This document shows, piece by piece, positions 1 to 64,000 of a stretch of DNA of 64,000 nucleotides (its first letter is position 1; every line of letters begins with the position of its first letter). A model generated the notes under the pieces. That model saw only the letters and a list, made by a program, of their open reading frames with translations, had not been told where the DNA came from and ran no database searches. Both the position numbers and the translations under genes were made by a program. The stretch spans positions 4,827-68,826 of the forward strand of contig DATKAO010000090.1 of NCBI GenBank assembly GCA_035498015.1, given 5' to 3'. This DNA comes from Myxococcota bacterium (GTDB taxonomy: Bacteria; Myxococcota_A; UBA9160; SZUA-336).

Positions 1-3000
1 CACGAGCGGAATTTCGTTGGGCCGATCGAAGTACTCCGCGGCAGTCACTGAGGGGCGCAGGAACAGCGCCTGGATCGCGCGCGGCTGGTCCATCATGACT
101 TGCAGCGGGTTGTCCGTCTCATGACCCGCAGGCACGGCGCCGCTCCAGCCGGAGAACAGGTAGCCGAAGTCGGGCACCGGGGTCAGTGTGACCGTGGAGC
201 CTACCGGGTACAACGGCAGGTCGGGGGCGCGCTGCACAGCGCCATGACTCGCGGAGGTAGTGAGCGCCAAGTTCGCAGGCGAGCTCGTGAAGTCCTGGCC
301 GCCAATGTTGGCCGTCACCGGGCCATCGACGCTGCGCGACGCAGGACTCATCAAGTGGCCCGACGCGCTCGGAGTGAGGATGATCGCGGTGGCGTTCGGC
401 GGCACGCCGGTGAGCGAATACACGCCGTTGGTCAGAGTCACCGCGCTGCCCGTGTAGCCGCCGGTCGCAGTCACGACCACACCGCCCAGTCCGGAGCCGT
501 TCTCGAGGATCGTGCCGCTGATCACGAACGAGGTAGGAGTCCCAGCCTCCCAGTCGTCGAGGATGCCGCCAGACTGGAACGTTTCGAAGCCAGGCCGGCC
601 CGAAGTGAGCGTCGTGGAGTTCGGAACCGACAGCACCACGGTGCCGTTGATCTTCGCCGCGACCGTGCCGTTCGAGAGCTCGGCTTCGACGATGTCGCCC
701 GGAGAAATCGTCGAGGGCGACGTGATCAGGTTCCCGCGGTAGGTCCCGCTCGAGTACCAGTAGATGAACAGCGTGCCCTGGTGCCACGAGACGACGAGAG
801 CCTGTCCCGCGCCGCCGAGCAGCACGAGACCGAGCTGGCCGCTCGGGTCCACCACACGGGCGCGCGCGAACTGCGCGCCATCATTGAATGCACCGAGGCC
901 CTGCCAGTAGTAGAGCGCCTCGTCGATACCGCCTGCGACCTGCTGGCCCGCAAGGTTCGACCGGCCGCCCGTGAACGGCTGCACCCAGTTGCCGCCCACC
1001 ACCAGCGGGATCTCGTTGGGCCGGTTGAAGTAGTCAGCGGCAGTCACTCCTGGGCGCACGAAGATGGCGTTGATCTTGCGGTTCTGGTCCATCGTGACTT
1101 GCAGCGGGTTATCCGTCTCGTGACCCACAGGAACGTCGCCGCTCCAGCCTGCGAACGCGTAGCCGTCGTCGGGCACAGCGGTCAGGCTGACCGGCGTTCC
1201 GACGGGGTAGACCGGCGAGTCCGGAGAGCGCTGCACGCTGCCATGAGTCGCGAAGGTGGTGAGCGTCGCGTTCGCCGGAGTGCTCGTGAAGTCCTGGCCC
1301 GTCACGTTCGCGGTCACAGGCCCGTCCACGCTGCGCGAGGCCGGGGTGATGTTGTGCCCCGATGCCGACGGCGTGAGCACGATCGAGGTCGAGTTCAGGG
1401 GGATCCCGGTGAGTGAGTAGCCGCCGTTCGGGGCAGTGACCGCGGTGCCGATGAAGCCGCCGCTCGCGCTCACGAACGCACCGCCCAACCCCGCGCCGCT
1501 CTCGAGGATCGTGCCGCTGATCGCGAACGAGAAGGGCGTGCCGGCCTGCCAGTCGTCGAGGATGCCACCGGATTGGAAGGTCTCGAAGCCCGGGTTGCCA
1601 GCGGTGAGCGTCGTGGTGTTCAGCACCGACAGAACGACGATGCCGTTGACCTTCGCCGCGACCGTCCCGTTCGAGAGCTCCGCCTCGATCACATCGCCGT
1701 TGCTCAGGTTCGAGGGCAGAGTCGCGAGATTCCCGCGGTACGCGCCGGCCGAGTACCAGTAGAGGAAGAGCGTGCCCTGGTGCCACGAAGCGATCAGGCC
1801 CTGGCCGCTCGCGCCGAGCAGCACGACGCCCACCTGGCCGCTCGCGTCGACCACGCGGGCGCGCGCGAACTGCTGGGTGTTGTTGAACAGTCCGGCGCCG
1901 ATCCAGTAGTAGATCGCGTCGTTCGTTGCGCCGACTACGTGCTGGCTGACCAGGTTTGCCGATGCGCCGGCGAACGCCTGCGCCCAGTTGCTGCCCAGCA
2001 CCAGCGGTGTCTCGTTCGGGCGGTTGAAGTCGTCGGACGCGGTCACGCTCGCGGAGCCGAACGCCGCCGTGATGGTCCGGTCCTGGTCCATGGTGACTTG
2101 CAGCGGGTTGTCGCCGCTGTGGCCGGGCGGGACGTCGCCGCTCCAGCCGGCGAACGCATAGTCGGGGTCGGGCACCGGGGTCAGCGTGACCACGGTACCG
2201 AGCGGGTAGGGCGAGAGATCGGGGTTTCGCGTCACGCTGCCGTGAGTCGCGTTGACGGTCAGGACGGCGGTCGTGATCGCGGTGCTCGTGAAGTCGAGTC
2301 CGCCGACGTTGCCAGTCACCGGTCCCGCGACGGTCTGCGTGAGCGGAGTCATGTGGTGACCGGCCAGGGCCGGCGTGATCACGATCGAGGTCGCGTTGCC
2401 GGGCACGCCTGCCATCGACCACACGCCGTTCGGATCGGTCGTGGCGGTTCCCGTGAAGCCGCCCGTCGCAGTGACCTGCACGCCCGCGAGCCCGACGCCG
2501 CCCTCGGTGATCGTGCCACCCAGCGAGAACGAGACGGGCGTGCCCGCCAGCCAGTCGTCCATGCCCGCAACCAGCGTGGGCAGCGACGGATTCAGATAGG
2601 TGATGAAGCCGGGCGTGCCCGAGGCGATCGTGGTGGTGTTCGCGACGCTCGCGACCACCACGCCGTTCACCTTCGCGCGCAGAACGCCGCCGTCGAGCAC
2701 CGCCTCGATCACGTCGCCGTCCGCGAGCGGAGCCACCTGAGACGTCAGCACGCCCTGGTCCTGGCTGTTGGCGTACCAGTAGATGAACACCGACTTGTTC
2801 GCGCCCGGGCCCGGCGGACCCCAGGTCATGTTGATCGAGTGATCGGCGCCCGCGAGCAGGATCAGCCCCGGCTCGCCCGTGCTGTCCACGACCGTCGCGC
2901 GCGCGAACTGACTCGTGTTGCTGAAGCTGCCGGCGCCCTTCCAGTAGTAGATCCCCTCCTGCGAGCCGCCGGTCACGTGATTTCCAGTGAGATTGGAAAA

Positions 3001-3186
3001 GCCGTCGTAGTTGCCCGCGATCGTGCGGCCCCAGTTGCCGGCGGTGGAGAAGGGCGTCTCGTCGGCGCGGTTGAAGTCGTCGGAAGCGACGACGGTCTCG
3101 GTCTGCGCGAAAGCGGGCGCGGCGGCGAAGGCGGCCCAAAGGCATGCGAGCGCAGACAGAGCCAACCTGCGGGGAAAGCAGCTCAT
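1..3186 (-). CDS. Large secreted tandem-repeat surface protein (partial, runs off the window start); repeat unit = DDFNR beta-sandwich + prealbumin/CarboxypepD_reg-like + divergent InlB B-repeat-like domain
   Basis: Manual translation of the minus frame starting at ATG 3186 (MSCFPRRLALSALACLWAAFAAAPAFAQTET, signal peptide) is open to position 1 (1062 codons); absent from the ORF track because no stop lies in the window. (D/E)(D/Y)F(N/D)R motifs at 3073, 2026, 1027 and 28; GWSGD...DNPLQV(T/M)MDQ motif recurs three times. Confidence 0.9.
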   Translation of the reverse strand, partial: MSCFPRRLALSALACLWAAFAAAPAFAQTETVVASDDFNRADETPFSTAGNWGRTIAGNYDGFSNLTGNHVTGGSQEGIYYWKGAGSFSNTSQFARATVVDSTGEPGLILLAGADHSINMTWGPPGPGANKSVFIYWYANSQDQGVLTSQVAPLADGDVIEAVLDGGVLRAKVNGVVVASVANTTTIASGTPGFITYLNPSLPTLVAGMDDWLAGTPVSFSLGGTITEGGVGLAGVQVTATGGFTGTATTDPNGVWSMAGVPGNATSIVITPALAGHHMTPLTQTVAGPVTGNVGGLDFTSTAITTAVLTVNATHGSVTRNPDLSPYPLGTVVTLTPVPDPDYAFAGWSGDVPPGHSGDNPLQVTMDQDRTITAAFGSASVTASDDFNRPNETPLVLGSNWAQAFAGASANLVSQHVVGATNDAIYYWIGAGLFNNTQQFARARVVDASGQVGVVLLGASGQGLIASWHQGTLFLYWYSAGAYRGNLATLPSNLSNGDVIEAELSNGTVAAKVNGIVVLSVLNTTTLTAGNPGFETFQSGGILDDWQAGTPFSFAISGTILESGAGLGGAFVSASGGFIGTAVTAPNGGYSLTGIPLNSTSIVLTPSASGHNITPASRSVDGPVTANVTGQDFTSTPANATLTTFATHGSVQRSPDSPVYPVGTPVSLTAVPDDGYAFAGWSGDVPVGHETDNPLQVTMDQNRKINAIFVRPGVTAADYFNRPNEIPLVVGGNWVQPFTGGRSNLAGQQVAGGIDEALYYWQGLGAFNDGAQFARARVVDPSGQLGLVLLGGAGQALVVSWHQGTLFIYWYSSGTYRGNLITSPSTISPGDIVEAELSNGTVAAKINGTVVLSVPNSTTLTSGRPGFETFQSGGILDDWEAGTPTSFVISGTILENGSGLGGVVVTATGGYTGSAVTLTNGVYSLTGVPPNATAIILTPSASGHLMSPASRSVDGPVTANIGGQDFTSSPANLALTTSASHGAVQRAPDLPLYPVGSTVTLTPVPDFGYLFSGWSGAVPAGHETDNPLQVMMDQPRAIQALFLRPSVTAAEYFDRPNEIPLV

Positions 3187-3406
3187 CGGGGGGATTTCCT
3201 ATCTACGAAGCGAGCTTCGGGGCCGAAATGCACGGGAGTGGCGAGGTCCTGTGAGACTCGGCGCGCCTGCCTACGGACCGCGGAAGCCCGCGTCCACGTG
3301 CCGGGAGGCCGATCATGACACGCCCTGCAGATCACCGCTTGCCCCATTGCGAGCCGGCAGGGCGATACTCAGGGAAGTGGCGCAAATCACAAAAAAGGGG
3401 CACCCG

Positions 3407-3976
3407 ATGACTCCCCTCGACGAACGTCTGGCCTCGATCCTGGCGCGTGGCTGGTGGCTGCTCTTGCTGCGCGGGCTCGCGGCGATCGTGTTCGGGCTGC
3501 TGACCCTGTCGCAGCCCGGCATCTCGCTCGCGGTGTTGGTGCTGTTGTTCGGTTTCTACTCGCTCGCGGACGGGCTTCTCTGCGTCTGGACCGCCGTCGC
3601 CGGACGCGCGCACCACGAGTCGTGGTGGATGCTGCTGCTCGAGGGCCTGCTGGGCGTGGGCATCGGCGTCCTGACCTTCCTCGAGCCGGGAATCACGGCG
3701 CTGATCGTCCTGTTCTACATCGCGATCTGGGCGATCGGCACGGGCGTGCTGGAGATCGCGGCAGCGATCCGGCTGCGCAAGGAGATCCGCGGCGAGTGGC
3801 TGCTCATCCTGGCGGGAGTCGCGTCCGTCGCGTTCGGCGTGCTCTTGATCGTGCAGCCCGGCGCGGGCGCACTCGCCCTCTTGTGGCTGATCGGCACCTA
3901 CGCGCTCGTATTCGGCGTGCTGGTCGTGGTGCTCGCGTTCCGCGCGCGCAGCTTCCAGCGCGTCCTGCACGAGTGA
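3407..3976 (+). CDS. HdeD/DUF308 family membrane protein
   Basis: WWLLLLRGLAAIVFG, IGTGVLEIAAAIRLRKEIRGEWLL and LWLIGTYALVFG are typical of HdeD/DUF308; ATG 3407 after AAGGGG. Confidence 0.85.
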   Translation: MTPLDERLASILARGWWLLLLRGLAAIVFGLLTLSQPGISLAVLVLLFGFYSLADGLLCVWTAVAGRAHHESWWMLLLEGLLGVGIGVLTFLEPGITALIVLFYIAIWAIGTGVLEIAAAIRLRKEIRGEWLLILAGVASVAFGVLLIVQPGAGALALLWLIGTYALVFGVLVVVLAFRARSFQRVLHE

Positions 3977-4386
3977 GCCGGCCGGTGACGGAGTTCGCGA
4001 CCCAGCGCCTGCCGCGCGAGCGCACGGCGGTCGCTCCCGACGGCTCCGACGTGCGCGTGCTGCTCGGACTGGCCGGCGGCGGCATGGCGCACTTCGAGCT
4101 GGCGGCGGGCGCGACCTCGCGCGCGGTGACTCACCGCAGCGTGGAGGAGATCTGGTGGTTCCTGTCGGGGCGGGGCGAGATGTGGCGCAAGCAGAGCGGC
4201 CGCGAAGAAGTGGTGCCCGTCGAGGCGGGCGTGTGTCTCACGATCCCGCTCGGCACGCACTTCCAGTTCCGTGCGCTGGGGACCGAGCCGCTGCGCGCGC
4301 TGGGAGTCACCATGCCGCCGTGGCCTGGCGACGGCGAGGCCGTCCCGGTGCCGGGGAAGTGGCTCAGTGACCGAACACCTGCTTGA
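3973..4386 (+). CDS. Cupin domain protein
   Basis: AVTHRSVEEIWWFLSGRGEMW and LTIPLGTHFQFR cupin motifs; GTG overlaps the upstream TGA (alternative start 3985). Confidence 0.8.
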   Translation: MSRPVTEFATQRLPRERTAVAPDGSDVRVLLGLAGGGMAHFELAAGATSRAVTHRSVEEIWWFLSGRGEMWRKQSGREEVVPVEAGVCLTIPLGTHFQFRALGTEPLRALGVTMPPWPGDGEAVPVPGKWLSDRTPA

Positions 4387-5017
4387 GCAGGTCCGTCGAG
4401 CGCGCCACCGGGTCCTTGCGGATCTTCTTCTCCTCGTCGCCCACGATCGTGAACAGGCCGGAGAGCGCCTTGTCGGTCACGTAGGAGTTCAGGTCGAGCT
4501 TGGGCGCCTGCATGAACGGCGTGCTGGTGTACTGACCCACCAGTGACTCGTACAGCTTCGTGACTCCGACGCTCTTCATGGCGTCGTCCACGATCGGCCG
4601 GAACTTGGCCGTGAGCGGGGCGGTGGTCTTTTTCTTGAAGTACTCGGTGGCGGCGGTGTCGCTGCCCTTCAGGATCCCGGCCGCGTCCGAGAAGCTCATG
4701 CCCTGGATCGCGTCGACGAACACCGGCGTCGCCTCGCCTGCGGCTTTCTCGGCCGCGTGGTTCATCGCGGTCTCGAGCTCGTCGACCTGCGCGCCCATGC
4801 CCACCGCGCGCAGCCCGTTCGCCATCGTCTCCATCTTGCCCGGCAGGCCGATGTGGATGCGAGAGTTGTCGAGGAAGCCGCCGGGCTTCGAGGTGGACTG
4901 CACGGCGCGCTGCGTCGCCACCTTGAGCGCTTCGGAAAGCCCCGAAGCGGTAGTCGCGTCCGAGAGCTGGGAGGCGAAGGCCAGCACGCCCGCAACGAGA
5001 AGCGCGGATCGAATCAT
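4364..5017 (-). CDS. DUF4197 family exported protein
   Basis: Signal peptide, then GLSEALKVAT, MNHAAEKAA, FVDAIQGMSFSDA, GSDTAATEYFK and EEKKIRKDPVARSTDLLKQVFG. Confidence 0.9.
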   Translation of the reverse strand: MIRSALLVAGVLAFASQLSDATTASGLSEALKVATQRAVQSTSKPGGFLDNSRIHIGLPGKMETMANGLRAVGMGAQVDELETAMNHAAEKAAGEATPVFVDAIQGMSFSDAAGILKGSDTAATEYFKKKTTAPLTAKFRPIVDDAMKSVGVTKLYESLVGQYTSTPFMQAPKLDLNSYVTDKALSGLFTIVGDEEKKIRKDPVARSTDLLKQVFGH

Positions 5018-5080
5018 GGCGCCCAGTGTATCCGACGAGCTGCGTGATAGGCTGAGACTCGTCTCACGGAGGTCTCGAAC

Positions 5081-5512
5081 ATGAGAGCGCTCAAGATCGT
5101 CCTGGCGCTGGCCGTCTCCTACGTCGCTCTGGTGGTCGGGTTCGAGTCTCTGCTCGGCTGGGTGCAGCCTGCGAGCGGCGCGACGATCGTGATCACGACC
5201 GTCGACCCGGACGGCCGCACGCACGAGCGCGTGGTCGCCCGGCTCGACAGCGACGGCAAGCTCTACGTCGCGGCGAATCACTGGCCGCGCTCGTGGTATC
5301 GCCGGGCGCTCGAGAATCCCGCCGTGCAGGTCGCCTCCGGCGGCGAGCACCACGGCTACCGCGCGGTGCCGGTCAGCGGCGAAGAGGCCGAACGCGTCGA
5401 CTCACAGCACCCGCGGCCGCTGCTCTTCAAGTTCGTGACCGGCTTCCCGCCGCGGCTGATCATGCGGCTGGACCCGACCGACCCGGCTCAGGACGGCGGC
5501 GCGCCCAGGTAG
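5081..5512 (+). CDS. Split-barrel nitroreductase/deazaflavin-dependent (Ddn/DUF385-like) protein with N-terminal membrane anchor
   Basis: IVITTVDPDGRTHERVV, WYRRALENPAVQV and YRAVPV resemble the Ddn family (LTTTGR...WYRNL.ANP.V.V). Confidence 0.6.
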   Translation: MRALKIVLALAVSYVALVVGFESLLGWVQPASGATIVITTVDPDGRTHERVVARLDSDGKLYVAANHWPRSWYRRALENPAVQVASGGEHHGYRAVPVSGEEAERVDSQHPRPLLFKFVTGFPPRLIMRLDPTDPAQDGGAPR

Positions 5513-6003
5513 TCCATCTTGCCCAGCTCCACGCCGCCCTGGCGCAGCAGCGTGTAGACCATCATCACGTGGAAGAAGAAGTTCGGCAGCGAGAAGCCGG
5601 CGAGCATGGCCTCGCCCGTGACTTTCAGCGTGCGGCCGGGGCCCATCGGCAGGTCGATCGCGCGTGACTCGCCGCCCTCGAGCTTCGCGGCCGGGACGGA
5701 CTGCACGTAGTCGAGCGCCTTCTTCACGCGCGCGCGCAGCTCGGCGAAGGTCTTCTCGTCGTCGGGCCACTTCGGGGCCTCGGCGCCGGCCAGGCGCGCG
5801 ATGGCCAGCTTGGCCGTGTCGGTCGCGATCTGGATCTGGCGCGCGAACGGCAGCATGTCGGGAGTGAGTCGCAGCCCCAGGTAGTTCTCCTTGTCGAACT
5901 TCTTCGCGGCGGCGTGCGCTTCGGCCTTGTCGAGCCAGGTCGACAAGTTGGTCAGCATGCGCGTGAAGATCGGGGCGCTGGCGGCGTGGATCGAGATCGG
6001 CAT
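5488..6003 (-). CDS. DUF1993 family (DinB-like) protein
   Basis: RLTPDMLPFARQIQIATD and SLPNFFFHVMMVYTLLRQGGVELGKMDYLG. Confidence 0.9.
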   Translation of the reverse strand: MPISIHAASAPIFTRMLTNLSTWLDKAEAHAAAKKFDKENYLGLRLTPDMLPFARQIQIATDTAKLAIARLAGAEAPKWPDDEKTFAELRARVKKALDYVQSVPAAKLEGGESRAIDLPMGPGRTLKVTGEAMLAGFSLPNFFFHVMMVYTLLRQGGVELGKMDYLGAPPS

Positions 6004-6057
6004 CGGGTCCTCCGGTGGGTTACGACGTGCGATGATGGGAGCGAGAAGGAGGGTACG

Positions 6058-6606
6058 ATGAAAGTGCGCCGCGTCGTCACGGGTCACGATCGTTCGGGCA
6101 AGGCCGTGTTCGTCTCCGATCGCGAAGTCGAGCCGATCACCGCCCAGCTCTTGCCTGGCTCCGAGTTCCACAAGCTGTGGGGCGGCGATCGCGCGCCGTC
6201 GTTCCCGGACGATGGCGCCGAGCCCGCGCAGCCCAGCTATTTCCCGCCGATCGGCGGCTTCCGCTTCGGCATGTTCTCGCTGCCGCCCGCGAGCTCGGCC
6301 GCCGCGCCGCAGCCCAAGGACATGGCGGCCGCGGCAGCGGAGCTCGAGGCCAAGCTGCCCGGGCTCGCGAGCTACATGGAGCCCGACGCGCCGGGCATGC
6401 ACACCACCGACACGATCGACTTCGAGGTCGTGCTCGAGGGCGAGGTCTGGCTCGAGCTCGACGGCGGCAAGGAAGTGCACCTGCGGCCCGGAGACACCGT
6501 GGTGCAGAACGGCACACGCCACGCCTGGCACAACCGCGGCACGAAGCCGGCGCGCCTGGCCGTGTTCATCACGGGCGCGCGCCACGCGAAGTTCCCCAAG
6601 AGCTGA
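6058..6606 (+). CDS. Cupin domain protein
   Basis: MKVRRVVTGHD start, GMHTTDTIDFEVVLEGE and GDTVVQNGTRHAWHN; RBS GGAGGG. Confidence 0.9.
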   Translation: MKVRRVVTGHDRSGKAVFVSDREVEPITAQLLPGSEFHKLWGGDRAPSFPDDGAEPAQPSYFPPIGGFRFGMFSLPPASSAAAPQPKDMAAAAAELEAKLPGLASYMEPDAPGMHTTDTIDFEVVLEGEVWLELDGGKEVHLRPGDTVVQNGTRHAWHNRGTKPARLAVFITGARHAKFPKS

Positions 6607-6623
6607 CGCCGCGAGTCACTCGC

Positions 6624-7304
6624 GTGGCGCTGGTCGCGCACGACGCGAACCTGTGGAGCGTCGAGCACCTGTTCGGCTGGCAGGGCGGGTGGATCGAGAT
6701 CCCCGTGCGCATGACGGTGATCCGGCTCGCGACCGGTACGCTGGTGTTGCACTCGCCGGTCCCGATCGGGGCGGAGCTCTGCAAGGAGCTCGAGGCGCTC
6801 GGTCCGGTGGGCTTCATCGTGGTGCCCTGGGCGCACGGGAAGTTCGCCGAGGCCGCTGCCCGGCGCTATCCCGCGGCGCAGCTGCTCGCGGCACCCGCGC
6901 CGCCCTCGGCCCGGAAGTCACTCCCGTTCCGCGGCGTGCTGGCCGACCGGCCGCCCGAGGCTTGGGGGCCGGACATCGAGACTCACCTGCTGGAGGGCTT
7001 CCGGCTCCAGGAAGTGGTGCTCTTCCACCGGCCCTCGCGGACGCTCGTGCTCACCGATCTGTGCTTCCACATCCAGCGCGCGACGACGCGGCTCTCCGGC
7101 CTGTTCTTCCGCGCGAACGGGATGTGGCAGCGTTTCGCTCCGAGCCGGATCATCCGCGCGCTCGCGGTCTCGGACCGCGCCGCGCTGCGGCGCTCGCTCG
7201 AGCGCGTGCTGCGCTGGGACTTCGAGCGAGTGATTCCGGGACACGGCGACGTGATCGAGCGCGGCGGGCCGGCCGCGCTGCGCGCCGCCTGGCCGGGCTC
7301 CTGA
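6624..7304 (+). CDS. DUF4336 family protein (metallo-beta-lactamase-like fold)
   Basis: RMTVIRLATGTLVLHSPV, EVVLFHRPSRTLVLTD and WDFERVIPGHG; GTG start uncertain. Confidence 0.85.
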   Translation: MALVAHDANLWSVEHLFGWQGGWIEIPVRMTVIRLATGTLVLHSPVPIGAELCKELEALGPVGFIVVPWAHGKFAEAAARRYPAAQLLAAPAPPSARKSLPFRGVLADRPPEAWGPDIETHLLEGFRLQEVVLFHRPSRTLVLTDLCFHIQRATTRLSGLFFRANGMWQRFAPSRIIRALAVSDRAALRRSLERVLRWDFERVIPGHGDVIERGGPAALRAAWPGS

Positions 7305-7305
7305 C

Positions 7306-8904
7306 TCAGCGCCCGTGCACCGGACCCTGGCTCACCTGGTGCGAGATGATGGCCGGACCCACGGCGTGGCCGAGCGGCGGACGGCGGAACCAGTGCCACT
7401 CCGGCTCGGGAATCGACTCCCAGGCGAGGTCGGGCACGCCCAGGTCGATGCCCTCGTACCGGTCCCACGGCATGGCGTTCAGCCAGTCCAGCGTGGCCTG
7501 GGCGTCGGAGCCCGGAACCGTGCGCCCGATGAAGCGGAAGAAGCGGCGCACCACCAGCCACTCGGGAGGGCCCCAGCCCTCGAGTGACTCGCCGGTCTGT
7601 CCGCCGCGGATCTCGAGGCCCGTGAGATAGAAACGGGCCGTGAGATCGCCGTACGACACGTACACGCGATCTCCCGGGCGCGCGTGCTGCCCCAGGTATA
7701 CGGTCGCCGTGCCCATCGCGCCTTCGAAGGGATAGGCGAGCTCGTACAGGAAGTTGCCGAGCGGGAAGCCCCAGTCGAGCTCGTGGAACGAGACCTCCGG
7801 AAGCGAGCCCGCATAGCGGGTCGGCAGCGCCGAGATCTGGTAGAACACGCCGGTCACGAGCAGGAGCACCGCGAAGATCCCGCCGGCGACCCGCTGCATC
7901 TGCCACGCGCGCACGGACATCCACGCCAGGAGCAGTGCGAAGACCGGCAGGAGGTTCACGCTGTAGCGGTAGAAGCGGAACAGGCCGAAGCAGAGCACCG
8001 CGAGATACACCACCGGGATGACCGCGAGAAACAGAGTCACGCGCCACTCCGCCAGGATCTCCCGGCGCCGGGTCGCGAGGGCCAGCGCCGCGAACACGGG
8101 CACGGCGACGGCCGGGAAGCTGTAGCGCAGCGTGAGCCCCAGATACTCCATGGCGAAGATGTCGTTGAAGCCCCCGGAGCGCTCCGACTTGCCGAAGATG
8201 TCGAAGAACACCACCCACGGACCGTTCACGAGCGCGATCGCTGCGGCCGCGAGACACAGCCGCGCGAAGGCCGCGCGGCCGATGCCGAGCGCCCAGAGCG
8301 CCACGGCGAGCGCGAGGGACAGCGCCGCGAAGGTGAGGTAGTTCGCGTGGAAGACCCCCGTCATGGCGAGCGCCAGGCCGGCCGGCGCCCGCCAGCCCGG
8401 CCTGCGCACGGTCGCCGCGGCGAAATGCACGGCCCAGATCGTCCCGAGGATCGCGAGCGCGTAGTAGCGGCACTGGCGCACGTGCAGCAGGAACGGCACC
8501 GAGGTGCCGAGAAAGGCCATGGCCAGGAGCGCGATCCGCCGGTCGTCGAAGAGACTCCGCCCGAGAAAATAGATCGACCCGACACACGCCAGCCCGAACA
8601 GCGCGAAGGGCAGGCGCGCGGAGGCCGTCCCTTCGCCCAAGAGCGCGAACGCGCCGGCGGCCACGTACTTGTCGAGCCAGGGGGTCCAGCGCCAGACCAG
8701 GTCTGTCCCGAACTCACGCCCGATCTCCTGCGAGATCAGGTCCTTGCCGACCCGCGCCTCCGGAATGCCGTGCACCAGGATGCTGCGCGCGAGCAGCGCA
8801 GTCTCCGCTTCGTCGACCCAGAGCAGGGGCCGGCCCAGCCCGTAGAGTGTGAGACCGGCACACACTGCGAGCAGCGCGGCCGGAGCGGCAACCCTGCGCA
8901 ACAA
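7306..8904 (-). CDS. ArnT/PMT-like (GT39/GT83, GT-C fold) membrane glycosyltransferase
   Basis: LWVDEAETALLARSI after the first TM helix, ARLPFALFG, RQCRYYAL, many TM helices. Confidence 0.8.
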   Translation of the reverse strand: MLRRVAAPAALLAVCAGLTLYGLGRPLLWVDEAETALLARSILVHGIPEARVGKDLISQEIGREFGTDLVWRWTPWLDKYVAAGAFALLGEGTASARLPFALFGLACVGSIYFLGRSLFDDRRIALLAMAFLGTSVPFLLHVRQCRYYALAILGTIWAVHFAAATVRRPGWRAPAGLALAMTGVFHANYLTFAALSLALAVALWALGIGRAAFARLCLAAAAIALVNGPWVVFFDIFGKSERSGGFNDIFAMEYLGLTLRYSFPAVAVPVFAALALATRRREILAEWRVTLFLAVIPVVYLAVLCFGLFRFYRYSVNLLPVFALLLAWMSVRAWQMQRVAGGIFAVLLLVTGVFYQISALPTRYAGSLPEVSFHELDWGFPLGNFLYELAYPFEGAMGTATVYLGQHARPGDRVYVSYGDLTARFYLTGLEIRGGQTGESLEGWGPPEWLVVRRFFRFIGRTVPGSDAQATLDWLNAMPWDRYEGIDLGVPDLAWESIPEPEWHWFRRPPLGHAVGPAIISHQVSQGPVHGR

Positions 8905-8939
8905 GCGCGTCCAGGGTAACTCAGGCGGCCCCGGGCCGG

Positions 8940-9293
8940 GTGTATCTTGCGTGCGTGAGGACGGAGGCGTTGCTCATGGCCGCGGCGTTCCTCGGGGCGT
9001 GCGCAACCCCCGCCCCGCGCGTGCTGACCGGTGAGCTCGAGCAGAGCACGCGCGACGGGAGCGGGTCGGTCCGGGACTGCATGACCGGCGAGGTGTTCGC
9101 GCTCCGGACCCTCACGAGCGGTCAGTGGCAGCGCGCTGCGGCCCTCGCGGCCCGGCGCGACGGCGCGAGCGACGCGCAGGTGATCGTCGCGCTCGAAGGC
9201 GAGATCTCCGACGGCTCGCCGCGCTCGTTCTCGGTGAGCCGCGTGGTCGAGATGTGGCGCGGCACGTGCGACGATCCGCTCCCGGGCCGCTGA
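8940..9293 (+). CDS. Hypothetical lipoprotein (possibly NlpE C-terminal OB-fold-like)
   Basis: Lipobox FLGA-C; VRDCMTGEVF resembles the FTDCATG motif of NlpE_C; start may be 8976. Confidence 0.5.
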   Translation: MYLACVRTEALLMAAAFLGACATPAPRVLTGELEQSTRDGSGSVRDCMTGEVFALRTLTSGQWQRAAALAARRDGASDAQVIVALEGEISDGSPRSFSVSRVVEMWRGTCDDPLPGR

Positions 9294-9359
9294 GCGATGT
9301 CGAAATCCGGCGGCGCCGAACGACCAGGTGCGTCCCCCAAAACCGAGAGGAGCCGACGC

Positions 9360-9725
9360 ATGCGCTACGCCTGTCTGATCTATTTCGACCCGAAGGTCGT
9401 GTTCGACCAGAGCCCGGAGTCCAACGCCGTGCTGGCCGAGGCCGGCCCGTTCGACGAGCGGCTGAAGGGCACCGGCCAGCTCGTGATGGGGCTGCCGCTC
9501 CAGCTCCCGAAGGAGGCCATGACCGTGCGGGTGCGCGACGGCAAGATGTCCGCGACCGACGGCCCCTTCATCGAGACCAAGGAGGTGCTGGGCGGGCTCG
9601 TGCTGCTCGAGGCGCGCGACCTGAACGAGGCCGTGCGCATCGCGGCGCAGAACCCGTTCGCGCGGCTCGGCGCGATCGAGGTGCGGCCGCTCGTGGACTT
9701 CTCCAAGCCCCGGCCGCGGCTGTGA
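9360..9725 (+). CDS. YciI/DGPF family protein
   Basis: ATDGPFIETKEVLGG and IEVRP motifs; RBS GAGGAG. Confidence 0.9.
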   Translation: MRYACLIYFDPKVVFDQSPESNAVLAEAGPFDERLKGTGQLVMGLPLQLPKEAMTVRVRDGKMSATDGPFIETKEVLGGLVLLEARDLNEAVRIAAQNPFARLGAIEVRPLVDFSKPRPRL

Positions 9726-11068
9726 CTGCCGGCGCGGCCAGCGCGCGCGACGCGCTCGAGGCGGCCTACCGCCGCGAGTCACGGCGCGTGCTGGCCACGC
9801 TCGTGCGGCTGCTCGGCGACTTCGACGCCGCGGAGGAGGCGCTGCACGAGGCCTTCGCCGCCGCCGCCGAGTGCTGGCCGCGCGAGGGCGTGCCGGCCAA
9901 GCCCGGCGCGTGGCTGGTCTCCGCGGGCCGCTTCAAGACGATCGACCGCTGGCGCCGGCAGGCGCGGCTCGCCGGCGTGCTGCGCGAGCTCGCGCCGCAC
10001 GCGGAGCCGGTGACCGAGCCGGTGGAGCTCGCGCCGATCGCCGACGACGAGCTGCGGCTGATCTTCACCTGCGCTCACCCCGCGCTGCCGCCCGACGCGC
10101 GCATCGCGCTCACCTTGCGCGAAGTCGGCGGACTCACGACCGAGGAGATCGCGCGCGCCTATCTCGTGCCGGCGCCCACGATCGCGCAGCGCATCGTGCG
10201 CGCGAAGGCCAGGATCCGCGACGAGTCACTGCCCTACGAGGTGCCGGGTCCGGCGGATCTCCCGGCGCGGCTCGAGAGCGTGCTGGCCGTGATCTACCTG
10301 ATCTTCAACGAGGGCTACGCCGCGACGGGCGGAGACTCGCTGACACGCGCGGACCTGTGCGCCGAGGCGATCCGGCTGGGCGGGCTCCTGGTCGAGCTGC
10401 TCGACGATCCCGAAGCGCTGGGCCTGCTCGCGCTGATGCGCCTGCACGAGGCGCGGCGCGCCACGCGCGTCGACCCGTCGGGGGAGCTCTTGCTGCTCGA
10501 GCAGCAGGACCGCACGCGCTGGGACCGCAGCGCGATCGCCGAGGCGCGCGCGCTCGTCGACCGCGCGCTCGCCGCCCGGCGCGTCGGTCCCTACCTGCTG
10601 CAGGCGGCGATCGCCGCCGTGCACGCCGAGGCCCCGAGCGCGCGAGACACGGACTGGGCGGAGATCGTGGCGCTGTACGATGTGCTGCTGCGCGTCGCCC
10701 CGACGCCGGTGGTGGCGCTGAACCGCGCCGCGGCCATCGGCCTGCGCGACGGGCCCGCGGCCGGGCTCGCGGCGATCGACGCAGCGCTGGGGCAGGGCGG
10801 GCTCGAGCGCTACGGCTACGCGCACGCCGCGCGCGCGGAGATGCTGCGGCGGCTGGGCCGGACGGCCGAGGCGGGTGAGTCGTACCGGCGCGCGCTCGCG
10901 CTCACGGGTCAGCCCGCGGAGCAGCGCTTTCTCGCGCGGCGCCTGGCGGAGCTAGCGGCCGCTGGCGGCGCTGCTCTCCAGGTAGCCCGTGACGAGCCGG
11001 GTCGTCTCGGCGATGAAGCGCGCGGAGTCGAGCGGGCGGGCGCCCGCGACGAGCCGGTGCACGAGTGA
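9722..11068 (+). CDS. ECF RNA polymerase sigma factor with C-terminal TPR extension (ECF42-like)
   Basis: GDFDAAEEALHEAF, LIFTCAHPALPPDARIALTLR, YLIFNEGY, PYLLQAAIAAVH and DWAEIVALYD; downstream of a DGPF gene; GTG overlaps TGA. Confidence 0.9.
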   Translation: MTAGAASARDALEAAYRRESRRVLATLVRLLGDFDAAEEALHEAFAAAAECWPREGVPAKPGAWLVSAGRFKTIDRWRRQARLAGVLRELAPHAEPVTEPVELAPIADDELRLIFTCAHPALPPDARIALTLREVGGLTTEEIARAYLVPAPTIAQRIVRAKARIRDESLPYEVPGPADLPARLESVLAVIYLIFNEGYAATGGDSLTRADLCAEAIRLGGLLVELLDDPEALGLLALMRLHEARRATRVDPSGELLLLEQQDRTRWDRSAIAEARALVDRALAARRVGPYLLQAAIAAVHAEAPSARDTDWAEIVALYDVLLRVAPTPVVALNRAAAIGLRDGPAAGLAAIDAALGQGGLERYGYAHAARAEMLRRLGRTAEAGESYRRALALTGQPAEQRFLARRLAELAAAGGAALQVARDEPGRLGDEARGVERAGARDEPVHE

Positions 11069-11587
11069 CTCGATGGTCGTGACCACGATGCGCGCGGCCA
11101 GCTCGGCGTCGGCCGGGCGCGCATAGCGATCGGCCAGCCGGGCCGCGGCGAGCCCGACCGCCGACTCCTCGAGGCGCGCCAGCTCGCCGCGCAGCGACGC
11201 GGCGCGGGGCGACTCCTCGAACAGCACCTGGTGGAGGCGCCGGTCGGCCGCGTGCACCTCCACCAGCGCGGTCACCGCGCGGCGCACCAGTGACTCGAGC
11301 TCGGATCCCGCGCCGGCCAGGGCGGCGAGCAGCGCGCGCGTGCCGTCCTCGATGTGCGCCCGCACCAGCGCGGCCAGGATCGCGTCCTTGTTGGGGTAGT
11401 ACTGGTACAGCGAGCCGACCGAGATTCCGGCCTGCGCGGCGATGCGGTTGGTGGTGCCGCCCGCGTAGCCGTGTCGCGCGAAGGTGCGGCGCGCGGCCTC
11501 GAGAACGCGAGCCTGCGTCGCCAGCGAGCGTGCCTGGCGCGGACTTTTCCTCGGCCGGAGCCGCATTTCGAGCGCGTTCTTCGCCAT
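10952..11587 (-). CDS. TetR/AcrR family transcriptional regulator
   Basis: PRQARSLAT, GTTNRIAAQAGISVGSLYQYYPNKDAI HTH; alternative start 11566. Confidence 0.9.
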   Translation of the reverse strand: MAKNALEMRLRPRKSPRQARSLATQARVLEAARRTFARHGYAGGTTNRIAAQAGISVGSLYQYYPNKDAILAALVRAHIEDGTRALLAALAGAGSELESLVRRAVTALVEVHAADRRLHQVLFEESPRAASLRGELARLEESAVGLAAARLADRYARPADAELAARIVVTTIESLVHRLVAGARPLDSARFIAETTRLVTGYLESSAASGR

Positions 11588-11590
11588 CGG

Positions 11591-11626
11591 AAAGCGAGTA
11601 GCCAAATGTGAGGGATTGCTCGCATT
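11591..11626. promoter_or_regulatory. Imperfect inverted repeat, candidate TetR operator
   Basis: AAAGCGAGTAGCC...GATTGCTCGCATT between the divergent TetR and methyltransferase genes. Confidence 0.35.
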
Positions 11627-11634
11627 GTACTCCG

Positions 11635-12204
11635 GTGCTTCGGACGCTGCTCGTACTCGACGCCCTCTTCGCCGTCGCCGCCTTCGGGCTGCGGACGCTC
11701 CTGCACTGGCGCCGGACGGGCGACAGCGGCTGGCGACTCGGGCGTCCGCACTCCGGCGCGGAAGGGCTGGCACGCGCGCTCATGCTCGCCTCGGCGCCGC
11801 TCCTGCTGGCGGCGCTCTGGCGCGACGGACCGACTCACTCGCCGCTCGGTCTCGGGCTCATGCTCGCGGGGCTCGGCCTCGCGCTCGCCGCGCAGTGGAA
11901 CATGGGGGCCGCCTGGCGGATCGGCGTCGACCCGGCCGAGCGCACGGAACTGGTGAGGCGCGGCCTCTACCGGAGCATCCGCAACCCGATCTACAGCGGC
12001 ATGCTGCTGTTCGTCGCGGGCCAGGCGCTCCTGACTCCAGGCGCGTGGGCCGGCGCCGCCCTGGCCGCGCTGGCGCTCGGCGTCGAGCTCCAGGTGCGCG
12101 GGGTCGAGGAGCCCTATCTCGCGGCGACTCACGGCGCGCGCTTCGCGGAGTGGGCGGCGCAGGCCGGGCGCTTCGCGCCGTTCGTCGGCCGGCTGCGGCG
12201 CTAG
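11635..12204 (+). CDS. Isoprenylcysteine carboxyl methyltransferase/PEMT family membrane protein
   Basis: QWNMGAAWRIGVD, ELVRRGLYRSIRNPIYSG and EEPYL motifs; start 11608 or 11635. Confidence 0.85.
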   Translation: MLRTLLVLDALFAVAAFGLRTLLHWRRTGDSGWRLGRPHSGAEGLARALMLASAPLLLAALWRDGPTHSPLGLGLMLAGLGLALAAQWNMGAAWRIGVDPAERTELVRRGLYRSIRNPIYSGMLLFVAGQALLTPGAWAGAALAALALGVELQVRGVEEPYLAATHGARFAEWAAQAGRFAPFVGRLRR

Positions 12205-12332
12205 CCGCGCCTCGGCTCGCGTAGGCCGCCTGCAAACGGCGAGCCTGGGATCCCTACCGGACGGTCCTGCTGCGCTCGCGCCTCGTGCCCTGGGGGCCGT
12301 GCTACCTTGGGGGCCCCCGAGGAGCCCCCCAG

Positions 12333-13937
12333 GTGAGTCGCGCCCGAAGTCACTGGCCGCTGTATCTCGCCGCGCTCGCCTTCGCGCTCCAGACCGCGGT
12401 CCTGCTCTGGCTGTCCCGGCGGCTCACGGACGGGCACCTCGTCTACGCGCTCGACGACGCCTACATCCACATGGCCATGGCGAAGAACCTCGCCCACCAC
12501 GGAGTCTGGGGCGTCACTCCGTTCGGGTTCAGCTCGTCGTCGTCGTCGCCCTTGTGGGTGGTGATCCTGGCGGCGATCGAGCGCGGCTTCGGCGGCGTTG
12601 GGCTGGCTCCGCTGCTGCTCAACCTGGTCTCGGGGCTCGGGCTCTTGGCGCTGGGTCACTTCGCGCTGCGCGACTTCGCGGTCTCGCGCGGACAGGCCGC
12701 CGCAGCGCTGCTCGCGCTGGTCGTGTTCCTGCCCATGGCCCCGCTCGCGCTGGTCGCCATGGAGCACTTGCTGCAGACCGCCCTCGCGCTCGGCTTCGCC
12801 TGGCAGATCGTGCGGCAGGCCCGGCGCCCCACGCGCAGCGGCACGGCCGTGCTGCTCGCGCTCGGCTTCGCGCTCGCGGCGCTGCGCTACGAGGACTTGG
12901 CGCTCGCGCTCGCGGGCGCGGCCGTGCTGGCGTTCCGCCGGCGCAGGGTCGACGCGCTGCTCCTGAGCGTCGCGGCGCTGGCGGCCCCCGCGGCCTACGC
13001 GGCGCTCGCGCTCGCGCACGGCGAGACGCCGATCCCGAACTCACTCCTGCTCAAGGGCAACCTGCCGCATGCAGGCCTCTCGGGTCTGATCCACCTGCTG
13101 GGCTACACGGCCTGCGTTCAGCTCTCCATGAACCCGCACATGCTCGTGCTGATGGTGGGCGGCCTGTTCGCGGTCGGGGCCGTGCGCGGGCAGAAGCAGG
13201 GCAGAGGGCCGGTCGTGCGGACGCTGCTCTTCCTGTGTCTCGCCACCACGCTGTTCCAGCTGCAGTTCGGGGGCTTCGGCTCGTTCTACCGCTACGAGGC
13301 CTATCTCGTGGCGCTCTGGCTGCTCGCGATCGCGGCCGCGCTGCCGGCGCTGGTGGAGTCACTGGGCGCGCGCATGCGCCGCGGCTCCGACGTGGCGCTG
13401 CTGGCGTGCGGGCTCGCGCTGTTCGGGGTTCCGCTGGCCGTGCGCTTCGTGCAGGCCACGATCAACGCGCCGGTCGCCACGCGCAACATCTACGAGCAGC
13501 AATACCAGATGGGGCGCTTCCTGGCCCGCTACTACCCGGAGCGCGGGGTCGCGGTGAACGACATCGGTGCGGTGGACTATCTCGCCGAGCTGCGTCTGCT
13601 CGATCTGTGGGGCCTGGCGAACAGCGACGTGATGCGCGCGCGGCGCGCGAAGCAGTACGGCGCCGGTGAGATCGAGGAGCTGGCGCGGGTCCACGGCACC
13701 GAGGTCGCGGTGATCTACGCCGATTGGTTCGACGGCTCGGGCGGCCTGCCGCCGGGCTGGGTGCGCGTGGGTCAGTGGACGATCGCCGACAACCGCATCT
13801 GCGGCGGGCCGACCGTGACCTTCTTCGCTGTGATTCCAGGCGAGGCCCCCGCGCTGGCCGCGCACCTGCGTGAATTCTCGAGCGAGCTGCCCGCCACCGT
13901 GGCGCAGCGCGGCGCCTACCTGTCGGCCAGCAACTGA
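12333..13937 (+). CDS. GT-C fold membrane glycosyltransferase-like protein
   Basis: ALDDAYIHMAMAKNLA, SSSPLW, PIPNS and a C-terminal soluble domain with DIGAVDY and DLWGL; many TM helices. Confidence 0.7.
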   Translation: MSRARSHWPLYLAALAFALQTAVLLWLSRRLTDGHLVYALDDAYIHMAMAKNLAHHGVWGVTPFGFSSSSSSPLWVVILAAIERGFGGVGLAPLLLNLVSGLGLLALGHFALRDFAVSRGQAAAALLALVVFLPMAPLALVAMEHLLQTALALGFAWQIVRQARRPTRSGTAVLLALGFALAALRYEDLALALAGAAVLAFRRRRVDALLLSVAALAAPAAYAALALAHGETPIPNSLLLKGNLPHAGLSGLIHLLGYTACVQLSMNPHMLVLMVGGLFAVGAVRGQKQGRGPVVRTLLFLCLATTLFQLQFGGFGSFYRYEAYLVALWLLAIAAALPALVESLGARMRRGSDVALLACGLALFGVPLAVRFVQATINAPVATRNIYEQQYQMGRFLARYYPERGVAVNDIGAVDYLAELRLLDLWGLANSDVMRARRAKQYGAGEIEELARVHGTEVAVIYADWFDGSGGLPPGWVRVGQWTIADNRICGGPTVTFFAVIPGEAPALAAHLREFSSELPATVAQRGAYLSASN

Positions 13938-13938
13938 C

Positions 13939-14361
13939 TCACTGTCCGGAGCTGGTCTCGACCGCGGCCCCGTTGTCGCTGATGCCCATGCTGCGGATCT
14001 GTACGCGCAGCGACTTGGCGCTGCCCTTGGTCACGACCTGGCAGCGCATGAACTTGCCCGAGCCGAAGTTGCTAGGCAGCTCGATGCAGGCCAGGCCGCC
14101 CACGATCGGGTTCGGGAAGGCGCAGCCGTTCTCCGGGGACCCAGCGAAGACTTCGCCGTTCTCGTCGATGAACTCGACCGACGTGACCATGACCGGCTTC
14201 GTGGTCACGTTGCTCACCGAGCACTCCACGGCTCCGCTGGTCTCAGTGGGGAAGACCTTGCTCCAGCGGACCATACCGGTCGAGATCGTTGCCGCCGATG
14301 CCGCACCTGCGCACAGCAGCGCCGTGATCACCCCCAGAACGCACCCGATCCGGACCGACAT
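13939..14361 (-). CDS. Hypothetical secreted protein
   Basis: Signal peptide (LLCAGAASA), four Cys in the mature part, normal codon usage. Confidence 0.6.
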   Translation of the reverse strand: MSVRIGCVLGVITALLCAGAASAATISTGMVRWSKVFPTETSGAVECSVSNVTTKPVMVTSVEFIDENGEVFAGSPENGCAFPNPIVGGLACIELPSNFGSGKFMRCQVVTKGSAKSLRVQIRSMGISDNGAAVETSSGQ

Positions 14362-14456
14362 GCCCCGTCCCTCGCAGAAGTGAGTGGGGCGCCATCCTCT
14401 CACATCCGGTGATCCCTGCCACAGGGCGCGGCGGCCGGTCTGCCGATGGGAAACAC

Positions 14457-15068
14457 ATGCGCAACTCCACTCTCGCTCTCGCCGCGCTCGCGCTTTCCGG
14501 CTGCGTGCAGACCGTAGCCGTGAACGGCGAGCTCCAGCCGAAGAACGCCATTCCCGACAAGTCGGTCGAAGCCGTGGGCGTGGTGTGCAGCCCGGCGCTG
14601 CTCTCGCACACGGCGCACGGCCGCTCGTGGCTCGTGGCCTACGAGCTCCCGCTGGGCCAGTCACTCTGCAGGGGGCTGGTCGAGGCCACGCGCGGCGCCT
14701 ACCGCAGCGCCGAGAGCTCGGTCGAGCCCTACAAGGGCCAGTACGCGCGCGTGATCAAGTACGACCTGGCGCGCAGCTCGCTCGACTTCGAGTCACAGCC
14801 CGACGGCTCCCGGCGCGTCGCCTACGGCGTCGAGGTGGTGGTCGAGAAATACAGCCGCGACCTGCGCCTGCAGAGCCGCAACGTCGTCGCGGGCAACGCG
14901 CTCGTCGACGGCAACTCCGGCACGCGCGAGGAGTGCGTGCAGCGCGCGGCCGCGGCCGCCCTGCAGGAGGTCGTGGACAAGACCACGGGCTTCCTGGTGG
15001 CCGGGCTCGGTGACGGGCCGCGCCAGCACAAGAAGGCGGCGAAGCAGACCAAGACCTCGAAGCGCTAG
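14457..15068 (+). CDS. Hypothetical lipoprotein
   Basis: MRNSTLALAALALSG-C lipobox. Confidence 0.65.
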   Translation: MRNSTLALAALALSGCVQTVAVNGELQPKNAIPDKSVEAVGVVCSPALLSHTAHGRSWLVAYELPLGQSLCRGLVEATRGAYRSAESSVEPYKGQYARVIKYDLARSSLDFESQPDGSRRVAYGVEVVVEKYSRDLRLQSRNVVAGNALVDGNSGTREECVQRAAAAALQEVVDKTTGFLVAGLGDGPRQHKKAAKQTKTSKR

Positions 15069-15685
15069 GGGTCGAACTTCATCCGGAACAGGATCCGGTC
15101 GCGCTCCGGGCGTTCCCAGACCCAGAAGTCCTCGCTGCGGTCCTTCACGCGCGCCAGCTCGTTCGTGAAGCCGAGTGACGCCCACGCGAGCGCGTCGGGA
15201 TAGTCTCTCGCGCCCGCGATCTCCATCAGCCAGCGCCGCGGGTGCTCCGGGTCGGGCTTCGCGCTCCAGCGCCCGAAGTTCAGGATGGCGGACGACAGCG
15301 TGGTGGTGCGCGCCAAGTCGCGCCCGAACGCCTCGTGCCGCTCCTTCGGGTCACTCTTGCGGCCGAAGCTCGCCGACTGCATGTACTCGAGCTGGCCGTA
15401 GAGACCACCGTCGAGCAGCCGGCGCGCAGAGCGAGCGCCGCGCTTCACGTGGTACTCGTTCTTGCCGCCGCCCTCGACGTCGCGCAGCAGCTCGGCCAGG
15501 CGCGCGTAGGCCCGCACGTCGTACCACTCGTGCGCGAGCACGGGCGTCCCGAGCAGCTCGAGGTCCGGCGGCTTGAGCCAGCGGGAGAGCTCGTCGCGCT
15601 TCAGCCGCCCCGAGGCGAGCAGCTTCTGCACGTCTTCGACCAGGCTGACGAAGACCGAGCCCTTGATCGACGGAACCGTCGGCAC
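15065..15685 (-). CDS. Uncharacterised protein, paralog of 35512..36129 (possible HNOB/V4R-like or DUF2378-like)
   Basis: PSIKGSVF, EWYD, LLRDVEGGG, GLY.QLEY and KPDPEHP shared with the second copy. Confidence 0.75.
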   Translation of the reverse strand: MPTVPSIKGSVFVSLVEDVQKLLASGRLKRDELSRWLKPPDLELLGTPVLAHEWYDVRAYARLAELLRDVEGGGKNEYHVKRGARSARRLLDGGLYGQLEYMQSASFGRKSDPKERHEAFGRDLARTTTLSSAILNFGRWSAKPDPEHPRRWLMEIAGARDYPDALAWASLGFTNELARVKDRSEDFWVWERPERDRILFRMKFDP

Positions 15686-15737
15686 ACGGCACCTCCCGGA
15701 TCTCTCCCATCGGCGGGGCCGGCCGCCGCCTTGACGC

Positions 15738-16397
15738 TCACTTCGGCGAGTGACTCGCCAGGCGCAATACGGGCGGGTCGAGCAGGGCGCCGCTGCCCCA
15801 GATGGTCACCGCGGTGCGGACGGCCTCGCGGCGTGACACGCCCAGCCGTTCGGCGAAGCGCGGATCGGCGGCCTCGGTCACCAGGTGGTCGAGCATGAGG
15901 AGGGCGACGTTCGGGTTCAGCTCCGGGCGCAGGAACGGGCCGAGGATGGGCGCCGCCGCGCGCTTGCGCGCCTCGATCTCGGCGTTGAAGCGCGCCCAGC
16001 TCTCCGGGTGGTCGCGGTGCAGGTCCTGGAAGAAGGCGGGGGAGACGTGGGCCAGGCTGGCGGTCCAGGCGTCGGCCCAGGCGAGCAGCCGCTCGAGCGC
16101 GGCCTCGCAGTCGTCGACCCTCACCAGGTCGAGCGAGTCGATCGCCGCGAGCTCGAGCGCCCAGGCCTCGACCACGGCCGCGACCAGCTCGTCTTTCGAG
16201 GCGAAGTGTTTGTAGAGGGTCATCGCGCTCATCCGCAGCTCGGAAGCGAGTTCCCCCATCACCACCCCGCGGATGCCCGAGCGTTTGGCCTTGGCCGAGA
16301 AGGCCACCAGGATGCGCTCGCGCACGCGCGCGGCGTCGTCCGGATCGGGCGCGCGGGCGGGGCGTGCGGCGGACCTCTTGGGCGTGCGTCGGGCCAT
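15738..16397 (-). CDS. TetR/AcrR family transcriptional regulator
   Basis: VMGELASELRMSAMTLYKHFASKDELV HTH. Confidence 0.85.
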   Translation of the reverse strand: MARRTPKRSAARPARAPDPDDAARVRERILVAFSAKAKRSGIRGVVMGELASELRMSAMTLYKHFASKDELVAAVVEAWALELAAIDSLDLVRVDDCEAALERLLAWADAWTASLAHVSPAFFQDLHRDHPESWARFNAEIEARKRAAAPILGPFLRPELNPNVALLMLDHLVTEAADPRFAERLGVSRREAVRTAVTIWGSGALLDPPVLRLASHSPK

Positions 16398-16431
16398 GTC
16401 TCCCCCTTGATCATCTCACGGAATTTCTACT

Positions 16432-16478
16432 GAGTAACAAAAAAACTCTTGCGTTACTCTGGATCTCATCCACACAAT
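16432..16478 (+). promoter_or_regulatory. Palindromic operator GAGTAAC-N14-GTTACTC overlapping a sigma70-like promoter (TTGCGT-N18-CACAAT)
   Basis: Perfect 7-bp arms at 16432-16438 and 16453-16459 in the AT-rich TetR/roxA intergenic region; -35-like 16449-16454, -10-like 16473-16478. Confidence 0.5.
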
Positions 16479-16524
16479 GCCTCCGGTCCGACCCCTCCGG
16501 GTCGGAAGAGGGAGGCCAATCATC

Positions 16525-18543
16525 GTGTCGAACGACTCGCTTCGTATTCTGACCGCGCTGGCGTTCGCTCTCGTGCTCGCGAGCCCCGCGCGCTCCGCGA
16601 CGGACCTCATCTACTCGAGCCATGGGGGCTCGGCCCAGTGGAGCTACTGCTACGGCAAGGCCGATTCTACGGCGCTGCCCGTCGACCCGCGCACGCTCGT
16701 GCAGCCGGGAGTCAGCGACAACCGCGCCGTCTCGTTCAACGCGTTCTGGAAGGACTGTCACGTCGATCCGGTCGCCGTGCAGGAGGAAGGTCACCCGACC
16801 ACCTGCGGGGAGCTGCGCGCGCGCTTCTACCGCGGCGAGGCGCTGCTGCACACCGGCGGCCCCGGCGTCGGCGCGCTGTTCACGGGCAACGATCCGACCA
16901 CGGTCGAATCGCTGTTCGGCAGCTCGACGATGACCGCGGCGCAATACAACGCGCTGTGGCTGTCGTGGGGCGGCTTTCTGCTGCGCCCCGACAACTTCGA
17001 TCAGCTCGTGGCCGAGCGCTACGGCTCGGGCTTCGGGCCCAACCCCAACCCCTACCCGAAGCCCGGCGAGGATCCGAACAAGAGCAACGGCGGCAGCGGC
17101 CGGCTGCCCGAGATGTTCACCCAGCTGCGCAACCCCGACGGGAAGTGGAGCGGTCGCATCGGAATCACCTGCCACGCTTGTCACAGCGGCGTGGTGAACG
17201 GCTCGGTCGCTTACGGCGGGGGCTCGAGCCTCGCCGACCTCCATCTGATCCTGCGCGACGGGCTGCCGCTCGGCTACCTGCCGGGGCTCGCGGCGCTGGC
17301 GAACCTGGACCGCACGCGCGGCACGAACAACGCCAGTGACATCAACCTCGCGTTCCTGTTCCCCGACCAGGGAACGCTCTCGCTCGACACCGTGCTGGGC
17401 GTGCTGTCTTCGGGCTCGACGGCCGACATCGACACGCCGGCCTGGTGGAACATGGGTCACCGCGCGGTGAAGTTCCAAGACGGCGTGTTTCCGATGGACG
17501 CGCCGCGCGTCGACATGGTGTTCTACACGCCGTTCTTCGGCCTGTTCGGGTCGCTCGGCGGCCCGATCTCCGAGGCGGGGCAGGACTGGATGCGCGGCCA
17601 TGGTCCCGATCTGAACACCTGGATCGAGACACTCAAGGCGCCGGCGTATCCCGGCACGATCAACACGGCGCTGGCCGAGCAGGGCGCGGTGCTCTTCCAC
17701 ACGCTCGACCTGTGGGCGCCCGCGCGCAACAACCCGGTGGCGCGACCGGCCACGGGCAACGGCTCCTGCGCCAGCTGTCACGGGGCCTACGCGCCGCGCT
17801 ACGTGAACGACCCGGCGTATCTCAAGACGCCCGCGCTCGAGGGCATGGCGTCGTACATCACCCCGCAGCGCATCATCCAGACCGATCCGGTGCGCATGCA
17901 GACCAACAACCAGGCCGTGCAGGTCGCGGGCGCGAGCAACTTCTTCGGCTATCCGACCACGTCGGGCACGCCGAACGACTGCGGCCCGCAGAACCGCGCC
18001 GACCTGCGCGGCAGCCGCGAGCTCGGCTATCTCGCGCAGCCGCTCTACGGCGTGTGGGCCTCGGCGCCGTATCTCCACAACGGCTCCGTGCCCAACGTCT
18101 GGGAGGTGCTGAAGCCCAGCGACCGCAAGCCCCTCTGGCGCCGGCGCTCGAAGTCACCGCGCATCGATCAGACCGGCCGCGTGATCATGGGCTACGACAC
18201 GGCCATGAGCGCGTACGACACGGCCAAGCTCGGCTGGAAGTACGACACCATCACCTGCCAGAAGCCAACGCTCTTGAATCCGTTCCCGTCGCAGTATCTC
18301 GCATGTGACCCGCAGGACGATCCGATCACCGCCTGGTACAACCAGATCCTGTTCTCGCTCTACAGCAACGTCGCCCTGGCCTGGAACGTGCTCTTCCCGC
18401 CGACGATCACCAACCAGCAGATCGAGGACCGCAAGATCTACAACGTGTACATGTACGGCCAGGGCAACAGCGGCCACACCTTCACGTCGGTGCTCACCGA
18501 CGCCGAACGGCAGGCGCTGATCGAGTATCTGAAGACCTTGTAG
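16525..18543 (+). CDS. roxA: Rubber oxygenase RoxA-like secreted diheme c-type cytochrome
   Basis: Signal peptide; CHACH (17170) and CASCH (17767) heme motifs 199 codons apart; GVWASAPYLHNGSVP (MauG/CcP motif); C-terminal GNSGHTFTSVLTDAERQALIEYLKTL; 672 aa; RBS GGAGG at 16511. Confidence 0.8.
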   Translation: MSNDSLRILTALAFALVLASPARSATDLIYSSHGGSAQWSYCYGKADSTALPVDPRTLVQPGVSDNRAVSFNAFWKDCHVDPVAVQEEGHPTTCGELRARFYRGEALLHTGGPGVGALFTGNDPTTVESLFGSSTMTAAQYNALWLSWGGFLLRPDNFDQLVAERYGSGFGPNPNPYPKPGEDPNKSNGGSGRLPEMFTQLRNPDGKWSGRIGITCHACHSGVVNGSVAYGGGSSLADLHLILRDGLPLGYLPGLAALANLDRTRGTNNASDINLAFLFPDQGTLSLDTVLGVLSSGSTADIDTPAWWNMGHRAVKFQDGVFPMDAPRVDMVFYTPFFGLFGSLGGPISEAGQDWMRGHGPDLNTWIETLKAPAYPGTINTALAEQGAVLFHTLDLWAPARNNPVARPATGNGSCASCHGAYAPRYVNDPAYLKTPALEGMASYITPQRIIQTDPVRMQTNNQAVQVAGASNFFGYPTTSGTPNDCGPQNRADLRGSRELGYLAQPLYGVWASAPYLHNGSVPNVWEVLKPSDRKPLWRRRSKSPRIDQTGRVIMGYDTAMSAYDTAKLGWKYDTITCQKPTLLNPFPSQYLACDPQDDPITAWYNQILFSLYSNVALAWNVLFPPTITNQQIEDRKIYNVYMYGQGNSGHTFTSVLTDAERQALIEYLKTL

Positions 18544-18633
18544 GAGGAGGTCGAGCGAAGGCCGCCCTGAGCGAGACCCGCAAGGGGCGGAGCCCCGCGC
18601 AGTGAGCCGGAGGCGAACGAAGTGAATTGGTCG

Positions 18634-18663
18634 GGGCGCGCCGTCGCGGAGGGCGGCGCGCCC
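18634..18663. terminator. GC-rich hairpin between convergent genes (possible bidirectional terminator)
   Basis: GGGCGCGCCG (18634-18643) pairs perfectly with CGGCGCGCCC (18654-18663); no U-tract. Confidence 0.45.
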
Positions 18664-18682
18664 GGAAGGAAGCGGTCGCCTC

Positions 18683-19489
18683 TCAGACACAGAACTCGTG
18701 GATCAGGGGCGCGACCCCCTCCGCGGCGGCGTTGTGAGTCTGTCCCGGGAGCTCGCGCAGCTTTGCGCCCGGGATCGTGTTCGCCACGGTCTCGACCGCG
18801 CGATGCATCCAGGCGGGACTCTTCCCGCCCACGCCGAGCAACGTGGGCACGCGCACCGAGCTCATCACCGAGACGAGCTCGCGCGGCAGCGGCCGGCCCG
18901 GACGGTCGCCGAGCTGCGCGAAGTCGTAGGGCAGGGTGTGCGCGACGGCCTTGAGCTTCGGCCACACGTTCGGGAGCAGCCGCATCGCGAAGATTCCGAA
19001 GGCCGGCACGCCGACCACCTTCATGAACAGCGCGACCGCGGCGCCTCGCTGGCCTCGTGCCAGCAGCGCGTCGATGCGCGAGCGATAGGAGTCGAGCAGC
19101 TCGACGTCGAAGCCGGCCTCCTCGAGCACGTACGGCGGCTCGAACATCACGAGCCTGCGCACGCCGGCGCCGGCGGCGGCCGCGCGCATGGCCAGCGCTG
19201 CGCCCGACGAAGCGCCGTACACGTGCGCGGAGCCGCCGAGCGCATCGATCAGCGCGGCCAGGTCCTCGACCTCGCGGCCCACGGAGTAGGGCGCGGTGTC
19301 TCTGCTGTCGCCGCGCCCGCGGCGGTCGTAGTGCAGCACCGTGAAGTGCGGGGCGAGCAGCGCGGCGAGCTTCGCCATCGGGCCGAAGCTGCGCCGGCAC
19401 AGCGCGCCGTCGCAGAGGACGAGCGGGGGGCCGTTGCCCTGGCGCTCGAAGGCGATCCGGGTTCCGTCCGCGGAGATCACGGTGTCCAT
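18683..19489 (-). CDS. Alpha/beta hydrolase
   Basis: HYDRRGRGDS, YGASSG nucleophile elbow and LPGQTH. Confidence 0.9.
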   Translation of the reverse strand: MDTVISADGTRIAFERQGNGPPLVLCDGALCRRSFGPMAKLAALLAPHFTVLHYDRRGRGDSRDTAPYSVGREVEDLAALIDALGGSAHVYGASSGAALAMRAAAAGAGVRRLVMFEPPYVLEEAGFDVELLDSYRSRIDALLARGQRGAAVALFMKVVGVPAFGIFAMRLLPNVWPKLKAVAHTLPYDFAQLGDRPGRPLPRELVSVMSSVRVPTLLGVGGKSPAWMHRAVETVANTIPGAKLRELPGQTHNAAAEGVAPLIHEFCV

Positions 19490-19544
19490 GGCCAGTCCTC
19501 CTCGGCCAGAGGACGGATCAGCCGGCCCCGATCCGACAGGCGCG

Positions 19545-20750
19545 CTAGCTGTTGCCCGAGATCAGCACGCCCTGGGATTCGAGCGCCGAGATCCGCCGCG
19601 CATCGAGCCCGAGTCTCTCGCGCAGGACCTGCGCGTTGTGCTCGCCCAGCAGCGGCGCGCGCAGATCCGGGAGCCGCGGCATCGCGCCGAACTTGAAGGG
19701 GAAGCCCGGGATCGTGACCGGGCCCGCCACCGGATCGGGCACGCGCCGCACCATCTCGCGCGCGGTGAAGTACGGGTGAGTCACCGTCTCCTTCACGGTC
19801 AGGACCGGCGCCGCCGCGACGCGGTGCTTCTCGAACACCGCCAGCGCGGCATCCGTCGTGCCCTGGGCCGCGAGCCAGCGCTCGATGATCGCGGTGAGCT
19901 CGAGCTTGTTCGCGCCGCGCGCGGCGCCGGTCGCGAAACGCGGGTCGTTCACGAGCTCGGGCCGCTCGATCGCGCGGCAGAAGCTCTCCCACTGGCGGTC
20001 GAGCACGAGCAACACGATCCAGCCCTGCGGCGTCTCGTACACACCCATCGGCCCCGCCATTCCGTGCTGCCCGCCGTGGCGCGTGGGCTCGAGTGAGCCG
20101 TCGCTGTTGGCGTAGAACTGCACGTTGCCCTCGTGACAGTGGTAGAGCGCGTCGACCATCGACACGTCGATGTATTGCCCCTGGCCCGTGCGCTCGCGGT
20201 GGAACAGCGCGTAGCCGATCGCGCCGAACGCGTGCACGCCGCTCTGCACGTCGGCGATCGCGAGCCCGACCCACATGGGCGGGCCGGCCGGGTCGCCGGT
20301 CATGGACATGAGCCCCGAGAACGCCTGTGCGATCAGGTCGAAGCCCACCTTGTGCGCGAGCGGACCGGTGCGGCCGAAGGCCGAGATCGAGGCCATGACC
20401 AGCCTCGGGTTGCGTTTGCAGAGTGACTCGTACGAGATGCCGCGCTTCTCGAGCACACCGGGGCCGTAGTTCTCGACCACCACGTCGGCGCCCGCCGCGA
20501 GCTCGACCAGGAGCTCCGCGCCCTCGGGCTTCGAGAAGTCGACACACAGGCTCTTCTTGCCCCGGTTCTGCTGCACGAAGTACAGGCTGCGCTCGCCCTT
20601 GCGCAGCGGCAGCAGGCGCGACGGATCGCCGCCGGGCGCCTGCTCGACCTTGACCACGTCGGCGCCCATCTCGGCCATGAGCCGTGTGACGGTCGGCCCC
20701 GCGAGATACTGCGTGAAGTCCACGACCCGGATCCCGGAAAGCATCGACAT
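19545..20750 (-). CDS. CaiB/BaiF family III CoA transferase
   Basis: GIRVVDFTQYLAGP, NRGKKS, DVVVENYGPG and APLLGEHN. Confidence 0.95.
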   Translation of the reverse strand: MSMLSGIRVVDFTQYLAGPTVTRLMAEMGADVVKVEQAPGGDPSRLLPLRKGERSLYFVQQNRGKKSLCVDFSKPEGAELLVELAAGADVVVENYGPGVLEKRGISYESLCKRNPRLVMASISAFGRTGPLAHKVGFDLIAQAFSGLMSMTGDPAGPPMWVGLAIADVQSGVHAFGAIGYALFHRERTGQGQYIDVSMVDALYHCHEGNVQFYANSDGSLEPTRHGGQHGMAGPMGVYETPQGWIVLLVLDRQWESFCRAIERPELVNDPRFATGAARGANKLELTAIIERWLAAQGTTDAALAVFEKHRVAAAPVLTVKETVTHPYFTAREMVRRVPDPVAGPVTIPGFPFKFGAMPRLPDLRAPLLGEHNAQVLRERLGLDARRISALESQGVLISGNS

Positions 20751-20840
20751 CGGCGTCCTCCCTGGCCACGCTCCGGCACGCACGCGCGCCCGGCGGTAGC
20801 ATGCACCGACCGGCATCGAAAAATCGAAGGAGCCTCCCCA

Positions 20841-21275
20841 ATGGCAGAGCCCGCGCTCCCCCCCGCGTTGCCTGGCTGGATCGCCGACCACTTGAAGCGC
20901 TACCAGGCCACGAACGGCGCCGACGGCCACATCTGGAACGGCGTGCCCACTCTGTTGCTCACCACGAAGGGCCGCAAGAGCGGCGAAGCGCGCACGCTGC
21001 CGCTGATCTACGGCCGCGACGGCGAGCGCTACGTGATCGTCGCCTCGCGCGGCGGCGCGCCGGATCACCCGGACTGGTACAAGAATCTGGTCGCGACTCC
21101 GACGGTCGGTCTGCAGGTCGCGGCCGACAGGTTCCAGGCGCGCGCCTCGACCGCCAAGGGCGCCGACCGCAAGCGCCTGTGGCAGGTCATGACCAAGCTC
21201 TGGCCCGCCTACGACGAGTACCAGACCAAGACCCAGCGCGAGATCCCGGTCGTGGTGCTGGAGCGCGCGAAGTGA
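20841..21275 (+). CDS. Nitroreductase family deazaflavin(F420)-dependent oxidoreductase (Ddn-like)
   Basis: LLLTTKGRKSGEARTLPL, VASRGGAPDHPDWYKNL and YQTKTQREIPVVVL. Confidence 0.9.
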   Translation: MAEPALPPALPGWIADHLKRYQATNGADGHIWNGVPTLLLTTKGRKSGEARTLPLIYGRDGERYVIVASRGGAPDHPDWYKNLVATPTVGLQVAADRFQARASTAKGADRKRLWQVMTKLWPAYDEYQTKTQREIPVVVLERAK

Positions 21276-21282
21276 CTCGCGC

Positions 21283-22164
21283 GTGACCCGTCCGGCGCTC
21301 GGCGGCGCCGGCTGGCGGACGCTGTTCGCGCCCGCGAAGACCGGCTGCTACGTGAACGACCACTGCGTGGTCCGCGCGCACGACGGGCGCTGGCACGTGT
21401 TCGGCATCACGAAGGAGACACCCGAGGTGGACCCGCAGCGCGAGCGCTGGTTCTGCCACGGCTCGGGCGAGTCACTGGCCGCGGGCGGCTTCCGCGAGCA
21501 CGCGCGCGTGTGCGACTTCGGGCCGCGCGCCTGGGCGCCCGCGGTGGCCTTCGACGGCCAGCGCTGGATCATGCTGTACGGCCCCGACCTGCTGCGCGCG
21601 GCGATCTGCGACGACCCCCGGCTGTCGAGCTGGCATGAGGCGCCCTGCTCGCTCCGCGGTGCCCCGCTGGGCGCGGTGCTGCGCGACGGCATGATCTTCC
21701 GGCTCGACGGCGACAGCTGGCTGCTCTACGCCACGGGCAAGCGCGGGCACGAGAGCGCGGTCTCGGTGTGTGTCTCGGAGAACCTGCTCGACTGGCGCTT
21801 CGTGCGCTTCGCGCTGCGCACCGCGCCCGAGGCGCCCAAGCAGCCGCCCTGGGCCGCGACCGAGTCACCGTTCGTGTTCCGGCACGACGGCGCGTACTGG
21901 CTCTCGATCACCTACACCGCGACCGCGCGCGACCCGGCCGAGTACCACGAGACGGTGCTGTTCCGCTCGAACGATCCCTTCGACTTCGGGACCTGGAGCG
22001 GCGACCCGGCCCAGCTCGCGGGCCGGCTCGAGGCGCACGCGCCCGAGTATCTGGTCGACGGCGACGGCCGCTGGTGGGTCACGAGCGCCGGCTGGGTGGG
22101 TGAGCGCTTCGGCACCGTCATTCCGGGCGCCGTGGCGATCCGCGAGCTCGACTGGCTGGAGTGA
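21283..22164 (+). CDS. Five-bladed beta-propeller glycoside hydrolase (GH32/GH43-like)
   Basis: YVNDH, WAPAV, RDGMI, TESPFV and HAPE motifs. Confidence 0.7.
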   Translation: MTRPALGGAGWRTLFAPAKTGCYVNDHCVVRAHDGRWHVFGITKETPEVDPQRERWFCHGSGESLAAGGFREHARVCDFGPRAWAPAVAFDGQRWIMLYGPDLLRAAICDDPRLSSWHEAPCSLRGAPLGAVLRDGMIFRLDGDSWLLYATGKRGHESAVSVCVSENLLDWRFVRFALRTAPEAPKQPPWAATESPFVFRHDGAYWLSITYTATARDPAEYHETVLFRSNDPFDFGTWSGDPAQLAGRLEAHAPEYLVDGDGRWWVTSAGWVGERFGTVIPGAVAIRELDWLE

Positions 22165-22677
22165 TCAGGGCGGATCGAGCCCGAGCGGGAGCTGGCTCTC
22201 GCGCTCGTCGACCGCGAGCGGCAGCGCGCGCAGCAGCGTGACCCACTCGTCGGGCAGGCCGTGGTGGCGCGCGCCCGCGAGCAAGAGACCGAGATAGCGG
22301 CGCGACGGCTTGCGGTCCTCGCGGCCGCGCTGCGAATGGTAGGTGAAGGCGTTCACCGCCCCGCCCGCGAGGTCGCGCACCTCGACTCCGAGCCGCACGT
22401 ACGCGCCGTGCTGGACGCCCTCGCTGCGGTCCAGCCGGTCGGCGTCTTCGGAGGTGAGCCGGTACACCACGCCCCAGACGCCCGAGCCCGCGAGCGGGAC
22501 CACGTTGGCCACGCCGCGCTCGCCCGGCCCCACCGGCAGGTCGAAGCGCAGCGCGAAGCCCTCGAGCCGCCCCACGCGTGTCTCGAGCGGCTGCATGCGC
22601 CGGCGGCCGAGAAAAGTGCCGGGGTCGAGATTGCTTCCGTACGCGAAGTACCAGAGGGTCTCGTCCATGTCCGCCAT
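22165..22677 (-). CDS. Gamma-glutamylcyclotransferase family protein
   Basis: YFAYGSNL, VWGVVY, LDRSEG and PSRRYL. Confidence 0.9.
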   Translation of the reverse strand: MADMDETLWYFAYGSNLDPGTFLGRRRMQPLETRVGRLEGFALRFDLPVGPGERGVANVVPLAGSGVWGVVYRLTSEDADRLDRSEGVQHGAYVRLGVEVRDLAGGAVNAFTYHSQRGREDRKPSRRYLGLLLAGARHHGLPDEWVTLLRALPLAVDERESQLPLGLDPP

Positions 22678-22737
22678 CGAGAGTCCGATGTCGGCCGGCG
22701 CCCCGGCGATTCGTCTACCGTAGGGAGGAGCCTGCCC

Positions 22738-23928
22738 ATGCCCCAGCTCTCGAGCGGCGGCCTCGCGCGCCTGCACGAGGCACTGGCGAATCACGTGGCG
22801 AGCGGGGCGGTGCCCGGTCTGGTCGCGGGAGTGAGTCGGCGCGGCGAGACGCACGTCCTCGTGCTGGACGCGCAGTCGCTGGGCGGCCCGCCGATGCGCC
22901 GCGACTCGATCTTCCGCATCGCCTCGATGACCAAGCCGATCGCGGCTGCCGCGGTCATGATCCTGGTCGAGGACTGCGTGCTGCGGCTCGACGACCCGGT
23001 CGACGGGCTCCTGCCCGAGCTCGCGAGCCGGCGCGTGCTGCGGGCGCTCGAGTCCCCCGTCGACGACACCGTGCCCGCGCGGCGCCCGATCACGCTGCGC
23101 GACCTGCTCACCTTCCGCAGCGGTCACGGCCTGTTGATGGCGCCGCGGGGCACCTACCCGATCCAGGGCGCGATCGAGAGCGCCGGGCTCTCGCCCGGAC
23201 CGGACTCGCTGCCGATGACTCCCGACGAGTTCATGAAGCGCATCGGCAGTCTGCCGCTCGTGGCGCAGCCCGGTGAGCGCTGGCTGTACCACACCGGCTC
23301 CGAGGTGCTCGGTGTGCTGGTGGCGCGGGCCTCGGGTCAGTCGTTCGGCGCGTTCCTGGCCGAGCGCATCTTCGAGCCGCTGGGCATGACCGATACGGGC
23401 TTCTGGGTGCCGGCCCAGAAGTTCGGGCGACTCACGAGCTCCTACACCAGCGGCGCGCGCGCCAACTCACTCGAGCCGGCCGACGACGCGCGCGCGAGCC
23501 GCTACGCCGCGCCGCCGCGCTTCGAGTCAGGCGGCGGCGGGCTCGTCTCGACGGTCGACGACTATCTGGCGTTCCTGCGCATGATGCTCGCGCACGGCAG
23601 CGGCAACGGGCGGCGCATCCTGTCTCGCGCCTCGGTCGAGCTCATGACGCGCAACCACCTGTCTCCGGCGCAGCGCGCCGCCGCGCCGTTCTTCTTCGGC
23701 GAGGGCGCGGGCTGGGGCTTCGGCATGCGCGTGTTCATGGAGCGCAGCGACGTCTGGGCCAGCCCCGGCCGCTTCGGCTGGGACGGCGGGCGCGGCACCA
23801 CCGGCCACGCGGACCCGGCCGAGGGGCTCGCCGACGTGCTGCTCACCCAGCGCCACATGGAGTCACCCCTGGCGCCGCGCACGTTCACCGACTTCTGGAC
23901 GTCGACCTATCGGGCGCTCGACGACTAG
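22738..23928 (+). CDS. Serine hydrolase (beta-lactamase class C-like)
   Basis: FRIASMTK (SxxK), QPGERWLY, GGGGLVST and FGWDGG; RBS GGAGG. Confidence 0.9.
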   Translation: MPQLSSGGLARLHEALANHVASGAVPGLVAGVSRRGETHVLVLDAQSLGGPPMRRDSIFRIASMTKPIAAAAVMILVEDCVLRLDDPVDGLLPELASRRVLRALESPVDDTVPARRPITLRDLLTFRSGHGLLMAPRGTYPIQGAIESAGLSPGPDSLPMTPDEFMKRIGSLPLVAQPGERWLYHTGSEVLGVLVARASGQSFGAFLAERIFEPLGMTDTGFWVPAQKFGRLTSSYTSGARANSLEPADDARASRYAAPPRFESGGGGLVSTVDDYLAFLRMMLAHGSGNGRRILSRASVELMTRNHLSPAQRAAAPFFFGEGAGWGFGMRVFMERSDVWASPGRFGWDGGRGTTGHADPAEGLADVLLTQRHMESPLAPRTFTDFWTSTYRALDD

Positions 23929-23938
23929 CCGCCGGCGC

Positions 23939-24484
23939 TCAGCTGCCCGGGCGCGCTTCGGCCTCGGCCAGCGTCTTCAGCGCGGCCAGGCCCTTCTCGA
24001 ACTCGCCGCCCACGACCTCGTCCATGTTCATGGCGAGCGCGAAGGCCTTGCCCAGGAAGCCGTTGTGACCCTCCATGCGCCAGGTGACTCGCGTGGTTCC
24101 CGAGCCGGCGGGCTCGAGCGTGAAGCGCGCGCTGTTCGTGGCCTGCATCGGGCGCAGGAAGTCGAGGCGCAGGCCGATCTCGGTGTCTTGCGCGGCCTCG
24201 GTCACGGTCATGCTGCCCGCGCCCATCCGGGCGCTCTCCCAGGCGGACTTCGCGCCCACGCCGGACTCGGGTCCGCTGTACACGATCGTCATCTGCGGAT
24301 CGCCCTGCGCGAACGGCGACCAGGCGTTCATCGCGCGCGGACTCACGATGTGCGGATACAGCGCCGAGGCCGGCGCCTGGATGGTCGCGCTGCGCTCGAT
24401 CACGAAGGCCGACGGCTGCAGCGCGACCACGAGCGCCAGCACCACGACCAGCGCCAGCACTCCCAGCGCGACGTACTTCAGCAT
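23939..24484 (-). CDS. SRPBCC/polyketide cyclase family protein
   Basis: IERSATIQAP, WSP, GVGAKSAW, VTWRMEG and FEKGLAALK. Confidence 0.9.
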   Translation of the reverse strand: MLKYVALGVLALVVVLALVVALQPSAFVIERSATIQAPASALYPHIVSPRAMNAWSPFAQGDPQMTIVYSGPESGVGAKSAWESARMGAGSMTVTEAAQDTEIGLRLDFLRPMQATNSARFTLEPAGSGTTRVTWRMEGHNGFLGKAFALAMNMDEVVGGEFEKGLAALKTLAEAEARPGS

Positions 24485-24494
24485 GACTCCCTCC

Positions 24495-24917
24495 TCACTT
24501 CTCGGCGAGCTTGCGGAGCTCGCGCTCCTTCTGGATCAGCTCGGGCGAGGCATGGGTGAAGTCCTCGGGCTCGAAGACCTGGCGTATCTCGATCTCGGCG
24601 TCTTCCCCGGGGTTCGGGTGCGGGCAGCGCAGCGCCAGGTCGATGGCGTCCTGGCGCGACTTCACGTTCACGATCCAGAAGCCGCCGATCAGCTCCTTGG
24701 TCTCGGCGAACGGCCCGTCGACCACGGTGCGCTTGCCGCCCTTGTTCATGCGCACGCGCGCGCCCTTCGCGCTCGGCTGCAGACCTTCGCCGGCGAGCAG
24801 GATGCCGGAGCGCACGAGCTGTTCGTTGAACGCGCCCATCTCGGCGAGCAGCTCGTTCGACGGCTGGACGCCGGCTTCGGTGTTGGGTGTGGACTTCACC
24901 ATCAGCATGAATCGCAT
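24495..24917 (-). CDS. YciI/DGPF family protein
   Basis: MRFMLMVK, GEGLQPS, VVDGPFAETKELIGGFW and IEIRQV. Confidence 0.9.
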   Translation of the reverse strand: MRFMLMVKSTPNTEAGVQPSNELLAEMGAFNEQLVRSGILLAGEGLQPSAKGARVRMNKGGKRTVVDGPFAETKELIGGFWIVNVKSRQDAIDLALRCPHPNPGEDAEIEIRQVFEPEDFTHASPELIQKERELRKLAEK

Positions 24918-25002
24918 GGCGTTCTCTCCTTGGCTCGGTTCGGGTTCGCTCCCAGGACGAACGAGCCCCGCCCGGCCCGACAATCGCTCACTCCCCGATC
25001 GC

Positions 25003-25503
25003 TCACTCCCGGTAGGACACGGCCACGATCTCGACCTCGTCGCGGCCGCGCGGCGTGGCGAGCTTCACGCTGTCACCGGCGCTGCGCCCCAAGAGCGAGC
25101 GCGCCAGGGGCGAGGTGAACGCGATCTTCCCGCGCGCGGGGTCCGCCTCGTCCACGCCCACGATCTCGTAGCGCCGCTCGCCGTCCGGCCCCGAGACGCG
25201 GACCGTGGCGCCGAAGCGGATCTCGTTCGGTGACTCGGGCGGCGGCGCGAGCTCGGCGGTCGCGATCCGGTCCTCGAGCGCGGCGCGGCGCGCGGCCAGC
25301 GCACCCAGCGCCCGCCCGCGCTCCTTCTCGTTGGGCAGCGCCGAGAGACGCGAGCGCTCCGTCTGCAGCGACTCGAGCTCCGCGCGCAGCGCCGCCAGCC
25401 CCGCGCGAGTCACGTAGTTGGGCACGCCGGCCGGCAGTGGCGGACGCGGGCGCACGATCGGCGCCTCGTCGCAGGCCTCTTCGTCGGTGAACGCCTTGCT
25501 CAA
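25003..25503 (-). CDS. GreA/GreB family transcription elongation factor-like protein
   Basis: NYVTRAG, IRFGATV and YEIVGVDEADPARGKIAFTSPLARSLLG; TTG start. Confidence 0.85.
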   Translation of the reverse strand: MSKAFTDEEACDEAPIVRPRPPLPAGVPNYVTRAGLAALRAELESLQTERSRLSALPNEKERGRALGALAARRAALEDRIATAELAPPPESPNEIRFGATVRVSGPDGERRYEIVGVDEADPARGKIAFTSPLARSLLGRSAGDSVKLATPRGRDEVEIVAVSYRE

Positions 25504-25529
25504 CCGGAAGAGGATAGACTCGCGCTCGC

Positions 25530-26762
25530 ATGCCGGGGGAAGACACGAACGGGGACGGTCGCTGGGGGGTGCTGGCCAACGTGGTGGCCATGAACTTCTT
25601 CGTCACCGGCCTGGCCTGGATCTACGTGGTGGTGCTGGTCGAGCCGATCCTGCGCGACCTCGGGCTGGCGCCCGGCGACTGGAGCACGTTGTGGTCGGGT
25701 CTCTCGGCGGGCGCGCTGCTCGGCGCCTTGCCCGCGGGCGCGCTCGGCGACCGCTTCGGCGTGCGCGGCGTGGTCAGCGCGGGCGCGCTGGCCATGGCGG
25801 CAACGCTCGCGCTACGCGCGTCGGGCGCGGGCTTCGCGAGTGTGCTCGCCGCGATGGTGCTCTACGGTGTCACGCTGTCGATCGTGAGCGCGAATCTGCC
25901 CAAGGCCCTGGGCATGTGGTTCCCGGCCGAGCGGCTGGGTCTGGCGAACGGCATCGCGCTGTGCGGGAACGGCGGCGGGCAGGGGCTCGCGACCTGGGCC
26001 GCGCCGCTCGCGCTCGGCTCGTTCGGCGGCTGGCGTGGGCTGACCTGGTGGGTCGCCGGGGCGGTGACCGTGCTCGCGCTCTTGTGGGGCGTGACGGTGC
26101 GCGACCGCGGCGCAGCGGGCGCGCCGAGTGACTCGGCGGGCCTGCTGGCCGGGCTGGGCCAGGTCCTGCGCATCCGCGAGGTGTGGCTCGTGGCGACCAG
26201 CTACTTCTTCTTCCTGGCCGGGTATCTCGGCGTGGTGTCGTTCCTGCCGGGGTATCTCGTGTCGGCGCGCGGACTCTCGGCTTCCGAGGCGGGCGCGGTG
26301 CTCACGATCGTGCTGGTGTCGTACGTGGTCGGCAGCCTGATCCTCCCGGGTCTCTCGGACAGGATCGGGCTGCGCCGCGCCGTCTACGTGCCGGGGATCC
26401 TGATCGCGGGCGCGATGGTCTGGGCCTCGAGCGCGGTCGCGGGTATGCCGCTGGTCGCGGTCGCCGTGATCTGGGGCTTCGCCGCGGGGGCGATCGCGCT
26501 CGTGTTCGCGGTGCCACTCGAGCTGTCTCGGGTGGGCCCGGCGCTCGCGGGCTCGGCGATCGGCGCCACGCTGATGGCGGGCTTCTTCGGCGGCTTCGTC
26601 TCACCGAAGCTCGGCGCGTGGCTCGCGGAGCGGAGCCCGAGCGCGGCCTTCCTGTTCTGGGCGGCCTGTTACGGGGCGTCGGCGCTGTGTTTCGCGCTGC
26701 TGCCCGAGACGGGTCCACGAGCGCGCGTGGCGGCTGCGCTGGAGAGAGGAGCCAAGGCATGA
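25530..26762 (+). CDS. MFS transporter
   Basis: GALGDRFGVR and GLSDRIGLRR MFS signatures, about 12 TM helices. Confidence 0.9.
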   Translation: MPGEDTNGDGRWGVLANVVAMNFFVTGLAWIYVVVLVEPILRDLGLAPGDWSTLWSGLSAGALLGALPAGALGDRFGVRGVVSAGALAMAATLALRASGAGFASVLAAMVLYGVTLSIVSANLPKALGMWFPAERLGLANGIALCGNGGGQGLATWAAPLALGSFGGWRGLTWWVAGAVTVLALLWGVTVRDRGAAGAPSDSAGLLAGLGQVLRIREVWLVATSYFFFLAGYLGVVSFLPGYLVSARGLSASEAGAVLTIVLVSYVVGSLILPGLSDRIGLRRAVYVPGILIAGAMVWASSAVAGMPLVAVAVIWGFAAGAIALVFAVPLELSRVGPALAGSAIGATLMAGFFGGFVSPKLGAWLAERSPSAAFLFWAACYGASALCFALLPETGPRARVAAALERGAKA

Positions 26763-27586
26763 GTCTCTGGAAGGTCGAGCGCGACTCGCTAGGCGTGGTG
26801 GTCGCGACGTACACGAACCCCCCGATGAACTACTTCTGCGCGCAGGGCACGCAGGAGCTCGGCGCGCTGATCCAGACCTGGGCGGACCCGGCCGTGCGCG
26901 CGGTGGTGCTCACGGGCGGCATGAGCGGGAAGTTCATCACTCACTACAGCGTCGAGGAGCTCGCGGCGCTGGCGGCCGACCACGCCACCATGAAGGCGCT
27001 CGGCCTGGGCCTGAACCACGGCTACCACGAGCTCTTGCGCTCGCTGCGCGACCTGCCCAAGCCGATCCTGGTGGCGATGAACGGAGACACCATGGGCGGC
27101 GGCTTCGAGCTCTCGCTCTCGTGCGACATCCGGATCGCGTCGGCGGGTGACCACCGGATCGGCCTGCCGGAAGTCACGTTGGGGATCCTGCCCGGCGGCA
27201 GTGGCACGCAGCGGCTGTCGCGCCTCTTGGGTGCGAGCCGCGCGATCGACTTCATCCTGCGCGGGCGCATCTGCCGGCCCGAGGAGGCGCTGGCGCTCGG
27301 GCTCGTGCACGAGGTCGCGCCCGACGCGCTGGCGCGGGCCCGCGCGCTGGCGGCCGACCTGGCGCAGCTCTCGCCGGTCGCGATCGCCGAGATCAAGCGC
27401 GCGGTGTACCGCGGCTCGGACGCGCCGCTCGACGCGGGGCTCACGCTGGAGAGCGAGTCGTTCATGGCCACGATGTTCTCGGCCGAGGGTCTGGCCACCA
27501 TGCGCGAGTATGTCGCGCTGCCGCTCGAGAAGCGGCGCGACTGGCTCGAGCGCCGCGGCGCGCTCGCCCACCCGCGGCCGCGCTAG
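26759..27586 (+). CDS. Enoyl-CoA hydratase/isomerase family protein
   Basis: PKPILVAMNGDTMGGGFELSLSCDIR and GLPEVTLGILPGGSGTQRL. Confidence 0.9.
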   Translation: MSLWKVERDSLGVVVATYTNPPMNYFCAQGTQELGALIQTWADPAVRAVVLTGGMSGKFITHYSVEELAALAADHATMKALGLGLNHGYHELLRSLRDLPKPILVAMNGDTMGGGFELSLSCDIRIASAGDHRIGLPEVTLGILPGGSGTQRLSRLLGASRAIDFILRGRICRPEEALALGLVHEVAPDALARARALAADLAQLSPVAIAEIKRAVYRGSDAPLDAGLTLESESFMATMFSAEGLATMREYVALPLEKRRDWLERRGALAHPRPR

Positions 27587-27628
27587 CAGGCGGCTTCAGT
27601 CCCGGGCCCATCCGGTCGAATCACGGGC

Positions 27629-27865
27629 ATGCGCAAGCTGTGTCTCGTGGGTCTCTTGTGTCTGCTGGGCGGCGGCCAGGCTCCCGGGAGTGTCTCGCCG
27701 GGAGGGGCAAGGCCCGCGCTCGCCGGCCGCTGCGGCGACGCTTGGCTCGAGGCCGACGCCGGGCGCAGCGGCTGCTGCTCGCACCACCAGGGCGTGTGCG
27801 GCTGCAAGAACGGCCACGCGCTGTGCTGCGACGGAGTGCAGAGCCCGACCTGCGGCTGCGACTAG
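27629..27865 (+). CDS. Small secreted Cys/His-rich protein
   Basis: N-terminal hydrophobic signal; C-terminal GCCSHHQGVCGC...LCCDG...SPTCGC. Confidence 0.65.
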   Translation: MRKLCLVGLLCLLGGGQAPGSVSPGGARPALAGRCGDAWLEADAGRSGCCSHHQGVCGCKNGHALCCDGVQSPTCGCD

Positions 27866-29226
27866 GCGGCGCGGGCGGCCGGCGCCCACTCGGCGCGCCA
27901 GGGCAAGGCTTCCTCGAGCTGGCGAGACACGCGCAGCACGAGCGCGTCGTCGCCGACCCGCCCGATCAGGTGCGCACCCATCGGCCAGCGCCCGGCCATC
28001 CGGCCCATGGGGATGCTCGCGGAGGGCGCGCCGCTGATGTTGCTGGTGGCCGTGTACACGCCGAGCAGCGCGGCGCGCGCGAAGGCTTCGGCCGCGGGCA
28101 GGCCCGCGAACTCGCCCACGCGCGGTGTCTCGATCGGCACGGTCGGCGTGAGACACAGGTCGAACGGCGCCATGCTGTCGAGAATGCGCTTGGCCAGGCC
28201 GTGCTGGATCGACTTCGCCATGGGGCCGGTGACTCCCTTGCCCGCGTCGCGCAGCCAGCGCGGCACCGGCTGCAGGCGCCAGGGCAGCATGGCCGGCGCC
28301 AGGCGCACCTGCCGTTGGTACACGGGCAGGAACTCGTCGACGCTGCCTTCCGGCGCGCGCAGCTCCTCGAGCACGTGACCGAACGACTCGAGCTGCTTCG
28401 CCACACGCCTCACGGCCTCGGCGATCTCGGGGTGGGTGGGCGCGAGCTGCGAGTGGGTGAGCACCCCGATGCGCAGGCCGCGCGGCGCGGGTGACTGGAG
28501 CGCGCGGCGGAACTCGTCCGCGCGCGCGAGCACGTCGAGCAGCGCGGCGGCGTCCTCGACCGAGCGCGCTAGCGGCCCGCACGAGTACAGGATGTCGGGG
28601 TCGCGCAGGCCGTACGCGTTCGCCACGCGGCCGCGCGTGGCCTTGAAGCCGTAGAGCTGGTTCAGCGCGGCGGGGATGCGCACCGAGCCGGCGCCGTCCG
28701 AGCCGTGCGCGACGGGCAGCATGGCCGCCGCGACGGCTGCGCCCGCGCCGCCGCTCGAGCCGCCCGAGGTGCGCTCGGGGTCCCAGGGGTTGCGCGTGGG
28801 CGGATGGATGTCGGGCTCGGTGACCGGCATGGCACCGAGCTCCGAGGTTGCCGTCTTGCCCACGATCACGAAGCCGCCGAGCCGAACCGAGGCCGTGGAG
28901 TGACAGTCGACCGGCGAGGGGATCCACACTGCACGCGAGCCGAAGCGAGACACCGAGCCGCGCACGAAGTTCAGGTCCTTCATGGCCGTGGGCACGCCGT
29001 GGAAGGGCGGCAGCGAGTCTCGGCCGCGTCGCAGCTCGGCGTCCTTGCGCCGCGCCTGGGCCAGCGCGCGCCGCCGGTGCACGCGCACGAACGCCGAGAG
29101 ACTCGGGTTCAGCGCCGCGATGCGCTCGAGATACAGCCGCACCAGCTCGACGGACGAGAGCTCGCCCGCACGGATGCGCGCCGCCTGCTCCAGCGCGGTG
29201 AGCTCGAGTACGGGACTCCACCCCAT
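27862..29226 (-). CDS. Amidase signature family protein
   Basis: GVPTAMKDL, GKTATSELG, GGSSGGAGAAVA and GSDGAGSVRIPA. Confidence 0.95.
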   Translation of the reverse strand: MGWSPVLELTALEQAARIRAGELSSVELVRLYLERIAALNPSLSAFVRVHRRRALAQARRKDAELRRGRDSLPPFHGVPTAMKDLNFVRGSVSRFGSRAVWIPSPVDCHSTASVRLGGFVIVGKTATSELGAMPVTEPDIHPPTRNPWDPERTSGGSSGGAGAAVAAAMLPVAHGSDGAGSVRIPAALNQLYGFKATRGRVANAYGLRDPDILYSCGPLARSVEDAAALLDVLARADEFRRALQSPAPRGLRIGVLTHSQLAPTHPEIAEAVRRVAKQLESFGHVLEELRAPEGSVDEFLPVYQRQVRLAPAMLPWRLQPVPRWLRDAGKGVTGPMAKSIQHGLAKRILDSMAPFDLCLTPTVPIETPRVGEFAGLPAAEAFARAALLGVYTATSNISGAPSASIPMGRMAGRWPMGAHLIGRVGDDALVLRVSRQLEEALPWRAEWAPAARAA

Positions 29227-29243
29227 CGGGTGGAGTCTAGCTC

Positions 29244-29990
29244 CTAGCGGGTCGCCATCGAGCGCGCCGCGGCGCGCACCTCGTTGCGGATCCACTCCGA
29301 GGCGCCCCGGCGCAGCTCTTCGGCGGAGCGGCGGCGCAGGGTCGGTCCGAAGGCGAGCTCGAGCCGGATCTTCGGCCGGCGGAAGGTCTGCAGGAAGTGA
29401 CCCACGAACGGGTCGTCGTCGATCCACGCGTCGCGCCGGTCTTCGTACTCGATCGCGAACGGCACGACCGGAAAGTCGTACTGCTCGGCGAGCTGGAACA
29501 GGCCGGGGTAGAAGGGCAGGACGCCCGGCCCGCGGCAGGTGGTGCCCTCCGGAAAGGCCGCGAAGGCCAGCCCTTTCTGCAGCAGCGCCAGCGCCCCCTC
29601 GCGCGCCTTCTTGCGGCTGTCGCGGTCGTCGCGCGCCACGAACACCGTGGGGTGTAGCGAGGCCGCGCTGCCGAAGATCGGCCAGCTGGCGATCTCGAGC
29701 TTGGCCAGGAAGCCGCAGGGCCGCACGCCCAGCACGGCGAGTATGTCGATGTACGAGCGGTGGTTTCCGAGCAAGAGGTGCGGGCCCGGGGGCGGCGCGC
29801 CGCGCACGCTGATCTCGATGCCCAGCGCGCCGATCAGCCGGCGCGCCCAGGCGTGGCCGTGGCGCGCGGCCTCGTGCGGGCAGCCGCCCGTGCGGGTGTG
29901 GGCGAGCTTGAGCTCGCCGAGCGCGCGGGTGGTGATCGCGGCCATGCGCGCCAGGCGCAGATAGGCACGGACGTCCGAGTTTCTCTTCAT
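29244..29990 (-). CDS. Lysophospholipid/1-acylglycerol-3-phosphate acyltransferase family (PlsC/OlsA-like)
   Basis: NHRSYIDI (HX4D), FLAKLEI, FVAR, FPEGT and FYPGLF; alternative start 30008. Confidence 0.9.
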   Translation of the reverse strand: MKRNSDVRAYLRLARMAAITTRALGELKLAHTRTGGCPHEAARHGHAWARRLIGALGIEISVRGAPPPGPHLLLGNHRSYIDILAVLGVRPCGFLAKLEIASWPIFGSAASLHPTVFVARDDRDSRKKAREGALALLQKGLAFAAFPEGTTCRGPGVLPFYPGLFQLAEQYDFPVVPFAIEYEDRRDAWIDDDPFVGHFLQTFRRPKIRLELAFGPTLRRRSAEELRRGASEWIRNEVRAAARSMATR

Positions 29991-30131
29991 TTCTCGAGTG
30001 TCTCCCATCGCCCCAGACACTCGGCCTTCCGTGTGACGTGTCCGTGACGAACCAGCCACGAACCGGATGCTCGCTGTTTCTTCGCATGGCCGTCCGGAGT
30101 TCGTCACGGAGGTCGCCGAAGTTTCCACTCG

Positions 30132-31058
30132 ATGAGAAGCGACGCATTTCGGTGTGACGCAGATCCGTGTCGCAGCAGGGCACTCGCCGCGGAGGTCGCG
30201 CAGCTCGCGCCGAGCGCGCTCCTGGTAGAGACACAGCGCATGGCCGTGGCGCTGGCCTCCGCGCGCGAGGTCCCGCTGCTCCTGGACGAGATCGGCCGCC
30301 AGCGCGAGCGTTCGTTTCGGGCCGTGGGCGAGGGCACGGGTGCGGAGCTCGACCTCGACCGCTTCGACGGTCACTACGCGCACCTGTTCGTGTGGGACCA
30401 CGGGCGCCAGGCTCTGGCGGGCGCCTACCGCGTCGCGGCCCCGGACGGCTTCGCCGGCCACGAGCTGCCGCGCGGTCTCTACACCCACACGCTGTTCGAC
30501 TACGAGCGCGAGTTCCTGGACCGGCTGGGCCCGAGCCTGGAGCTGGGGCGCGCGTTCGTGACTCCCGAATACCAGCGGTGCTCGCGTGTGCTCGCCCTGC
30601 TCTGGCAGGGGATCGCGCGGGCGCTGCACCTCTACGGCGCGCGGCGCCTGTTCGGCGCCGTCAGCGTGTCCGCGCGCTACACGCGCCGCTCGCGCGGCCT
30701 GATCGCCGCCGCGCTGCTGGCGCACCACCGCCACGCGGAGACCGCCGGTCTGGTGCGCGCGCGCGAGCCGTTTGCGCTCGAGGCCGCGGACTGGTCGGCG
30801 GCTGCGGGTCTCTCGGATCCGCGCGCGCTCTCCGCGCGCGTCGCCGAGCTCGAGCCCGACGGTGCGGGCGTTCCGGTCCTGGTGCGGCGCTATCTCGAGC
30901 TGGGCGGGAAGTTCGCTGCCTGGCACGTCGACCGCGCCTTCGGCGACTCACTCGATGGCCTGATGGTGCTCGACCTCGAGCGCGCGAACGCGGCCCGCGT
31001 GGCGCTCTACAGCGAGAGACGCTCCAGCGCCGCGCGCACGTCCTCGGTGGTCTCGTAG
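30132..31058 (+). CDS. GNAT N-acyltransferase resembling the C-terminal domain of ornithine lipid synthase OlsF (Acetyltransf_5)
   Basis: EIGRQRERSFRAVGEGTG, LDLDRFDGHYAHLFVWD, LELGRAFV, LWQGI and PVLVRRYLELGGK...VDRAFGDSLDGL. Confidence 0.75.
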   Translation: MRSDAFRCDADPCRSRALAAEVAQLAPSALLVETQRMAVALASAREVPLLLDEIGRQRERSFRAVGEGTGAELDLDRFDGHYAHLFVWDHGRQALAGAYRVAAPDGFAGHELPRGLYTHTLFDYEREFLDRLGPSLELGRAFVTPEYQRCSRVLALLWQGIARALHLYGARRLFGAVSVSARYTRRSRGLIAAALLAHHRHAETAGLVRAREPFALEAADWSAAAGLSDPRALSARVAELEPDGAGVPVLVRRYLELGGKFAAWHVDRAFGDSLDGLMVLDLERANAARVALYSERRSSAARTSSVVS

Positions 31059-31462
31059 AAGATCGGGAAGTCGGTCTTCCGCCAGGCGATCTTCCCGTCG
31101 CGCCCGACCAGCACGAGCGCGCGCTTGGTCATGCCGAACAGACCGCGCGCGCCGTAGGCGCGGGTCACCGCGCCACCCGCGTCCGCGGCCACGGGGAAGG
31201 GCAGGCGGTGCTTCTCGGCGAACTTGCCGTGCGACGCTTCGCTCTGCGGGTTCAGCGCCACGACCTGGATCCCGAGCTTCTGGAACACGCCCAGGTTGTC
31301 GCGGTAGTCGCACAGCTGTTTCGTGCACACGGGTGTGTCGTCACCGGGATAGAAGACCAGCAGCACGGGGCCCTTGGACAGGAGGGCCGAGAGCTGCACG
31401 GGCCCGCGATTCGAGGCCAGCTCGAAATCCGGTGCGCGATCGCCGACTTCGGGTGTAGTCAT
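31007..31462 (-). CDS. bcp: Peroxiredoxin (BCP/PrxQ)
   Basis: FYPGDDTPVCTKQLC peroxidatic motif. Confidence 0.9.
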   Translation of the reverse strand: MTTPEVGDRAPDFELASNRGPVQLSALLSKGPVLLVFYPGDDTPVCTKQLCDYRDNLGVFQKLGIQVVALNPQSEASHGKFAEKHRLPFPVAADAGGAVTRAYGARGLFGMTKRALVLVGRDGKIAWRKTDFPIFYETTEDVRAALERLSL

Positions 31463-31615
31463 GCCCGGCACCCTATCACGCCCGGCGGGCGGGAGGCCAA
31501 GCGCGCCCGCGGGGCGGCTCGACGCGTTGAGTCACGACGTGACACATGGCCGGGATCGAATGACCAGGGTCCGTCCGGCGTCTCATCGCCGACTCACGAT
31601 CCACTGTTCGAGGGG

Positions 31616-32539
31616 GTGTCACTCCTGACCCACGTTCGCCGCAGTGTGTGCGCCTTCGCTTTCGCGCTCGTGACCCTGTCTTTCGCCTCGCCCGCCCGTG
31701 CCGACGTCGATTGGTGGCCGCTGCTCGAGCTGTCCGACCGCACGACCACGGTCATGTACCCGTTCTACGTGCACGAGGGTGACTTCATGATGGTCTTCCC
31801 CGTGTACTACCGCACCGACGACGGGCACGAGCACCACGTGCTGTGGCCGATCTTCAAGGAGCGCGACGGGCGAATCACTCGCGTGGCGCCGTTCTGGTTC
31901 TCGACCGACGCCGATACGTTCTGGATCTTCCCGCTCGCGTACCACGACGCGAGGTCGACGGCCTTGCTGGTGCCGCCGTCCTACTTCCGGGGCGACGAGC
32001 TGCAGCTCATGCTGCCGCTGTTCGTGCACTCGAAGTCGGCCAGCGACGACTGGCTGGTGGTCGGCCCGCGGCTGTTCGGCTGGCACGACACGGCGCGGCA
32101 GAACCACTACTTCGCGGGCTTGATCGGTGACTGGACCACGCGCCCCAACGGCGCCTGGCAGGGCTCGCTCTTCCCCATGCTGTTCGCCTGGGGTGGCTCG
32201 CCCGAGCGCGGGCTGGTCGTGCCGCCGCTCTTGTGGAGTCAGCACACCGCCGACTCGTCCAGCTTGTGGCTCGCGGGCTACCTGCGCGCGCACTCACCGA
32301 CCCGGGACGCCTGGGCCATGTACCCGTTCTTCGCGACCCGGCGCGAGACTGCCCGCAACGGTGACGTGACGCGCCGGCTCTCGATCCTGTGGCCGGTCTA
32401 CAAGCGCAAGGAGACGACCGACGCGGCGGGAGACATGACCTTCCGCCACCGCCGCTTCCTCGCGTTCGCGGACGACACCACGCCCGCGAAACGGCAGCTG
32501 TCGCTGTTCGGCTTCGTGGTGCGTGAGTCGACGAACTAG
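31616..32539 (+). CDS. Hypothetical exported protein with repeated aromatic-Pro motifs
   Basis: Signal peptide ending SPARA-D; about 13 hydrophobic-x-P-hydrophobic-aromatic motifs (WWPLL, MYPFY, VFPVY, LWPIF...); start uncertain. Confidence 0.65.
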   Translation: MSLLTHVRRSVCAFAFALVTLSFASPARADVDWWPLLELSDRTTTVMYPFYVHEGDFMMVFPVYYRTDDGHEHHVLWPIFKERDGRITRVAPFWFSTDADTFWIFPLAYHDARSTALLVPPSYFRGDELQLMLPLFVHSKSASDDWLVVGPRLFGWHDTARQNHYFAGLIGDWTTRPNGAWQGSLFPMLFAWGGSPERGLVVPPLLWSQHTADSSSLWLAGYLRAHSPTRDAWAMYPFFATRRETARNGDVTRRLSILWPVYKRKETTDAAGDMTFRHRRFLAFADDTTPAKRQLSLFGFVVRESTN

Positions 32540-32545
32540 GCCGGA

Positions 32546-33847
32546 CTAGAGTCTCTCGATGATGGTCGAGATGCCCATGCCCGCGCCGATGCACTGCGTC
32601 GCCAGGCCGTAGCGGCCGCCGCTGCGGCGCAGCTCGCGCGCGACCGTGGTGACCAGGCGTGCGCCGGTGGCTCCCAGCGGGTGACCGATGGCGATCGAGC
32701 CGCCGTTCACGTTCGCGCGCTCGGCGGGGATGCCCAGGTCGCGCAGCGACGGAATCACTTGTGCGGCGAAGGCCTCGTTGAACTCGACCCGGTCGATCTG
32801 GTCGGCGCCGATGCCCGCGTGGCGCAGCGCCCTCTTCGTGGACGGGATCGGCCCGAGGCCCATGACCTGCGGCTTCACGCCCGCGACGCCCACGCCGACG
32901 ATGCGCGCCAGTGGCTCGAGCCGCAGCTCGCGCGCCTTGTCCTCGCTCATCAGCAGGGCCACGGAGATGCCGTCGTTGGTGGGGCAGGAGTTGCCCGCCG
33001 TGATCACGATCTCCTGCTTGCCGTAGCTCACGATGCCCTTCACCGGGTTCAGGCCGGCGAGCTTCTCGGCCGTGGTGTCGGGCCGGAGACACTCGTCCTT
33101 GTCGAACAGCACGGTCTTGCCGGTCTCGGCCTCGACCCAGTTGCCCTCGGCGTCGAACACGGGCTCCTCGACCTCGAGCGGCACGAGCTCATCCTTGTAG
33201 AAACCGGCCTCGTAGGCGCGTGCGCACTTGCGGTGACTCTCGGCCGAGAAGGCGTCGAGCTCGGCGCGCGACAGGCCGTAGCACTCGGCCACGTTCTGCG
33301 CGGTCTGGGTCATGGACTGCAGCGGCGGCGAATCGAGGATGAAGTCGGGGAACTTCACCGAGAAGGTCTGGTCGTGGTCCGGCGCCATGTTGCGCTGCTC
33401 GGGAGTGAGCTGGAACAGGCGCGGGTTGAGCTTGGTGACCCGGGTCGGCGTAGCGCGCGGTCCGCCGCCCATGAGCTGCCGGCCCATGCGCTCGATGCCC
33501 AGCGCCAGCCCGCAGTCGGTCGCACCCACCATGATCGAGGTGGCGACCCGGTGGAGTGTCTCCATGCTCGAGCCGCACTGCCGGTTGGTGACGAAGTTGC
33601 AAGCTTCCATCGGCAGCCCGGCGAGCCGCGCCACGCTGCCCAGGCCCACGAACTCACCGGAGCCGGCCACGTTGCCCAGGCCGATGTCCTCGATCATGCG
33701 CGGCTTCACCTTGGGGTTGCGCGCCAGGAGCGCGCGCACCACCTGAGCCCCGGCCTCGTCGAGCCGCGTCGCGACCAGCTTTCCGCGGCCTCCGCGCGCG
33801 AAGGGTGAGCGTGCTCCGTCGACCAGGACCACCTTGCGAAGCTCCAT
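32546..33847 (-). CDS. Thiolase (acetyl-CoA C-acyltransferase)
   Basis: VTNRQCGSSME, TAGNSCPTNDG, NEAFA, GHPLGATG and TQCIGAGMG. Confidence 0.95.
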   Translation of the reverse strand: MELRKVVLVDGARSPFARGGRGKLVATRLDEAGAQVVRALLARNPKVKPRMIEDIGLGNVAGSGEFVGLGSVARLAGLPMEACNFVTNRQCGSSMETLHRVATSIMVGATDCGLALGIERMGRQLMGGGPRATPTRVTKLNPRLFQLTPEQRNMAPDHDQTFSVKFPDFILDSPPLQSMTQTAQNVAECYGLSRAELDAFSAESHRKCARAYEAGFYKDELVPLEVEEPVFDAEGNWVEAETGKTVLFDKDECLRPDTTAEKLAGLNPVKGIVSYGKQEIVITAGNSCPTNDGISVALLMSEDKARELRLEPLARIVGVGVAGVKPQVMGLGPIPSTKRALRHAGIGADQIDRVEFNEAFAAQVIPSLRDLGIPAERANVNGGSIAIGHPLGATGARLVTTVARELRRSGGRYGLATQCIGAGMGISTIIERL

Positions 33848-33919
33848 GAACGTCTCCTCGGTTTCTCGGGTGTCTGCGCGCGCCTTTGTACCACGGCAGC
33901 GTAGATTGGTGGCGTTGTG

Positions 33920-35386
33920 ATGCCCGATCCCGAGCCGCCGGGTCATGCGGCCGAGGCACGCGTCGCCGCGCTGTTCCTGCGCGCGCTGGGGCTCGTCTAC
34001 GCCAGCGCATTCCTGTCGCTGCGCGCTCAGCTCGACGCGCTGATCGGCTCACAGGGCATCGTGCCCGCGTCGGAGCTCCTGGGCTACGCGCGCGAAGAGC
34101 TGGGCGGAGGGCTGCATGCCGCGCTCGAGCTGCCGACGCTCCTGTGGCTGACCGGCGCGAGTGACTGGGCGCTGCACGCGCTGTGTGGGATCGGCGCGGC
34201 GGCGGCGGCCTTGCTCGTCGCCGGACGTTTCTCGCTCGCGGCTGCCGGCGTCGCCTGGCTCGCGTATCTCTCGCTCGCGGCGGTCGGCGATCCGTTCCTG
34301 AGCTTCCAGTGGGACGCGCTCCTGCTCGAGGCCGGCTTCGTCGCGCTGTTCGCGGCTTCGGCCGAGCCGCGGCTGGGCGTGTGGCTCGCGCGACTCTTGC
34401 TGTTCAAGCTGATGTTCCTGTCGGGCGCGGTGAAGCTCCTGTCGGGCGACCCGACCTGGCGAGACCTCACGGCGCTCACCTATCACTACTGGACCCAGCC
34501 TCTGCCCGCGCCCACCAGCATGCTGGCCGCGTCGCTGCCCGTGGGCTTCCAGAAGCTCTCGACCGCACTCACGCTCGCGATCGAGCTCGGGGCGCCCTGG
34601 GGCATGCTCGGCCCGCGGCGCGTGCGGCTCGGCGCCGCGGCGCTGCTCGCCGCGCTGCAGCTCGGGATCGCGGCGACCGGGAACTACGGCTTCTTCAACC
34701 TGTTGACCCTGGCGCTGTGCGGATGTCTCCTGGACGACCGGGCGCTGCGGCGCTTCGGGACGCCGCGCGCCGCACGGCAGTCACCCCGCGCGCTCGCCGT
34801 CGCGCGCCGGGCCGCGGCGGCCGCGCTCGCGCTGCTGTCCGTCGCCGCGGCCGCGCAGCGACTCACGCCGCGCGGGTCGCTGCCCGGTCCGCTGCGCGCC
34901 GTGCTGGGGGCGCTGGCGCCGTTCCGCAGCGTGAACTCCTACGGCCTGTTCGCGGTCATGACCACGGAGCGGCCGGAGATTTTGCTCGAGGGCAGCGCCG
35001 ACGGCGTCACCTGGCATGACTACGAGTTCCGCTGGAAGCCCGGCGACCCGGAGCGCAGAGCGAGCTTCACCGGCCCGCACATGCCGCGCGTCGACTGGCA
35101 GATGTGGTTCGCCGCGCTGGGCCGCTGCCCCGACGAGACCTGGTTCCACCGCTTCCTCGAGCGCGTGCTCGAGGGCTCCCAGCCGGTGACTGCGGTCTTC
35201 GCACGTGACCCGTTCCCCGAGGGGCCCCCGCGCTATCTCCGTACCAGCCTGTGGCAGTACCGGCCGGCACAGGGCGAAGAGCGCCGTTCTGGCGCCTGGT
35301 GGTCACGCGAGCGCGTGGGCCCGTACTGCCCGGTAGTCACTCTGAGCGCCGGGAAGCTGGCTCTGCCCGACGATCTCCCGCAGTGA
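33920..35386 (+). CDS. Lipase maturation factor (LMF1) family protein
   Basis: FQWDALLLEAG, FKLMFLSGAVK, YWTQPLP, GNYGFFN, VNSYGLF and PHMPRVDWQMWFAA. Confidence 0.9.
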   Translation: MPDPEPPGHAAEARVAALFLRALGLVYASAFLSLRAQLDALIGSQGIVPASELLGYAREELGGGLHAALELPTLLWLTGASDWALHALCGIGAAAAALLVAGRFSLAAAGVAWLAYLSLAAVGDPFLSFQWDALLLEAGFVALFAASAEPRLGVWLARLLLFKLMFLSGAVKLLSGDPTWRDLTALTYHYWTQPLPAPTSMLAASLPVGFQKLSTALTLAIELGAPWGMLGPRRVRLGAAALLAALQLGIAATGNYGFFNLLTLALCGCLLDDRALRRFGTPRAARQSPRALAVARRAAAAALALLSVAAAAQRLTPRGSLPGPLRAVLGALAPFRSVNSYGLFAVMTTERPEILLEGSADGVTWHDYEFRWKPGDPERRASFTGPHMPRVDWQMWFAALGRCPDETWFHRFLERVLEGSQPVTAVFARDPFPEGPPRYLRTSLWQYRPAQGEERRSGAWWSRERVGPYCPVVTLSAGKLALPDDLPQ

Positions 35387-35511
35387 GTGCCGTGGCCGGG
35401 CCGGGAGAGTTGCCGGCTCACGGACCGGCAACTCCGGGTGAGCTCCGGGGGCGAGAGACTTCAAGGCTGTCCGGCTCGTGACCGATCGAAATACCGAAGG
35501 AAACCGCCGGC

Positions 35512-36129
35512 ATGCCGACCCTCCCTTCGATCAAGGGCTCCGTGTTCTGCGCAGCCGTGGAGGACATCCACAAGCTCCTCGCGGCGCACAAGCTCGAGCG
35601 GTCCGAGCTGTCGCGCTGGCTGAAGCCCAAGGATTTGACCTACCTCGAGTCCCCCATCCAGCCCTTCGAGTGGTACGACATCCGCAGCTACGCGCGCATG
35701 GGCGAGCTGCTGCGCGACGTGGAGGGCGGCGGCAGCAACGAGTATCTCAAGCGGCGCGGCGCGAAGAACGCGCGGCGCTTGCTCGAAGCCGGGCTGTACA
35801 GTCAGCTCGAGTACACCAGGTCGACCTCGTTCGGCCGTGAGAGCGACAAGAAGGCCCGCGCCGAGGCCTTCGGCCGTGACCTGCGGCGGCTCATCACCCT
35901 GACTTCGAGCATCCTGAATTTCTCGCGCATCGAGGTGAAGCCGGACCCGGAGCACCCGCTGCGCTGGATGATGGAGACCCTGCAGGCCAAGGAGTATCCC
36001 GAAGTCCTGTGCTGGTCGACCGAGGGCCTGATCAACGAGATGGCCCGCCAGCACGCGACTCCCGACCTGTGGACCTGGACCCGACCCGAGCCGGACCGGA
36101 TCGTGTGGCGCATGACGCGCGACATTTGA
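35512..36129 (+). CDS. Uncharacterised protein, paralog of 15065..15685 (possible HNOB/V4R-like or DUF2378-like)
   Basis: Colinear similarity to 15065..15685; stop overlaps the next gene's TTG. Confidence 0.75.
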   Translation: MPTLPSIKGSVFCAAVEDIHKLLAAHKLERSELSRWLKPKDLTYLESPIQPFEWYDIRSYARMGELLRDVEGGGSNEYLKRRGAKNARRLLEAGLYSQLEYTRSTSFGRESDKKARAEAFGRDLRRLITLTSSILNFSRIEVKPDPEHPLRWMMETLQAKEYPEVLCWSTEGLINEMARQHATPDLWTWTRPEPDRIVWRMTRDI

Positions 36130-37562
36130 CCCCCGAGCCCGCGAGCGCGGCGGAGCGCATACCGAGTGAGTCTCGGCTGGGGCCGCGGCTCGCGCGGCTG
36201 TGGCTGCGCGTGGCGAACGCCTTCATCCCGCGCGCCCAGCGCCTCGACCCCGACATCTACCGGCGCGCGCGCACCGCGGTCTACTCGTGTCTCGTCCCGT
36301 TCCCGATGACTCTCGCGTTCGCCTGGAGCTATTGGTGCACGCTGTCGGGCACGACCGGCGCCCTGGCGGCGGCGATCGTGCTGGGCACGAACGCAGCGGC
36401 CGGCGCGGCGCTCTTGACCCTGCGCCGCACCGGCAACGTGGCGCTGGCCGCGAACTTCCTGCTCGGCTACGCGTTCCTCGAGTTCGCGGCGCTGGCCATG
36501 TTGTTCGGCGGACCGTTCTCGTCTTCGATCTACTGGTCGATCATCCTGCCGCTGGTGGCCATGCTGACCGGCGGGCCGAAGCTGGCCGGTCCCTGGCTCA
36601 TGCTGTGTCTGCTCGAGTACGCGGCGGTGTTCGGCCTGCAGCTCCACGGCATCGAGTTCCCGAACCGTCTGCCGGTCGCCCGGCGCATGCCGCTGTGGGT
36701 GAGCAGCATCTCGAGCATCAGCCTCTTGTGTCTCGTGTTCGTGCTGATCTACGAGCGCGCCAAGAACGAGACGCTGCGCACGCTTCTGGGCGCGCACTCC
36801 GCGCTCGAGCGCGCGCGCGACTCGGCCGAGGCCGCCAACCGCAGCAAGAGCGACTTTCTCGCGAACGTGAGCCACGAGATCCGCACCCCGCTGACGGCCA
36901 TTCTGGGCTACGCCGAGCTCTTGCTGCGCGAGAGTGACTCGGGCGCCATACCAGCGGGCTACGCGGGCACGCTGCTCACCATCCGCCGCAACGGCGAGCA
37001 CCTGCTCGAGATCATCAACGACATCCTCGACTTCTCGAAGATCGCCGCCGGCACCTTCGACGTGGAGCGCGTGCCGGTCGGCCCGGTGGCGCTGGTCTCC
37101 GACGTGGTCGCGCTGATGAGCATCCGCGCCGAGGCCAAACACCTGTCGCTCGCGGTCGAGTGCGAGCCGCCGCTGCCCGAGAAGTTCGAGACCGATCCCC
37201 GCCGCCTGCGCCAGGTGCTCGTGAACCTGATCGGAAACGCGCTCAAGTTCACCGACCGCGGGCGCGTGCTGCTGCGAGTCACGGGTCACACGGGGACCCG
37301 GGGCCCGCGCGTGCGCTTCGAGATCTCGGACACGGGCATCGGCATCTCCGAAGAGCAGATGGCCCGGCTGTTCCAGCCCTTCGCGCAGGCCGACGCCTCG
37401 ACCGCGCGGCGCTACGGAGGCACCGGGCTGGGTCTCTCGATTTGCAAGCACCTGGTAGAGCTGCTCGAGGGCGAGATCGGCGCCCAGAGCCGGCCGGGCG
37501 AGGGCAGCACGTTCTGGGTCGAGCTCCCGGCCGAGCCCGTCGAGGTGACTCGCGGTGCTTGA
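36126..37562 (+). CDS. Membrane sensor histidine kinase (no receiver domain)
   Basis: Multi-TM N-terminus; [12 protein letters not shown]-box, [15 protein letters not shown] and GGTGLGL. Confidence 0.9.
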
Positions 37563-39378
37563 CTCGCGGCTGAACGCCTGGCTGCACCGGCTCGAGCTTG
37601 CGCTCGTGCCGGCGCACCTGCGCGGCGATCCCGCTGCGCTGCGCTCGGCCGGCCTGGTCGCAGGCTTCTCACTCGTGCCCGCGGCGTTCGTACCGTTTCT
37701 CGCGCTCATGGAGTGGGTCGCGTTTCCGCGCGACGTGGCGCTGCACGTCGTGCCGCTCGTGCTGGCGGCGGGGCCGGTGTGCGCGCTCGTGCCGCTGGTG
37801 CGGCGCTGGAGCGGCAGGACGGTGATCGCGGGCAACGCCATGCTGGCCTACGCCTTCGGGCTGTTCGCGATCGTGACCTACTACGCGGGCGGCGCGATCT
37901 CGCCCCCGAGTTTCTGGAACGTGTTGATCCCCATGTCTGCGATCGCGCTCGCAGGCCGGCGCTGGGCCGCGTTCTGGGCGGTGCTCGTGCTCGTCGAGGC
38001 GGTGACCATCGTGTGGCTCGAGAGACATGGGCTGCACTTCGAGAACCGGGTGCTGCCGGAGTGGCGCGCCCTGTACTGGTTCGCCAGCATCGGCACGCTC
38101 TCCACGCTGATCATGTTCGCGGGACTGGTCTACGAGCGCACCAAGGACGTGGCGCTGCACACGCTCGAGTCGGCCAATGCCGAGCTCGAGCGCGCGCGCG
38201 ACGAGGCCGAGAGCGCCAGCAGCGCGAAGAGTGACTTCCTGGCCATCCTGACTCACGAGATCCGCACGCCGATGACCGCGATCCTGGGCTTCGCCGACGT
38301 GCTGCGCGACGAGTGGAGCGAGCGCGGCTTCGCTGGGCGTCACGTGGAGGCGCTGGCCACGATCCAGCGCAGCGGGCGCGAGCTCCTGGAGACGATCAAC
38401 GACCTGCTCGACCTGTCGAAGATCGAGGCGGGCAAGCTCGAGCTCGAGCGCATCGCGTTCTCGCCCGCGGAGCTGATCGCCGACGTGCTGGAGCCGCTGC
38501 GCCCGCGCGCGCAGGCGCTGGGGCTCGAGCTCGAGCTCGAGCTGCGCCCGCACGTGCCCGGCGCGGTGCAGAGTGACCCGGCGCGACTGCGCCAGATCGC
38601 GCTGCACCTGCTCGAGAACGCGCTCGCCTTCACGGCGCGCGGGGGGATCCACGTTTCGCTCGGCGTCTCGAGCGAGGAGCGCCGTGAGTATCTCGACCTG
38701 CGCGTGCGCGACACGGGCTTCGGCATCCCGCCCGAGAAGCTCGCCTCGCTGTTCCAGCCCGGGCTGCGCCGGCGCCCGCAGGCGGACGCCGGCGAGCGCA
38801 TGGGCCTGGGGCTCGCGATGTGCAAGCGACTCACCGAGCTCTTGGGCGGCCGGATCGAGGTCGAGAGCGAGCTGGGTCACGGCAGCACCTTCCGCGTGCT
38901 CGTGCCGATCGCGGCCGCCGACACGCCGGCCTGGTCCCCGCGCAAGCGCGGGCCCGAGACACCGGCGTTCTCGCGCGCCTCGCTGCGCGCGCACGTGCTG
39001 GTGGTCGACGACGGACCGGACAACCTGCGCCTGATCTCGCACGTCCTGGGGCGCGCCGGCGCCGACGTGGTGACTGCCTCCGAGGGCAGGGCGGCGCTGG
39101 CGTGCGTGGCCGAAGCGGAGCGCACGGGCCGGCCCTTCGACGTGGTGCTGATGGACATGCAGATGCCCGAGCTGGACGGCTACGCCGCCACCGCCGAGCT
39201 GCGGCGGCGCGGCTTCGCGCGGCCGATCGTGGCGCTGACCGCCCACGCCGTGCCGGGCACGCGCGAGAGCTGCCTGGCGGCAGGCTGCGACGACTTCGCG
39301 ACCAAGCCCGTCGACCGGCGCGAGCTGATCGAGCGGATTCGGCGGCTGTGCCCGGATATACTGCGGCCCGAGGGGTGA
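37555..39378 (+). CDS. Hybrid membrane sensor histidine kinase/response regulator
   Basis: Multi-TM N-terminus; [14 protein letters not shown] and GLGL; receiver domain VVDD...[11 protein letters not shown]...VALTAHA...KP. Confidence 0.9.
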
Positions 39379-40709
39379 GTGCTTTGAGACCGTTCCAGGA
39401 AATCCCGAAGCTCGGCTTCTTCAAGGGCCTGCGCGTCGCGCTGGCGAGCGGCGGTGGCCGGGTCGACATGCTGTCCGGGCTGCGCGAGCAGTACGAGTCA
39501 TTCGGGCCGGTCGTGGTGCAGCTCTCCGGGCCGTTCAAGCTCGTGAACCTGTTCGGCCCCGACGCCAACCGCCTGGTGCTGATGGACCGCGACCAGATCT
39601 TCAGCGCCAAGCGGCCGTGGGACCAGATCATGGGCCGGATCTTCACCAACGGGCTGCTCCTGCGCGACGGCGCCGACCACAAGCACCACCGCAAGGTCAT
39701 GCACGAGGCGTTCACTCGTCCCGCGCTGCGCGAGTACGTGGAACGCATGCACCCGATCGTGCAGCGCGGGCTCGAGTCACTCGACACGCGCGAGCCGCTG
39801 CTCGCGTTCCGCGCCTACAAGCAGCTGACGCTCGAGATCGCGGCCGCGATCTTCGTCGGCATGGACCTGGGCCCCACCACGCGCCCGATGAACCGCGCCT
39901 TCGAGGACATGGTCGCGGCCTCGATGTCGCGCGTGCGCCTGCCCTGGCTGGGGCGCGAGTTCGCGCGCGGTCTGGCGGGCCGCAAGTATCTGCTCGAGCT
40001 CCTGGGCGGCATGCTCGAGAAGAAGCACGGCGACGGCGGCCCCGACATGTTCAGCCGTCTATGCCGCGCGCGCACGCCCGAGGGCGAGGCGCTCGAGGAC
40101 TCCGAGGTGCTCGACCACATGATCTTCCTCATGATGGCCGCGCACGACACGACCACGAGCACGCTGTCGTCGCTCACGTACGAGCTGGCGACGCACCCCG
40201 AGTGGCAGGAGCGCGTGCGCGAGGAGTCACGCGCCCTGGGCACGGGTGAGCCGGGCCTCGAAGACCTGGGCAGGCTCGAGGCGCTGGGCTGGGCCATGGA
40301 CGAGACGCTGCGCCGCTACCCGCCGCTGCCCGTGATTCCGCGCGTCAGCACCCAGAGCTTCGAGTTCGCCGGCTTCGAGATTCCGGCCGGCTGCATGGTG
40401 GTCGTGTCTCCGATCCATACCCACCACATGGTGGAGTGGTGGAACGAGCCGTTCTCCTGGGACCCCGCGCGCTTCACGCCCGGCCGCGCCGAGCAGGAGC
40501 GCCATACTCACTCCTGGGTCCCGTTCGGGGGCGGGCCGCACATGTGTCTGGGCATGCGCTTCGCCGAGGCACAGGTGCGGCTGGTCATGCACCACCTGGT
40601 CACCCGCTTCCGCTTCAGCGTGCCCGACGGCTACCGCATGCCGGTTCAGCAGGCGCCGATCTCGAAGCCGCGCGACGGTCTGCCGGTCCGCTTCACGCCG
40701 CTCGCTTGA
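39375..40709 (+). CDS. Cytochrome P450
   Basis: AAHDTT (I-helix), ETLR (ExxR) and PFGGGPHMCLG (heme Cys). Confidence 0.95.
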   Translation: MSALRPFQEIPKLGFFKGLRVALASGGGRVDMLSGLREQYESFGPVVVQLSGPFKLVNLFGPDANRLVLMDRDQIFSAKRPWDQIMGRIFTNGLLLRDGADHKHHRKVMHEAFTRPALREYVERMHPIVQRGLESLDTREPLLAFRAYKQLTLEIAAAIFVGMDLGPTTRPMNRAFEDMVAASMSRVRLPWLGREFARGLAGRKYLLELLGGMLEKKHGDGGPDMFSRLCRARTPEGEALEDSEVLDHMIFLMMAAHDTTTSTLSSLTYELATHPEWQERVREESRALGTGEPGLEDLGRLEALGWAMDETLRRYPPLPVIPRVSTQSFEFAGFEIPAGCMVVVSPIHTHHMVEWWNEPFSWDPARFTPGRAEQERHTHSWVPFGGGPHMCLGMRFAEAQVRLVMHHLVTRFRFSVPDGYRMPVQQAPISKPRDGLPVRFTPLA

Positions 40710-40741
40710 CAGCCCGGCGCGCCCGGCCGGAGCATGGGCGC

Positions 40742-41667
<926 letters not shown>

Positions 41668-41671
<4 letters not shown>

Positions 41672-42495
41672 GCGGGCGCGCGATCGACACCGGGACCGAG
41701 ACGCTCCAGGCGCGGGTCGAGGACGGCGTGGCCTACCTCGTGATGAACCGGCCCGAGCGCCGCAACGCGCTCTCGGACGAGATGTTCCGCGGCATGGCAG
41801 CGGCGCTGCGCGAGGCCGAGACCGCGAGCGACGTGCGCTGTCTCGTGCTGACCGGTGCAGGCGGCGCGTTCTGCTCGGGCGGCGACGTGAAGGGCATGGC
41901 CGCAGGTGCGAATCGCGGGCCGGGAGTCACGCTCGACGAGCGCATCCATCGCCAGCGGCTCTCGCAGCGCGAGACCGCGGGGCGGCTCTACCGCATGCCC
42001 AAGCCGGTGATCGCCTCGCTGCCGGGGCCGGCCGCGGGCGCGGGTCTCTCGCTGGCGCTGGCCTGCGACCTCCGGATCGCCGCCGAGAGCGCGCTGCTCA
42101 CGACTGCGTTCGCCAAGGTCGGCTTCAGCGGCGACTACGGCGGCAGCTTCTTCCTGACCCACCTGGTCGGCTCGGCCCGGGCGCGCGAGCTCTACTACCT
42201 CTCCGATCGCATCGACGCCAAGCACGCCGAGAGACTGGGCCTGGTGAATCGCGTCGTGCCCGACGCCGCGCTCGCCGACGAGACGCGCGCGCTCGCCCAG
42301 CGCCTGGCCTCGGGCGCCACCGTGGCCTTCCGCTACATGAAGGAGAACTTGAACCGCGCGGCGGAAGGCGCGAGCGCCGAGGAGTGTCTCGACCTCGAAG
42401 CCACCCACCACGTGCACACGGGACTCACCGAAGACCACCGCGAGGCCGCACAGGCGTTCGTCGAGAAACGGACGCCCACCTTCAAGGGGCGGTAG
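41668..42495 (+). CDS. Enoyl-CoA hydratase/isomerase (PaaG-like subfamily)
   Basis: MNRPERRNAL, FCSGGDV, GAGLSLALACD and FAKVGFSGDYGGSFFL. Confidence 0.9.
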
Positions 42496-42523
42496 GTTCC
42501 GGGCCGACGGCTATCTTCCGGGC

Positions 42524-42904
42524 ATGCGCACGGTCCGGCTCGCGCTCGCGTTCGTGGTCGCGCCGCTGGTCTTCGCCGCCGTGTACTGGCTGTTCCTGAT
42601 CTCGTTCTGGAGCGGTGCGGGCGGGTATCTCTACTCGGGGCTGAGCGCGCTCCTGGTCGGATACCCGGTCGGCTTCGTGCTGGTGCTGGTGGGCGGACTG
42701 CCGCTCTTGGTGCTGCGGCTTCCGGCCTGGCAGGAGCTCGCCGTCTTCGTGTGCGCCGGGCTCGTGGTGATGGTGTTCTGGACGTTCGCGCGGCACGGGC
42801 GGGTGGTGCGCGAGGACCTGCAGCTCTTCGAGCTGTGCGCGGTGAGCTCGGCGCTCACGTACCCCGCGTTCGTGCGTCTGTCGGCGCTCCGGAGGGTGGC
42901 GTGA
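42524..42904 (+). CDS. Hypothetical membrane protein
   Basis: Four hydrophobic segments; in-operon position. Confidence 0.55.
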   Translation: MRTVRLALAFVVAPLVFAAVYWLFLISFWSGAGGYLYSGLSALLVGYPVGFVLVLVGGLPLLVLRLPAWQELAVFVCAGLVVMVFWTFARHGRVVREDLQLFELCAVSSALTYPAFVRLSALRRVA

Positions 42905-43521
42905 GTCGCGCCCTGGAGGCGTGGCACGGCGCGTGGCGTGCGCTGCGCGTGACTCCCGCGCCGGGTCTCTTGGCACGGCTCGAGGCGTGCTACCGCGAGC
43001 CGCACCGCGCGTATCATACGCTCCAACACCTGGACGAGTGCTTCGCGCGCCTGGCCGAAGCCCAGTCGCTGGCCCCGCACCTGGCCGAGGTGCGGATCGC
43101 CCTGTGGTTCCACGACGCGGTGTACGAGACGCGCGCCTCGGACAACGAAGAGGCGAGCGCGCGCTGGGCGCGCGAGTCACTCGAGGCGGCGCGTGCGCCG
43201 GCCGAGGCCGCCGCGCGCGTGGCCGAGCTCGTGCTCGCCACCCGGCACGCTGCGCTGCCCGCCGGTCCGGACGCGCAGCTCCTGGTCGACGTGGACCTGT
43301 CGATCCTGGGTGCCGACGAGCCGCGCTTCGACGAATACGAACGCCAGGTGCGCCGCGAGTACGACTGGGTCGCCGAAGACGCCTTCCGCGCCGGGCGGGC
43401 ACGGGTGCTCGAGAGCTTTCTCGCGCGTCCGGCCATCTACGCCACGCCCTGGTTCGCCGGCCGGCTCGAGCAACGCGCGCGCGCCAACCTGCGCCGCTCG
43501 CTGCGCGCCCTGGGCGCCTGA
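42901..43521 (+). CDS. HD-superfamily predicted metal-dependent phosphohydrolase (COG4339-like)
   Basis: YREPHRAYHTLQH, WFHDAVY, DNEEASA, DVDLSILG and YERQVRREY. Confidence 0.9.
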   Translation: MSRALEAWHGAWRALRVTPAPGLLARLEACYREPHRAYHTLQHLDECFARLAEAQSLAPHLAEVRIALWFHDAVYETRASDNEEASARWARESLEAARAPAEAAARVAELVLATRHAALPAGPDAQLLVDVDLSILGADEPRFDEYERQVRREYDWVAEDAFRAGRARVLESFLARPAIYATPWFAGRLEQRARANLRRSLRALGA

Positions 43522-44555
43522 TGGAGAAGCTCGACGCCGCGCTCCTGTCGCACCTGCAGCGCGCGCTCGCGAGCCCGGCGCTCGACTACGTCGAGTCACC
43601 GAGCCAGATCTCCGGCGGCTACGACACCCAGATCTACGCCTTCCGGCTCGCGGGCGCGGCGCACGAGTGGAGCGGCCCGCTCGTGCTGCGGCTGTTCCGC
43701 GTCGAGACACCGGGCCGCACCGCGCGCTTCGAGGCCACGGTGCAGAACACGGTGGCCGCGCTGGGCGCGTGCGCGCCGCGCGTGCTGCACTGGGTCGAGG
43801 AGCCCGAGCCGCTGGGCGGCGCCTTTCTGATCATGGAGCGCGCCGCCGGCGGCAACCTGCTCTCCGCGCTCGCGAGCCGGGACGCGCTGCGCGTGCCCGG
43901 CTGGCTGGCCGACACACAGGCGCGGCTCCACGCGCTGGACGCCCGCGCGCTCGAGCGCGCGCTCGTCGCCGCCGGCTTCGATCCGGCGGCGCGCAGCGCG
44001 GACGGCGAGCTGGCCGAGACCACGGGCCGGATCGAGTCACACGCTCTCTCGGGCCTGCGCGCCGGCGCCGAGTGGCTCGCCGCTGCGCGGCCCGGCCCGC
44101 CCGCGCTGCCCGCGATCTGCCACGGCGACTTCCACCCGCTGAACGTGCTGGCCGAGCGCGGCCGGGTCACGGGGCTGATCGACTGGACGCGTGCGCACCT
44201 CAGCTGGCCGGAGTACGACGTGGCCACCACCCGGGCGCTCCTGACTCACGGGCCGCTGCGCGTGCCGGCCTGGCTCGCCCCTCCGGCGCACGCCGCGCGG
44301 GCGCTCTTGCGCCGCGCCTACCTCGCGGCCTACCGTCGGCGCCGCCCGCTCGACCCGGACCGCATGCGTTGGTTCGAGGCGCTGCGGCTGCTGCGCTTCC
44401 TGATGGAGGAGGGCAGCGAACAGGCGGCCGAGCTCGCCGGCCGCGGCCGGTCGTCCAAGCCGAGCCCCTGGGCCGACGGCGATGTCCGGCGTGGAATCTG
44501 CGAGCGCTTCGAGTCACTGACGTCCGTTCGCGTCCGGACCCCGAAGGACGCGTAA
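43521..44555 (+). CDS. Aminoglycoside phosphotransferase (APH)-like kinase
   Basis: CHGDFHPLNV and LIDW motifs. Confidence 0.9.
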   Translation: MEKLDAALLSHLQRALASPALDYVESPSQISGGYDTQIYAFRLAGAAHEWSGPLVLRLFRVETPGRTARFEATVQNTVAALGACAPRVLHWVEEPEPLGGAFLIMERAAGGNLLSALASRDALRVPGWLADTQARLHALDARALERALVAAGFDPAARSADGELAETTGRIESHALSGLRAGAEWLAAARPGPPALPAICHGDFHPLNVLAERGRVTGLIDWTRAHLSWPEYDVATTRALLTHGPLRVPAWLAPPAHAARALLRRAYLAAYRRRRPLDPDRMRWFEALRLLRFLMEEGSEQAAELAGRGRSSKPSPWADGDVRRGICERFESLTSVRVRTPKDA

Positions 44556-44686
44556 ACCGCTTCGGGCGGGCCGGGGTCCGATGACAGCAGGGACCGGTCT
44601 GCCTCTAGAATGGGGGCCTTCTCATGTTCCGAGGCACGGAACGGGCCAGAAACATGCGCGCAGCGAAAGCGTCGGACTCCTGAACC

Positions 44687-47600
44687 ATGTGGATCGTCCG
44701 TCTCGCGCTCCGCAGGCCCTACACGTTCGTGGTCATGGCGATGCTGATCGGGGTGCTCGGCACGCTGTCGATCGCCACCATGCCGACGGACATCTTCCCG
44801 AGCATCAACGTGCCGGTGGTGTCGTCCGTCTGGTTCTACGGCGGGCTGGCGCCCGACGAGATGCAGAACCGCATCACCACGATCGTCGAGCGCGCCACGA
44901 CCACCACGGTCAACGACATCCAGCACATCGAGTCAGTGACCCTGCGCGGCGTGACGGTGATCAAGGTCTTCCTGCAGCCCGGCGCGAGCCCCGAGGCGGG
45001 CGTGGCGCAGATCAACGCCATCTCGAACACGCTGATCCGGCCGCTCCCGCCGGGAATCACTCCGCCGTTGATCCTGCAGTACAACGCCGCCAGCGTGCCG
45101 GTGCTGTTGCTCAGCCTGTCGAGTGACACGCTCTCGGACCAGGAGATCAACGACCTCGGCTCGAACTTCATCCGCACCCAGCTCGTCACGGTGAACGGGG
45201 CGTCGATCCCGCCCAGCTACGGCGGCAAGTCGCGGCAGATCATGGCCGACCTGGACACGGACGCGCTGTACGCGCGCGGTCTCTCGCCGCAGGACGTCTC
45301 GAACGCGCTCGGCCAGCAGAACGTGATCCTGCCCGCTGGCACGGCCAAGATGGGGGTGCGCGAGTACGACGTGGCGCTGAACGGCAGCCCCCAGGTCCTG
45401 GCCGACCTGGACGAGCTGCCGGTGAAGGCCGTGAACGGCGCGGTCGTGAAGATGCGCGACGTGGCGCACGTGCACGACGGCTTCTCGCCGCAGACCAACA
45501 TGATCCGCCGCGACGGCAAGCACGCCGTGATGCTGTCCGTGCAGAAGAGCGGCCGCGCGTCGACGCTGGCGGTGGTGCAGGGCGTGAAGGACATGATGCC
45601 GCGGGTCATGGCCGGCATGCCGCCGGCGCTGAAGGTCGACTTGTTGTTCGACCAGTCACTCTTCGTGCGCGCGGCGATCGGCGATGTGCTGCGCGAGGGC
45701 GCGATCGCCGCCGGACTCACGGCGCTCATGATCCTCCTGTTCCTGGGCAGCCCGCGCAGCACGGTGATCGTGGCGACCTCGATCCCGCTGTCGGTGCTGA
45801 CTTCGATCGTGGTGCTCAAGGCCTTCAACCAGACCTTGAACGTCATGACCCTGGGCGGCATGGCGCTCGCGGTGGGCATCCTGGTCGACGACGCCACGGT
45901 CGAGATCGAGAACATCCACCGCAACCTCGCCGAGCACAAACCCATGCGGCAGGCGATCCTCGACGGCGCGCAGCAGATCGCCACCGCGGCCTTCGTCTCG
46001 ACGCTCTCGATCTGCATCGTGTTCGTGCCGGTGTTCCTGCTGGGCGGCGTGGTCGGGTCACTGTTCTCGCCACTGGCGCTGGCGGTGGTGGCAGCCATGA
46101 TGGCCTCGTACCTGCTGTCGCGCACGCTGATCCCCACCATGGTCCTGTATCTCCTGCCCGGCGAGCTCGCGCGCGAGGCGGCGCACGACCCGGGGGGACG
46201 GGTGCACCAGCTCACCGCTCGCGCCCACGAGCGCGTGAACCACGCCTTCCAGACGCTCGGTCACACCTACGAGCGCGCGCTGACCCACGCGCTCACCGAG
46301 CGACGCACCGTGGCGCTGAGCTTCGGCGCGTTCGCGCTCGCCTCGCTCGTGCTCGTGCCGTTCGTGGGGCGCGACTTCTTCCCGACGGTCGACGCCGGCT
46401 CGCTGCGCCTGCACCTGCGCGGGCCGACCGGCACGCGCCTCGAAGAGACCGAGCGCTACTTCCAGCGCGTCGAGGACCGGATCCGCCAGCTCATCCCGCC
46501 CGACGAGCTCGGCGTGGTGCTCGACAACATCGGCGTGCCCAACGGCATCAACCTCGCGACCACCGACAGCGCGACCGTGTCCGCCGCCGAGGGCGAGATC
46601 CTCGTGTCACTCAAGCCGGGCCACGCGCCGACCGCGAGCTACTTGAAGAAGCTGCGCGCGGTGCTGCCCTCCGAGTTTCCGGAGATCACCTTCTTCGCGC
46701 AGCCCGCGGACATGGTCGGGCAGATCCTGAACTTCGGCCTGCCCGCGCCGATCGACGTGCAGGTCAGCGGCCCCAACGCGGAGCAGGCGCACAACTACCA
46801 GTTCGCCCAGGAGATCGCCGAGCAGGTGCGCAAGATCCCGGGCGCGGTCGACGTGCACGTGCACCAGGTGGTCGACGGCCCGCGCCTGGCCTTCGACGTC
46901 GACCGCTCGCTCGCGGCCGAGAGCGGGCTCAGCGTGCGCGACGTGGCCAACAGCCTGTTGATCTCGCTGACCGGCACGGGCAGCACCAGCACCAACTTCT
47001 GGCTCAACCCCAAGAACGGCGTGAGCTATCCGGTGGTGATCCAGAGCCCGCAGCACCGCATGGCGAGCATCGGTGCGCTGCAGGCCACGCCGGTCACTTC
47101 GAGCGGTGAGTCGACGCCGCAGATCCTCTCGGGCGTGGCCACGCTGTCTCGCACCACCACGCCGGTCGCGCTCAATCACTACAACGTGCAGCCCGTGTAC
47201 GACGTGTTCGCCAACGTGCAGGGCTCGGACCTGGGCTCGGTGGCCGACGCGGTGACTCGCGTGGTCGACGAGTTCCGCAGCAAGATCCCCAAGGCCAGCA
47301 TCATCACCATGCGCGGCCAGGTGCAGAGCATGAACGAGGCTTTCGCCGGGCTCGGCTTCGGGATCCTGTTCGCGATCGTGCTGGTCTACTTCCTGATGGT
47401 CGTGAACTTCCAGTCGTGGATCGATCCGGCGATCATCTTGATGGCGCTGCCGGGCGTGGTCGCGGGCATCCTGTGGCTGCTGTTCGCGACCGGCACGACG
47501 CTCAGCGTTCCGTCTCTCATGGGGGCGATCATGGCGATCGGCGTCGCCACCTCGAACAGCATCCTGCTCATCACCTTCGCGAACCAGGAGCGCCACCGCG

Positions 47601-47854
47601 GTCTCGACGCGCGCGCGGCGGCGCTGTCCGCGGGACGCACGCGTCTGCGGCCGGTGCTGATGACCGCGCTGGCCATGGTGATCGGCATGCTGCCCATGTC
47701 GCTCGGTCTGGGCGAGGGCGGTGAGCAGAACGCGCCGCTCGGCCGCGCCGTGATCGGCGGGCTCACGCTCGCCACGCTCTACACGCTGTTCTTCGTGCCC
47801 ATTGCCTACAGTCTGCTGCGCCAGAAGCCGCCCAAGCCCCTGGAGGATGCGTGA
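44687..47854 (+). CDS. RND efflux permease (AcrB/CusA family)
   Basis: 1055 aa; LRRPYTF start, GILVDDATVEIENI and RLRPVLMTALA. Confidence 0.95.
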   Translation: MWIVRLALRRPYTFVVMAMLIGVLGTLSIATMPTDIFPSINVPVVSSVWFYGGLAPDEMQNRITTIVERATTTTVNDIQHIESVTLRGVTVIKVFLQPGASPEAGVAQINAISNTLIRPLPPGITPPLILQYNAASVPVLLLSLSSDTLSDQEINDLGSNFIRTQLVTVNGASIPPSYGGKSRQIMADLDTDALYARGLSPQDVSNALGQQNVILPAGTAKMGVREYDVALNGSPQVLADLDELPVKAVNGAVVKMRDVAHVHDGFSPQTNMIRRDGKHAVMLSVQKSGRASTLAVVQGVKDMMPRVMAGMPPALKVDLLFDQSLFVRAAIGDVLREGAIAAGLTALMILLFLGSPRSTVIVATSIPLSVLTSIVVLKAFNQTLNVMTLGGMALAVGILVDDATVEIENIHRNLAEHKPMRQAILDGAQQIATAAFVSTLSICIVFVPVFLLGGVVGSLFSPLALAVVAAMMASYLLSRTLIPTMVLYLLPGELAREAAHDPGGRVHQLTARAHERVNHAFQTLGHTYERALTHALTERRTVALSFGAFALASLVLVPFVGRDFFPTVDAGSLRLHLRGPTGTRLEETERYFQRVEDRIRQLIPPDELGVVLDNIGVPNGINLATTDSATVSAAEGEILVSLKPGHAPTASYLKKLRAVLPSEFPEITFFAQPADMVGQILNFGLPAPIDVQVSGPNAEQAHNYQFAQEIAEQVRKIPGAVDVHVHQVVDGPRLAFDVDRSLAAESGLSVRDVANSLLISLTGTGSTSTNFWLNPKNGVSYPVVIQSPQHRMASIGALQATPVTSSGESTPQILSGVATLSRTTTPVALNHYNVQPVYDVFANVQGSDLGSVADAVTRVVDEFRSKIPKASIITMRGQVQSMNEAFAGLGFGILFAIVLVYFLMVVNFQSWIDPAIILMALPGVVAGILWLLFATGTTLSVPSLMGAIMAIGVATSNSILLITFANQERHRGLDARAAALSAGRTRLRPVLMTALAMVIGMLPMSLGLGEGGEQNAPLGRAVIGGLTLATLYTLFFVPIAYSLLRQKPPKPLEDA

Positions 47855-49041
47855 GCGACTCCCTGACCCCGTCGAGTGACTCTCTGTTCCGGCGCACGGC
47901 GACGCGCGCCCGAGCGAACCCCGCGCTGACCGCGGGCGTGCTCTTGCTCGCGCTCCTGTTGGTGGCCGGGATCGTGCCGCGCGTGCGCGCGCGCATGGAG
48001 CGCGCCAACGACCTGGCGGCGGCCGCAGACGCGCTGCCGCGCGTGGCGGTGACCGCGCCGCGCCAGGCGCCGGTCTCACAGCTCTCGCTGCCCGGCTCCG
48101 CGCAGCCCTTCCAGCAGGCCACCCTCTACGCGCGCTTGAACGGCTATCTCGACCAGCGCCTGGTCGACATCGGCGACACGGTGAAGGCGGGTCAGCTCCT
48201 GGCGGTGATCAGCGCGCCCGAGCTCGACCAGCAGCTCGCGCAGGCCGAGGCCGCGCTGGTGCGCGCGCGCGCCGACCTGGAGCTGGCGCGCAGCACCTAC
48301 CGCCGCTTCGAGGAGGCGGACAAGGACGGCGCGATCGCCAAAGAGGACCTCGACCAGCGCCGCACCGCGGTGAGCACCGCCGAGGCGACCGTGAAGGCGC
48401 AGAGCGCCACCGTGGCCGGGCTGGCCGAGCAGCAGCGCTTCGAGCGAGTCACTGCACCGTTCGACGGCGTGGTCACCGAGCGCAACGTCGACGTGGGGGC
48501 GTTGATCACGGCGGGCAGCGCGTCTTCCACCACGCCGCTGTTCACGCTCGCACAGAGCTCGACGCTGCGCGTGTACATCGCCGTGCCGCAGGCGTTCGTC
48601 GACGAGCTCAAGGTCGGGCAGCCGGTGAAGATCCGCTCGCGCACGCTCGCCGGGCGCGAGTTCACGGGCACGGTGGCGCGCACCGCGGGCGCGCTCGATC
48701 CGGTCACGCGCACCATGCAGACCGAGATCGACATCGCCAACGACGACAACGCGCTCAAGGCCGGCATGTATCTCCAGGTCGAGCTGGTCGGCGAGCGCGT
48801 CGGGCCGCGCTGGCGCGTGCCCGCGAGCGCCGTGCTGTTCGATGGCTCCGGCACGCGCCTGGCGCTGGTCGACGGCGAGAACACGCTGCGGTTCCGGCCG
48901 GTGATCCTGGGCCGCGATTTCGGCGACGAGATCGAGATCGGGTCGGGCATCGCGGGCGACGAGCGGGTGGTCACCACGCCCTCGGCGGCGTACTTCGAAG
49001 GTCAGAAGGTCGAAGCAGTACAGGCGCCGCCCAAGTCATGA
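47851..49041 (+). CDS. RND periplasmic adaptor (membrane fusion protein)
   Basis: GYLDQRLVDIGDTVKAGQLLA, VTAPFDGVVTER and GALDPVTRT. Confidence 0.95.
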   Translation: MSDSLTPSSDSLFRRTATRARANPALTAGVLLLALLLVAGIVPRVRARMERANDLAAAADALPRVAVTAPRQAPVSQLSLPGSAQPFQQATLYARLNGYLDQRLVDIGDTVKAGQLLAVISAPELDQQLAQAEAALVRARADLELARSTYRRFEEADKDGAIAKEDLDQRRTAVSTAEATVKAQSATVAGLAEQQRFERVTAPFDGVVTERNVDVGALITAGSASSTTPLFTLAQSSTLRVYIAVPQAFVDELKVGQPVKIRSRTLAGREFTGTVARTAGALDPVTRTMQTEIDIANDDNALKAGMYLQVELVGERVGPRWRVPASAVLFDGSGTRLALVDGENTLRFRPVILGRDFGDEIEIGSGIAGDERVVTTPSAAYFEGQKVEAVQAPPKS

Positions 49042-50426
49042 GACGAGCTCCGCGAGTCATATGGGCTGCTGCCGCGGTCGGCGCCTGGCTGTGCGGCTGC
49101 GCGGTCGGCCCCGACTACCAGCGCCCCGCGCTCGACGTGCCCGACGCGTACCACGAGCCCGCTGCCGCGGGCGCGCCGGCGCTCGAAGCCGAGTGGTGGA
49201 AGCTGTTCAGTGATCCCGAGCTCGTCGCGCTCGAGGAGCAGGCGCGAGTCTCGAACACCGAGGTCCAGGCCGCGATCGCCCGCATCGACGAGGCGCGTGC
49301 CACGGCGCGCATCGCCCGTGCGGATTTCTTCCCCACGCTCACGCTCGACCCGTCGTACACGGTGGGGCGAGTGTCGCTGAACCGTCAGCCGGCGCCGCGG
49401 CTGGGTCACTTCGAAGACGTCGACGTCCCCTTCGACCTCTCCTACGAGATCGACGTGTTCGGCCGGGTGCGTCGCAACTTCGAATCCGCGACCGCCAGCG
49501 CCTACGCGAGCGAGCGCGACTACGAAGCCGTGTGGCTCGCGCTCGCGGCCCAGGTCGCGGCGGAATACTTCGCCATCCGGTCACTCGACGCGCAGGCCGC
49601 CGTGCTCGAGCGCAGCCGCGACGTATTCGAGGAGCAGGTGCGCGTGGTCTCCGCGCGGCGCAAGGCGGGGCTGGTGAGCGACCTCGACGTGGCACAGGCG
49701 GAAACTCAGCTCGCCTCGACCGTCGGCCAACAGGCCGACGTGACTCGCCTGCGGGCCGAGACCGAGCACGCGCTCGCCGTGCTGGTCGGCCGGCCTGCAC
49801 CCAGCTTCGCGGTCCCCGTGCGCCCGCTCGACACGGTCGCCCCCGAAGTGCCCGCGGGCGTGCCTTCGGATCTGCTCCAGCACCGTCCCGACGTGGTCGA
49901 GGCCGAGTACCGGCTGGCCGCGGCCAACGCCGAGATCGGTGTCGCCAAGGCGCTCCTCTTCCCCCAGGTGCGACTCACCGGTGCGGCCGGATGGGAGAGC
50001 GCGAGCTTCAGCGACGTGGTGAACTGGGAGAGCCGGCTCTGGGAGATCGGCCCGAGCATCCACGTGCCGATCTTCGAAGGCGGCAGGCTGCGCGCCAACC
50101 TGTCCGCCGCCGAGGCGCGCTGGGCCGAGTCGGTGCAGCTCTACCGCGGCACCGTGCTCGGCGCCTTCCGCGACGTGGAAGACGCCCTGGCGGGCGTGCG
50201 CCTGCGCGCCGACCAGGACGCCGCCGTGCGCGACGCGGTGGAGGCTTCGGGCCGCGCGGCTGCCGTCGCGCGCGCGCAGTACGACCGGGGCATCGCCGAC
50301 TATCTCCAGGTCGCGGTCGCCGAGGCCACGCACCTGAACCTCGAGCTGCAGTCCGCGCAGATCAGCGAGCAGAGACTCGACGCGTCGCTCCAGCTCGTGA
50401 AGGCGATCGGCGGCAGCTGGCGCTAG
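49038..50426 (+). CDS. NodT/OprM family outer membrane efflux lipoprotein
   Basis: Lipobox CGC-AVGPDYQRP, YEIDVFG, RPDVVEAE and LVKAIGGSW. Confidence 0.95.
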   Translation: MRRAPRVIWAAAAVGAWLCGCAVGPDYQRPALDVPDAYHEPAAAGAPALEAEWWKLFSDPELVALEEQARVSNTEVQAAIARIDEARATARIARADFFPTLTLDPSYTVGRVSLNRQPAPRLGHFEDVDVPFDLSYEIDVFGRVRRNFESATASAYASERDYEAVWLALAAQVAAEYFAIRSLDAQAAVLERSRDVFEEQVRVVSARRKAGLVSDLDVAQAETQLASTVGQQADVTRLRAETEHALAVLVGRPAPSFAVPVRPLDTVAPEVPAGVPSDLLQHRPDVVEAEYRLAAANAEIGVAKALLFPQVRLTGAAGWESASFSDVVNWESRLWEIGPSIHVPIFEGGRLRANLSAAEARWAESVQLYRGTVLGAFRDVEDALAGVRLRADQDAAVRDAVEASGRAAAVARAQYDRGIADYLQVAVAEATHLNLELQSAQISEQRLDASLQLVKAIGGSWR

Positions 50427-50483
50427 CCGCGCGTTCCCGGCGGGGCGTACGATGTCCGCTCGGGAAGTCCCAAGGAGGCCGCC

Positions 50484-51533
50484 GTGGACACGAACAAGCT
50501 CGAGGCATTCGTCAACAAGGCACTCGGGGATCTCGGCGCGGCCTTGACCGCGTCGTTGGTGGTGATCGGCGACAAGCTCGGCCTCTACCGCGCGATGGCT
50601 GGAGCAGGTCCGATCAGCTCGGACGAGCTGGCGCGGCGCACGAACACGAACGAGCGCTCGGTGCGCGAGTGGCTCGCCGCGCAGGCTGCCGCCGGCTATG
50701 TCGACTACGACGCGAAGACCGGCCGTTACTCGCTCTCCGACGAGCACGCGGTGGCGCTGACGCAGGAAGACAGCCCGGCGTGCGTGCTGGGCGGATTCCA
50801 GGGACTCACTGCGGCGACCCGGGCGGCGCCCAAGGTGCTCGAGGCATTCCGCACCGGGAAGGGCGTCGGCTGGCACGAGCACGACCCCGATCTCTTCGCC
50901 GGTACCGAGCGCTTCTTCCGGCCGGGCTACAACGTGAACCTGGTCTCGTCCTGGATTCCCGCCTTGGACGGCGTGAAGCAGAAGCTGGAACGAGGCGGGC
51001 GCGTCGCCGACGTGGGCTGCGGCTGGGGCACCTCGACCATCCTGCTCGCGCGCGCATTCCCGCGCTCGACGTTCGTGGGCTTCGACTATCACACGCCCTC
51101 GATCGAGAAGGCGCGCGAGCGCGCGCGGGAGGCCGGCGTCTCGGACCGCGTCCGCTTCGAGGTCTCGAGCGCGAAGGCCTATCCCGGCAGCTACGACCTG
51201 GTCGCGTTCTTCGACTGTCTGCACGACATGGGCGATCCGGTCGGGGCCGCCGCACACGTGCGCGAGTCACTGGGCGCCGACGGAACGTGGATGCTGGTCG
51301 AGCCACGCGCGGGCGACCACGTGCACGAGAACCTGCATCCGCTGGGCCGCCTGTTCTACTCGGTGTCGACGCTGGTGTGCACCCAGGCGTCGCTGGCGCA
51401 GGAGGTGGGCGCGGCGCTCGGGGCGCAAGCCGGCGAGAAACGGCTGCGCGAGGTGCTGACGCAGGCGGGATTCACCCGGATTCGCAGAGCGACGGAGACC
51501 CCGTTCAATCTGGTGCTCGAAGCCAGACCCTGA
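50484..51533 (+). CDS. Class I SAM-dependent methyltransferase with N-terminal HTH (Rv2258c-like)
   Basis: ERSVREWLAAQAAAGY, ADVGCGWG and FFDCLHDMGDP. Confidence 0.9.
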   Translation: MDTNKLEAFVNKALGDLGAALTASLVVIGDKLGLYRAMAGAGPISSDELARRTNTNERSVREWLAAQAAAGYVDYDAKTGRYSLSDEHAVALTQEDSPACVLGGFQGLTAATRAAPKVLEAFRTGKGVGWHEHDPDLFAGTERFFRPGYNVNLVSSWIPALDGVKQKLERGGRVADVGCGWGTSTILLARAFPRSTFVGFDYHTPSIEKARERAREAGVSDRVRFEVSSAKAYPGSYDLVAFFDCLHDMGDPVGAAAHVRESLGADGTWMLVEPRAGDHVHENLHPLGRLFYSVSTLVCTQASLAQEVGAALGAQAGEKRLREVLTQAGFTRIRRATETPFNLVLEARP

Positions 51534-51534
51534 G

Positions 51535-52689
51535 TCACGCGGCGCCCGCACCCGAGCGCCCCTTCCAGGTGGCGCCCTCGTTGCGCCAGTGTCTCTGCGC
51601 CGAGTCGAAGGTCATGGCGGCGTAGAGCACGCCTGCCGCGGGCAGCGCGAGCGCGAGCCAGGGCGAGCGCTTGTACAGCGCGAGCGTGGGCACGAACGAT
51701 GCCGCCTGCAGCATCCAGGCCGCGGCGCCGAACATCGCCGCTGCCGAGCCACCCGCGAACAGCCCGCCGAGCACCGCGAGCACCGGCACGAGATACAGGA
51801 GCAGAAGCCCCGCGAGCGTACCGGCGAGCAGCGCGCGTGAGTGCTGGAGCTGCGTGTAGGCGCTGCGCGCGACCATGTTCCACACGTCGTCGAGCCCGGA
51901 GTACGGGCGCACGGACTCCTCGCGCTCGGCCAGACCGAGCCAGATGCGTCCGCCGCGCTTGATCGCGCGACCGAGGGCGCAATCGTCGATCACCTCGCCG
52001 CGCAGCGCCTCGATCCCGCCCACGCGCGCCAGCGCGCCGCTGCGCACCAGCACCGAGCCACCCGCCGCCGCGGCCACCGGCGAGCGCGGATCGTTCACCG
52101 CCGGGAACGGGTAGAGCTGCTGGAAGAAGTACACGAACGCGGGCACGAGCAGTGCGTTCCAGCCGTGCGCGCGGTCGAGTTTCACCATCAGCGACACCAG
52201 GTCCAGTGACTCGGCCTCGCCCTTGGCGACCAGACGCGCGAGTGAGTCGGGCGCGTGCGCCACGTCGGCGTCGGTGAGCCACCACCAGGGGGGCACGCCT
52301 TCCTTCTCGCCGGCAGTCACCCCGGAGTGCAGCGCCCACATCTTGCCCACCCAGCCCGCGGGGCGCGCCTCGGTGCGCACCACCTCGAGCCGCGCGCCGT
52401 TCGGGCGCGCCCGGGCCACGTCGTGCGCGACGCTCGCGGTGCCGTCCGTGCTCTCGTCGTCGACCAGCACCACGCGAAACCGCCCCGGGTATTCCTGGTC
52501 CAGGAGCGAGCCCAGGCTCTGCGGTAGCACGTCGACCTCGTTCCGGGCCGGGACCACGGCCACCACGTCCGGCCAGGCCTCGGGAGCGTATTCCCGGTCG
52601 AGGCGCTGATCGCACAGCCAGAAGCCCTGGCGGGCGAACACCAGGTAGATCCAGGCCGCCGCCGAGATCAGCGCCGCAAGAGTGAACAT
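51535..52689 (-). CDS. hpnB: Hopanoid-associated GT2 glycosyltransferase HpnB-like
   Basis: VVAVVPARNE, VDDESTDGT, WVGKMWA, LTDAD, LVSLMV, VIDDCALG and WNMVARSAYTQL. Confidence 0.75.
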   Translation of the reverse strand: MFTLAALISAAAWIYLVFARQGFWLCDQRLDREYAPEAWPDVVAVVPARNEVDVLPQSLGSLLDQEYPGRFRVVLVDDESTDGTASVAHDVARARPNGARLEVVRTEARPAGWVGKMWALHSGVTAGEKEGVPPWWWLTDADVAHAPDSLARLVAKGEAESLDLVSLMVKLDRAHGWNALLVPAFVYFFQQLYPFPAVNDPRSPVAAAAGGSVLVRSGALARVGGIEALRGEVIDDCALGRAIKRGGRIWLGLAEREESVRPYSGLDDVWNMVARSAYTQLQHSRALLAGTLAGLLLLYLVPVLAVLGGLFAGGSAAAMFGAAAWMLQAASFVPTLALYKRSPWLALALPAAGVLYAAMTFDSAQRHWRNEGATWKGRSGAGAA

Positions 52690-52731
52690 GTTCTAAATCC
52701 TAGCGGTACAATCCGCGTCCACGGAGGATCC

Positions 52732-53856
52732 ATGCGTACCGAGCTCTGCGACCGACTGGGCATCGAGTTTCCCATCTTCGCCTTCAGCCACTGCCGCGAC
52801 GTGGTGGCCGCAGTCTCGCAGGCCGGCGGCTTCGGCGTGCTGGGCGCGGTGGGCTTCACGCCCGAGCAGCTCGAGGTCGAGTGCCGCTGGATCGACGAGC
52901 ACGTGGGCAGCAAGCCGTACGGCGTCGATCTCGTGATCCCCCAGAAATACGAGGGCATGGGCGAGATCGATCCAGCGAAGCTCGAAGACATGCTGCGGGC
53001 GCAGATCCCGCTCGTGCACCGCGAGTTCGCGGCCAAGCTACTGGCCGACCACGGCGTGCCCGAGCTGCCGCCCGAGAACCGCGCGCGCGAGCTCCTGGGC
53101 TGGACCGAGGCGACGGCCGCGCCGCAGATCGAGGTCGCGCTGAAGCACGAGCGCGTGCGCCTGATCGCGAATGCGCTGGGCACGCCGCCCAAGGAAGTCA
53201 TCCTGCAGGTGCAGGGCACGGGGCGGCTGGTGGCGGCGCTGTGCGGCCGGGTGCACCAGGCGCGCCGCCACCGCGAAGCGGGCGTCGACATCGTGATCGC
53301 GCAGGGCACCGAGGGCGGCGGTCACACCGGCGAGATCGGCAGCCTCGTGCTCTGGCCGCAGGTGATCGAGGCGGTGTCTCCCACGCCGGTGCTGGCGGCG
53401 GGCGGGATCGGCACCGGCGCGCAGATCGCCGCCGCGCTGGCGCTGGGCGCCCAGGGCGTGTGGACCGGGTCGCTGTGGCTCACGGTCGAGGAGGCCGAAG
53501 CCGAGCCGGCGCAGATCGACTCACTCCTGCGCGCGTCGAGCGAGGACACGGTCCGCTCGCGCTCGTTCACCGGCAAGCCTTGCCGCATGCTGCGCAACGA
53601 GTGGACCGAAGCCTGGGAGAAGCCCGAGTCACCCAAGCCCCTGGGCATGCCGCTGCAGGGGATGGTCACCATGGACGCGATCGCGCGCACCTCGCGCTAC
53701 GCGGGCGCCGGACAGACCCAGCGCGTGGCGTTCAACCCCGTCGGTCAGACCGTGGGGCTGATGCGCGAGGTGCGCTCCTGTCGCGAGGTGATCTACGACC
53801 TCGTCGAGGGCTACTTCACCGCGAGCGAGAGACTCGCGGCGCTGCAGCCCCGCTGA
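52732..53856 (+). CDS. Nitronate monooxygenase family (FMN TIM barrel)
   Basis: AGGFGVLG, QGTEGGGHTGE, VLAAGGIGTG and GAQGVWTGS. Confidence 0.9.
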   Translation: MRTELCDRLGIEFPIFAFSHCRDVVAAVSQAGGFGVLGAVGFTPEQLEVECRWIDEHVGSKPYGVDLVIPQKYEGMGEIDPAKLEDMLRAQIPLVHREFAAKLLADHGVPELPPENRARELLGWTEATAAPQIEVALKHERVRLIANALGTPPKEVILQVQGTGRLVAALCGRVHQARRHREAGVDIVIAQGTEGGGHTGEIGSLVLWPQVIEAVSPTPVLAAGGIGTGAQIAAALALGAQGVWTGSLWLTVEEAEAEPAQIDSLLRASSEDTVRSRSFTGKPCRMLRNEWTEAWEKPESPKPLGMPLQGMVTMDAIARTSRYAGAGQTQRVAFNPVGQTVGLMREVRSCREVIYDLVEGYFTASERLAALQPR

Positions 53857-53866
53857 GCGCCCACGC

Positions 53867-54124
53867 TCATTTCTTCTTCAGCTCGATGTCGGTCGCGGTC
53901 ATCTTGTAGTGGATCGTGACCTTGTCGCCGGGCTTCACCGCCGGGCCCTTGGTCGCAGAGTCCTTGGCGAGCGTCCAGTCGTCCTTCCCCTTCTTGACGA
54001 CGATCGAGTCGTCGGTCACCGAGACCACGGGGCCGGTGACCTGGTAGGTCTTCATGTCGGCCGCGTGCACGGCCGAAGCCGCCAGGACCGCACTCGCCAG
54101 GATGCCCACCACGATTCGCTTCAT
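53867..54124 (-). CDS. Small exported OB-fold-like protein
   Basis: Signal peptide; TYQVTGPVVSV...VKPGDKVTIHY; RBS GGAGGAG. Confidence 0.75.
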   Translation of the reverse strand: MKRIVVGILASAVLAASAVHAADMKTYQVTGPVVSVTDDSIVVKKGKDDWTLAKDSATKGPAVKPGDKVTIHYKMTATDIELKKK

Positions 54125-54147
54125 GCCTCTCTCCTCCGTTCCTATGG

Positions 54148-54214
54148 ACGGCGTGGGCACCCTACCCACGCCTTCGTCCCGATGAACGGCGTGGGCACCC
54201 TACCCACGCCTTCG
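54148..54214. repeat. Two tandem copies of a 29-bp palindromic unit (REP-like)
   Basis: ACGGCGTGGGCACCCTACCCACGCCTTCG at 54148-54176 and 54186-54214; each has a GGCGTGGG/CCCACGCC stem. Confidence 0.85.
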
Positions 54215-54247
54215 GACGATGCTACTCCCGCCGCGTAGACTCATGTC

Positions 54248-55216
54248 ATGAAGGCGATCGTCGTCTCGAAGACCGGTGGGCCCGAGGTGCTGGAGCTGCG
54301 CGATCAGGATCTGGGGCCGCCGGGCCCCGGCCACGCCCGGGTGCGCGTGCGCGCGGCCGGCGTGAACTACATCGACGTGTATTTCCGCACGGGGCTGTAC
54401 CCGCGGCCGCTGCCGTTCGTGTCGGGGCTCGAGGGCGCAGGCACGGTCGAATCAGTCGGGCCGGGAGTCAGCGGCATCGCCGCGGGCGACCGCGTGGCCT
54501 GGGCCTCTGCGCCGGGCTCCTACGCCGAGCTGGTGAACGCGCCCGCAGATCGGCTGGTGCGGGTGCCGGCCGGGATCGCCGACGACGTGGCGGCCGCAGC
54601 CATGCTGCAGGGCATGACCGCGCACTATCTGTGCCGCTCGACTTTCCCGGTGAAGAAGGGCGACACGGCGCTCGTGCACGCGGCCGCCGGCGGCGTGGGG
54701 CTCTTGCTCGTGCAGATGATCCACTCACTCGGCGCCCAGGTGATCGCGACCTGCTCCACGCCCGACAAGGAGAAGCTCGCGCGCGAGGCCGGCGCCGACC
54801 ACGTGATCCGCTACACCGAGGCCGACTTCACGGCGATCGCGCGGCGCATCACCAGCGGGCGAGGGGTCGACGTGGTCTACGACGCGGTCGGCCGCACCAC
54901 CTTCGAGGGCAGCCTGCGCGCGCTGCGGCCGCGCGGCATGCTGGTGCTGTACGGTCAGTCGAGCGGGCCCGTGCCCGCATTCGAGCTGCGCCAGCTCAAC
55001 GACCTGGGCTCACTCTTCATCACGCGGCCGTCGCTCGCGCACTATACGGCCGACCGGTCCGAGCTCGAGCTGCGCGCCGGCGAGGTGTTGGGCGCGGTGG
55101 CGGCGGGCGAGCTCGACGTGCGCATCGGCGCGCGCTTCCCGCTCGCCGACGCCGCTGCCGCGCACCGCGCGCTCGAGGGGCGCGCGACCACCGGCAAGGT
55201 GATCCTCACGCCGTGA
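54248..55216 (+). CDS. qor: NADPH:quinone oxidoreductase (zeta-crystallin family)
   Basis: GVNYIDVYFRTG, QGMTAHYL, HAAAGGVG and YGQSSG. Confidence 0.9.
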   Translation: MKAIVVSKTGGPEVLELRDQDLGPPGPGHARVRVRAAGVNYIDVYFRTGLYPRPLPFVSGLEGAGTVESVGPGVSGIAAGDRVAWASAPGSYAELVNAPADRLVRVPAGIADDVAAAAMLQGMTAHYLCRSTFPVKKGDTALVHAAAGGVGLLLVQMIHSLGAQVIATCSTPDKEKLAREAGADHVIRYTEADFTAIARRITSGRGVDVVYDAVGRTTFEGSLRALRPRGMLVLYGQSSGPVPAFELRQLNDLGSLFITRPSLAHYTADRSELELRAGEVLGAVAAGELDVRIGARFPLADAAAAHRALEGRATTGKVILTP

Positions 55217-55662
55217 AGTCACTCCTGCTCGGGCTCGCGCTGCTCGGCCTGGCGGTCGACGCGCGCGTCCCGCCGCTCGAGCTGCCCGACCAGAACGGGG
55301 TGGTCCACCCGCTCGATGGCTCGCTGCGCGCGATCGTCTTCTCGCGCGACATGGCTGCTGGCCAGGTGGTCAAGGACGCGATCGCGAAGGCCGGCCCCAC
55401 GCTCTTCGAGCGAAACCGATCGGTGTACGTGGTCGACCTCGCGGGCATGTCGTCGTTCGTGCGCCGCTGGTTCGCGCTGCCCGGCCTGCGCCGCAAGCCG
55501 TACCGGATCCTGGTCGACGAGGACGGAACGCGCACCGCGGACTTCCCGGTGGTCGAGGGCCGGCCCACGGTGCTCGTGCTCGACGACCTGCGTGTATCGC
55601 GCGTGGAAGAGCCCGCGAGCGCCGACGCGCTGCTCGCCATTCTCGAGCCCGCGCCGCGCTAG
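55213..55662 (+). CDS. Hypothetical exported thioredoxin-fold-like protein
   Basis: Signal peptide; LELPDQNG, YVVDLAGM and ILVDEDG; GTG overlaps the upstream TGA. Confidence 0.6.
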   Translation: MKSLLLGLALLGLAVDARVPPLELPDQNGVVHPLDGSLRAIVFSRDMAAGQVVKDAIAKAGPTLFERNRSVYVVDLAGMSSFVRRWFALPGLRRKPYRILVDEDGTRTADFPVVEGRPTVLVLDDLRVSRVEEPASADALLAILEPAPR

Positions 55663-55687
55663 AATCGCGTTCACGGGAGGGCACGGC

Positions 55688-57412
55688 TTGGCGGACCTCG
55701 ATCTGGTGATCTCCGGTGGCACGGTCGTCGACGGCACGCGCTTCCCCGCGTTCCGCGCCGACGTCGGCATGCGCGCGGGACGGATCGCCGAGATCGGGCG
55801 CATCGCGAAGTCGCGCGCCAAGCGCGTGCTCGACGCGGATGGGCTGATCGTCGCGCCGGGCTTCGTCGACCTGCACACCCACTACGACGCGCAGATCCAG
55901 TGGGACCCGTGGTGCACGATCTCGGGCTGGCACGGAGTCACTTCGGTTGCGCTCGGGAACTGCGGCTTCGGCTTCGCGCCGGTGCGCGCGGCCGAGCGCG
56001 AGCGCGCCATGCTCACCATGTCGCGGCTCGAGGCCATCCCCATGGTCTCCATGCGCGAGGGCATGCTGTGGGACTGGGAGACGTTCCCGCAGTGGCTGAA
56101 CACGCTCGAACGCATCCCGAAGGGCGTGAACTGTCTCAGCTACCTGCCGCTCGCGCCGCTCATGGTCTACGCCATGGGTCTCGACGAGGCCAAGCGCCGC
56201 CCGGCCACGCCGGACGAGATGGCGCGCATGCTCGCGCTGCTCGACGAGTCACTCGACGCCGGGGCGTGCGGCTGGTCGGCGCAGCGCACGGGCGCGCACT
56301 CGATCCAGGCCGACTACGACGGCACGCCCATGGTGACCGACACCATGAGCGAGTCCGACTTGCTGGCGTTCGCGAGCGCCCTGGGCAAGCGCGGAGAGGG
56401 CTTCATCCAGCTCACCAACGCCACCGGCGAGCTGCAGAAGGACCTGAAGCTGTGCGAGGACGTCGCGCTCGCGTCGGGCCGCCCCGTGCTGTTCAACGTG
56501 GTGCTCGCGGTCAACGGCATGGAATGGGTGCACAAGATGTTCGTGGCGTGGCTCGAGAGCTGTCACGCGCGCGGCATCCCGATGTTCGGCCAGGCCAACT
56601 CGATCCGCGCCCCGTTCCGCTTCACCTTCGAGGACTGGAACCTGTTCGACTCCGGGCCCGCCTGGAACCGCGCACTCACCGGCAGTCACGACGAGAAGAA
56701 GCGGAAGCTCGCCGACCCGGAGCTCGTGCGGCAGATGGCGGCCGAGCACGACGGCGGCCAGCTCCAGACGCCGATCCTGGGCGGGCCCGTGTCGGAGCAC
56801 GTGTTCGAGGGCGCGAAGAACGCGCCGGAGCTCGACGCGTACATCGGGCTCACGGTCGGCCAGATCGCGGCGAAGCTGGGAGTGCACCCGGTCGAGGCCG
56901 CGGTGCAGCTCTCGCTGGCGAGTGACCTGACGGCGGGCTTCCTCACCAAGAGCGCCACCAGCGACAACGCGCAATACGTGGGCGAGCTGCTCGCGTCACC
57001 CTACGTGATTCCCGGCGTGTCCGACGGCGGTGCGCACACCAAGTTCCTGACCTCGGGCTCGTACACGACCGATACCCTGGCGTGGCTGGTGCGCGACGAG
57101 AAGCGGCTCACGCTGGAAGAAGCGCACTACAAGCTCTCCTATCTCCCGGCGCGCGCGGCCGGCTTCCGCGACCGGGGCGCGCTCGCCGTGGGCTGGCCCG
57201 CCGACGTGGTGGTGTACGACCTGGCCCGGCTCGAGCGGCTGCCGAGCTGGTGGGACTCGGAGATCGCGCACGACTTCCCCGGCGGCGAATGGCGCCGCAT
57301 CCAGCGCGCCGCGGGCTATCACTACACGCTGGTGAACGGCGAAGTCACCTTCGAGGACGGGAAGTGCACGGGTGCGACGCCGGGGCGGCTCTTGCGCCAC
57401 GGCGCCGCCTGA
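55688..57412 (+). CDS. N-acyl-D-amino-acid deacylase-like amidohydrolase
   Basis: VISGGTVVDGT, APGFVDLHTHYD, LGNCG, SDGGAH and ADVVVYD; TTG start. Confidence 0.9.
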   Translation: MADLDLVISGGTVVDGTRFPAFRADVGMRAGRIAEIGRIAKSRAKRVLDADGLIVAPGFVDLHTHYDAQIQWDPWCTISGWHGVTSVALGNCGFGFAPVRAAERERAMLTMSRLEAIPMVSMREGMLWDWETFPQWLNTLERIPKGVNCLSYLPLAPLMVYAMGLDEAKRRPATPDEMARMLALLDESLDAGACGWSAQRTGAHSIQADYDGTPMVTDTMSESDLLAFASALGKRGEGFIQLTNATGELQKDLKLCEDVALASGRPVLFNVVLAVNGMEWVHKMFVAWLESCHARGIPMFGQANSIRAPFRFTFEDWNLFDSGPAWNRALTGSHDEKKRKLADPELVRQMAAEHDGGQLQTPILGGPVSEHVFEGAKNAPELDAYIGLTVGQIAAKLGVHPVEAAVQLSLASDLTAGFLTKSATSDNAQYVGELLASPYVIPGVSDGGAHTKFLTSGSYTTDTLAWLVRDEKRLTLEEAHYKLSYLPARAAGFRDRGALAVGWPADVVVYDLARLERLPSWWDSEIAHDFPGGEWRRIQRAAGYHYTLVNGEVTFEDGKCTGATPGRLLRHGAA

Positions 57413-57413
57413 G

Positions 57414-57899
57414 TCATTTCCGCGCCGTCCGCCAGGCGAGATACTCGTCGATCGAGCGCCGCACGGCGGCGATCAGACGGGCGGTGCGAGGGTCCGTGCT
57501 CTCGAAGCGCGCGATGACCGCGTCCGAGAGGTAGCGCTCCCGATACTCGGCCGGGTCGAGCCAGCGCGCGGCGCTGTGCTCGTGCGAGAGCTTCGGCTCG
57601 CCCTCGAGACACGGGCAGGCGTAGGCGATCACGAAGCCCTGCACGCCGTAGAAGGCCATCGGGATCAGCCCCACCAGCTCGAGCGGTCCCGACGGAGTGA
57701 GTCCGGTCTCCTCGAAGAGCTCGCGCCGCGCGCACTCGGCGGGCTCCTCCCCGGGATCGAGCCCGCCGCCAGGCGTGTACCAGGTGCCGGTCGCCTCGCC
57801 GGTCGCGCGCTTGAGCAAGAGGATCTTCCCGCCGCGCTCCGCGTAGACGGACGTGCCCAGGCCGTAGAGCTGCGCACGGCGCGCCTGGGGCACGCTCAA
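57414..57899 (-). CDS. NUDIX hydrolase
   Basis: PGGGLDPGEEPAECARRELFEETG Nudix box. Confidence 0.9.
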   Translation of the reverse strand: MSVPQARRAQLYGLGTSVYAERGGKILLLKRATGEATGTWYTPGGGLDPGEEPAECARRELFEETGLTPSGPLELVGLIPMAFYGVQGFVIAYACPCLEGEPKLSHEHSAARWLDPAEYRERYLSDAVIARFESTDPRTARLIAAVRRSIDEYLAWRTARK

Positions 57900-58615
57900 G
57901 GCTCCTGCTCCCGCTCGGCCACGTGCTGGACCGCCTCGTCGACCTCGGGGCGGAAGCTCGCGAGCTGCGAGGCGTACTCGCCCTGCGGGTAGCTCGCGAG
58001 ATACTCGTCGATCGCCACGCGCGCTCCCGCTGCGTCGCGCTGGGCCACGCGCAGATACACGGTCTCCACGAACGCAATCTCGACGACCGCGGGCTGCGGC
58101 GCATGGCGCAGGACGTCGAGGCTGGCCTCGGTGCGGGCGAGCCGGGCCGGCGTCGCCTTCACGCTCAGGTAGAGCAGGGCGAGAGAGCCGTTGCACGGCA
58201 CCGAGGTCGGAAACTGCGCGACGCAGGCGGACAGATTGTCGTCCGCGAGCTCCGCTGCCCCGTACAGCCCGAGCTTGTGACCGAGCCGATAGAGCTCCCC
58301 GAGGACCCACATGCGGACCATGAAGCCGTCCGCGGGCCGGGCGACGACGCGCGCGTCGAGCAGCAGCTCGCGCCAGTCTCGGTAGATCGCCTCGCGCTCC
58401 TCGCCGCTCGCGAGCTGCGCGTTGTGGGCCGCGATGCGGTCGGTCATGACTCCGGTGTCGTGTACGAGCTGCTCGAGGTTGCGTTTCGGAACCCAGCCCG
58501 GCACGTCCTGGGGCAGGGCGTTCGTGCTGTAGTAGCCCGTGTCCTTCCCGGGTCCGCGCGTGCAGCCCATGGCCAGGAGCAGCGCGCACAGGACGCACGC
58601 CCCGCGCACGCTCAC
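57896..58615 (-). CDS. Hypothetical helical (TPR-like) lipoprotein
   Basis: LAMG-C lipobox; helical pattern ending in YLASYPQG. Confidence 0.6.
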   Translation of the reverse strand: MSVRGACVLCALLLAMGCTRGPGKDTGYYSTNALPQDVPGWVPKRNLEQLVHDTGVMTDRIAAHNAQLASGEEREAIYRDWRELLLDARVVARPADGFMVRMWVLGELYRLGHKLGLYGAAELADDNLSACVAQFPTSVPCNGSLALLYLSVKATPARLARTEASLDVLRHAPQPAVVEIAFVETVYLRVAQRDAAGARVAIDEYLASYPQGEYASQLASFRPEVDEAVQHVAEREQEP

Positions 58616-59796
58616 ACCGGGCGCAGCGTGTTCAGCTCACGCGTGTTCTCGCGCAGGATGCGCCGCTTCGCGGCCGGGTCGAACTTCTCGAGCTCGGCGA
58701 GGTAGTCGAGCGGCTGCGGCATGCCCTCGATGTGCGGCCAGTCACTGCCGAAGATCACGCGCTCGGGGCCCATCAGCGCGCTGATCTCGTTCACGTCGTC
58801 CTCCCAGAACGGGTTGATCCAGACGTGGCGCCGGAAGGTCTCGCCCGGGTCCTCCTTGAAGTAGCCGGGCGTCTTCTTCGCGGTCTGGCGCAGCTTCTTG
58901 AACAGGTCGGCGAGATAGTCGGAGCCGTTCTCGACCGACGCGATGCGCAGGTTCGGGAAGCGGTCGAAGAGCTTCTCGAACACCAGCGTGATCAGGAAGT
59001 CGTGCGCGGCGCGCTCGATGTTGAACGACTTGATCGAGGGCTTCCAGCCGCCGCCGTCGAAGCTGGCGCCGAAGCCGTCGCGCGCATAGCCGTTCGAGCT
59101 GTAGCCGCTGTCTCCCGCGTGGACCACGACCGTGATTCCTGCCTCGTTCACGCGCGCCCAGAAGCCGTCGAAGAGTGAGTCGGCCGGCGAGCGCGGACCG
59201 TTCGCGGTCCAGGCCGGCGCGGGCCGCATGCACACCACGCGCGCGCCGCGCGCGAGCGACCACTCGAGCTCGCGCAGCGCCATCTCCGGGCTGCACATCG
59301 GGATGTACGGTGCGGCGAAGATGCGGTCGCGGTAGCTCACACCCCAGTCCTCGTCGAGCCACTGGTTGAAGGCGCGGAAGGTGAGTGCGACCGCCTCCGT
59401 GTCGCGCTTCAACAGCTCTTCGTACAGCACCCCGAGCGTCGGAAACAGCCAGACCGACTCCAGGCCCTGGCGGTCCATCACGGAGATACGCGCGTCGCGC
59501 TCGCGGTACGCCGCCGGAATGGGCTCGCGTTCGCGCAGGAACTCGATCGGTGACTTGCCGTTCGGGTTGCCGCGGAAGTACTCGTGCATCGCTCCGGGCT
59601 TGGCGATCGGGTTGAAGGTCGGGTTGGTGACGGCGTGCGAGACCACGCCGCCCACCACGTGGTACTTGCGCCCGCCGATCTCGGCCCACTGCACGCAGCG
59701 GGGTCCGAGCCGCGGGTCGAGGTGGCGGGTGAACGCGTCGAGCGCCTCGTAGTAGTGGTTGTCGCAGTCGAAGACCGGGTGGTCGAGTTTCTCCAT
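58612..59796 (-). CDS. Amidohydrolase_2 family metal-dependent hydrolase
   Basis: DCDNHYYE, VVHAG, SVENG and FGSDWPH. Confidence 0.9.
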   Translation of the reverse strand: MEKLDHPVFDCDNHYYEALDAFTRHLDPRLGPRCVQWAEIGGRKYHVVGGVVSHAVTNPTFNPIAKPGAMHEYFRGNPNGKSPIEFLREREPIPAAYRERDARISVMDRQGLESVWLFPTLGVLYEELLKRDTEAVALTFRAFNQWLDEDWGVSYRDRIFAAPYIPMCSPEMALRELEWSLARGARVVCMRPAPAWTANGPRSPADSLFDGFWARVNEAGITVVVHAGDSGYSSNGYARDGFGASFDGGGWKPSIKSFNIERAAHDFLITLVFEKLFDRFPNLRIASVENGSDYLADLFKKLRQTAKKTPGYFKEDPGETFRRHVWINPFWEDDVNEISALMGPERVIFGSDWPHIEGMPQPLDYLAELEKFDPAAKRRILRENTRELNTLRPV

Positions 59797-59832
59797 GGAC
59801 CCAGGATACCGCGCCGGGTGTAGGATCCGCTC

Positions 59833-60675
59833 ATGGCCACCCTCGAGAGTGAGCTTCGCGCGGCACGCAACGGCGCGCTGGACCAGAAGGGCAGCATCCA
59901 CGACGACGCCACCGCCTCGAAGCTCGGCTTCCGCGGCGGAACGGTCGCGGGCAGCGTGCACATGGACCAGTTCCCGCCGCTCCTGCTGCGCATCTTCGGC
60001 CCGCGCTTCTTCGAGAGCGGGGCGCTCTCGCTGTACTTCCAGAACGCCACCGTCGACCGCGAGCGCGTGCGCGCCTACGCCGACGAGCCCGCGGACGGAG
60101 CAACACAGATCGGTGTCGCGATGCGACGGGAAGACGGGCTCGAGGTATGCGAGGGCACGGCGTCGCTGGGCGATCACTCGCGCTCGGCGCTGCGCACGCG
60201 CGACCTGCGCGGCAGCGCCCCGGGCGAGCTGCGCATCCTCGCCGCGCTCGCGCCGGGCGGGGAGCTCGGCGTCGAGAAGGTGCGGCTCGGGAGCGAACGC
60301 CAGGCGCAGCGCATCGCGCGCGGGCTGTGCAGCGGGCCGCTCGACTGGTACACGGGGCCGTCGCCGTGGGGTGGCCCGATCGCCGCGCCCTCCGCTGCGG
60401 TCGAGCTGCTCTGGGCGCCGCCGACGCGCGCGCTGCGCGAGCACACCGGCAAGGCAGTGGGTCTGTTCGGGGCCATCGAGGTCGCGCACCTGGCGGGCCC
60501 GATCCTGCTCGATGCGACCTACACCGTGAGCGGACGCGTGCTGGCCCTGGGCCAGAGCCCGAAGACCGAGTATCTGTGGTTCGACTCGCTCGCGAAGGAC
60601 GAGCAGGGACGCGACGTGGCCTCCATGCGCATGCTGCTGCGCTTCATGAAGGCGTCGTCGCCGAGATACGACTGA
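59833..60675 (+). CDS. Double hot-dog fold (MaoC/thioesterase-like) protein
   Basis: SIHDDATASKLGFRGGTVAG (MaoC-like motif) and a second domain GLFGAIEV...GPI. Confidence 0.7.
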   Translation: MATLESELRAARNGALDQKGSIHDDATASKLGFRGGTVAGSVHMDQFPPLLLRIFGPRFFESGALSLYFQNATVDRERVRAYADEPADGATQIGVAMRREDGLEVCEGTASLGDHSRSALRTRDLRGSAPGELRILAALAPGGELGVEKVRLGSERQAQRIARGLCSGPLDWYTGPSPWGGPIAAPSAAVELLWAPPTRALREHTGKAVGLFGAIEVAHLAGPILLDATYTVSGRVLALGQSPKTEYLWFDSLAKDEQGRDVASMRMLLRFMKASSPRYD

Positions 60676-60697
60676 GCTGCGTTCGCCCGGGACCGGG

Positions 60698-61567
60698 CTA
60701 GAGCAGGCTGTCGCTGCCGAAGGTGTCGCAGGCGTTCAGGTCGCCGCTCTCGAGGCCCGCCTTGAGCCACTTCACGCGCATGGCCGAGGAGCCGTGCGTC
60801 CAGCTCTCGGGCGCAACGGCGCCGCCCGCCTGGCGCTGCAGCGTGTCGTCGCCGATCGCCGCCGCAGCGGCGAGCCCCGCCTCGACGTCACCCGGCTCGA
60901 GCCACTTGCGCTCCTGGTTCGCGCGCTTGCCCCACACGCCCGCGAGACAGTCGGCCTGCAGCTCCATGCGCACGGAGAGCTCGTTGGCGTCGGTGCGCGA
61001 GCCACGCGACTGCGCGGCCGAGACCTTCTCGGCGATGCCGAGCAGGTTCTGCACGTGGTGACCCACTTCGTGCGCGATCACGTAGGCGCGCGCGAAGTCG
61101 CCGGGCGCGCCGAAGCGGCGCTCGAGCTCGTGGAAGAACGAGAGATCGAGATACACCTGTGAGTCGTTGGGGCAGTAGAACGGTCCCACGGCCGACTGCG
61201 CCGTGCCGCACGCCGACTGGACCATGTCGCTGAACAGCACGAGCCGCGGCGGCTGGTAGCGCTTGCCGTGCTCCGAGAAGATCTCGCCCCACACGTCCTC
61301 GGTCGACGCGAGCACGACCGACGCGAACTTCCCGCCCTCGTCGCTGGGCGCGCCCATCTTGCCCGCCTCGCCCTGGCCCGGGCCCGAGGCCACGTCGGAC
61401 ACGCCCTGTGCGATCTCGAGCACCTGGCGCGGGTCGGTGCCCGTGAGCGCCGAGAACAACAGGATCAAGAGCAGGCCGCCGCCGCCGATCACCGCGCCGC
61501 CGCGTCCGATGCTCATGCCGCGGCGATCCTCGACCTGGTCCGACTCGCGTTCGCCTTCCCACTTCAT
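60698..61567 (-). CDS. Neutral zinc metallopeptidase (YpfJ family)
   Basis: VEDRRG, GPFYCP, HEVGHHVQ (HExxH), ELQADC and WTHGSS. Confidence 0.95.
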   Translation of the reverse strand: MKWEGERESDQVEDRRGMSIGRGGAVIGGGGLLLILLFSALTGTDPRQVLEIAQGVSDVASGPGQGEAGKMGAPSDEGGKFASVVLASTEDVWGEIFSEHGKRYQPPRLVLFSDMVQSACGTAQSAVGPFYCPNDSQVYLDLSFFHELERRFGAPGDFARAYVIAHEVGHHVQNLLGIAEKVSAAQSRGSRTDANELSVRMELQADCLAGVWGKRANQERKWLEPGDVEAGLAAAAAIGDDTLQRQAGGAVAPESWTHGSSAMRVKWLKAGLESGDLNACDTFGSDSLL

Positions 61568-61628
61568 GGCCGGGCCTCCTGCGAGCAAGAGTAACCTCGG
61601 CGGACGGTTTCGGGGGCGGGCGGCGATG

Positions 61629-61682
61629 GCTCCCGCTCGCCACGACAAGGAGGGCCAGCTCGATGTCGCGGTGAGCGGGAGC
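61629..61682. other. Long intergenic hairpin
   Basis: 19-bp arms at 61629-61647 and 61664-61682 with one wobble and one mismatch. Confidence 0.6.
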
Positions 61683-61757
61683 TTCCGGAGCGTCCCAGGC
61701 GCGGATGCCTCTCGTTCCGCGGCCGGGCCGTTCCGGCCCCCGCCTAACCCGGCGGAG

Positions 61758-62886
<1,129 letters not shown>

Positions 62887-62940
62887 GGCCCGCCTAGGAT
62901 AGCCCGCTACGCTGTCCCGGCGCGCCCGATCGGGGGAGGG

Positions 62941-63687
62941 ATGGCCGCAGCGCAGATCGTCGTGCCGTGCTTCAACGAGGCCGCCCGCCTGCGCGGCGAC
63001 GCCTTCCGCGCCTACTGCGCGCGCGTGCCCGACGTCGACTTCCTGTTCGTCGACGACGGCAGCACCGACGCCACGCAGGCGCGGCTGCGCGAGCTCGAGC
63101 GCGAGCTGCCGGGCCGCGTGGGCGTGCTCGTCCTCGAGCGCAACCGCGGCAAGGCCGAGGCCGTGCGCCAGGGCATGCGCGCGGCCTTCAAGTCCGGTGC
63201 GGAGCTGGTGGGCTACTGGGATGCCGACCTCGCGACCCCGCTCGACGAGATCGCGCGCTTCCGGGCCGTTCTGGCGACGCATCCCGGTGTCGGCTGGGTC
63301 ATGGGCGCGCGCGTCCAGCTGCTGGGCCGCATGGTACGGCGCAGCCCGATCCGGCACTATCTCGGCCGGATCTTCGCCACGGGAGTGTCTCTGTTTCTCG
63401 ACCTGCCGGTCTACGACACACAGTGCGGCGCGAAGCTCCTGCGCAACGAGGCGGGGCTGGCGGCGCTGTTCGACGAGCCTTTCTGCGTGAACTGGACCTT
63501 CGACGTGGAGCTGCTGGCGCGGCTGCGGCGCGCGCGCGGGCTCTCGGCGGCGAAAGACTCGCTGTACGAGCTGCCGCTCGAGCGCTGGGAGGACGTGGCG
63601 GGCTCGAAGGTCAAGGCGGGCGACTTCTTCGTGGCGTTCGGCGAGGTCGCGCGGCTGTGGCGGCGCTACGGAAGGGGGAGTGAGTGA
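62941..63687 (+). CDS. GT2 glycosyltransferase (polyprenol-phosphate hexose synthase-like)
   Basis: VVPCFNE, VDDGSTD, NRGKAEAV, YWDADLAT, DTQCGAK and FDVE. Confidence 0.9.
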   Translation: MAAAQIVVPCFNEAARLRGDAFRAYCARVPDVDFLFVDDGSTDATQARLRELERELPGRVGVLVLERNRGKAEAVRQGMRAAFKSGAELVGYWDADLATPLDEIARFRAVLATHPGVGWVMGARVQLLGRMVRRSPIRHYLGRIFATGVSLFLDLPVYDTQCGAKLLRNEAGLAALFDEPFCVNWTFDVELLARLRRARGLSAAKDSLYELPLERWEDVAGSKVKAGDFFVAFGEVARLWRRYGRGSE

Positions 63688-64000
63688 AGGCGCAGGACGA
63701 GTTCCGCGAGCCGACGCCGGCGCGCGTGCGCGAGCTGCTCGGCGCCATGGTCGGCCGGCGCGTGCTGGTCGTGGGCGACTCGGCGCTCGACGCCTACGTG
63801 GCGGGCGAGGTCGAGCGCATCTCCCCCGAGGCGCCCGTGCCGGTGCTGGCGGTCGAGCGCGAGGAGTATCTCTTGGGCGGCGCCGCCAACGTCGCCAAGT
63901 GTCTCGTGGCGCTGGGCGCAAAGCCCGGGCTGTGCACCGTGGTCGGCGCCGACGCCGACGGCGAGCTGTTCCGCAACGAGGCCGAGAGCCTGGGCATTCC
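63684..64000 (+). CDS. hldE: D-glycero-beta-D-manno-heptose 7-phosphate kinase (HldE/RfaE1 domain), partial
   Basis: Manual translation: RVLVVGDSALDAYVAGEVERISPEAPVPV...LGGAANVA; runs off the window end. Confidence 0.9.
   Translation, partial: MKAQDEFREPTPARVRELLGAMVGRRVLVVGDSALDAYVAGEVERISPEAPVPVLAVEREEYLLGGAANVAKCLVALGAKPGLCTVVGADADGELFRNEAESLGI

Follow-up and report, generated by a model that had tools for sequence, protein, structure and literature searches.

The gene at positions 16525-18543 of the forward strand, in the 64,000-nucleotide stretch of DNA analysed here (the window), is best explained as encoding a RoxB-type di-haem c rubber dioxygenase, and we regard this assignment, which draws on the NCBIfam equivalog model NF050034, on sequence identity and on the clade occupied in a phylogenetic tree, as highly probable. 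An additional orthologue of RoxB that existing NCBI models would name automatically, the gene itself is ordinary, and the only new element is a candidate repressor-operator pair beside it. The side results, on RoxB without RoxA, on this repressor-operator pair and on the branching of the RoxBs, are of modest value for the field of rubber biodegradation.

The roxB gene and its product

According to the ORF listing and translation, roxB runs from a GTG codon at 16525 to a stop codon at 18541-18543 and encodes a precursor of 672 amino acids. The longest frame opens at ATG 16477 and would give 688 amino acids, but GTG 16525 is the better start, because a Shine-Dalgarno sequence read as GGGAGG (16510-16515, forward strand) lies 9 nt upstream of it, because the closest homologues are also 672 amino acids long, and because ATG 16477 overlaps the predicted -10 box. 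In related loci, boxes of the GGAGG type precede the start codon by an equal distance. The coding signal is strong, with a GC3 of 0.92 against a GC2 of 0.50, and this is the reason for not considering the gene a chance ORF.

The N-terminus, with one Arg, the hydrophobic stretch ILTALAFALVLA and then ARS/ATD, reads as a Sec-type signal peptide covering residues 1-24 (16525-16596, forward strand), with predicted cleavage at ARS/ATD and with no lipobox cysteine. At its predicted start, ATDLIYSS, the mature protein aligns with the cleavage site published for RoxB from Steroidobacter cummioxidans 35Y (RoxB35Y; UniProt A0A1S6Q8F9), TDA/A34TD (PMC10837239, Table 1); the published residue numbering of RoxB35Y could be matched only after removing 33 residues, and its mature end is therefore ATDLIKSS. 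The predicted mature protein comprises 648 amino acids with a mass of 70.5 kDa without haems and a pI of 5.9. The two characterised RoxBs, RoxB35Y and RoxB/LatA1 of Rhizobacter (Piscinibacter) gummiphilus NS21 (RoxB-NS21), are of the same length, share the mature N-terminus ATDLI, and have masses of 70.3 and 70.8 kDa and similarly acidic pI values of 6.3 and 6.7. Overall, these features fit an extracellular protein of roughly 70 kDa with a Sec signal and no lipoprotein cysteine, secretion itself being predicted.

The haem-1 (active-site) motif, CHACH, occupies residues 216-220 (17170-17184, forward strand) and supplies Cys216, Cys219 and the proximal ligand His220. Exactly 199 codons later, the alignment places the haem-2 motif, CASCH, at residues 415-419 (17767-17781, forward strand), with Cys415, Cys418 and His419. 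Residues 509-523 correspond to GVWASAPYLHNGSVP; the MauG-type motif PYLHNGSVP, which contains His518 and is identical to that of RoxB-NS21, lies at 18067-18093 on the forward strand, and Pfam PF21419 (RoxA-like_Cyt-c) covers residues 501-539 with an E value of 5e-20. The C-terminal NSGH spans residues 648-651 and ends in His651 (18475-18477, forward strand), the second axial ligand of haem 2, which is equivalent to His627 of RoxB35Y and His641 of RoxA. With the axial-ligand assignments taken from Table 1 of PMC6311187, His220, His419 and His651 are thus the counterparts of H196, H395 and H627. Both CxxCH motifs and all three histidines are invariant among 119 homologues (CHACH and the histidine at the His651 column in 119 of 119 each). 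The same is true of Phe333 (17521-17523, forward strand; 119/119), equivalent to Phe309 of RoxB35Y and to Phe317 of RoxA, a distal residue indispensable to the latter enzyme (PMC10837239). The initial annotation had described a secreted product of 672 amino acids with two CxxCH motifs 199 codons apart, GVWASAPYLHNGSVP and a C-terminal NSGH, all of which the translation and the motifs bear out, and it had proposed an alignment check for the distal His and the active-site Phe; the three haem histidines and the Phe are all present.

Taken together, the signatures of RoxB drawn from PMC6311187 and PMC10837239 are found in this product: CHACH, CASCH, the three haem histidines, PYLHNGSVP as an instance of PY[LM]HNGSVP, Phe333, a Sec signal without a lipobox, and a residue other than Trp at the position of RoxA W302. 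The characterised RoxBs share the two haem motifs, the three histidines and the Phe at the F309 position, but differ at the W302 position, where both have Val294 and the present protein has Gln318 (17476-17478, forward strand). Val predominates in this column among the 119 RoxB homologues (V 99, A 10, I 6 and Q 4, the last count including the query twice). The column separates RoxB from RoxA, which has Trp there, and from RoxC, which has Phe, yet it is not strictly conserved within RoxB; Gln318, at a site lining the region that houses Trp302 in RoxA, is treated here as a rare variant that does not exclude the protein from RoxB. At near-invariant columns of the 119 homologues, only two query-specific changes were found, N66 and S187.

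Subtype and substrate of the enzyme

The RoxB model NF050034 matches the product over model positions 1-652 with 1074.8 bits against a cut-off of 900, and a six-frame search of the genome with the same model gave the same result as the protein search. Identity to RoxB35Y and RoxB-NS21 amounts to 76% in full-length alignment and 77-78% in local BLASTP. When a tree of 92 Rox proteins was built by maximum likelihood, the query fell with both characterised RoxBs in a clade of ten members with an SH-aLRT support of 100, apart from the RoxA and RoxC clades, each of which also has a support of 100. The AlphaFold model (pLDDT 83.5, pTM 0.86) has RoxA of strain 35Y (PDB 4b2n) as its only significant fold match in a Foldseek search of the PDB (E 5e-47, TM 0.76/0.78), and the same entry is the best PDB match by sequence (E 4e-117). 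The initial annotation, which had called the gene RoxA-like, was therefore right as to the secreted di-haem RoxA/RoxB superfamily and as to relatives in myxobacteria, and the phylogeny that it proposed does group the protein with Rox enzymes. However, the subtype and the clade are those of RoxB, and not of RoxA, and it erred in finding no roxB in the window, since this very gene is roxB.

An exo-cleaving, RoxA-type oxygenase that releases the C15 product ODTD is very improbable. [quoted passage not shown] However, the RoxA model NF050033 gives only 464 bits against a cut-off of 1000, identity to RoxA is about 37%, and branches with a support of 100 divide the query from the RoxA clade. In the alignment, the haem-1 motif is CS[AG]CH in RoxA, CFQCH in RoxC and CHACH in RoxB; unlike the present protein, RoxA of strain 35Y has CSACH, Trp302 and PYFH, and it is further distinguished by stable O2 binding as isolated and by cutting from the chain end. 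It is just as improbable that the product cleaves no polymer, whether as an ordinary di-haem cytochrome c peroxidase or MauG-like protein of bacteria or as an inactive paralogue resembling RoxC. It does share its core fold and MauG motif with CcP and MauG, and the NCBIfam subfamily model CytoC_perox reaches 108 bits, but this is below its cut-off of 150, and the structures of MauG and CcP match only at E > 0.1 and TM < 0.4. The RoxCs, known for example from Fontimonas thermophila and Oceanococcus atlanticus, belong to the same superfamily and provide the second-best NCBIfam model (NF051462, 595 bits against a cut-off of 900). They are lipoproteins, often with a third haem, and have CFQCH and an Ala at the F317 position; the lipobox Cys, the third haem, the Ala and CFQCH are all absent here, where CHACH and Phe333 are found instead.

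It is also unlikely, albeit less so, that this RoxB-clade enzyme has a natural substrate other than rubber in a soil bacterium with a small genome and no RoxA, such as a polyunsaturated isoprenoid or lipid (polyprenols, squalene, carotenoids and unsaturated fatty acids being examples), with rubber cleaved as a side reaction at best. No RoxA, RoxC or Lcp was detected in the 4.52-Mb genome of the host, an uncultured, Myxococcota-like bacterium; because this genome is a MAG (95% complete, 257 contigs), a RoxA could have been missed. RoxA above the family cut-off is likewise absent from 17 of the 23 roxB-bearing genomes tested, that of the window counted among them, and RoxB without RoxA appears to be common among uncultured lineages. 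The literature consulted stresses the synergy of RoxA and RoxB, and such frequent occurrence of RoxB without RoxA raises the question of whether the hosts use rubber at all. The cultured degrader R. gummiphilus requires both rubber oxygenases for growth on rubber (PMC6460296), so an organism with RoxB only may not utilise it. Two purified RoxCs had no rubber oxygenase activity, and membership of the superfamily does not therefore guarantee cleavage of rubber; related di-haem enzymes from Pseudomonas oxygenate oleate (PMC4496055); and Gln318 is a rare variant at a site that discriminates the subtypes. Against a non-rubber substrate stand the identity of 76-78% and the fully supported clade shared with two proven polyisoprene cleavers, and the retention of every signature residue, including the Phe that is missing from the RoxCs. 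In addition, actinomycetes with Lcp only demonstrate that a single endo-type oxygenase can sustain growth on rubber (PMC6311187), and no neighbouring gene suggests another substrate; nothing positive favours the new substrate entertained in the initial annotation.

For the preferred RoxB reading, catalysis and product pattern are inferred from the identity of 76-78% to two purified RoxBs, whose defining activity is the O2-dependent endo-cleavage of poly(cis-1,4-isoprene) to oligo-isoprenoids of C20 and longer and whose defining spectrum is that of a ferric five-coordinate haem 1, with a Soret band at 404 nm and a band near 618 nm (PMC6311187, PMC10837239). A RoxB spectrum is expected to be unaffected by CO, and RoxB35Y has a specific activity of about 6 U/mg on polyisoprene latex. 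Active Rox proteins are reported from a single expression host, the delta-roxA delta-roxB strain of S. cummioxidans 35Y (PMC6311187). By orthology, the precursor would be exported by the Sec pathway, CHACH and CASCH would each receive a c-type haem in the periplasm, and the 70-kDa holoenzyme would then leave the cell. Haem-maturation genes and secretins are present in the genome: there are three Cytochrom_C_asm proteins, among them a pair of CcmF and CcmC size encoded on a single contig, and two secretins. Outside the cell, the five-coordinate N-terminal haem, with His220 as proximal ligand and Phe333 on the distal side, would use O2 to cleave internal cis double bonds of poly(cis-1,4-isoprene), yielding oligo-isoprenoids that end in aldehyde and keto groups and form a ladder of C20, C25, C30 and longer, and the haem ligated by His419 and His651 would form, with the MauG-type motif, a core like that of cytochrome c peroxidase. 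Because the genome has no RoxA, RoxB would act alone, like Lcp in actinomycetes, with no exo-acting partner to feed.

A PF09995 match on the same contig, outside the window (C90:3542-4201), was considered as a possible Lcp and rejected. Lcp was taken to be a Tat-exported haem-b protein of about 400 amino acids that is related in sequence to LcpK30, whereas this ORF has about 296 amino acids from its first plausible start, no signal peptide seen on reading and no sequence match in the PDB at E <= 1; it is a generic MpaB/DUF2236-type protein.

The divergent TetR gene and its palindrome

Upstream of roxB, on the reverse strand at 15738-16397, lies a divergent gene for a TetR-family regulator of 219 amino acids, with an N-terminal HTH domain recognised by Pfam TetR_N (PF00440, E 2.9e-8, 33.8 bits against a cut-off of 24). 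Between the two genes, at 16433-16458, is an operator-like palindrome, AGTAAC-N14-GTTACT, with an A-rich spacer. It occurs only once in the 4.52-Mb genome and is kept at the same place in all 14 of the other TetR-roxB loci compared at the DNA level, with one mismatch in locus L003; the palindromic site is thus conserved along with the regulator in the divergent intergenic region. Its right arm overlaps the -35-like box of a putative roxB promoter (16449-16478, forward strand), which consists of TTGCGT at 16449-16454 and CACAAT, as the -10-like box, at 16473-16478, separated by an 18-nt spacer. This promoter is putative because it was read from the sequence and a stricter consensus scan did not call its boxes, which are weak; related loci have TTGCRT/TTGACA and NANAAT boxes at identical spacing. 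A hairpin in the 5'-UTR, at about 16483-16506, was dropped as a candidate after RNAalifold gave no consensus structure for nine loci.

TetR is a candidate dedicated repressor of roxB and the palindrome a candidate operator. By binding to this palindrome, which is unique and overlaps the -35 box, the regulator would repress roxB, and probably its own gene as well, until released by a ligand, plausibly an oligo-isoprenoid product of the cleavage. The ligand domain matches no characterised regulator. A comparable arrangement exists in actinomycetes, where TetR-family regulators of the LcpR type (LcpRVH2, LcpRBA3(2)) accompany a rubber oxygenase gene that has a palindromic operator upstream (PMC8235351). 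However, Lcp belongs to another oxygenase family, as a Tat-exported protein with b-type haem, and the operator sequence is a different one; no specific relationship to LcpR is detectable, and the present TetR matches solved TetR structures only via its N-terminal HTH region. No regulator of a Rox gene was found in the literature searched, which is absence of evidence only.

In 10 of 75 genome loci, a TetR orthologue lies next to roxB in divergent orientation, as it does in five of five metagenome contigs, the latter having been picked from a TetR-seeded search. It is absent genome-wide from all eight genomes tested whose roxB locus has no such pair, and, in contrast to the present locus, neither TetR nor the palindrome is present in the tested loci and genomes of Steroidobacteraceae. 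The pair is found in 15 other loci, and the outer flanks are mutually unrelated in the five metagenome contigs with listed neighbours. Occurrence of the TetR-roxB pair appears to go together with a lack of RoxA. TetR is the only gene that travels with roxB, and none of the other neighbours recurs outside the genus; the alpha/beta hydrolase gene at 18683-19489 is missing even at the same-genus locus.

It had also been suggested from the sequence that nearby CoA-transferase, hydratase, thiolase and P450 genes serve lipid or isoprenoid catabolism, a link that found no support. The CoA-transferase gene is part of a backbone that also occurs in same-genus genomes without roxB, the P450, AKR and hydratase genes are more than 20 kb from roxB, and no thiolase was found among the ten ORFs scanned. 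An assignment of the CoA-transferase as the alpha-methylacyl-CoA racemase of the rubber pathway was rejected, since it matches Mcr at only 1e-22; the enzyme is closest to formyl-CoA and succinate-hydroxymethylglutarate CoA-transferases (1e-71).

Finally, TetR, palindrome and roxB may together form a self-contained, horizontally transferred two-gene cassette that provides bacteria of soil and water without RoxA with an inducible, stand-alone polyisoprene endo-oxygenase, a reading that we consider a serious possibility falling somewhat short of probable. The recipients would be uncultured Myxococcota, Bdellovibrionota and Pseudomonadales, and TetR, sensing an oligo-isoprenoid product, would be the first regulator described for a rubber oxygenase of Gram-negative bacteria. 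In the tree, the characterised RoxBs, those of Steroidobacter and Rhizobacter, arise inside a group of uncultured Myxococcota, and if the cassette reading is true this clade would therefore stand near the donor lineage of the characterised proteobacterial RoxBs. Such nesting fits the published proposal of a delta-proteobacterial origin of the rox genes. In addition, the candidate repressor and its operator could double as an oligo-isoprenoid-responsive switch.

Assignment of the gene to the RoxB subtype

The reading frame at 16477–18543 (+) has a GC3 of 0.92 and a GC2 of 0.50, the codon-position profile of a real gene, in a window of about 70% G+C. Translation from the GTG at 16525 yields a product of 672 aa, and this start is favored over the upstream ATG at 16477 because a GGGAGG box lies 9 nt ahead of the GTG, because the nearest homologs are also 672 aa long, and because the ATG overlaps a putative -10 box. 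The protein has an N-terminal signal peptide, the heme motifs CHACH (residues 216–220) and, 199 codons later, CASCH (residues 415–419), the segment GVWASAPYLHNGSVP (residues 509–523), and NSGH (residues 648–651); translation and motif reading thus located all of the sequence features described in the initial annotation, at the coordinates given there. The predicted mature form (70.5 kDa, pI 5.9) is near the values published for RoxB35Y, the RoxB of Steroidobacter cummioxidans 35Y (70.3 kDa, pI 6.3; review tables, PMC6311187, PMC10837239).

The initial annotation described the gene as a RoxA-like rubber oxygenase. The superfamily is correct, but the subtype is not, as NCBIfam scores, phylogeny, and signature residues all identify the gene as roxB; the accompanying statement that the window lacks roxB is therefore wrong, this gene itself being roxB. 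The only Pfam match is PF21419, the RoxA-like cytochrome-c motif region. The NCBIfam RoxB equivalog scores 1074.8 bits (cut-off 900), whereas RoxC (595 bits, cut-off 900) and RoxA (464 bits, cut-off 1000) remain under their cut-offs, so these curated models split the subtypes clearly. Local BLASTP gives 77% identity to RoxB of 35Y (5.8-billion-protein search), 78% to RoxB (LatA1) of Piscinibacter/Rhizobacter gummiphilus, and 80–83% to proteins of uncultured Myxococcota MAGs; in a full-length alignment, identity to both characterized RoxBs is 76%. A maximum-likelihood tree was built from 92 Rox proteins, with RoxA and RoxC references labeled through NCBIfam; in it, the protein falls in a clade of 10 members (SH-aLRT 100) that holds both characterized RoxBs, four Steroidobacteraceae, and three Myxococcota MAG sequences, well apart from the RoxA and RoxC clades (100 support each). 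Within this clade, the gamma-proteobacterial 35Y and beta-proteobacterial NS21 RoxBs and those of Steroidobacteraceae (P0029, P0034, L007–L010) are nested among paraphyletic uncultured Myxococcota MAGs (L004, L005, L006; clade 100, inner nodes 83–87), an arrangement that fits transfer out of a Myxococcota-like donor.

Subtype discriminators were taken from Table 1 of each of two reviews from the Jendrossek laboratory (PMC6311187, PMC10837239). According to these, RoxA has heme-1 CSACH, Trp at the W302 position, Phe at the F317 position, and the MauG motif PYFH; RoxB has CHACH, Val294 and Phe309 at the respective positions, PY[ML]H, ligands H196, H395, and H627, and signal cleavage at TDA/ATD; and RoxC has CFQCH, Phe and Ala, a lipobox, and often a third heme. 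These discriminators were recovered in our own alignment of RoxA, RoxB, and RoxC rows, and the published RoxB35Y numbering matches the sequence only at a 33-residue offset, which was used to derive equivalents here. The aligned residues are Cys216, Cys219, and His220 for heme 1; Cys415, Cys418, and His419 for heme 2; His518 within PYLHNGSVP; and His651 and Phe333 at further RoxB signature positions. The predicted mature end ATDLIYSS aligns with ATDLIKSS of RoxB35Y. The sole deviation is Gln318, where the 35Y and NS21 enzymes have Val294; over 119 RoxB homologs this column has V in 99, A in 10, I in 6, and Q in 4, so that the site varies and Gln is one of its rarer residues. Among the same homologs, N66 and S187 are the only other changes specific to this protein in near-invariant columns.

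RoxA (4b2n) is the sole solved relative (E 4e-117, about 37% identity), and no RoxB structure was found in the PDB by sequence or fold search. The AlphaFold model (pLDDT 83.5, pTM 0.86) has RoxA 4b2n as its sole significant fold match (E 5e-47, TM 0.76/0.78), with MauG and cytochrome c peroxidases matching far more weakly. Overall, the gene is a well-supported further RoxB, an enzyme of a kind already known, whose name standard annotation can supply. The new points are confined to two, the candidate module of TetR and operator and how often genomes carry RoxB alone, both suggested by comparative evidence.

A divergent TetR gene and its candidate operator

The sole gene traveling with roxB is a divergent TetR-family gene at 15738–16397, orthologs of which (52–84% identity) are likewise found divergently beside roxB at 10 of the 75 roxB loci from genomes; the hosts include uncultured Myxococcota, a Bdellovibrionota MAG, and Pseudomonadales, among others. 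A protein search seeded with TetR returned 317 homologs at E <= 1e-20, from which five on long contigs were chosen for reading of neighbors. A PF21419 protein divergently adjoins the TetR gene in all five, being 672–678 aa long in four and divided into two gene calls in the fifth (L094), and the outer flanks of these contigs are mutually unrelated. The L094 homolog, on a 174-kb ENA contig (1892–3908), is called as two ORFs (465 and 223 aa) that overlap; it is either a pseudogene with a frameshift or a product of misassembly. A TetR ortholog was absent genome-wide from all eight genomes tested whose roxB locus has no such pair, including all six that encode both RoxA and RoxB.

The 127-bp intergenic region contains the palindrome AGTAAC-N14-GTTACT (16433–16458), with an A-rich spacer, which occurs once in the entire 4.52-Mb genome. 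Wherever DNA sequence is available for a related TetR-roxB locus, the palindrome is kept at the same place, sometimes in 2–3 tandem copies; across 1.4 Mb of loci, a loosened pattern has only about 10 further matches. A -35-like TTGCGT is overlapped by the right arm of the palindrome, and a -10-like CACAAT follows 18 nt on; comparable boxes align in other TetR-roxB loci, and this putative promoter went uncalled in a stricter consensus scan. We infer that TetR could be a dedicated repressor of roxB whose candidate operator would occlude the roxB promoter, an arrangement that would be analogous to the LcpR regulators of actinomycete lcp. No description of a regulator of any Rox gene was found in the literature searched.

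Some more distant loci have two to three operator-like sites in tandem upstream of roxB (L013, 9006–9111; L059, 9648–9754; L044, approximately 9640–9750), and in L044 a further perfect palindrome (15086–15111), situated downstream of roxB by about 3 kb, possibly marks a second regulated gene. In addition, a GC-rich hairpin, CCGACCC-CTCC-GGGTCGG (16483–16506), sits downstream of the putative promoter and ahead of the Shine-Dalgarno box; only some of the related loci have a similar hairpin, and no consensus structure was obtained with RNAalifold.

Distribution of rox genes and predicted function

The assembly (4.52 Mb, 257 contigs, 95% complete) contains one Rox-family gene in a search with the RoxB model, and RoxA and RoxC are thus absent. 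Within the genus roxB is patchy (3/12 genomes); two genomes of the genus, in which the search hits coincide with loci L005 and L006, are soil MAGs listed at NCBI as 'Myxococcota bacterium'. Among 22 other roxB-bearing genomes (G041–G062), the RoxA cut-off is reached in only six (Steroidobacter, Peristeroidobacter, Povalibacter, Minicystis, Archangium, and Nannocystis), many of the remainder being MAGs in which single absences are uncertain. RoxA is missing from the four MAGs whose RoxB is nearest to this one as well as from the present genome, and from every genome tested that has the TetR-roxB pair, with MAG incompleteness as a caveat. RoxB without RoxA therefore appears, from these gene contents, to be common.

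By orthology, the enzyme would be exported by Sec, receive two c-type hemes, and then leave the cell, where, using O2 at the five-coordinate N-terminal heme, it would cut polyisoprene at internal cis double bonds and release oligo-isoprenoids of C20 and above bearing aldehyde and keto termini. The genome encodes two secretins and three Cytochrom_C_asm proteins, a pair of which share a contig, making maturation and export feasible. Because RoxA is lacking, uptake of the longer products would have to be direct, as it is in actinomycetes that have only Lcp, unless the reaction brought some other gain. The main rival to rubber cleavage holds that some other unsaturated isoprenoid or lipid serves as the natural substrate, a reading in keeping with the RoxB-only state of the genome, the requirement for both oxygenases in R. 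gummiphilus (PMC6460296), the inactivity of RoxCs (PMC10837239), and the Gln318 variant. Nevertheless, the very close relationship of the protein to two proven rubber oxygenases speaks against it, and we consider it improbable.

Neighboring genes

Nearby CoA-transferase, P450, and hydratase genes had been offered as catabolic support for the assignment, a connection that fails on similarity, on conservation without roxB, and on distance. The CoA_transf_3 protein (19545–20798, -) matches formyl-CoA and succinate-hydroxymethylglutarate CoA-transferases at 1e-71, as against 1e-22 for alpha-methylacyl-CoA racemase, which was rejected. Together with the adjoining deazaflavin-reductase-like and GH43-like genes, it is kept in same-genus genomes lacking roxB. 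The former of these neighbors (20841–21275, +), whose product belongs to the deazaflavin (F420H2)-dependent oxidoreductase family (PF04075, TIGR00026) and is encoded here in a Myxococcota-like genome, lies beside the CoA-transferase gene in congeners too. An alpha/beta hydrolase gene downstream of roxB is unconserved even inside the genus. The cytochrome P450, aldo-keto reductase, and enoyl-CoA hydratase genes, in a row at 39375–42495 (+), lie more than 20 kb away and have no link to roxB.

The genome's only PF09995 (MpaB/Lcp superfamily) protein, of about 296 aa, was considered as an Lcp candidate and rejected (C90:3542–4201, on the same contig, DATKAO010000090.1); no signal peptide was seen on reading, and no solved structure matched in sequence. 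This MpaB/DUF2236-type oxygenase-like gene lies just upstream of the window (L002 805–2274) and overlaps an open frame on the opposite strand, the C-terminal part of which resembles a TetR-family regulator. Adjoining the TetR gene beside roxB is a gene for a 206-aa protein (15065–15685, -) without a Pfam or NCBIfam match, found near roxB inside this genus only; in G011, a genome of the same genus, its ortholog (66% identical) is encoded on the opposite side of roxB (L093 9134–9748). Finally, a complete RND efflux operon at 44687–50426 (+) encodes an AcrB-type pump of 1055 aa, a HlyD-type adaptor, and an outer-membrane factor.
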